A stretch of DNA of 21,045 nt from Breznakia blatticola (lineage in GTDB: Bacteria; Bacillota_I; Bacilli_A; Erysipelotrichales; Erysipelotrichaceae). The stretch covers positions 1-21,045 of the forward strand of contig NZ_SODD01000042.1 in NCBI RefSeq assembly GCF_004365815.1, given 5' to 3'. Made by a program: the position numbers and the translations under genes. A model generated the notes under the pieces. It was not told the DNA's origin. It did no database searches and saw only the letters and a list, made by a program, of their open reading frames with translations. Shown here in pieces: positions 1-21,045 of the stretch; positions within the stretch are counted from its first letter, which is position 1, and the number at the start of each line of letters is the position of its first letter.

Positions 1-263
1 CTTCAAGTTATAATTCCGAAAATTCATCAATTGCAATTCCGATTTTTTATCACTTGGTTTTCCGTTTTTTCTTCAAGTTAATTTTACAATTTACACTAAT
101 TACTCTTTATATTGTAGGATGGGCAATTTCTCTGCTTGATTTCAATTGCTATTTTTTATCTTTTTTAGTAATTGTGTTGGTCTTAACGAACTTTGCAAGC
201 AGAATAAAAGCAAAGAGATTTGTATGGAATGTTATCGCATATGATTTGAGTGTGAGAAATTAA
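1..263 (+). CDS. 3' end of a membrane-protein ORF that stays open to the left window edge (the listed 69-aa TTG ORF 54..263 is its tail)
   Basis: The frame of 54..263 has no stop codon back to nt 3. The translated tail is very hydrophobic, with TM-like segments FFFKLILQFTLITLYIVGWAISLL and YFLSFLVIVLVLTNF. There is no SD before the TTG at 54. No family recognised. Confidence 0.3.
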   Translation, partial: SSYNSENSSIAIPIFYHLVFRFFFKLILQFTLITLYIVGWAISLLDFNCYFLSFLVIVLVLTNFASRIKAKRFVWNVIAYDLSVRN

Positions 264-282
264 AAATCTAAATAAAAAGATA

Positions 283-861
283 TTAATTAAGCTGGCTTCT
301 TGTAGCCATACTTATATCAATACCTTTTTTATTTGCGATTATAACTTCTAAAGATAATCCATTTCTCACACCTTCAGATACAATCTCATTGAGTTTTAGC
401 AAACTGACTTGATCATACTTTAATCCTATTTTAGAAATAGATATAGTTTCTTTATAATCTTGGTGAGCTAAGTGATGATTATAGAAAAATTTCGGAGATT
501 TACATTCTTTTCTATCTGAACAGGCATTACACACATAAGGAAAACGTGTGGTTCTTTTGCATGTAGGTGTTTCACAAAAAATAGTGCAGAAGTCACTGCA
601 TTTATGGTATGAGCAAAATCTACAAAATCCATTTTGACAATCAGTGCATAAATGTATGGTCTTACAACGGAGTTGGTTACCATAGGGATTTTTAGCATTC
701 TTTCTTACATCCAAGATTATATGTTTATAGATTTCGTTTTTAATGCCTCGAGGATCTTTAGCAATCGAATTAGCGATATCGATTAGCTTTGCATCTTCGT
801 TAAGTAGTGTTTCGATAGACAAACGTTCTTTGTCTGATAAGTGTTTGTATTTATTAGTCAT
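283..861 (-). pseudogene. Truncated IS30-family transposase: N-terminal HTH plus Cys-rich region only, DDE catalytic domain absent
   Basis: The N-terminus (KHLSDKERLSIETLLNEDAKLIDIANSIAKDPRGIKNEIYKH) is the IS30-type HTH. A Cys-rich block follows (CTDCQNGFCRFCSYHKCSDFC...PYVCNACSDRKEC). The segment FFYNHHLAHQDYKE...LLKLNEIVSEGVRNGLSLEVI is typical of the clostridial Cys-rich IS30 subgroup, whose full-length members are, as far as I recall, more than twice this length. The ORF stops at aa 192, before any DDE motif. SD AAGGAAG lies ~10 nt upstream of the ATG. Confidence 0.7.
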
Positions 862-964
862 GGTATAGGCTTCCTTTCAAAGAAATAAAGGAAGAATAAA
901 CCTAGAGTATTATACTTGATTAATAGTATGAAATGATAGAAATAATATATAACTACATAAAAAA

Positions 965-1036
965 CGGACCTTTGAATTAAAATAAGACAAAAGCGGACTT
1001 TTCAAAAATAATTGAGGAATTCGTGCAACTTTTGAA
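965..1036. repeat. Three direct copies of a CGGAC/TGCAAC-(T)TTTGAA/TTTTCAA motif spaced ~29-31 bp apart
   Basis: aCGGACCTTTGAAtt (965-976), gCGGACTTTTCAAaa (994-1005) and gTGCAACTTTTGAAta (1024-1036). The spacing is about three helical turns, upstream of the truncated IS30 tnp. Confidence 0.35.
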
Positions 1037-1052
1037 TATTTAATTAAAGTGT

Positions 1053-1081
1053 TTGACATTCTGTTTTACATAAAGTAAAAT
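1053..1081 (+). promoter_or_regulatory. Near-consensus sigma-A promoter with no protein gene downstream
   Basis: TTGACA (1053-1058), exactly 17 nt of spacer, then TAAAAT (1076-1081). Predicted TSS is near A1088. Confidence 0.5.
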
Positions 1082-1087
1082 TCATGC

Positions 1088-1146
1088 AAGTAGAAAAACA
1101 ATTACGTTTTGCGGAGGGATATCATTAGATATCGCTCTATTTTTTT
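1088..1146 (+). ncRNA. Candidate ~60-nt small RNA, or orphan leader, bounded by the 1053 promoter and the 1113 terminator
   Basis: The promoter and an intrinsic terminator are ~30 nt apart. No ORF of 60 aa or more lies between 862 and 1691. No known RNA family recognised. Confidence 0.25.
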
Positions 1147-1150
1147 ATTT
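1113..1150 (+). terminator. Rho-independent terminator, plus-strand only
   Basis: Stem GGAG-G-GATATC / GATATC-G-CTCT: 6 bp, one G.G mismatch, then 3 Watson-Crick pairs and one G.U. The loop is ATTA. It is followed by ATTTTTTTATTT. The reverse strand has no T-tract. Confidence 0.6.
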
Positions 1151-1660
1151 AAAAACTAGATATCATTTTTTTCTTAATATTTCTTTTTGTTCTAGTAACA
1201 TTAAGTTATCAAATAAAATAACATATTGATTTATTGACCAAACGTCATATGATGTATTTGTATGATGGTTTGGATAATCAAGTATGAGTTTGTGGTAATA
1301 GAATGTTACTTAATTAAATTAAAAAAAAGATGTGTTGAAGTGAAAAACATTAAATTGTAGTTTTAAAGACTGTGATTTCGAAGTAAATGTCAGTGTACAT
1401 TGCAATAGACAATCCGTTAGGCTGACACAATTTTAAATGAGCATCTTATTTAAAACAAATATAAACAAATTGGACTACATATTGAAAATATAATTTCTAG
1501 TGAGCTGTTGGATTAAAAAGGAACTGCAAAATTATTTTAGTTAGTTTGACAGAAGGTAATAGGAAGATATCTGGAAGAAATTGCAAATGAAACTTCATAA
1601 GTCGCAAAAAATGCGACAGTTCAAAAAGAGATGGATATTTATATAGGGAGTTAGAGATAA

Positions 1661-1669
1661 TGTTATAAT
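1661..1669 (+). promoter_or_regulatory. Extended -10 promoter (TGtTATAAT) for the DUF3788 gene
   Basis: TGTTATAAT at 1661-1669, 37 nt upstream of the ATG at 1707. The -35 is poor. Confidence 0.4.
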
Positions 1670-1706
1670 AGATTTAGTTAGGCGTTGAGTCATGAAGGGA
1701 GATTGT

Positions 1707-2171
1707 ATGGAAAAAGTAATCCAACAATTATTGCGTGATCCGAATATAAAACCAACTGATGAATTAATTGCTGATGGTTTAGGAGAAGCAAACAATGCAT
1801 ATAAAAAGTTTATTGACGATTTAAAAGAGCAAAGCGTATTTCTTATGGATTGGCGATTTTATAATGATGGTAAAGCTTGGCTTTCTAAAGGTGAGTACAA
1901 ATGGATAACAAAACGAGGAACAAATAAAGTGAAACCTATCTTTTGGCTATCTATATGGGAAGGGTTATTTAAAGTGTCATTTTTCTTTGCTGAAAAAACT
2001 AGAGATGATTTAATGCGATTGCCTCTTAGTGAAGATACAAAATCACTGATCAAAAACACAAAACCACATGGAAAATCAATGCAGTATTTATCTGTTGTTT
2101 TTGAAGTTGGGAATGACACTGTTCTTAATGATATTTATACATTAGTAAAGTTTAGAAAAGAGAAAATATAA
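1707..2171 (+). CDS. DUF3788 family protein, function unknown
   Basis: Length and sequence pattern match DUF3788-type proteins as I remember them (MEKVIQQLLRDPNIKPTDELIADGLGEANNAYKKFIDDL...DWRFYNDGKAWLSKG...VSFFFAEK). I moved the start to the second ATG (1707) because SD GAAGGGAG sits 5-6 nt upstream of it. The listed ORF starts at 1692. Confidence 0.7.
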   Translation: MEKVIQQLLRDPNIKPTDELIADGLGEANNAYKKFIDDLKEQSVFLMDWRFYNDGKAWLSKGEYKWITKRGTNKVKPIFWLSIWEGLFKVSFFFAEKTRDDLMRLPLSEDTKSLIKNTKPHGKSMQYLSVVFEVGNDTVLNDIYTLVKFRKEKI

Positions 2172-2411
2172 TTATACAAACAAGTATGTAGTGGTGTTAA
2201 TAAAGAAATGTTTACATGAGTCCAAAAAAAGATGGGCCTGCTGAAGAAGTACTTATTAGACAAAACTTGATTGCTCAATAAATACAGAAACAATGGATAT
2301 ATAATCATCATCAGATGTAATTTGAAATGAATCACGTGCATTTTCTAGCATATTTATCATAGATTAAGCACGTTGAACTTAATTACTTAAATATCACCTA
2401 ATTTAATATGA

Positions 2412-2440
2412 AAATTAAGTAAAATTAACTTAAATTAAGT
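2412..2440. repeat. Three helically phased 10-bp repeats abutting the -35 of the antiterminator promoter
   Basis: AAATTAAGT (2412-2420), AAATTAACT (2422-2430) and AAATTAAGT (2432-2440), with exact 10-bp periodicity. An inverted near-copy ACTTAATTA lies at 2377-2385. Confidence 0.6.
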
Positions 2441-2468
2441 TGACAACGCTTTCATAATTCATTATTAT
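2440..2468 (+). promoter_or_regulatory. Sigma-A promoter of the antiterminator-PTS unit
   Basis: TTGACA (2440-2445), 17 nt of spacer, then TATTAT (2463-2468). SD TAGGAG lies 8 nt before the ATG at 2516. Confidence 0.6.
2441..2454. promoter_or_regulatory. cre-like (CcpA) box overlapping the -35
   Basis: tTGACAACGCTTTCAt matches the cre consensus WTGNAANCGNWNNCW with one mismatch (C for A at position 5). It has the central CG and TG...CA ends. Confidence 0.4.
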
Positions 2469-2515
2469 AAGGGTGTGGTCATGAAAAGAATGGAAAAGGT
2501 GTAGGAGTAGAAAGC

Positions 2516-3343
2516 ATGAAAGTGATTCGAAATATCAATAACAATGTCGCTGTCTGCGTTGATGACAACAATCATGAAGTTATTGCGTTTGGAAAAGGAA
2601 TCGGCTTTCAAAAAGCTCCATATGAGGTTTCATTAGATAAGATTGATCAAACATACTACAACTTAGATTCACACTATATCGCTTTACTTGATGAATTGCC
2701 TGCTGAGATTATGGAAGTTACGACGGAAATTGTTAAGAAAGGTAGAGCATATCTACAAGTTGATTTTAATAAGAGTTTCTTCTTCACGTTGTGTGATCAT
2801 ATACATTTTGCAGTTGAAAATGCTAAAAAGGGGCTTGTGATAAGTAACCCTATGGTAAATGAGATTCAACATTTATATGATAATGAAATCTTACTAGGAA
2901 GATGGGCAATTAAACACATTGAAAAAACAATGTCCGTAAAATTGCCAGAAAGTGAAGCGGGTGGAATTGCATTACATTTTATTAATGCGATGCAATCAAA
3001 GAAAACCACAACAGAAAAAGATGAAATTGAATATTTTGTTGAAGATGTTACAAATATCATCGAAAGTGAAATGAATCTGATTGTAGATCGAAGCGACTTT
3101 AGTTATTCGCGCTTTGTGACACACTTAAAATACTTGTTAAAACGTTCAAAGAACTTAGATAAGGCAAGTTCTGCAAATGTTGCAATGTATGAACAAGTGT
3201 TTCAACAGTATCCTGAATTAGCGGGAACTGTTGGGAAAATTAAAAACTATATTATGAATGAACTACATATAGAACCAAGTAAAGAGGAACTTCTATATTT
3301 GATCATGCATATCAATCGACTTTGTGCAAAAGAAGGATTGTAA
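2516..3343 (+). CDS. BglG/LicT/SacY-family transcription antiterminator (CAT RNA-binding domain plus PRD1 and PRD2)
   Basis: The N-terminal CAT motif is MKVIRNINNNVAVCVDDNNHEVIAFGKGIGF. Four conserved PRD histidine contexts are present: LCDHIHFAVENAK, GGIALHFINA, RFVTHLKYLL and LYLIMHINRL. The 275-aa length is typical. Confidence 0.9.
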   Translation: MKVIRNINNNVAVCVDDNNHEVIAFGKGIGFQKAPYEVSLDKIDQTYYNLDSHYIALLDELPAEIMEVTTEIVKKGRAYLQVDFNKSFFFTLCDHIHFAVENAKKGLVISNPMVNEIQHLYDNEILLGRWAIKHIEKTMSVKLPESEAGGIALHFINAMQSKKTTTEKDEIEYFVEDVTNIIESEMNLIVDRSDFSYSRFVTHLKYLLKRSKNLDKASSANVAMYEQVFQQYPELAGTVGKIKNYIMNELHIEPSKEELLYLIMHINRLCAKEGL

Positions 3344-3362
3344 CCTTAAGAGGGCTTTACCT
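3335..3362 (+). promoter_or_regulatory. RAT-like (ribonucleic antiterminator) element overlapping the antiterminator stop codon
   Basis: GGATTGTAACCTTAAGAGGGCTTTACCT compared with B. subtilis RATs (GGATTGTTACTG....CAGGCAAAACCT). The 5' part GGATTGTnAC is conserved. The 3' part is GGC-TTT-ACCT where RATs have GGC-AAA-ACCT. The 3' end runs into the left arm of the terminator at 3360. Confidence 0.5.
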
Positions 3363-3419
3363 GATGTACATAGACAGAACTGTTTTTGTTTTGTCTTTGT
3401 GTATCAGGTTTTTATTTTA
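3360..3419 (+). terminator. Long conditional intrinsic terminator between the antiterminator gene and the PTS gene
   Basis: ~21-bp stem, CCTGATGTACATAGACAGAAC (3360-3380) pairing with 3388-3408. It has 1 mismatch and 3 G.U pairs. The loop is 7 nt and it is followed by TTTTTATTTT. Confidence 0.8.
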
Positions 3420-3501
3420 GCTTATACAGAATGATATGCGCGCAACTCCATTCTGTTAGCATATAGAAAAAAGAGAGTATATAAGAGAGAGGAAAAATAT
3501 T

Positions 3502-4914
3502 ATGGCAAAATATACAGAACTTTGTAATCAAATTCTAGAAAATGTCGGTGGAAAAGATAACGTATCAGGTGCAGTACACTGTATGACTAGATTGCGATTA
3601 AATGTAAAAGATCGTTCAAAAGTGAATGTAGAAGAAGTTAGAAAAATTAAAGGAACTGTAGGGGCTCAGTTTTCAGGAGATCAGTTCCAAATTATTATTG
3701 GGCAACATGTCTCTGATGTGTATCCAGAATTTTGTAAGTTAGCAGGAATCAGTGCAGCAGATGCAATTGATGAAAATTTAGATTCAGAACCATTTAGTTT
3801 AAAAGCAGTTCCATCTAAAGTATTAGATTATGTATCAGGATCTGTAGCACAAATCATTCCAATTATGATGGGTGCTGGATTCTTCAAAATGTTCTATGCA
3901 ATCTTAGGACCAGATTTAATGAATGTAATGCCTAATGAATCACAATTCATGCAAATGCTTTATTTAGTAGGAAACGCAGGTTTTTACTTTATGCCAATAT
4001 TTGCTGCATGGGGTGCTGCGAAAAAGTTAAATACAAGTATTCCAATTGCGTTGCTTTTAGGAGCATTGCTTGTTGACCCTAACTTTATAAATATTGTAGC
4101 AGCTGGTGAACCATTTAATGTATATGGATTTATTCCAATGCAATTAAATAACTACACACAATCATTAATTCCAATTTTATTATCTGTTTGGGCGTTGAAA
4201 TACGTTTGGAGATTCTTAAACAAAATTATGCCTAGTGCGATTAAGGTTATTGGAGTTCCATTTGTTGCGGTTGTGATTATGGTACCACTTATGTACTGTG
4301 GACTAGCACCTATTGGAAACTGGATTGGTGAAGGAATCGCTATTATTGTAAATACTCTATACGATGTTGCTGGACCATTTGCGATTGCATTTATTGGAGC
4401 ATTCTGGATGTTCATGGTGGCAACAGGTATGCATATTGCAGCAATTCAAATTGCATTTATTAATATTGCTACCTTAGGATATGATCCAATCGTACTTGCG
4501 GGGTCAAATATTGCAAACTATGCATTAATGGGAATGATTGTTGCATACTTTATTCGTACAAAAAATGAAGAAAAACAAATGGCTGCAGCAAATATGATTA
4601 CTCTACTTGTTGGTGGAATTTCAGAGCCAACCCTATTTGGAGTACTACTTCGTAATAAACGTGCAATGATTGTACAAGTTATTGGTGGATTTGTTGGTGG
4701 CCTTGTTGGTGGCCTACTAGGTGTTGCAGTTTATACACTTGGAGCAGCCAACGTACTAACTGTTCTTCAATATGCAGGAGGACCTGGATCAAACTTTGTG
4801 AATGCGTGTATTGCATGTGGTGTCGCATTTGTGGTTGCTTTAGTTGTTGGAGTTGTTATTGGCTTCAATGATGATAGCAATGGAGAAGGATTCAAACTGT
4901 TCAAAAAGAAGTAA
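3502..4914 (+). CDS. PTS transporter subunit EIIBC, glucose/beta-glucoside/sucrose (Glc) superfamily; no EIIA domain
   Basis: The N-terminal EIIB has the phospho-Cys motif VHCMTRLRL. A polytopic EIIC follows. At 470 aa there is no room for a fused EIIA. SD GAGAGGA lies 9 nt upstream. Confidence 0.9.
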   Translation: MAKYTELCNQILENVGGKDNVSGAVHCMTRLRLNVKDRSKVNVEEVRKIKGTVGAQFSGDQFQIIIGQHVSDVYPEFCKLAGISAADAIDENLDSEPFSLKAVPSKVLDYVSGSVAQIIPIMMGAGFFKMFYAILGPDLMNVMPNESQFMQMLYLVGNAGFYFMPIFAAWGAAKKLNTSIPIALLLGALLVDPNFINIVAAGEPFNVYGFIPMQLNNYTQSLIPILLSVWALKYVWRFLNKIMPSAIKVIGVPFVAVVIMVPLMYCGLAPIGNWIGEGIAIIVNTLYDVAGPFAIAFIGAFWMFMVATGMHIAAIQIAFINIATLGYDPIVLAGSNIANYALMGMIVAYFIRTKNEEKQMAAANMITLLVGGISEPTLFGVLLRNKRAMIVQVIGGFVGGLVGGLLGVAVYTLGAANVLTVLQYAGGPGSNFVNACIACGVAFVVALVVGVVIGFNDDSNGEGFKLFKKK

Positions 4915-4936
4915 TGTAATTACCTATGGATAGAAA

Positions 4937-4970
4937 AAAGGTTCAAGATGTTACTTGAACCTTTATTTAT
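4937..4970. terminator. Bidirectional terminator shared by the convergent PTS and LacI-family genes
   Basis: Perfect 11-bp stem AAAGGTTCAAG / CTTGAACCTTT with loop ATGTTA. A T-rich run follows on the plus strand (TTTATTTAT) and a T6 run on the minus strand (TTTTTTCTAT). Confidence 0.7.
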
Positions 4971-5965
4971 ATCGAATTGCGAAGTATAAGTTCCGTATTG
5001 ATTTCAATTTTTACATGCATGTTGTCATGGTCACGAATAGAACTCAATAGACGTTTCGCAGCAACAACACCCATGTATGATTTTGGAACATGAATTGTGG
5101 TAAGCGGTGGATCTACATACGTTGCATAAGGAATGTTATCAAAACCGATGATAGATACATCTTCTGGTACTCGATATCCTTTTTCCTTTAAAGCACGCAT
5201 TGCACCAATCGCAATTTCATCATTATCTGCAAAATAGCATGTGGCAATGGGTTCGTTATGATTCAAAATTTCTAACATGTCTGCATACGCTCCATCAAGA
5301 GATGGAGATAGATGATGAATAATCGATTTTGATGTTGGCATAGAATTCTTGCGAACGGCATTAAAGAAGCCGAGAGTACGCTCACTAAAGTTGACGATAT
5401 TCTGTGTGGAATGTAAATATCCAGGTTGTTCATGTCGCTTCTTAATTAAGTAGTCAGTTGCGGTTTCCGCACTATCCACGTTATTGATGGTTACACAATC
5501 TGCATTCACATTTGGAAAGTAAGAATCAAGTAACACTAAAGGAATATCAAGTTTCTGAAATGGTTCAAAGTCATCACGTGACATGGTTGTTCCTAACAGA
5601 AGGATACCTTCAAAATTGTAGGATTGAATGGATTTGATTTTTTCATGAATATCATCGAGATCGTGTATATGAAGAGCAAAAAGCTGATACCCATTTTCCT
5701 TGATGACTTGTTCGACACTTGTTGCAAGTTCAGTAAAAAAGGGTGTATCAAATACAAAGTTCTTATGAAAGAAAATAAATGCGATTGTGTTAGAGCGAAA
5801 GTTCTTTTGATTGATTCGCGTAAAATCATATCCCATTTCTGTAGCTACATCGATAATTTGATGTCGCATCTCTACACTAACGCCGGGTTTATTATTAAGT
5901 GCCATTGAGACAGCAGCTGCAGATATCCCCATCTTCTCGGCAATTTGTTTCGCTGTTACTTTCAT
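4967..5965 (-). CDS. LacI-family transcriptional regulator
   Basis: The N-terminal HTH_LacI motif is MKVTAKQIAEKMGISAAAVSMALNNKPGVSVEMRHQIIDVATEMGY. The C-terminus is a periplasmic-binding-protein-like sugar-binding fold (SIIGFDNIPYATYVDPPLTTI). SD GGAGG lies 6 nt upstream. Confidence 0.9.
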   Translation of the reverse strand: MKVTAKQIAEKMGISAAAVSMALNNKPGVSVEMRHQIIDVATEMGYDFTRINQKNFRSNTIAFIFFHKNFVFDTPFFTELATSVEQVIKENGYQLFALHIHDLDDIHEKIKSIQSYNFEGILLLGTTMSRDDFEPFQKLDIPLVLLDSYFPNVNADCVTINNVDSAETATDYLIKKRHEQPGYLHSTQNIVNFSERTLGFFNAVRKNSMPTSKSIIHHLSPSLDGAYADMLEILNHNEPIATCYFADNDEIAIGAMRALKEKGYRVPEDVSIIGFDNIPYATYVDPPLTTIHVPKSYMGVVAAKRLLSSIRDHDNMHVKIEINTELILRNSI

Positions 5966-5989
5966 TTGAATCCTCCTAGTTGTAATTCA

Positions 5990-6018
5990 ATTATAAAGTA
6001 AATTAAGCAAAATGTAAG
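5990..6018 (-). promoter_or_regulatory. Probable promoter of the LacI-family gene
   Basis: On the minus strand: CTTACA (6018-6013), 17 nt of spacer, then TATAAT (5995-5990). It is overlapped by the imperfect palindrome TTGTAATT-C-AATTATAA (5980-5996). Confidence 0.4.
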
Positions 6019-6054
6019 AGTATAAGTGAAAATTAAGTAAAAAGGAGTTAATAC

Positions 6055-7539
6055 ATGATTAAACAAATCAAAGAAATTCCCATCACCAATGATAGTTATC
6101 CTTTTGCAAGTGCAAGTCGATATCTAGATCTTGATGCATATGGGTATGTAGAAAAAGAATATTATATCGACGGTCTAGCGAATGTATATGAAAGTATAGG
6201 GAATACAGGTGAAGTTCGTGTTGCATATGAAAATGTTGCATACCGAAATCGTATCATCGTTCGAGCACCAAAAGAAGTAACGAAAGCAAGCGGTAATGTT
6301 GTAATTGAAATCATAAATCCAACCTCATTTATGGAAATTGATCGAATGTGGATTTTAACGCATGAGAAATTCATGCGTGATGGAGATATCTATGTTGGAA
6401 TTACTAGTAAACCGAATACTATTGCCAAGATGGTTGCATTTGATAAAAAACGATATGAAAGTCTACAATGGCCAAATCCACGAGAAGATGTAGAACTGCC
6501 ATTTACAAATGAACAACTACTTGCAAGTGGGTTACTTCCAGATGTAAATATTGAATATGAACCTGGTTTGTTTTGGGATATGTTGAGTAATCTTGCTTGG
6601 ATGCTTAGAAGTGATGATGTACAAAATCCTATTGCTACGTATCCACATACATATGTGTACTTAACTGGATGGTCAAAATCTGCATGTTATGTATTTCGAT
6701 ATGTAAACAGTTTTGCATATCGCAAAGAAGTCGCAAAAGATTCGCAAGTATTTGATGGTTATCTTGCAGGTGGTGGAGTGCGCTCAATGGTTGTTCCTGT
6801 GAATCAATATGAATCATTATATGCATATGATTATCGACTCAAACGTGTAGAAAAGGTAAAACAACCTTTTATATCTATTCAAACAGAAAGTGAAAATGGC
6901 TGGTTTGATGCGTTTCGTACGAAACGTCAGGACAGTGATCATCCAAACTTCTTATATCGTGAATATGAAATTGCTGGTGCTAGTCATGACACGATGTTTA
7001 GTTATGTGGATTACTACAAACAAGATGAAGATTTAAAACGAATTGATATGTTACCTAAGTATGATGCAAAACATGCATATGGCAATAACTACCCATCACA
7101 GTTTGCATTTGCAGCAGGATTTAAGAATCTATTTCGTTGGGTTCGTGAAGGTGTTGGACCAGCAAGTTGTATGCACATTGCAATGGATGAACAAGGAAAT
7201 AATCGTAAAGATGCTTTTGGAAATAGTATTGGTGGATTACGTACATGTTTACTAGATTATCCAACTGGACAATATGGTATTGCTAGCACAATTGAAAAAG
7301 GAAAAAGTTTCTTAGATGCAACAGCAACAACGAATCCACTATTTGGATACGAACAACCATTTCCTGCCAGCATGCTTGAAGTGTTATATCAAGATGCAAA
7401 ACAGTATACTGCTTTATGCAAAGAACATACAAAAGAACAAGTATCAAAAGGATTTATCTGTAAAGAAGATGAAGAAGCACTTATTAACTTTGCGGTAAAT
7501 CTAGCAATAGAAAGAGGATTACCAATTTGCAAAAAGTAG
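6055..7539 (+). CDS. Alpha/beta-hydrolase-domain protein of unknown specificity (resembles the 'Abhydrolase_10' type); cytoplasmic
   Basis: The N-terminal pattern YVEKEYYIDGLANVY...YRNRIIVRAPKE...SGNVVIEIINPT matches my memory of that family. There is a nucleophile-elbow-like LTGWSKSA and a late AGASHD (candidate His). No signal peptide. SD AAAGGAG. Family assignment is from memory only. Confidence 0.55.
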   Translation: MIKQIKEIPITNDSYPFASASRYLDLDAYGYVEKEYYIDGLANVYESIGNTGEVRVAYENVAYRNRIIVRAPKEVTKASGNVVIEIINPTSFMEIDRMWILTHEKFMRDGDIYVGITSKPNTIAKMVAFDKKRYESLQWPNPREDVELPFTNEQLLASGLLPDVNIEYEPGLFWDMLSNLAWMLRSDDVQNPIATYPHTYVYLTGWSKSACYVFRYVNSFAYRKEVAKDSQVFDGYLAGGGVRSMVVPVNQYESLYAYDYRLKRVEKVKQPFISIQTESENGWFDAFRTKRQDSDHPNFLYREYEIAGASHDTMFSYVDYYKQDEDLKRIDMLPKYDAKHAYGNNYPSQFAFAAGFKNLFRWVREGVGPASCMHIAMDEQGNNRKDAFGNSIGGLRTCLLDYPTGQYGIASTIEKGKSFLDATATTNPLFGYEQPFPASMLEVLYQDAKQYTALCKEHTKEQVSKGFICKEDEEALINFAVNLAIERGLPICKK

Positions 7540-9125
7540 AAAGATATCGAACAACTATTTTGTCTTTTGAAAGCAAAAAGGAATATGCGAATCCATTTTT
7601 GGATTGTATCATCCAAGCAACTTTCACTGGGCCTAATCAAGAAACCATTGTTCGTGAAGCATATTGGGATGGTGCAAACACATACAAAATTGCCTTTGCA
7701 CCTACAATGGTAGGAACTTGGACATATCAGCTACAAGCAAGTGAAGATAGTGGATTGCATCAATACACTGGTGAAGTAATCTGTGTACCATATGAAGGAA
7801 ATCTATCTATTTACAAACATGGGTTTGTGAAAGTCAGTGATACGAAAACCTATTTTACATATGCAGATGGAACCCCTTTTTTCTGGTTAGGTGATACGCA
7901 TTGGGAATTTGCCTATAAAGAATCTTGGGATACATCCAATCACCCGAAAATGAATAGTATGTTTAAAGGCATGGTAAATCGTCGAGTAGAGCAAGGATAC
8001 AATGTGTATCAAACCAACTTGCGAAGTGATGCAATGATGGGGTTTGAAAAAAACTATTGGCAAGAAAAAGATATTCCAAATGTGCAATTCTACCAAGAAG
8101 AATTGGATCGTAGAATGTACTGCCTAGCAGATCATGGAATTGTAAATGCATTAGGTTTGGCATGGTTTATGTCAATTGAAAACAATGTGGATACATATAA
8201 ACACTTAGCACGCTATATCATTGCACGTTATGGTTCTTTACCAATGATATGGACACTTGCTGGTGAGGTTGGTGGATATGATAAACAAAGACAACCTTTC
8301 TATATTGAAAATTGGCGATATGTCGCTAAAGAAATACAAAAGTATGATGGATATCACCATCCACTAACTGCACATTATACAAATGAACGTCCTTTTGCTT
8401 CATATTATCAAGATGAGGAATGGCTTGATTTTACACTTAATCAAGCAGGACATGGAGACTATGTAGTAAGTATTGATGACTATCATGAATTTCTAAGTAA
8501 ACATAGAGATATGCCATTTATTGAAGGTGAATGCTTTTATGAATTTTGTTCGACGCTTGAAGAAAACGGTCCAAGATTGTGTAGTGCAGATATGATGCGA
8601 CGTGTTGCATATGTAAGTATCCAAGCAGGTGGCTGTGGATATACATATGGGGCACAAGGAATTTGGGATTGTGTATATGAAAAAAATCAACCCAATACGA
8701 TGTCGCTATTTAATCGCTATGACATTACATGGTATGAAGCAATCGATGGTATCGGAGGATATCAAATGGGCTACATGAAGAAATTTTATGAGCAGCAACA
8801 ATTTTGGCTACTTTCACCATATAAACAAGAAAGCGAAATCATCAAAAATCCATTTGGGAAAAAATTGCCTGCCGTAAGTATGAATAAAGAACACACACAT
8901 TATGTTCTATACTACAGTGAATCTACACGAAAAAGTGGAAATCTAGAAGGGCTTAGTAATGGAGCGTATATCTTGGAATGGTTTAACCCAAGAAGCGGTG
9001 AATATGAAATGAAAGAAAATGTAGAAATAGAGAATCATACATTTAGCATACCAACCAAACCAGATACAAATGACTGGTGCTTGGTATTAAAGAAGAAGGA
9101 AGAACACACGTATGAAGAAAATTAA
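7527..9125 (+). CDS. DUF5060 (N-terminal Ig-like) + DUF4038 (GH140-like TIM barrel) + C-terminal beta-sandwich glycoside-hydrolase-like protein; cytoplasmic
   Basis: The hallmark DGTPFFWLGDTHWE motif sits at the start of the DUF4038 barrel. Also present are IWTLAGEV, NQAGHG, the YVSIQAGGCGYTYGAQGIWD region, and a C-terminal YILEWFNPRSGEY typical of the 'collagen-binding-like' beta-sandwich. The TTG start at 7527 has SD GAGGA 8 nt upstream and overlaps the upstream gene by 13 nt. No signal peptide. Confidence 0.75.
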   Translation: MQKVERYRTTILSFESKKEYANPFLDCIIQATFTGPNQETIVREAYWDGANTYKIAFAPTMVGTWTYQLQASEDSGLHQYTGEVICVPYEGNLSIYKHGFVKVSDTKTYFTYADGTPFFWLGDTHWEFAYKESWDTSNHPKMNSMFKGMVNRRVEQGYNVYQTNLRSDAMMGFEKNYWQEKDIPNVQFYQEELDRRMYCLADHGIVNALGLAWFMSIENNVDTYKHLARYIIARYGSLPMIWTLAGEVGGYDKQRQPFYIENWRYVAKEIQKYDGYHHPLTAHYTNERPFASYYQDEEWLDFTLNQAGHGDYVVSIDDYHEFLSKHRDMPFIEGECFYEFCSTLEENGPRLCSADMMRRVAYVSIQAGGCGYTYGAQGIWDCVYEKNQPNTMSLFNRYDITWYEAIDGIGGYQMGYMKKFYEQQQFWLLSPYKQESEIIKNPFGKKLPAVSMNKEHTHYVLYYSESTRKSGNLEGLSNGAYILEWFNPRSGEYEMKENVEIENHTFSIPTKPDTNDWCLVLKKKEEHTYEEN

Positions 9126-10512
9126 ACTTGGTTTTGCACCTACAAGAAGAAGTATATTTTCAGCTCCAGCAGCAGAACAATATGCAAATTTAACAAGAAA
9201 GAAATTAGAAGAACTACAAATTGAATTTGTCGATATTAAAGAATTTAGTAGTGATGGATTATTGCATGATGATCGTGATCGAATAGAAATCGAAGCATAT
9301 TTCAAACAAGAAAAGATTGATGGTTTATTTGTGCCACATGGAAATTTTGGAACCGAATATGAAGTTGCTCGACTTGCTAAAGCACTAGACGTTCCCGTTT
9401 TATTATGGGGTCCTAGAGATGAAAGACCAAATGAAGAAGGTATTCGTCTTCGTGATAGTCTATGTGGATTATTTGCTACAGGTAAAGTATTACGTCGATT
9501 TCAAGTACCATTTACATACTTATGTAATTGCGATTTAGATGATCCTGAATTCGAAAGAGGAATTAAGAATTTTATTGCGGTGTGTAATGTTGTAAAAGCA
9601 TCTAAAGATATGCGCATCTTACAAATAGGACCACGTCCATTTGATTTCTGGTCAACGATGTGTAATGAAGGAGAATTATTAGAAAAATTTAATGTACAAC
9701 TTGCACCAATTCCTTTACCAGAACTAACAAAAGAAATGAACTTGGTAAAACAAGAAGAAACGGAAGTAGAAAAAACCATTGCATATTGTAAAGAGAACTT
9801 CAATATCGCTATTACAGATGAACAATTGGAAAATGTAGCAGCTTTGAAAGTCGCAATGCGCAATCTAGCAAAAGCGTATGGATGTCGTGCAATCGCAATT
9901 CAATGTTGGAATGCATTACAAGATGAAATTGGAATCATGCCATGTGCAGCAAATAGTTTGCTAAATGAAGAAGGATTACCAGTTGTTTGTGAAACTGATA
10001 TTCATGGAGCAATTACATCAATATTGGTTGAAGCAGCAGGCATGGATGAAGCAAGAAGTTTCTTTGCTGATTGGACCGTTCGTCATCCAGATAATGATAA
10101 TGCTGTTCTGTTGCAACACTGTGGACCTTGGCCTATTTCATGCGCTGCATGTAAACCAACGATTGGTTATCCGCTAGCATTCTCTTATCCTGGAACTGTT
10201 GAAGCACAAGCAAAACAATCTGACATGACACTTTGCCGTTTTGATGGTGACAATAGTGAATACTCTTTACTGCTAGGAAAAGCAAAAGGAGTAGAAGGGC
10301 CATATACAAAAGGAACCTATGTGTGGGCAGAAGTAGAAAATTGGAAGCGATTAGAAGCAAAAATCGTGGAAGGACCATATATTCATCATTGTGTAGGAAT
10401 TCATAAAGACATTGTGCCAATACTATATGAAGCATGTAAGTATATCGGAATTACTGTTGATCTATATGATGAGAATGAAGAAGAAGTAAAGGCATATATA
10501 CGAGGTGAATAA
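9112..10512 (+). CDS. L-fucose/L-arabinose isomerase superfamily protein (aldose-ketose isomerase, substrate unknown)
   Basis: Size (466 aa) and motifs are typical of FucI/AraA-like family proteins: KLGFAPTRR at the N-terminus, LRDSLCGLFATGKVL, VCETDIHGAITS (metal/catalytic Glu-Asp region) and LLQHCGPWP. The ATG overlaps the upstream gene by 14 nt. Confidence 0.75.
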   Translation: MKKIKLGFAPTRRSIFSAPAAEQYANLTRKKLEELQIEFVDIKEFSSDGLLHDDRDRIEIEAYFKQEKIDGLFVPHGNFGTEYEVARLAKALDVPVLLWGPRDERPNEEGIRLRDSLCGLFATGKVLRRFQVPFTYLCNCDLDDPEFERGIKNFIAVCNVVKASKDMRILQIGPRPFDFWSTMCNEGELLEKFNVQLAPIPLPELTKEMNLVKQEETEVEKTIAYCKENFNIAITDEQLENVAALKVAMRNLAKAYGCRAIAIQCWNALQDEIGIMPCAANSLLNEEGLPVVCETDIHGAITSILVEAAGMDEARSFFADWTVRHPDNDNAVLLQHCGPWPISCAACKPTIGYPLAFSYPGTVEAQAKQSDMTLCRFDGDNSEYSLLLGKAKGVEGPYTKGTYVWAEVENWKRLEAKIVEGPYIHHCVGIHKDIVPILYEACKYIGITVDLYDENEEEVKAYIRGE

Positions 10513-10513
10513 A

Positions 10514-11332
10514 ATGAATGAATTAAAGAGAAAAAGTTACGAATTACGAAAAGATATTATTGAAATGATGTATGCATCAAAAGCAGGACATGTCGGAGGG
10601 GACTTAAGTGTTGTAGACATTTTAACTGTACTGTATTTTGAAATTATGAATATTGATCCAAAGAATTTTGAAGATCCAAATCGTGATCGTTTCTTATTAA
10701 GTAAAGGGCATTGTGCAGATGCATTATTTGCAGTATTAGGAGAACGTGGATTTTATGATAAACAAGAAGCAATCCAAACATTTTCAAAGTATAATTCAAA
10801 GTTTATTGGACATCCTAATACCGAAGTGCATGGAGTAGAAATTAACTCAGGATCACTGGGTCATGGCTTATCTATTGGTGTTGGTATGGCGTTAGCTGCC
10901 AAAATGAATGATCAAGAATATCGTACATATGTCGTACTTGGAGATGGTGAAATGGCAGAAGGTTCTAACTATGAAGCAATGATGGCTGCTAGTCAATATC
11001 ACCTAGATAATTTATGTGCCACAATCGATGTAAATGGATTACAGATTAGTGGAACTACAGATGAAGTGATGTCCACTGCTTCACTAGCAAATAAATTTGC
11101 TGATTTTGGGTGGCATGTAATTGAAGTAGCAGATGGAAATGATTGTATGCAATTAGTCGATGCGTATACACAAGCGATGCAAATGAAGGAAAAACCAACA
11201 GTAGTGATCGCTCATACAGTAAAAGGCAAAGGTGTCTCTTACATGGAAAATCAAAAAAGTTGGCATCATGGTGTGATGAATGAAGAGCAGTATAAACAAG
11301 CCATTCGTGAAATTGAGGAGGTTCTAGCATGA
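10514..11332 (+). CDS. Transketolase, N-terminal (thiamine-diphosphate-binding) subunit
   Basis: Motifs GHVGGDLSVVDILTVLYF, SKGHCADALFAVL, GSLGHGLSIGVGMALA and VVLGDGEMAEGSNYEA (GDG TPP motif). I prefer ATG 10514 (SD GAGGTG 6 nt upstream) over the listed GTG at 10505. Confidence 0.9.
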   Translation: MNELKRKSYELRKDIIEMMYASKAGHVGGDLSVVDILTVLYFEIMNIDPKNFEDPNRDRFLLSKGHCADALFAVLGERGFYDKQEAIQTFSKYNSKFIGHPNTEVHGVEINSGSLGHGLSIGVGMALAAKMNDQEYRTYVVLGDGEMAEGSNYEAMMAASQYHLDNLCATIDVNGLQISGTTDEVMSTASLANKFADFGWHVIEVADGNDCMQLVDAYTQAMQMKEKPTVVIAHTVKGKGVSYMENQKSWHHGVMNEEQYKQAIREIEEVLA

Positions 11333-12255
11333 GTACAATAACAAATCGACAAGCTATCTGCGATGTATTGGTGGAGCAAGCAAAAAATGACAAGGATATT
11401 GTCGTGGTGTGTTCTGATTCACGAGGGTCTGCATCACTTGCAACTTTTGCATCAACATATCCAAAACAATTCGTAGAAGTCGGCATTGCCGAACAAAATC
11501 TTGTTGGTATTTCAGCAGGACTAGCAAGTTGTAATAAAAAAGTATTTGCAGCATCCCCAGCAAGTTTTATTAGTACACGTAGTTATGAGCAAGTGAAAGT
11601 TGATGTTGCATATTCAAATACAAATGTCACACTTATTGGTATTAGTGGAGGAGTCAGCTATGGTGCACTAGGGATGACACATCATTCATGCCAAGATTTT
11701 GCAGCGATGTGTGCACTTACTGGAATGCGTGTATATTGTCCAAGTGATCGCTTTCAAACGACAAAACTTATGCAAGCATTACTAGAAGATGATAAACCAG
11801 CATATATTCGTGTAAGTCGCTCAGCAACCGAAGATGTATATGATGAAACGATTGATTTTCAATTTGATAAAGCAAACGTAATTCAACAAGGGACAGATGT
11901 TGTATTGATCGCATGTGGAGAAATGGTACCATATGCCAAAAAAGCAGCAAAGCAGTTGGAAGCATTAGGTATTTCCACTGGACTCATTGACATGTATTGT
12001 TTAAAACCATTTGATCAAGAAACGTTATTCGAGCAAACAAAACAGGCAAAACTTGTGGTCAGTATTGAAGAACATGCACCTCAAGGAGGACTTGGTAGTT
12101 TTGTTGCTCAAGCATTATCTATGCACCAACCAAAACGAATGATACAATTATGTTTACCAGATGAACATTTGATTTCAGGAACAAATAAAGAAATGTTTGC
12201 ATACTACGGATTGGATGAAGATGGGATTGTTAAAGCAGTCCAAAATGCATTATGA
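11329..12255 (+). CDS. Transketolase, C-terminal (pyrimidine-binding plus C-terminal domain) subunit
   Basis: Motifs FVEVGIAEQNLVGISAGLA and IGISGGVSYGALGMTHHSCQDFA. ATGA start/stop overlap with the N subunit. SD GAGGAGG. Confidence 0.9.
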   Translation: MSTITNRQAICDVLVEQAKNDKDIVVVCSDSRGSASLATFASTYPKQFVEVGIAEQNLVGISAGLASCNKKVFAASPASFISTRSYEQVKVDVAYSNTNVTLIGISGGVSYGALGMTHHSCQDFAAMCALTGMRVYCPSDRFQTTKLMQALLEDDKPAYIRVSRSATEDVYDETIDFQFDKANVIQQGTDVVLIACGEMVPYAKKAAKQLEALGISTGLIDMYCLKPFDQETLFEQTKQAKLVVSIEEHAPQGGLGSFVAQALSMHQPKRMIQLCLPDEHLISGTNKEMFAYYGLDEDGIVKAVQNAL

Positions 12256-13703
12256 GTTACATTCTAAGCATTGATCAAAGTACGCAAGGAACGAAAGCTA
12301 TACTCTTTGATGATAAAGGAAATATTGTAAAACGTGTTGATAAAGCACATCAACAGTTGATTGATGCAAATGGATATATTTCGCATGATCCAAATGAAAT
12401 CTTTGATAATGTTGTAAGTGTAGTTTCTGATGTGATTGCACAAAGCAAAATTGATGCAAATACAATTCAAGCAGTAGGGATTAGTAATCAAAGAGAAACA
12501 ACAGTTATGTGGGATGCAGATGGTCATACATTAGCAAATGCTGTGGTATGGCAATGTTCAAGAGCAAGTGAAATTGCCAAACGATATGAACCGTATAAAG
12601 ACGATATCTTTGATATAACAGGTCTTGTATTATCACCGTATTTTCCAGCAAGTAAGATGCGTTGGTTAATTGAATATGTGCAACCACAAGCACCATACTA
12701 TTTTGGTACAATGGACACTTGGTTAATTTACAAACTAACCAACCAACAAGTATATAAAACGGATGCATCGAATGCATCAAGAACACAGTTGTTTGATATT
12801 CATACAGGAACTTGGTCGAATTACTTATGTAATTTGTTTGAAATTCCTAAGCAAGCATTGCCTGAAGTTTGTGATAGTAATGCATGCTTTGGGTATACAG
12901 ATTTCGTCGGATTACTAGAAAAGCCGATTCCAATATGTGCAGTTATGGGGGACTCGCACGCATCACTTTATGGGCAAGGTTGTCATGCGCAAGGACAAGT
13001 AAAAACAACACTAGGTACGGGTTCATCAATTATGATGAATATTGGAGATAGTTATAAAAAAAGCACGAATGGTCTAACGACATCACTTGCTTGGAAAATT
13101 GATGGAAAACTTGAATATGTTTTTGAAGGAAATGTTAATTATGCTGGTGCAGTAATTACTTGGCTTCAAAAGGATTTACAACTTATAGATGAACCAGATG
13201 ATACAATAGAAGCAATAGCAAGAAGTAATCCAGATGATGAAACGATTCTTGTGCCCGCTTTTTCTGGATTATCTGCACCATATTGGAAAGAAGATGTTCG
13301 TGCATTATTTTATGGGATGAGTCGTACCACAAAAAGAAATGAATTAATTAAAGCGACTGTAGAAAGTATCGCTTTTCAAATAAGTGATGTTCTCCACGCG
13401 ATGGCTAAAGATAGTGGGTTGCATTCATTAGAAGTAAAAACGGATGGTGGGCCAAGTAAAAATCCATATCTCATGCAATTTTTAAGTGATATGGCACGTG
13501 CCACTGTCTATGTATCGAGCCAAGAAGAACTATCCGCTATTGGTGTTGCGTATATGGCAGGAATAAAAATGGAGATATATCATAAAGAAACGATCTTTTC
13601 TAAGCAAACTTACAAAATATATGAAACGAAAATGGAAATATCATTATGGAAGCAATACATGGATCGATGGAACCATGCAATAGCGGTCTTATTACATACA
13701 TAG
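12252..13703 (+). CDS. FGGY-family carbohydrate kinase, glycerol-kinase-like subgroup (substrate unknown)
   Basis: Motifs YILSIDQSTQGTKAILFD, GISNQRETTVMWD, VVWQCSRA, and GDSHASLYGQG in the FGGY_C region. ATGA overlap with the upstream gene. Confidence 0.9.
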   Translation: MSYILSIDQSTQGTKAILFDDKGNIVKRVDKAHQQLIDANGYISHDPNEIFDNVVSVVSDVIAQSKIDANTIQAVGISNQRETTVMWDADGHTLANAVVWQCSRASEIAKRYEPYKDDIFDITGLVLSPYFPASKMRWLIEYVQPQAPYYFGTMDTWLIYKLTNQQVYKTDASNASRTQLFDIHTGTWSNYLCNLFEIPKQALPEVCDSNACFGYTDFVGLLEKPIPICAVMGDSHASLYGQGCHAQGQVKTTLGTGSSIMMNIGDSYKKSTNGLTTSLAWKIDGKLEYVFEGNVNYAGAVITWLQKDLQLIDEPDDTIEAIARSNPDDETILVPAFSGLSAPYWKEDVRALFYGMSRTTKRNELIKATVESIAFQISDVLHAMAKDSGLHSLEVKTDGGPSKNPYLMQFLSDMARATVYVSSQEELSAIGVAYMAGIKMEIYHKETIFSKQTYKIYETKMEISLWKQYMDRWNHAIAVLLHT

Positions 13704-13712
13704 GAGGAGTAT

Positions 13713-14966
13713 ATGTTAACAATTTCAGAGAATAAAAAAACACTGTTGAAAGATGAAAAACCTTTCTTCTATTTAGCAGATACATGCTGGTCAGCATTTA
13801 CAAATATTACAGATGATGAATGGGATTATTATTTGTATAAACGAAAAGTACAAGGATTTAATACCATTCAAATAAACATTCTTCCACAATGGGATGCATC
13901 TGCAACGGATTTGGTATATGAACCATTTGTTGATCATGATCCATATCAAATCAACGATGCATATTTTGAACACGCAAAAGAAATGTGTAAAAAGGCAAAA
14001 GCACAAGGATTTGAACTTGCACTTGTTGTATTGTGGTGTAATTATGTACCAGGTACATGGGCATCAAATTTTATGAAGGACCATATTTTACCATTTGATT
14101 GTTTGGATGGATACATTACGAAGGTTGATGAAACATTCTCAGAGTTTCAACCAATGTATGTCATTAGTGGAGATACAGATTTTGAAACCGATGAGACGAT
14201 ATCGTATTATGTAAAAGCAGCAGCTACATTGAAAAAACTTGCTCCTAAGTGCTTATATACAACACATATCAAAGGACGTTATACATATATTCCAGAAAAT
14301 CTATATGCATATTTAGATTTCCTATTTTATCAAAGTGGTCACAATGCACAGGATTTATCCATGCCATATTCTTTAAGTGAAACTATGCAACAAACATATC
14401 CTGACAAACCATTAATTAACTCTGAACCATGTTACGAAGAAATGGGGTATTCTCGTCAAATGTATGGACGATGGACACGTTATGATGTGCGTCGTGCCGC
14501 ATATGTAAGTGTACTATCTGGTGCATGTGCAGGTATAACATATGGAGCAGGAGGGATTTATAGCTGGCATAAAGTGAACAAGAGTTTCGCTAAATTTCTT
14601 GGAGAAGGATTTGATGATCCAAAATCGTGGGAAGAAGCGATGGCATTTCCAGGTGCTTGGGATTACGGGTATCTTAAAACAATGCTAGAAAACTTAAATA
14701 TACAAAGTCTAGAAGCACGACAAGATCTTTTGCTAAATGACACAAATGATATTCGCGTAGCTAAAGCAAATAATGGAATATATCTTGTCTATGTTCCTTG
14801 TAATACAAAGGTACGTTTAGATTTAGATTGTAGTGCGTACAAACTGCAAACCATTGATTTAGAGAACCGATTTGTTGCAAATACAGCATATGAAATCAAA
14901 GAAGGAAAAACGATTCTAGCAATACATCCATTCCAAGATGATGTGCTAGTTGTTATTAAAAAATAA
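13713..14966 (+). CDS. DUF4038 (GH140-like) glycoside-hydrolase-like protein, short form without the DUF5060 domain; cytoplasmic
   Basis: KPFFYLADTCWSAF corresponds to PFFWLGDTHWE of the 7527 gene. FYQSGHN and YVSVLSGACAGITYGAGGIYSWH align with the paralogue. SD AGGAGG lies 5 nt upstream. No signal peptide. Confidence 0.75.
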   Translation: MLTISENKKTLLKDEKPFFYLADTCWSAFTNITDDEWDYYLYKRKVQGFNTIQINILPQWDASATDLVYEPFVDHDPYQINDAYFEHAKEMCKKAKAQGFELALVVLWCNYVPGTWASNFMKDHILPFDCLDGYITKVDETFSEFQPMYVISGDTDFETDETISYYVKAAATLKKLAPKCLYTTHIKGRYTYIPENLYAYLDFLFYQSGHNAQDLSMPYSLSETMQQTYPDKPLINSEPCYEEMGYSRQMYGRWTRYDVRRAAYVSVLSGACAGITYGAGGIYSWHKVNKSFAKFLGEGFDDPKSWEEAMAFPGAWDYGYLKTMLENLNIQSLEARQDLLLNDTNDIRVAKANNGIYLVYVPCNTKVRLDLDCSAYKLQTIDLENRFVANTAYEIKEGKTILAIHPFQDDVLVVIKK

Positions 14967-15012
14967 AAGTAAAAACATACGATAGAGTAGTTTTGAACAA
15001 ATTTAGGTATAT

Positions 15013-15042
15013 AAGATCTGCAAAAAAATGTAGATCTTTTTT
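15013..15042 (+). terminator. Operon-end intrinsic terminator
   Basis: AAGATCTGCA / TGTAGATCTT is a 10-bp stem with one G.U. The loop is A-rich and it is followed by TTTT. Confidence 0.75.
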
Positions 15043-15074
15043 ATATGACACGTATAGGTATTTTGCATGGTTGT

Positions 15075-15083
15075 TGTTATACT
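15075..15083 (+). promoter_or_regulatory. Extended -10 (TGtTATACT) placed 6 nt before ATG 15090
   Basis: TGTTATACT at 15075-15083, then AAAGTT, then the ATG. No SD. Confidence 0.4.
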
Positions 15084-15089
15084 AAAGTT

Positions 15090-15728
15090 ATGAAGACTCA
15101 AAACCAATTAAATAAAATTTGTATATTTAGTGAATCTCATGAGTTCTTGTGGGAGAATTTCTTGCGTCGAAATCCTGTTTTGAAAATAGATTTGGATACA
15201 AATATAAAAACATGTTATCCAAGTTCGTATTATGTAAATGGAGTTGAGTATCATATTCCATATCGCATTGGCTATGAAGTAAAAAAACTAAAGCACTCCA
15301 ATACGCATGAAAAAGTGATTGCATACTGTCTTATGAGTCGACATCATAATGGATTTGTGCGAGAGAAATATCTCAAAAAATTACTAAAGAAAAAATATTT
15401 TCAACAATATCCATTTGTAGTAGCGTATGTGCTGCGTCTTGTTGGTGAGTATGTTGAAGAAATATGGGATGTTGTATACGAACATAAACATTTGTTTGAT
15501 AATGAAACAACAAGAGTATTTATTTATGAAAATGATCGGTTCATAGATAAGATGTTTCAAAGAAGTTACTCATATTTTAGCAATAATCGTTTTGGTGAAC
15601 CCTTTAAGAAACGATATCTAATGAATCCGATAATTTGTAAAGGACCTTTGCTGAATGGATCTTCCAATTATAAACTATTATCATATGTAGTAAGTCTTAA
15701 ACAAGTGATATATCGAGAAGATATATAG
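15090..15728 (+). CDS. Hypothetical protein, no family recognised
   Basis: Long ORF with host-like composition. The listed start at 15045 sits inside the upstream terminator T-tract and has no SD. The internal ATG at 15090 lies 6 nt after an extended -10, giving a candidate leaderless start. The start is uncertain. Confidence 0.55.
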   Translation: MKTQNQLNKICIFSESHEFLWENFLRRNPVLKIDLDTNIKTCYPSSYYVNGVEYHIPYRIGYEVKKLKHSNTHEKVIAYCLMSRHHNGFVREKYLKKLLKKKYFQQYPFVVAYVLRLVGEYVEEIWDVVYEHKHLFDNETTRVFIYENDRFIDKMFQRSYSYFSNNRFGEPFKKRYLMNPIICKGPLLNGSSNYKLLSYVVSLKQVIYREDI

Positions 15729-15802
15729 TATTCGTGCAATCATTATTGAGTTTACATAAATAGTGTAAAAATAGGAGTAGAATATGTTGCTAGAAATTTA
15801 CA

Positions 15803-15811
15803 TGATATAAT
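15803..15811 (+). promoter_or_regulatory. Extended -10 (TGaTATAAT) placed 10 nt before ATG 15822
   Basis: TGATATAAT at 15803-15811. There is no SD in the 10 nt (AACTGTACTT) before the ATG. Confidence 0.45.
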
Positions 15812-15821
15812 AACTGTACTT

Positions 15822-16562
15822 ATGAAAACGTATAAGACAAATGAACTAGCAAAGCAATTTCAGATTCATGCAAATACAGTTCGCTTGTATGAGGGACAAC
15901 ACTTCATCAGCAAAGCAAAAAGATTAAAAAATGGATATCGTCAATTTGATGAAATCCATTTTTGGCAGTTATTCATTTGTCGAAAGATATTTGAGTTTCC
16001 TTACTCCAATTCAAGAATCCGCAAATCTGGAATTGACATTATTTATGCAAGTGGTTCACAGAAAGTTGAACTACTTGATGAAAAACTTGCGGTATATCGT
16101 TCTATTATCTTAGAAGAATTGCAGAAAGCACAACGTGCAAATCAGCTTCTTCTAGATTGGTTGAACGACCAAACAATAGAAGAAGAAACGCATTATTATA
16201 CACGTAAAGAAATTGCGTCGATATTAGATACAACTAAAGAAACTGTTCGTAATTGGGAGAGAAATGATCTAGTTCAGACAACCCTTCTAGAGGATCCACA
16301 GCAACGTTACTTTAATGAAGAAGCATTGAAACGTTGTAGAATTATTTATCTACTTCGTCAAGTTGGTTTTAGTATGCATGCAATCTATCAATGTCTTCAT
16401 GCATTAGATACGAATGATGCTTCATTAAATCTTTCTAAGGAAGAGGCTTTTTCTGCAGGAGATCGCTGGTTAATTGAACTAAACTCACTTTTTAACTCGA
16501 TTCCTTCATTAGAAGAAGCAGTTGATAAATTAAAAACCCTACACTTGCTCACCAACCTGTAA
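15822..16562 (+). CDS. MerR-family transcriptional regulator with two tandem MerR-type HTH domains
   Basis: The first HTH is YKTNELAKQFQIHANTVRLYEGQHFI...NGYRQFDE. The second is YYTRKEIASILDTTKETVRNWERNDLV...QQRYFNEEALKRCRIIYLLRQVGFSMHAI. Confidence 0.8.
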   Translation: MKTYKTNELAKQFQIHANTVRLYEGQHFISKAKRLKNGYRQFDEIHFWQLFICRKIFEFPYSNSRIRKSGIDIIYASGSQKVELLDEKLAVYRSIILEELQKAQRANQLLLDWLNDQTIEEETHYYTRKEIASILDTTKETVRNWERNDLVQTTLLEDPQQRYFNEEALKRCRIIYLLRQVGFSMHAIYQCLHALDTNDASLNLSKEEAFSAGDRWLIELNSLFNSIPSLEEAVDKLKTLHLLTNL

Positions 16563-16595
16563 TCTATTGATATAGTTGTATCAGGAGGTATGTCT

Positions 16596-17771
16596 ATGAC
16601 ACAACTAACAAAACATATAGAGGCGATTATTAAGGAAAGAGCATGTGGTAGTGAAGCAAATAATGAGGTTGTTCACTACATAAAACAACAAATGGAAAAA
16701 ACCAGCGACTTTGTAGAGAGTTTTCCTTTTGACTGTATGATATGGAAGAAAGAGTATTCTTTTGTGAATCTAGATGGAGAGAAACTAGAAATCCTTGCCA
16801 GTCCATTTTCAAAAGGAGTACACACAACCGGAAAACTATGTAGTGTATCTACAATTGAAGAATTGAGAAACTGCGATATGAAGGATTGTATTGTATTAGT
16901 CTATGGTGACTTAGCAAAGAATCCGATTTCCGCAAAAGACTATCCGTTTTATTATCCTGATGAACATAAAGAAATAAATGATATCTTTGAATCAAGAAAA
17001 CCAAAAGCAATTCTCGCGTTTACTGGACAAGCATCAAACTGTGGATTGCATCCATTTCCATTATTTGAAGATGGAAACTTTGAGATTCCTTCTGCATATA
17101 TTGAAGAATCAAAGGTATCTTTATTTTTATCTCACTTAAATGAATTTATCGAAATTGCAATCAACTCACAACGATTACCTACAACATCTTCTCAACTAGT
17201 TGCAACGAAAAAAGGAAATAAAGAGGATTTAATTGTTGTATGTGCACACATGGATTCTAAAGATGATACAGATGGAGCAATTGATAATGGAAGTGGTACA
17301 CTTGTGTTATTAAGAATGTTAGAGTTATTAGATGGAATTTTAACTTCTCACACCATCCAGTTTGTCCCTTACAATAGTGAAGAAGCGTATCACGCAGGTG
17401 GTGAATTAGCTCATCTAGGACAATTGAAAGACAAGAAAGTAGCCTACGTTTTAAATATAGATACTCCTTGTTTTAAAAAACGCAAAAGTGAGATATCACT
17501 GTTTAATATCGATAGTCAGTCTAAAATGATTACAGATGTTGTTTCTAAAGAAAAACAATTATGTATTGGAGAACCTTGGTATGCAGGTGATCATATGCCA
17601 TTTGCGATGCAAGGGATTCCTACCTTAGCTGTTATAGTGGAAGGCTTCAATAATGAAGGTGTTTTCTATACACATACAAAACGAGATAACAAAGAATTAC
17701 TTGATGATAAAATCATCGAAGAAGTTTCAACATCTCTTGTAAATCTGTTGTTAGCAATTGATAGTCTATAA
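16596..17771 (+). CDS. M28-family metallopeptidase (aminopeptidase-like)
   Basis: Zinc-ligand motifs in M28 order: VCAHMDS, GAIDNGSG, NSEEAYHAGG, GDHMPFAMQGIP. I prefer ATG 16596 (GGAGG 7 nt upstream) over the listed 16590. It lies 33 nt after the MerR-type gene, so it is probably co-transcribed. Confidence 0.8.
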   Translation: MTQLTKHIEAIIKERACGSEANNEVVHYIKQQMEKTSDFVESFPFDCMIWKKEYSFVNLDGEKLEILASPFSKGVHTTGKLCSVSTIEELRNCDMKDCIVLVYGDLAKNPISAKDYPFYYPDEHKEINDIFESRKPKAILAFTGQASNCGLHPFPLFEDGNFEIPSAYIEESKVSLFLSHLNEFIEIAINSQRLPTTSSQLVATKKGNKEDLIVVCAHMDSKDDTDGAIDNGSGTLVLLRMLELLDGILTSHTIQFVPYNSEEAYHAGGELAHLGQLKDKKVAYVLNIDTPCFKKRKSEISLFNIDSQSKMITDVVSKEKQLCIGEPWYAGDHMPFAMQGIPTLAVIVEGFNNEGVFYTHTKRDNKELLDDKIIEEVSTSLVNLLLAIDSL

Positions 17772-17805
17772 TTATCATTCATCTAAATATTACAATTCAA
17801 TTAAC

Positions 17806-17846
17806 AAATCCTACTTAATTTAAAACTTGAGTAGGATTTTCTTTTT
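17806..17846 (+). terminator. Intrinsic terminator after the peptidase gene
   Basis: Perfect 10-bp stem AAATCCTACT / AGTAGGATTT followed by TCTTTTT. Confidence 0.8.
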
Positions 17847-17951
17847 GTGTTAAGAAAAGAAAACATAATGTAAAGGTTAAAAGTAGAGATAGAGGACATC
17901 TATGGTATGCAAGTATAATGAAAAGAGATGGAGAGTTGGTGTAAAAAAATA

Positions 17952-17980
17952 TTGCACTGTTTTTTTGTTTTTGATATATT
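17952..17980 (+). promoter_or_regulatory. Promoter of the rRNA methyltransferase gene; the -10 lies 9 nt before the ATG
   Basis: TTGCAC (17952-17957), 17 nt of spacer, then TATATT (17975-17980), with TGa immediately upstream (an extended -10). No SD lies between it and ATG 17990. Confidence 0.5.
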
Positions 17981-17989
17981 ATTTCCGTT

Positions 17990-19306
17990 ATGAATAAGAC
18001 TTTTTTAGATCGAATGCAAACCTATTTAGGCGACGAATATGAAGCTTACATAGCTTCTCTTGAAAAGCCCTTATATAAAGGAATACGAAATAATACGCTT
18101 AAAGATAGTAAAGATTTGCTGGAACAAACATTTCAATTAGAACCATCAAAGTTTAATGAAGATGGATATTCTACATTAGAAGATATTAGTGGAAATCACC
18201 CATTGCATAAGATGGGCTGCTTCTATATGCAAGAGCCTTCTGCAATGTCGGTTGTGCAAATTGCAGATATACAAAAAAGAGATTGGGTTCTTGATATGTG
18301 TGCAGCTCCTGGAGGAAAAAGTACACAAATTGCATCGAAACTTCAACATACAGGATGTATAGTTTCCAATGAGTATGTAGGAAAACGAGCAACAATACTG
18401 ATGTCCAACCTTGAGCGGATGGGTGTTGGTGAATGTATTATAACCAATGCTTCAACCAAACAATTAGCTGCAGAATTTATGGGGATATTTGATAAAGTAA
18501 TCGTCGATGCTCCCTGCAGTGGTGAAGGTATGATGAAAAAACATGATATTGCATCTCAGGAGTGGAGTGAAGCAAATGTACTTGCATGTGCGAAGCGACA
18601 AAAAGATATTCTTGAAGATGCCTATCTTTGCGTAAAAGAAGGCGGTGTGCTTGTATACTCTACATGTACATATGCTAAAGAAGAAAATGAGCATGTTGTG
18701 GATGCCTTCTTAGAAGCACATCCAGATATGGAATTACTTGCAATAGAAGAATCATTTGGTCGTGAAGGATATGATACACCTCGAGTGAAAGGTGCATATG
18801 TAAAACGTATCTTTCCAATGGATGGTGGAGAAGGTCACTTTATTGCAAAATTAAGAAAAAAGGGAACACAGGAAACAAAGAAACTACATTTGTACAAATC
18901 TATACCGTTACCAAAAGAAGTAAAAGCGTTCTTGATGGATCAAATTGGAGATATCGATTTCTACTGTTACCAAAGAAATAATCATGTGTATATTAAGAAG
19001 TCACCATTTATTGACTTGGCAAATATACATGTACTACGGCAAGGGATTGAAGTTGGTGAAATAATAAAAGGACGTCTAGAACCACACCAACACTTCTTTA
19101 TGGCAGCAACATTACAAAATAAGTTTCAACATAAGATAACCGTAACAGAAGAACAGTTATCTACATTCCTGCAAGGGAATGTATTGTCGATACCTTGTGA
19201 AAGAGGGTATGTGGCATTGATGTATAAAGGGTATGCTGTTGGATTTGGAAAAAGCGATGGTAAACAAATCAAGAATAAATATCCAAAAGGATTGCGTATT
19301 CGATAA
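17990..19306 (+). CDS. rsmF: RsmB/RsmF (NOL1/NOP2/Sun) family rRNA cytosine-C5 methyltransferase with a C-terminal PUA-like extension
   Basis: SAM-binding motif VLDMCAAPGGKSTQIA. Catalytic Cys motifs IVDAPCSGEGMMKK and LVYSTCTY. The N-terminal FLDRMQTYLGDEYEAYIASLEKP and the ~130-aa C-terminal domain are typical of RsmF/YebU-type proteins. Confidence 0.8.
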   Translation: MNKTFLDRMQTYLGDEYEAYIASLEKPLYKGIRNNTLKDSKDLLEQTFQLEPSKFNEDGYSTLEDISGNHPLHKMGCFYMQEPSAMSVVQIADIQKRDWVLDMCAAPGGKSTQIASKLQHTGCIVSNEYVGKRATILMSNLERMGVGECIITNASTKQLAAEFMGIFDKVIVDAPCSGEGMMKKHDIASQEWSEANVLACAKRQKDILEDAYLCVKEGGVLVYSTCTYAKEENEHVVDAFLEAHPDMELLAIEESFGREGYDTPRVKGAYVKRIFPMDGGEGHFIAKLRKKGTQETKKLHLYKSIPLPKEVKAFLMDQIGDIDFYCYQRNNHVYIKKSPFIDLANIHVLRQGIEVGEIIKGRLEPHQHFFMAATLQNKFQHKITVTEEQLSTFLQGNVLSIPCERGYVALMYKGYAVGFGKSDGKQIKNKYPKGLRIR

Positions 19307-19353
19307 CCGTAAATAAAAATAGGTAAGACTGTCGAAAGTAAATAATATATGAT

Positions 19354-19376
19354 AAGGGATCTCGTATCCCTTTTTG
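19354..19376 (+). terminator. Intrinsic terminator after rsmF
   Basis: AAGGGAT / ATCCCTT is a 7-bp stem with loop CTCGT, followed by TTTG. Confidence 0.65.
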
Positions 19377-19588
19377 TATTTATGTATAAAAAGTAGACAC
19401 TATTATATATAAGGATAGGATTTGTTTAAAATTTGAGGATAATGTAGGTGCTTTTACATGTAAAAACTGTTATCGCTTACATGGAATTTTTTTAGTATTG
19501 TTATACATTATTGTAAAGTTTTGTATTATAATACCCATGTACGATCGAGAAAGGAAAAGTATACATAGTAATGTATACAGGTAAATGA

Positions 19589-20878
<1,290 letters not shown>

Positions 20879-20882
20879 GCTT

Positions 20883-20909
20883 AGAAGTAACCAGACGGTT
20901 ACTTCTTTT
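20883..20909 (+). terminator. Intrinsic terminator after purA
   Basis: Perfect 10-bp stem AGAAGTAACC / GGTTACTTCT with loop AGAC, followed by TTT. Confidence 0.85.
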
Positions 20910-21045
20910 GAATTCATATACCGATTTGGTTATAATGTGTTATATAAAGTATAGATAGCTAACTATATTAAAATCAAGTAGTTTTATGAAAAAGTTTGAA
21001 AATAGATTATTTGATTTATATCAATAGTGAAATAAATGTAGATCT

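Follow-up and report, generated by a model that had tools for sequence, protein, structure and literature searches.

A conserved antiterminator/EIIBC pair beside a putative apiose-glycoside operon in Breznakia blatticola

The antiterminator/EIIBC pair encoded on a contig of the gut bacterium Breznakia blatticola is the conserved partner of a neighboring operon, which appears, judging from its predicted products, to remove apiose, a rare plant sugar, from glycosides and catabolize it. We think it reasonably likely that, within a single conserved locus for the use of apiose-bearing plant glycosides, the pair is responsible for uptake and sensing. The window analyzed here is the entire contig of 21,045 bp, which contained 2 units, the antiterminator/EIIBC unit and a seven-gene operon (6055 to 14966), with a LacI-family gene between them that was convergent with the EIIBC gene and divergent from the operon (Table 1). 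The operon encoded an Abhydrolase_10 (Abh10) protein, 2 GH140-like "apiosidases", an isomerase, a split transketolase, and an FGGY kinase. The antiterminator, the RAT with its terminator, the EIIBC gene, the LacI gene, and the bidirectional terminator shared by the latter two, all listed in a preliminary description of this DNA, were recovered at the positions given there. The absence of GH1 and GH4 enzymes and of ABC and MFS transporters, which had also been claimed, holds for the scanned window ORFs, those of at least 80 amino acids other than short ones nested inside named genes, and "no EIIA, no phospho-glycosidase" is a statement on the contig, not on the genome.

Table 1. Features of the analyzed window, with their positions and the basis for each assignment.
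Feature	Position	Strand	Basis or remark
Two 21-bp palindromes, ATTAAGY-N7-RCTTAAT (2363-2383, 2414-2434)	2363-2434	+	just upstream of antiterminator promoter
Sigma-70-type promoter of antiterminator/PTS unit (TTGACA, 17 nt, TATTAT)	2440-2468	+	11/12 hexamer matches
cre-like element TGACAACGCTTTCA	2441-2454	+	overlaps -35 hexamer of antiterminator/PTS promoter
BglG/LicT-family transcription antiterminator, 275 aa	2516-3343	+	CAT_RBD and 2 PRD domains
RAT (ribonucleic antiterminator target)	3335-3361	+	pattern GGATTGTWAC-N6-12-GGCWWWNCC
Intrinsic terminator, 21-bp stem (3359-3409) then U-run	3359-3419	+	fold energy
Second leader hairpin, between terminator and ribosome-binding site	3420-3460	+	conservation, covariation
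PTS EIIBC permease, glucose/β-glucoside superfamily, 470 aa	3502-4914	+	PTS_EIIB and PTS_EIIC domains
Bidirectional intrinsic terminator common to EIIBC and LacI genes	4937-4964		11-bp stem, T-runs on both strands
LacI-family regulator, 332 aa	4967-5965	-	profile matches
Divergent control region	5990-6052		holds the next three features
LacI promoter	6018-5990	-	within divergent control region
ATTAAGC box	6002-6008		within divergent control region
Third palindrome ATTAAGTAAAAAGGAGTTAAT	6032-6052		covers ribosome-binding site of first operon gene
Abhydrolase_10 (PF20091) serine-hydrolase-like protein	6055-7539	+	Pfam match
GH140-like protein (DUF5060, Apiosidase catalytic domain, C-terminal β-sandwich)	7527-9125	+	PF13204, E = 9e-62
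Aldose-ketose isomerase, L-fucose/L-arabinose-isomerase-like	9112-10512	+	Fucose_iso_C
Split transketolase, AptA/AptB-like (N-terminal half 10505-11332, C-terminal half 11329-12255)	10505-12255	+	profile matches
FGGY kinase, GlpK-like yet under cut-off	12252-13703	+	profile matches
Second GH140-like protein, catalytic domain only, cytoplasmic	13713-14966	+	PF13204, E = 3e-84
Operon-ending terminator	15013-15038	+	terminator prediction

Homologs of the EIIBC protein with at least 61% identity and enough flanking DNA to be counted all adjoined hydrolase or catabolic genes, in both Erysipelotrichaceae and Lachnospiraceae, as compared with none of the 12 loci with homologs of at most 47% identity. 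The co-occurrence that the preliminary description had suggested checking was thus found, and the PTS/antiterminator pair and the hydrolase or catabolic genes form one conserved neighborhood in 2 bacterial classes. The layout at 99% identity (L001) was that of the window up to the end of that contig, and at 77% to 79% (L002 and L040) the same layout was joined upstream by genes for an EIIA, a GH43, and a glycosidase-like protein of 860 amino acids. The Lachnospiraceae loci L003 to L015 (71% to 75%) had the gene order EIIA-(GH43)-antiterminator-EIIBC-Abh10-GH140-GH140, many with a GH1 gene as well. No intervening LacI gene and no isomerase or transketolase genes were found in these loci, so that the hydrolase genes were located directly 3' of the EIIBC gene, and FGGY fragments were seen in the decayed ASF492 locus only. 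L009 and L018 (61% to 67%) contained the same genes in shuffled arrangements, and L016 (67%) contained the PTS unit with LacI, isomerase, and transketolase genes on a contig that stopped before any hydrolase gene.

Since a dedicated β-glucoside-type EIIA gene adjoins the locus in most relatives, that of B. blatticola may simply be located on another contig, and the earlier proposal that a general EIIA-Glc is borrowed was overstated. The loci of the relatives also contained 1 to 3 GH1 genes of the 6-phospho-β-glucosidase type, one of which (in L003) scored as 6-phospho-β-glucosidase with 618 bits, and GH43 and rhamnosidase-like genes occurred among them. No other transporters were found within 10 kb of the locus in L002 and L003. 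A sister EIIBC (59% identity) was accompanied by a ROK kinase and a GH78 rhamnosidase, an arrangement that by analogy follows the same scheme for another second sugar. Other lineages swap the transporter beside the same hydrolases for a cellobiose-type PTS or GPH permeases: Abh10 and GH140 were accompanied by a lactose/cellobiose-family EIIC, with or without IIB, and a GPH permease in Clostridium saccharoperbutylacetonicum and Coriobacterium glomerans, and the Abh10 and GH140 pair by GPH permeases in a Bifidobacterium. A GH140 gene in Lacrimispora was found with a full EIIBCA.

The best model for the EIIBC was the β-glucoside IIABC, with 373 bits against a cut-off of 615, and the protein has no EIIA domain, because the alignment spanned only positions 1 to 453 of the 618 in that model. 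Its best PTS models were of the β-glucoside and arbutin/salicin/cellobiose types, with scores below every curated specificity cut-off, and its motifs were intact (EIIB Cys26 in HCMTRLR, GISEP in EIIC). The antiterminator obtained 231 bits with the LicT model (cut-off 300) and has kept all 4 LicT regulatory histidines in an alignment to PDB 1tlv. The RAT pattern had a single match in the window, with 0 expected. This match overlapped both the stop codon of the antiterminator gene and the terminator's 5' arm, and 11 related loci had a RAT in the corresponding place. The terminator (dG -31.4 kcal/mol, z -4.97), the inner stem of which was also called by terminator prediction, is predicted to gate read-through into the EIIBC gene. 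The second leader hairpin, which had no match in Rfam, was kept in 8 loci from 2 bacterial classes with an invariant GCGCGC loop; compensatory double changes were seen in 5 of its 12 pairs, and its G-U pairs are on the plus strand. A hairpin equivalent to the bidirectional terminator was also present in L002.

The LacI protein was 49% identical to those encoded divergently from an isomerase-transketolase-kinase module in Qiania (L038) and Lacrimispora (L039), and is by sequence an orthologue of the regulator in this position in other Firmicutes. The palindrome occurred exactly 3 times in the window, 2 at the antiterminator promoter, with centers 51 bp apart, and one at the start of the operon; no more than these 3 matches were obtained when at most one mismatch was allowed, versus 0.03 expected, and none of 100 shuffles reached 3. 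In L002 and L040 the antiterminator was likewise preceded by two palindromes 51 bp apart, in L042, L043, and L045 by a single palindrome with extra boxes, and the motif was also present in the LacI/isomerase intergenic region of Qiania. The motif tracks the LacI orthogroup across other genomes, and the 3 palindromes are candidate operators of the LacI-family regulator, an assignment that is correlative because a 7-bp spacer and no central CG are atypical for operators of this family. Since the promoter of the PTS unit and the operon share this LacI-tracking palindrome, the 2 modules are probably cross-wired, and to call the regulator "separate", as had been done, was too strong. The cre-like element may, from the known consensus, be a cre (CcpA) site, and TTGACAACGSTTWC-type sequences were found again at the promoters of the corresponding regulon in L002, L009, and L016.

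The Abhydrolase_10 gene always adjoined the transporter gene in related loci. The G-W-S207 and H311 residues of the protein were invariant, and its AlphaFold2 model (pLDDT 92.7) matched only generic α/β-hydrolase or esterase structures (TM at most 0.31); it is probably a cytoplasmic esterase, by predicted activity. The GH140-like proteins are distant kin of characterized apiosidases (E 1e-18 to 1e-28), the first matching PDB 8t9w "Apiosidase" with E = 1e-21 and 3kzs/5msy with E = 3e-18, and the second matching 8t9w with E = 2.6e-28. No signal peptides were predicted in the 3 hydrolases. The isomerase, proposed to convert apiose to apulose, was far from the SftI model (116 bits, cut-off 700) and was 78% to 85% identical to proteins in many Lachnospiraceae and Erysipelotrichaceae, whose genes were invariably accompanied by those for the split transketolase and the FGGY kinase. 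The transketolase halves were 43% and 33% identical to the 2 transketolase subunits of the E. coli SE15 apiose cluster, and the FGGY kinase, a proposed apulose kinase, was 36% identical to its counterpart in the E. coli apiose cluster, with a similar sub-threshold GlpK score (495 versus 497 bits). These homologies support the interpretation of the contig as an apiose locus, as the E. coli cluster supports growth on apiose (PMC13001218).

Several known systems resemble parts of the locus. With licT-bglPH of Bacillus subtilis and bglGFB of E. coli it shares a CAT/PRD antiterminator with the 4 regulatory histidines, a RAT overlapping an intrinsic terminator before the permease gene, a permease of the glucose/β-glucoside superfamily, and a cre-like promoter site. 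Unlike these systems, its permease has no EIIA domain and falls short of the β-glucoside cut-off, its operon has no phospho-β-glucosidase and instead GH140-like and esterase-like partners with a pentose-type catabolic pathway, and there is a second, LacI-type layer of control. Dietary plant glycosides are taken up by PTS and then deglycosylated intracellularly in Lactobacillus acidophilus (Theilmann et al. 2017, PMC5698550), which is similar, but those loci combine PTS permeases with phospho-β-glucosidases and handle mono- and diglucosides, without apiosidase-like enzymes or a pathway for a released pentose. D-apiose degradation I (Carter et al. 2018, as cited in PMC13001218) consists of apsI, aplK, and aptA/aptB (E. 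coli ST131 cluster); the likeness lies in the kinase, the split transketolase, and the aldose-ketose isomerase, the latter by its step alone. The known apiose clusters, as described, import free apiose by ABC transporters and have no glycosidases, whereas in Breznakia uptake would be by PTS and apiose would be freed inside the cell. The GH140 endo-apiosidase from the RG-II locus of Bacteroides thetaiotaomicron (PDB 5msy/3kzs), which belongs to a Bacteroidetes polysaccharide utilization locus, and PDB 8t9w share the PF13204 catalytic domain with the putative apiosidases of Breznakia, whose sequences match the solved structures significantly. The Breznakia proteins differ in being cytoplasmic, from a Gram-positive bacterium, PTS-linked, and distant in sequence.

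We propose that the EIIBC, with a glucose-class EIIA encoded off the contig, would import a decorated β-glucoside, most plausibly a 2''-O-apiosyl-β-glucoside with a free glucose O-6, and phosphorylate its glucosyl residue. The substrate would drain the EIIB phosphate and activate the LicT-type antiterminator, which would bind the RAT and block termination, so that the EIIBC gene is expressed. The cytoplasmic Abhydrolase_10 enzyme, probably a deacylase, and the GH140-like enzymes would release unphosphorylated D-apiose. The isomerase would turn this sugar into apulose, which the FGGY kinase would phosphorylate and the two-subunit transketolase would split, as in D-apiose degradation I. The leftover 6-phospho-β-glucoside would be cut by a GH1 phospho-β-glucosidase, present in related loci and off the contig here. 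The LacI protein, as a member of the catabolic module, probably acts through the palindromes to repress the operon as well as the antiterminator/PTS promoter, and the cre-like site would add catabolite repression. Much of this had been put forward as a diglycoside model, which fits the separate EIIA and the GH1 genes of the relatives and the signal-peptide-free hydrolases; the identity of the substrate is what we infer. Plants commonly contain 2''-O-apiosylated flavonoid glucosides (PMC10589286), and only some classes of apiosides fit the model, glucose O-6 being blocked in apiosyl-(1→6)-glucosides.

It is less probable, though worth keeping in mind, that the substrate of the GH140-like enzymes and the pathway is not a β-glucoside but another oligosaccharide with apiose or some other rare sugar, such as a fragment of rhamnogalacturonan-II (RG-II) or apiogalacturonan, or that the PTS phosphorylates the apiosyl residue itself and the kinase serves a different product. 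The only biochemically defined GH140 enzyme known to us acts on RG-II, the EIIBC is below all specificity cut-offs, the GH43 and rhamnosidase-like genes of the relatives would suit pectic fragments too, and the conserved esterase-like gene could take off pectin-type esters. However, the GH1 genes in related loci, the types of PTS models that the EIIBC matched best, and the cellobiose-type PTS substituted in other lineages all favor a β-glucoside, and a conserved ATP kinase would be redundant if the apiosyl residue were already phosphorylated. We regard it as distinctly improbable that the EIIBC is mainly a SacX-like sensor controlling just its antiterminator, with the true importer encoded elsewhere in the genome, although B. 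subtilis SacX/SacY likewise combine an EIIBC without EIIA with a PRD antiterminator, and the antiterminator in the window gates the EIIBC gene only, the hydrolases being behind a separate promoter. SacX is mainly a regulator, whereas the Breznakia EIIBC has intact transport motifs and takes the place of the transporter in a catabolic locus that has its own EIIA in relatives, no other transporter in L002 and L003, hydrolase genes directly downstream in Lachnospiraceae, and a different PTS or GPH permease in that place in other lineages; the conserved neighborhood thus argues strongly against the pure sensor considered previously. That the PTS/antiterminator unit is an unrelated neighbor of the LacI-controlled operon, as its separate promoter, the bidirectional terminator, and the different type of regulator might suggest, is hardly credible and is refuted by an adjacency kept over 2 bacterial classes at 61% to 99% EIIBC identity and lost at 47% or below, and the same palindrome is found at both promoters.

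The preliminary description started from the premise that an ATP-dependent kinase is surprising next to PTS uptake, but the combination is normal for PTS-imported glycosides. The PTS of the sucrose regulon scrA-scrB-scrK phosphorylates one residue; the other sugar emerges from hydrolysis without a phosphate and depends on an ATP-dependent kinase. It is routine for the operons of PTS-imported disaccharides to encode a kinase for the unphosphorylated half, such as scrK for sucrose and glucokinase for cellobiose, lactose, and trehalose, and the sucrose regulon and similar systems are often under LacI-family control (ScrR). In Breznakia, by contrast, the proposed second sugar is apiose, a branched pentose, and its use would also require an isomerase and a dedicated transketolase. 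The design is a familiar one, of which the locus is a variant not described before, and there is no paradox in it.

The EIIBC gene and its antiterminator gene were found next to hydrolase or catabolic genes across related genomes. The contexts of EIIBC homologues were collected from exact-protein look-ups, a scan of 185,579 species genomes and a metagenome scan, and all proteins of the window were then mapped onto the recovered loci (here called L001 to L045). Neither the window EIIBC nor an 81%-identical Breznakia homologue gave a match when looked up by exact sequence. All EIIBC homologues that were 61% to 99% identical to the window protein and had enough flanking DNA adjoined genes for an Abhydrolase_10 protein (Abh10) and GH140-like proteins, or for the isomerase and transketolase. 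The hosts were Allobaculum and MAGs of the Erysipelotrichaceae, and Lachnospiraceae bacterium 47-T17, Eubacterium plexicaudatum ASF492 and mouse-gut isolates of the Lachnospiraceae and other Clostridia. None of the 12 EIIBC loci at 47% identity or less (in Collinsella, Bulleidia, Weissella and others) contained genes for Abh10, GH140-like proteins or the catabolic enzymes. The alternative raised in the preliminary description, that the EIIBC/antiterminator pair is an unrelated neighbour of the operon, fails on this distribution.

The window is a single whole contig (21,045 bp) of Breznakia blatticola, a member of the Erysipelotrichaceae. The antiterminator, RAT/terminator, EIIBC, bidirectional terminator, LacI-family gene and operon of that description were all recovered in it (see table). 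Among the scanned ORFs of at least 80 amino acids, no GH1, GH4, ABC transporter or MFS transporter was identified.

Coordinates of genes, RNA elements and candidate operator sites in the window
Feature	Position	Strand	Remarks
HTH_38 gene (192 aa)	within 1-2171		First in gene order; 282 bp from contig end
DUF3788 gene	within 1-2171		Between HTH_38 and antiterminator genes
Palindromes, two copies	2363-2383, 2414-2434		Directly upstream of antiterminator -35 hexamer (2440)
cre-like site TGACAACGSTTWCA	2441-2454		Over -35 hexamer of antiterminator promoter
BglG/LicT-type antiterminator	2516-3343		Followed by EIIBC
RAT	3335-3361		Single pattern match in window
Terminator, 21-bp stem	3359-3409		Upstream of EIIBC gene
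Second stem-loop	3420-3460		EIIBC leader, 3' of RAT/terminator
EIIBC	3502-4914		3' neighbour is the convergent LacI-family gene
Bidirectional terminator hairpin	4937-4964		Between EIIBC and LacI genes
LacI-family gene	4967-5965	minus	Convergent on EIIBC
Palindrome, third copy	6032-6052		Covers ribosome-binding site of first operon gene
Operon	6055-14966		Abhydrolase_10, DUF5060/GH140-like, fucose-isomerase-like, split transketolase (N- then C-half), FGGY kinase, second GH140-like
Abhydrolase_10 gene	6055-7539		Within operon
Isomerase gene	9112-10512		Within operon
Operon-end terminator	15013-15038		Unrelated genes beyond: MerR, M28 peptidase, RsmF, PurA
227-aa ORF	15045-15728		Right after operon terminator; without Pfam or NCBIfam match

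The gene order in the Lachnospiraceae was EIIA-(GH43)-antiterminator-EIIBC-Abh10-GH140-GH140, with a GH1 gene also present in many loci. These loci contained no LacI gene between the PTS and the hydrolases and no isomerase or transketolase genes, so that the hydrolase genes were located directly 3' of the permease gene. In these comparisons, the conserved core comprised the genes for the antiterminator, EIIBC, Abh10 and two GH140-like proteins, with EIIA, GH43, a protein of about 860 amino acids, GH1 and the LacI-plus-catabolism block as accessories. The locus in E. plexicaudatum ASF492 (L006, L007, L008 and L011) seemed to be decayed: its antiterminator was broken into ORFs of 140 and 123 amino acids, the GH43 and GH140-like genes were fragmented, and only a C-terminal FGGY fragment was left of the catabolic genes. 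The protein of 860 to 870 amino acids was kept in relatives (L003, 4205-6820; L002, 4233-6809) and contained no Pfam domain; its C-terminus alone resembled the jelly-roll of alpha-L-rhamnosidases (NCBIfam E = 4e-19). Its gene in L002 was preceded by a RAT/terminator of its own, and the protein is probably an uncharacterised glycosidase of the regulon.

The EIIBC protein contained intact HCMTRLRL (Cys26) and GGISEPTLFG motifs in its EIIB and EIIC parts, respectively. Its best curated match was the beta-glucoside model TIGR01995, with 373 bits against a cut-off of 614.7 that was not reached, a score held down partly by the absent IIA region. Because the alignment was limited to positions 1 to 453 of the 618 positions in the beta-glucoside IIABC model, the protein was considered to be devoid of an EIIA domain, and no EIIA was found on the window contig, either as a domain or as a separate protein. 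A separate gene for a 152-aa EIIA, which most resembled the IIA region of beta-glucoside permeases, adjoined the locus in L002-L008, L010-L016, L018, L019, L040, L042, L043 and L045. Upstream of the antiterminator gene were the 860-aa gene, EIIA and GH43 in L002 and L040, and EIIA and GH43 in the metagenomic loci L042, L043 and L045. The window has the DUF3788 and HTH_38 genes where relatives carry EIIA/GH43, and its missing accessory genes may have been displaced, lost or located past the assembly break.

The antiterminator protein consisted of a CAT_RBD domain (residues 1-48) followed by two PRD stretches (E = 1.5e-34). Its four histidines were placed according to the residue numbering of LicT. 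All four phosphorylatable LicT-type histidines, two per PRD, were kept, in the motifs DHIHF, ALHFIN, THLKY and MHINR, as aligned to LicT (PDB 1tlv). The score of 231 bits against the curated LicT model was under the cut-off of 300, and no LicT, GlcT or BglG equivalog cut-off was passed; the protein is thus classified, by sequence, as a member of the BglG/LicT/SacY family that is an equivalog of no named protein. The RAT pattern GGATTGTWAC-N6-12-GGCWWWNCC had a single match in the window, with 0 expected by chance, and this match overlapped the 5' arm of the 21-bp-stem terminator (-31.4 kcal/mol, z -4.97), as in the standard LicT/BglG-type antitermination device. Additional RAT/terminator units were identified in relatives ahead of the EIIA-GH43 genes and ahead of the 860-aa gene.

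A second stem-loop in the EIIBC leader displayed an invariant GCGCGC loop. Equivalent sites were found in L002, L007, L009, L012-L015 and L019, and 5 of the 12 predicted pairs showed compensatory double changes, with G-U pairs on the plus strand. Neither the RAT nor this hairpin matched an Rfam family, and two microRNA hits of that search were dismissed as chance.

The LacI-family protein showed the architecture of its family, with a LacI-type HTH and the Peripla_BP_1 and Peripla_BP_3 domains. Both control regions of the window had the 16-mer TGAAAATTAAGTAAAA in common. It was rejected as a direct repeat since other genomes showed that the unit is a 21-bp palindrome, ATTAAGY-N7-RCTTAAT. Exactly three such sites were found in the window when up to 1 mismatch was allowed, compared with 0.03 expected, and none of 100 shuffles reached three. 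Among the 39 loci searched, the palindrome occurred elsewhere only in L001 (at the equivalent operon site), in L002, which had two copies upstream of the antiterminator gene with the same 51-bp spacing as in the window, and in Qiania, between the LacI and isomerase genes. ATTAAGY boxes were clustered in the LacI/isomerase regions of Qiania (P = 3e-8) and Lacrimispora (P = 1e-6), and, with P values between about 1e-5 and 1e-6, upstream of the antiterminator gene in the window and in L002 and L016. In further metagenomic loci with a 61% to 62% identical LacI, the palindrome was located upstream of the antiterminator gene in L042, L043 and L045, while the LacI/Abh10 region contained five boxes in L041 and L044. 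No boxes were found in the Lachnospiraceae loci that had no LacI gene between the PTS and hydrolase genes.

The simplest reading of this distribution is that the LacI orthogroup would bind ATTAAGY-N7-RCTTAAT sites, and that the promoter of the PTS unit would have joined its regulon in the Erysipelotrichaceae. The binding is something we infer, because the 7-bp spacing of the palindrome is atypical for operators of the LacI family. The regulator had been described as separate from the PTS unit, which probably does not hold, given that the same palindrome is located at the PTS-unit promoter and at the operon and tracks the LacI orthogroup.

The cre-like site TGACAACGSTTWCA was also identified in L002 (at about 8931, 6822 and 4120), L016 (about 1613 and 9045) and L009 (about 8877), and across several genomes it overlapped the -35 hexamers of the antiterminator, EIIA, EIIBC and 860-aa-gene promoters. 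These sites suggest that the regulon as a whole is under CcpA-type catabolite repression. The cre-like TTGACAACGCTTTCA was rejected as a LacI operator since it was also located at promoters without an adjacent LacI gene and was a better fit to the CcpA consensus. Loci with a LacI from more distant lineages contained repeated boxes of the AAATATTTAG type in place of ATTAAGY (L009, 16020-16260 and 20960-21160; L035, 1390-1860 and 9465-10005; L036, 9790-10005), an arrangement that points to a second regulator/operator pair serving this pathway.

Both GH140-like proteins showed homology to the catalytic domain of the GH140 apiosidase (PF13204). PDB sequence searches with the Abhydrolase_10 protein and with the isomerase returned nothing useful. 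An AlphaFold2 model of the former (pLDDT 92.7, pTM 0.93) matched only generic esterases and FrsA among solved structures, with TM values of 0.31 or lower, and no specific function could therefore be assigned to it. FrsA was deposited in complex with EIIA (PDB 3our), a link to the Abhydrolase_10 protein that is probably coincidental.

The E. coli SE15 apiose cluster, which supports growth on apiose (PMC13001218), encodes an FGGY kinase, a split transketolase and an ABC transporter. The window proteins were 36% identical to the kinase and 43% and 33% identical to the transketolase halves, values that indicate homology and do not prove equal specificity. A sub-threshold glycerol-kinase profile was common to both kinases (497 bits in the window, 495 bits in E. 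coli). The downstream chemistry of D-apiose degradation I is the same as that proposed for the window operon, but the E. coli cluster includes an ABC transporter with an apiose-binding protein, which the window lacks. The gene apsI is absent from the E. coli cluster (PMC13001218). The isomerase belonged to the fucose/arabinose-isomerase fold group and was only a distant relative of the sulfoquinovose isomerase model. It was 78% to 85% identical across many Lachnospiraceae and Erysipelotrichaceae and was always accompanied by transketolase and kinase genes; the isomerase modules of Qiania and Lacrimispora had a divergent LacI gene, the product of which was 49% identical to the window LacI. Between lineages, Lachnospiraceae included, the isomerase was far more conserved (78% to 85% identity) than the hydrolases or the permease (about 65% to 78%), which points either to strong constraint on the LacI-isomerase-transketolase-kinase module or to its recent horizontal spread.

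It had been proposed that the PTS imports a diglycoside. According to this model, the PTS would phosphorylate the glucosyl residue, and cytoplasmic glycosidases would then release the unphosphorylated second sugar, which would need its own kinase. The following observations point to the EIIBC as the importer, and together they support the model; the substrate class is one that we infer. No signal peptides were predicted on the three hydrolases (Abh10 and the two GH140-like proteins). The transporter was exchanged in other genomes: in Clostridium saccharoperbutylacetonicum and Coriobacterium glomerans the Abh10/GH140 pair was accompanied by a GPH permease and an EIIC of the lactose/cellobiose family, to which IIB was added in some cases, and in a Bifidobacterium by GPH permeases. 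A GH140 gene in Lacrimispora was located beside a full EIIBCA that shared only 31% identity with the window EIIBC. No other transporter was found within 10 kb of the locus in L002 or L003. Related loci encoded, in addition to EIIA, a GH1 that scored as a 6-phospho-beta-glucosidase (618 bits). A Solobacterium MAG (L017, 237-5918) contained a gene for a 59%-identical EIIBC followed by genes for a ROK kinase, a GH78 alpha-L-rhamnosidase and RpiB, and looks like a sister system of the same design for rhamnosyl-glucosides.

A kinase for the released sugar alongside a PTS is the ordinary pattern in sucrose, lactose and cellobiose systems. The kinase is less puzzling than previously described, when PTS uptake was said normally to remove the need for it; the logic of the PTS is not overturned, because the combination is normal for glycosides. 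Phosphorylation of free apiose by the PTS was rejected, as the conserved core combines a transporter with glycosidases and would leave the kinase redundant in that case. Plant 2''-O-apiosyl flavonoid glucosides are common and have a free glucose O-6 (PMC10589286), and this is the most plausible substrate class for the diglycoside model.

Dietary flavonoids, saponins and pectin are commonly decorated with apiose, and the characterised GH140 apiosidase acts in the RG-II system of Bacteroides. Known bacterial apiose catabolism begins with free apiose imported by ABC transporters. Lactobacillus acidophilus takes up plant glycosides by the PTS and deglycosylates them inside the cell (PMC5698550), which is also what we propose for the window. 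In the literature searched, there was no paper on PTS-linked apiosidases, no mention of PDB entry 8T9W, no PTS working with an Abhydrolase_10 protein and GH140-like enzymes in the cytoplasm, no case in which apiose reaches its pathway from within the cell, and no LacI regulator layered on an antiterminator unit.

We rate the chances as about even that Gram-positive gut bacteria (Erysipelotrichaceae and Lachnospiraceae, as well as Clostridium, Coriobacterium and Bifidobacterium with other transporters) have an undescribed route for apiosylated glycosides. The route would include entry and phosphorylation by the PTS, trimming in the cytoplasm by GH140-type apiosidases and by enzymes of a new esterase family, and apiose catabolism, with a LacI regulator and its atypical spaced-palindrome operator wired onto a PRD-antiterminator/RAT switch with an extra leader hairpin. 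If true, it would provide a role for 2 uncharacterised protein groups, the Abhydrolase_10 proteins and the cytoplasmic GH140-like enzymes, and a tractable case in which a repressor acts on top of an antiterminator. It would also show by what route the Lachnospiraceae and Erysipelotrichaceae that abound in the gut obtain apiose and set bioactive aglycones free.

Follow-up and report, generated by a model that had tools for sequence, protein, structure and literature searches.

A LacI-controlled operon of Breznakia blatticola with a probable role in the use of apiose-containing plant glycosides

Background

The D-apiose isomerase, kinase and transketolase route is known from proteobacteria, in which part of the corresponding gene cluster carries the names aptA, aptB and aplK, and E. 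coli strains with the cluster (ST131) use D-apiose as sole carbon source (PMC13001218). A FucI-like isomerase, about 472 aa long, is also encoded in the clusters. We did not find the name "D-apiose isomerase" given to this FucI-like protein in the sources, and it is by subtraction that we infer it to be the characterised ApsI. For the hydrolytic step, the catalytic residues of the GH140 enzyme BT1012 (3KZS) are Asp187 and Glu284 (PMC4032388). The preliminary description of the locus studied here took BT1012 for the sole characterised GH140 activity, but PDB 8T9W, deposited as "Apiosidase", also carries an activity name.

Operon organisation

The window, i.e. the whole stretch of 21,045 nucleotides that was analysed, comes from the cockroach-gut bacterium Breznakia blatticola (Erysipelotrichaceae). 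It contains seven tightly coupled same-strand open reading frames (6055-14966, Table 1), and the ORF list, direct reading of the sequence, Pfam searches and the terminator scan bear out the gene junctions, the domain content and the closing terminator at 15013 previously described. The first and second genes overlap by 13 nt (7527-7539), the second starting with TTG, and the second and third by 14 nt (9112-9125), while ATGA overlaps are found at 11329-11332 and 12252-12255. The 9-nt gap between the kinase and the last gene (13704-13712) carries an AGGAGG ribosome-binding site. The isomerase stop codon ends at 10512 and is followed, after 1 nt, by an ATG at 10514 with GAGGTG ahead; the GTG at 10505 given in the ORF list probably belongs to this ribosome-binding site, and the start of the transketolase N subunit was set to the ATG downstream of it.

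Table 1. Features of the locus, with positions in the window.
Feature	Position	Strand	Evidence
Promoter-like site of PTS unit	2440-2468		11/12 match
LicT/BglG-type transcription antiterminator	2516..3343	+	Pfam CAT_RBD (RNA-binding), two PRD domains
RAT-like sequence (GGATTGTAACC...) overlapping terminator hairpin (3372-3396, T tract)	3335..3405	+	Terminator scan, sequence read
PTS EIIBC, glucose/β-glucoside/sucrose family, without EIIA domain	3502..4914	+	Pfam PTS_EIIB, PTS_EIIC
Bidirectional terminator hairpin between PTS gene and convergent LacI gene	4937..4964	both	Terminator scan, 11 pairs
LacI-family repressor, divergent from operon	4967..5965	-	Pfam LacI, Peripla_BP_1/3
Divergent intergenic region, 89 bp	5966..6054	+	AAAGGAG ribosome-binding site of operon, sequence read
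α/β-hydrolase, PF20091 (Abhydrolase_10), cytoplasmic	6055..7539	+	Pfam, 340 bits
GH140 protein "a", with C-terminal β-sandwich	7527..9125	+	Pfam DUF5060, PF13204 (Apiosidase-like, catalytic), Collagen_bind_2
FucI/AraA-superfamily aldose-ketose isomerase	9112..10512	+	Pfam Fucose_iso_C (PF02952), marginal 30.1 bits
Split transketolase, N-terminal (ThDP-binding) subunit	10505/10514..11332	+	Pfam Transketolase_N
Split transketolase, C-terminal subunit	11329..12255	+	Pfam Transket_pyr, Transketolase_C
Glycerol-kinase-like FGGY kinase	12252..13703	+	Pfam FGGY_N, FGGY_C
GH140 protein "b", catalytic domain only, cytoplasmic	13713..14966	+	Pfam PF13204, 284 bits
Intrinsic terminator closing operon	15013..15046	+	Terminator scan: hairpin 15013-15038, 10-pair stem, then TTTTTAT

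The LacI-family protein is the presumed regulator of the operon, and 62 of 80 loci have a homologous gene next to that for the isomerase, mostly divergent and immediately upstream. The intergenic region between the two presumably holds the operon promoter and operator; the promoter could not be identified with confidence, and no operator palindrome for the repressor was found.

The operon had been described as linked to a PTS. The PTS genes in fact lie outside it, in a separate upstream transcription unit beyond the divergent LacI gene, so that within the window the link is one of adjacency only; it is backed by other genomes, where genes of two PTS families are again found next to the hydrolases, in six arrangements. 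The unit runs from its promoter-like site through the antiterminator, the RAT-like sequence with its terminator and EIIBC to the bidirectional terminator. We label the LicT-type antiterminator as regulator of the following PTS gene, and it is kept beside the PTS in three other loci. The RAT assignment reflects resemblance to the known consensus, and this element is presumably the antitermination site for the PTS gene. EIIBC scores 373 bits against the NCBIfam β-glucoside PTS subfamily, below the 615-bit cut-off, and is a candidate importer of an apiose-containing glycoside. No 6-phospho-β-glucosidase was found in the window.

Conservation of the core genes

A survey of gene neighbourhoods, as suggested in the preliminary description, showed that the core (LacI, divergent from isomerase, transketolase N, transketolase C and FGGY kinase) has kept its gene order, with few exceptions, across 80 loci belonging to different species of Bacillota; the same order is present in Coriobacterium. 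Because of this recurrence, the arrangement is far beyond chance. In 31 of the 80 loci the core is flanked by genes for PF13204 (GH140) proteins, which come in four architectures and are its commonest accessory neighbour.

The same four protein families occur in the proteobacterial aptA/aptB/aplK clusters (E. coli ST131, Rahnella, Pasteurella) and in Bryobacterales, and in their NCBIfam score profiles the apt-cluster proteins differ little from the window proteins. Sequence identities to the proteobacterial apiose enzymes are all modest for the isomerase, the kinase and both transketolase subunits, the references being E. coli and Rahnella homologues of the characterised enzymes rather than the assayed proteins, in a set without Pectobacterium. 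In six clostridial loci, the core is joined to a transporter with the gene order SBP-DUF2291-ATPase-permease, the same as that of the E. coli apiose-cluster transporter, to which its components are 43-47% (SBP), 22-28% (DUF2291), 48% (ATPase) and 50-55% (permease) identical. This transporter homology, together with the AptB-like motif loss and the apulose-kinase-type changes described below, ties the core to apiose.

Enzymes of the core

The isomerase is well conserved across 80 species (73-84% identity). Over its full length it matches NCBIfam SftI (116 bits, E = 1.8e-33), and its AlphaFold model resembles L-arabinose isomerases (TM 0.80-0.83). Its identity to the FucI-like isomerase encoded in the aptAB cluster of Rahnella is 26%, and E294, D296, H336, H425 and H426 do not vary within or between the two isomerase types. 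We propose, from these sequence comparisons, that it is a D-apiose isomerase converting apiose to apulose.

The kinase scores 497 bits against TIGR01311, below the 590-bit cut-off, and shares 36% identity with the apiose-cluster kinases of E. coli and Rahnella. Its family (n=68) shares with these kinases the motifs WQC, GDSH and GTGSS, where GlpK has WQS, GDQQ and GTGGF. Phe270 of GlpK packs against glycerol, and Ser in its place would leave space for apulose, which resembles glycerol but is larger; the protein is accordingly proposed, from its motifs, as a putative apulose kinase. It had been considered that isomerase and kinase might be non-orthologous replacements, an idea that does not hold, since both belong to the same families as their proteobacterial counterparts, the FucI-like isomerase included, and are merely divergent from them.

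For the split transketolase, the N subunit is 43-44% identical to AptA of E. coli and Rahnella, and the C subunit 33-36% identical to AptB. The active-site stretch of the C subunit is non-canonical, S-G-G-V-S-Y-G-A-L-G-M-T-H-H, within a family motif (S-G-G-x-S-Y-G-x-L-G-M-[ST]-H-H) in which all positions but two are invariant in 66 loci. AptB has N-A-G-A-S-Y-G-P-L-A-S-T-H-H, whereas a canonical transketolase reads H-A-G-L-T-V-G-E-D-G-A-S-H-Q (in general H-x-G-x-x-x-G-E-D-G-x-S-H-Q), and loss of the canonical His/Asp motif is thus common to the window protein and AptB. The canonical residues lost in this way correspond to phosphate-binding His461 together with Asp469 of E. coli TktA (the latter is Asp477 in yeast). 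With ordinary sugar substrates, Asp469 senses how the hydroxyl is configured, and the tertiary C3 of apulose-4-phosphate has no such hydroxyl.

A neighbour-joining tree (without support values) places the C subunit and AptB in one non-canonical superclade, but over aligned columns E. coli AptB (30.3%) is more distant from the C subunit than is the canonical split transketolase found in Carboxydothermus (36.7%). The Y-G-x-L-G-x-x-H-H motif type is also not unique to AptB, being present in other uncharacterised split-transketolase clades. We propose the N and C subunits as likely equivalents of AptA and AptB.

Hydrolases

Since the domains of the three hydrolases all begin at residue 3-8, no space is left in these proteins for a signal peptide. 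Among solved structures, both GH140 proteins match PDB 8T9W best. In GH140 "a", Asp187 and Glu284 of BT1012 align with the Glu of "LAGE" and the Glu of "EGEC", so the catalytic pair is kept as Glu/Glu. GH140 "b" matches 8T9W with E = 2.6e-28 and keeps the G-D and E-P-x-Y-E catalytic motifs, and a homologue (47%) lies directly 3' of a PTS EIIBCA gene in Lacrimispora. Both are candidate β-D-apiofuranosidases, "a" cytoplasmic and "b" possibly acting on the PTS product; these substrates are suggested by family and context, GH140 specificity being unreadable from sequence.

In the PF20091 protein, G-W-S207-Q-S and H311 are invariant in 41 homologues. Its AlphaFold model (pLDDT 93) matches generic esterases and peptidases only (TM 0.22-0.30), with no informative structural relative among the matches. 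In Clostridium saccharoperbutylacetonicum, Coriobacterium and two further loci, the gene always stands ahead of a DUF5060-GH140 gene. We regard the protein as a putative serine esterase that may act on the imported glycoside.

Proposed pathway and comparison with known systems

We consider it probable that this LacI-controlled operon serves the use of apiose-containing plant glycosides (apiosides), with D-apiose released inside the cell and degraded by the known route. An apiose-bearing glycoside, in the simplest case an apiosyl-glucoside or apiosyl-glucose, would be imported and its hexose phosphorylated by the LicT-controlled β-glucoside-type PTS. The cytoplasmic α/β-hydrolase might then remove an acyl or ester substituent, and the two GH140 hydrolases, of different architectures, would free D-apiose in the cytoplasm. 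The isomerase would convert D-apiose to apulose and the FGGY kinase apulose to apulose-4-phosphate, which the split transketolase would cleave, with glyceraldehyde-3-phosphate as acceptor, to give xylulose-5-phosphate and dihydroxyacetone phosphate. For the isomerase, kinase and transketolase steps, the chemistry would be that of the characterised proteobacterial pathway, from which it is borrowed; the assignment of the window proteins to it is suggested by family identity, active-site signatures and conserved context.

The earlier reading of GH140, isomerase, kinase and split transketolase genes as an apiose route is supported by the families, the transporter, the active-site motifs and the GH140 neighbours. 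Its description as a variant pathway stands for the front end (cytoplasmic GH140s, α/β-hydrolase and PTS) and not for the catabolic chemistry, since the isomerase and kinase are of the same families as in proteobacteria. The isomerase, kinase and transketolase route for D-apiose is known, and is probably present here in a Gram-positive version, while no description is known of its combination with cytoplasmic enzymes of the apiosidase family, an esterase-like protein and a transporter of the PTS type.

Organisation of the operon and conservation of its core

The window, a 21,045-bp contig of Breznakia blatticola (Erysipelotrichaceae, Bacillota), holds what is most probably a version of the D-apiose transketolase pathway (D-apiose degradation I, MetaCyc PWY-8089) in a Gram-positive host. 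Its core, comprising a LacI regulator, an isomerase, the N and C subunits of a split transketolase and an FGGY kinase, probably serves apiose catabolism, and is accompanied by genes for two GH140 (DUF4038, PF13204) proteins and an α/β-hydrolase (PF20091, Abhydrolase_10). ORF calls confirmed the same-strand run of seven genes that a preliminary description of the window had proposed, along with its junctions: overlaps of 13 and 14 nt, two ATGA overlaps, a 9-nt gap, and a gap of 1 nt on the assumption that translation of the transketolase N subunit begins at ATG 10514, which follows a GAGGTG ribosome-binding site. The terminator said to close the operon was recovered as a hairpin followed by a T tract, a Pfam search of the seven proteins returned the domain content previously assigned, and the isomerase, FGGY kinase and split transketolase were indeed co-located, with no aldolase or epimerase, as four adjacent genes with translational coupling. 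Promoter-like matches inside the operon were fewer than expected by chance (43, against 66.9 in shuffled sequence), and we therefore claim no internal promoter. We found no palindrome as a LacI operator in the 89-bp intergenic region, and an Rfam search of the window gave no match.

Positions of the operon, its neighbours and other elements of the window
Feature	Position	Strand	Remark
192-aa ORF	283-861	-	HTH_38 domain only
Promoter-like site	2440-2468		upstream PTS unit
LicT-type antiterminator	2516-3343		upstream PTS unit
RAT-like sequence and terminator	3335-3396		upstream PTS unit; RAT recognised by eye only
PTS EIIBC	3502-4914		upstream PTS unit
Bidirectional terminator	4937-4964		end of upstream PTS unit
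LacI gene	4967-5965		divergent, between PTS unit and operon
Seven-gene operon	6055-14966
α/β-hydrolase (PF20091)	6055-7539		operon
Protein a (GH140a; DUF5060 and PF13204)	7527-9125		operon
Isomerase, transketolase N and C, FGGY kinase	9112-13703		operon
Transketolase C subunit	11329-12255		operon
Protein b (GH140b; PF13204)	13713-14966		operon
Operon terminator	15013-15046		hairpin and T tract
227-aa ORF	15045-15728	+	directly after operon terminator
MerR-family protein	15822-16562	+	two MerR helix-turn-helix regions

Three further ORFs were noted. The 227-aa ORF, a doubtful gene, has no Pfam or NCBIfam match, and no ribosome-binding site is obvious in the tail of the terminator. In the MerR-family protein the MerR helix-turn-helix region occurs twice (residues 6-42 and 126-193), an unusual tandem. 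The 192-aa ORF could be a small regulator, or else what is left of an IS30-type transposase or its N-terminal part.

A scan with the isomerase of a collection holding one genome per species gave more than 590 matching stretches, of which the best 80 (73-84% identical) were analysed. In nearly all of these 80 best matches the LacI gene, usually divergent, and the order isomerase, transketolase N, transketolase C and FGGY kinase were kept. Clostridium saccharoperbutylacetonicum and an actinobacterium, Coriobacterium glomerans, have the same set in a different arrangement. The retention of the core genes together across species indicates that they form one functional cassette with its own repressor. 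The adjoining transketolase subunits and kinase fell into two classes of identity to the window proteins (approximately 50-57% and 67-80%; loci L003-L082). Across these 80 species either the isomerase is under much stronger constraint or its partner genes have been exchanged.

Association with phosphotransferase systems

The preliminary description had linked the operon to a phosphotransferase system (PTS). The neighbouring position of the PTS, which in the window is a link by adjacency alone, was upheld and is repeated in other genomes, but the PTS lies outside the operon, in an upstream unit of its own. We found PTS genes beside GH140 or PF20091 genes in six arrangements, involving two PTS families. 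A metagenome scan with the gene for protein b yielded only five close loci, which are informative for arrangement and of no use for statistics.

Arrangements in which PTS genes adjoin GH140 or PF20091 (Abh10) genes; L-numbers are related loci from other genomes
Arrangement	Gene order	Found in
1	LicT-PTS, LacI, operon	Breznakia, Floccifex, L094
2	PTS-Abh10-GH140a-GH140b	L095
3	LicT-PTS-GH140a-GH140b, then core	L096
4	core-LacI-PTS EIIBCA-GH140b type	three Lacrimispora species
5	Abh10-GH140a-EIIC (lactose/cellobiose type)	C. saccharoperbutylacetonicum
6	Abh10-GH140a-EIIC-EIIB-isomerase-TK-TK-kinase, one string	Coriobacterium

The PTS might instead be an unrelated β-glucoside system that happens to neighbour an apiose core, with the hydrolases acting on unphosphorylated oligosaccharides and the transporter encoded elsewhere. 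Such an arrangement would fit the promoter-like site, antiterminator and terminators that the PTS unit has of its own, the divergent LacI gene between it and the operon, and the lack of any phospho-glycosidase; most of the 80 best loci (of more than 590), moreover, have no PTS, and ABC transporters of CUT1/CUT2 type or no transporter nearby. It accounts poorly for the six separate arrangements, drawn from two PTS families, in which PTS genes immediately adjoin those for GH140 and Abhydrolase_10 proteins, and we consider it rather unlikely. That the PTS feeds the system is, in our estimate, an evenly balanced proposition. The kinase is kept even where the PTS is the only transporter, indicating that the PTS phosphate would be placed on a non-apiose part of the substrate and that free apiose would be released inside the cell. 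The simplest PTS substrate would be an apiosyl-glucoside, or apiosyl-glucose, with a free Glc O-6. No 6-phospho-β-glucosidase of GH1 or GH4 is encoded in the 21-kb window.

Hydrolases associated with the core

Proteins a and b score well above the PF13204 cut-off of 26.5 bits (210 and 284 bits, respectively), and their best solved relatives are 8T9W ("Apiosidase"), 4QFU and BT1012 (3KZS/5MSY), although similarity to the solved apiosidases extends only to E = 1e-18 to 1e-28. In BT1012 the catalytic pair consists of Asp187 and Glu284, and 17% of family members have the Glu variant (PMC4032388). When aligned to 3KZS and 8T9W, protein a retains the pair as Glu/Glu and protein b as Asp/Glu. There is no room for a signal peptide in any of the three hydrolases of the operon, the GH140 domains beginning at residue 3, indicating that they are cytoplasmic. 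Small glycosides brought into the cell, rather than side chains of rhamnogalacturonan-II (RG-II), are the likely substrates of the GH140 proteins.

Clustering of all ORFs at the 80 loci placed PF13204 as the commonest neighbour after the five core families. It was present at 31 of these 80 best matches (of more than 590), in most cases immediately following the kinase gene or preceding the isomerase gene, and in four architectures: DUF5060 with PF13204 and DUF5605; PF13204 with Collagen_bind_2, as in BT1012; DUF5060 with PF13204, as in protein a; and PF13204 alone, as in protein b. This flanking of the core by PF13204 proteins suggests that, on balance, the GH140 proteins of the window release apiose. 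Searches of the literature for 8T9W, and for apiose or GH140 together with PTS or transketolase, returned nothing relevant.

Other glycosidase families were also seen at related loci. GH78 α-L-rhamnosidases recur beside the core (L024:5921-8587 and six to seven other loci; L088:17221-19476), and would fit the rhamnosyl-apiose fragments of RG-II side chains reportedly released by Bacteroides thetaiotaomicron. Nucleoside-hydrolase-like proteins (PF01156, or PF07632 Sde182_NH-like) lie beside the core in five Firmicute loci (the L054:7616-8533 cluster), and two more adjoin the FucI-like isomerase of a Bryobacterales cluster (L092:9416-12063); these could be alternative furanosidases for apiosides.

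For the α/β-hydrolase, we identified PF20091 homologues of 50-70% identity in Clostridium, Coriobacterium and Bifidobacterium, and a DUF5060-GH140 gene directly follows the PF20091 gene in C. saccharoperbutylacetonicum, Coriobacterium and two further loci (L094, L095), as it does in the window. Across 41 homologues, the G-W-S-Q-S nucleophile elbow and the histidine in G-A-S-H-D are invariant. The structural model (pLDDT 93) retrieved only generic α/β-hydrolases (esterases, peptidases) with Foldseek, at TM 0.22-0.30, and the protein has no sequence match in the PDB. Celery contains natural 6''-acetyl and 6''-malonyl apiosylglucosides (PMC10278068), which leads us to guess that the PF20091 protein de-acylates acylated apiosides or cleaves a glycosyl ester. 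That it is an esterase acting on the same substrate as the GH140 proteins we put forward tentatively. In Bifidobacterium sp. LC6 (L090:5070-10485), genes for MFS transporters and esterases lie on either side of the PF20091 gene, and a DUF5060-PF13204-DUF5605 protein is nearby, but no apiose core lies within 9 kb; the pair of PF20091 and GH140 hydrolases may act on other glycosides too.

Core enzymes compared with proteobacterial apiose clusters

D-apiose degradation is said to have been resolved by Carter et al. 2018 (Nat Chem Biol 14:696) into an ApsI isomerase, an AplK apulose kinase (EC 2.7.1.233, UniProt Q6D5T8) and an AptA/AptB apulose-4-phosphate transketolase. We reconstructed this characterised pathway from PMC13001218, a preprint giving the AplK accession, and annotated clusters. 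The genes aplK, aptA and aptB are named in E. coli SE15 (ECSF_RS02700, RS02710 and RS02715), and E. coli and E. fergusonii strains carrying the cluster use D-apiose as sole carbon source (PMC13001218). The apsI isomerase gene of the Pectobacterium cluster (Carter et al. 2018) is absent from the E. coli cluster (PMC13001218).

A protein search of plasmids led to a cluster in Rahnella aquatilis, with genes for a solute-binding protein (SBP), DUF2291 protein, ATPase, permease and SorC regulator together with aptA, aptB, a "fucose isomerase" (472 aa; PF02952 at 110 bits) and an FGGY kinase; the same four catabolic genes occur in Pasteurella testudinis and in a Bryobacterales genome. The proteobacterial apiose clusters and the window contain the same four protein families, and the NCBIfam score profiles of the window and the Rahnella cluster are almost superimposable: the isomerases score 116 and 116.5 bits against SftI, the kinases 497 and 476 bits against GlpK (both below the cut-off of that model), and the transketolase subunits match the same transketolase models. 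Identities to the proteobacterial counterparts are modest, at 26% for the isomerase, 36% for the kinase, 43-44% for the transketolase N subunit and 33-36% for the C subunit. The earlier suspicion that the isomerase and kinase are non-orthologous replacements was thus not borne out, as both belong to the families found in the proteobacterial clusters.

The isomerase has a weak Pfam match (Fucose_iso_C, 30.1 bits), backed by the full-length match to the NCBIfam sulfoquinovose isomerase model SftI, and its AlphaFold model (pLDDT 86) aligns at TM 0.80-0.83 with L-arabinose isomerases and approximately 0.70 with L-fucose isomerases. The isomerase of the aptAB clusters in Rahnella, Klebsiella, Pasteurellaceae and Vibrio is likewise FucI-like (PF02952), and catalytic and metal residues are invariant across this type and that of the window. 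A search with the Rahnella isomerase found no protein named "D-apiose isomerase" and no Pectobacterium member, and subtraction of the E. coli from the Pectobacterium cluster suggests that the FucI-like protein may be ApsI. In two Lachnospiraceae loci, an SDR oxidoreductase gene lies just upstream of the core (L038:7895-8713, L045:7832-8608). The E. coli apiose cluster has two SDRs in place of the isomerase, and the product of this gene is 41-42% identical to one of them.

The C subunit was aligned with the split transketolase of Carboxydothermus (6YAJ), human transketolase, AptB of three Enterobacterales and 66 family members. The window protein has the changes of AptB: His to Ser/Asn, Glu-Asp to x-Leu, and Gln to His. 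In E. coli TktA, His461 binds the substrate phosphate, and Asp469 (yeast Asp477) reads the hydroxyl configuration beside the cleaved bond; the catalytic His473 is kept in the window protein. The loss of the Asp fits a donor with a tertiary C3, as in apulose-4-phosphate.

Active-site stretch of transketolase C subunits
Source	Stretch
Window	S-G-G-V-S-Y-G-A-L-G-M-T-H-H
Family (66/66)	S-G-G-[IV]-S-Y-G-[AES]-L-G-M-[TS]-H-H
AptB	N-A-G-A-S-Y-G-P-L-A-S-T-H-H
Canonical transketolase	H-A-G-L-T-V-G-E-D-G-A-S-H-Q

We additionally searched a 50%-identity library of the whole protein universe with the C subunit, obtaining 150 representatives (P0121-P0270). The nearest representative clusters all carry the window-type motif, the canonical H...G-E-D-G...H-Q appears only from rank ~51, and the enterobacterial AptB cluster stands at rank 138. 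A neighbour-joining tree, built without support values, unites AptB with the window clade and a small number of related clades in a single non-canonical superclade, with canonical split transketolases apart from it. Overall identity runs the other way (36.7% to 6YAJ, against 30.3% to AptB), and similar non-canonical motifs are found in other uncharacterised split-transketolase clades. The C subunits of this library contain a large variety of non-canonical versions of H...G-E-D-G...H-Q, which suggests many unexplored transketolase-like specificities.

In the kinase, all 68 family members have the motifs WQC, GDSH and GTGSS, which also occur in the kinases of the E. coli and Rahnella clusters, whereas Staphylococcus aureus GlpK has WQS, GDQQ and GTGGF. 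It is the pocket motifs only, and no overall preference, that discriminate the kinase from GlpK: of the family-invariant columns, 21 agree with the apiose-cluster kinases alone and 23 with GlpK alone, and the reference kinases are homologues of Q6D5T8 rather than the assayed protein itself. The GTGGF motif of GlpK includes the position of Phe270, which packs against glycerol, and apulose is a 2-substituted glycerol. Ser at this position would give a larger pocket with room for apulose, and by its altered substrate pocket the protein is predicted to have the activity of an apulose kinase.

In six of the 80 best loci (of more than 590), including Ruminiclostridium cellobioparum, the core adjoins an SBP-DUF2291-ATPase-permease transporter in the gene order of the E. 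coli apiose cluster, with identities to that transporter of 43-47% (SBP), 22-28% (DUF2291), 48% (ATPase) and 50-55% (permease). This transporter ties the core to apiose independently of the catabolic enzymes. Solute-binding proteins are said to have been the anchor of the original discovery of the apiose pathway.

A core handling another, unknown aldose, branched or short-chain, whose ketose phosphate would be the transketolase donor and which the DUF4038 proteins would release, must also be considered. The low identity to the proteobacterial enzymes (26-44%), the non-canonical motifs shared by many uncharacterised split-transketolase clades, the diversity of PF13204, few of whose members have an activity name, and an isomerase equally close to the sulfoquinovose isomerase model and to the Rahnella isomerase would all be compatible with such a sugar. 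We nevertheless judge it clearly unlikely: four independent families match the apiose clusters simultaneously, a transporter of the E. coli apiose-cluster type, DUF2291 included in its order, is joined to the core in Clostridia, the kinase has the same pocket substitutions as its counterparts in the apiose clusters, and the accessory hydrolases belong to the one GH family that has apiosidase as its named activity.

Ordinary pentose or glycerol metabolism, in which a generic transketolase, a glycerol kinase and an arabinose- or fucose-type isomerase have clustered by chance with glycosidases, is what the automatic names ("transketolase", "glycerol kinase-like", "L-fucose/L-arabinose isomerase family") would imply, and agrees with the kinase score against GlpK and with a C subunit that is overall as similar to a canonical split transketolase as to AptB. 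All three enzymes, however, fall below the equivalog cut-offs, the canonical His and Glu-Asp are missing in every one of the 66 transketolase family members, the Gln-Gln and Gly-Phe positions of GlpK are replaced, and the four genes travel with their own LacI repressor as a unit across 80 species (the best of more than 590 matches), making this very improbable; on the active-site motifs we reject a generic transketolase or glycerol kinase. A sulfoglycolytic sulfo-transketolase pathway, which combines a PF02952 isomerase with a split transketolase (SqwGH) yielding xylulose-5-phosphate (PMC9594981), was brought to mind by SftI being the only NCBIfam match of the isomerase beyond AraA, but is effectively refuted by score and gene content, as 116 bits is far below the 700-bit cut-off and is equalled by the Rahnella apiose-cluster isomerase, the module always keeps its kinase, for which that pathway has no need, and neither the window nor the common neighbours include a sulfoquinovosidase, a sulfoacetaldehyde reductase or a sulfonate exporter.

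Overall reading and significance

We thus favour, as the probable explanation of the locus, a LacI-controlled apioside operon with PTS uptake, cytoplasmic release by GH140 enzymes and isomerase-kinase-transketolase catabolism of D-apiose, with most weight on the core and the hydrolase assignment. The core enzymes are predicted to carry D-apiose to apulose and then to apulose-4-phosphate, which with glyceraldehyde-3-phosphate would give dihydroxyacetone phosphate and xylulose-5-phosphate. This is not a new kind of pathway, and as apiose degradation in Clostridia and Bacteroides was already noted by Carter et al. (PMC13001218), the core outside Proteobacteria is probably not new either. In the literature searched we found no mention of a core placed between cytoplasmic GH140 genes, of an obligate PF20091 partner, or of repeated PTS coupling.

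All vascular plants have apiose in their cell walls (RG-II, apiogalacturonan), and the sugar also occurs in more than 1,200 secondary glycosides of plants (PMC10602602). What gut microbes do with it has been learnt mostly from Proteobacteria, for catabolism, and from Bacteroides, for periplasmic release by BT1012. The divergent apiose transketolase route described here is widespread in Lachnospiraceae, Erysipelotrichaceae, Clostridium and Coriobacteriia, and has been joined more than once to GH140-family enzymes of the cytoplasm, to an α/β-hydrolase family as yet uncharacterised, and to importers of PTS or ABC type. It also provides annotation signatures, S-Y-G-x-L-G-x-x-H-H for the transketolase C subunit and WQC/GDSH/GTGSS for the kinase, for genes now named "transketolase", "glycerol kinase-like", "fucose isomerase family" or "hypothetical".

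A more specific proposal, which we hold to be possible but doubtful, is that Gram-positive gut bacteria take up apiosides through a PTS that phosphorylates the hexose, and have cytoplasmic GH140s adapted to phosphorylated small apiosides and an esterase-like PF20091 protein. If true, GH140 enzymes would be at work in a part of the cell new to the family, and probably on a new class of substrates; PF20091, the obligate partner to DUF5060-GH140 proteins, would have a novel activity resembling that of carbohydrate esterases, which could de-acylate the glycoside or cleave a glycosyl ester, replacing the missing phospho-β-glucosidase. It would also imply an unrecognised harvest of the more than 1,200 apiosylated plant metabolites by Erysipelotrichaceae, Lachnospiraceae, Clostridium and Coriobacteriia. 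Confirmation of the PTS-fed front end would provide new GH140 substrate specificities and a function for PF20091, and would explain the use by non-Bacteroidetes of apiosides or of apiose fragments left by Bacteroides. Most of the value of the locus lies in the annotation and in the testable prediction of new GH140 and PF20091 specificities.

Comparison with known systems

The sulfo-transketolase pathway has, like the window, a PF02952 isomerase (SqvD/SftI type) and a split transketolase (SqwGH), but has genes for a sulfoquinovosidase, a reductase and an exporter and lacks a kinase, the reverse of the window. With the β-glucoside operons of LicT/BglG type (bglPH of B. subtilis; bglGFB and ascFB of E. 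coli), the upstream unit shares an antiterminator with CAT and two PRD domains, a RAT-like sequence, recognised by eye, that overlaps a terminator, and an EIIBC of the β-glucoside/sucrose family; unlike in those operons, no 6-phospho-β-glucosidase gene follows the PTS, and GH140s and an α/β-hydrolase recur instead.

BT1012 of Bacteroides thetaiotaomicron, the founding member of GH140, is a β-D-apiofuranosidase that cuts D-Apif-β1,2-D-GalA of RG-II, and is periplasmic and part of a polysaccharide utilisation locus (bioRxiv 10.64898/2026.03.13.711244). The same PF13204 catalytic domain is present in the window proteins, to which protein a adds a C-terminal β-sandwich, again as in BT1012. They differ in having no signal peptide, a difference of setting and not of family, in their link to a PTS and to apiose catabolism, and in the extra N-terminal DUF5060 of protein a.

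Finally, the core resembles the proteobacterial apiose clusters of the PWY-8089 type in its FucI/AraA-like isomerase of approximately 470 aa and GlpK-like FGGY kinase, in its transketolase N and C subunits of approximately 275 and 310 aa encoded by overlapping genes, and in the non-canonical transketolase motif and kinase pocket substitutions that both have in common. In contrast to the proteobacterial clusters, in which the transketolase genes come first and the regulator is SorC, the isomerase gene comes first in the window and the regulator is LacI; the host is Gram-positive, identities are 26-44%, and in place of an adjoining ABC transporter the module is set between cytoplasmic GH140 genes, behind an α/β-hydrolase gene and beside a PTS.
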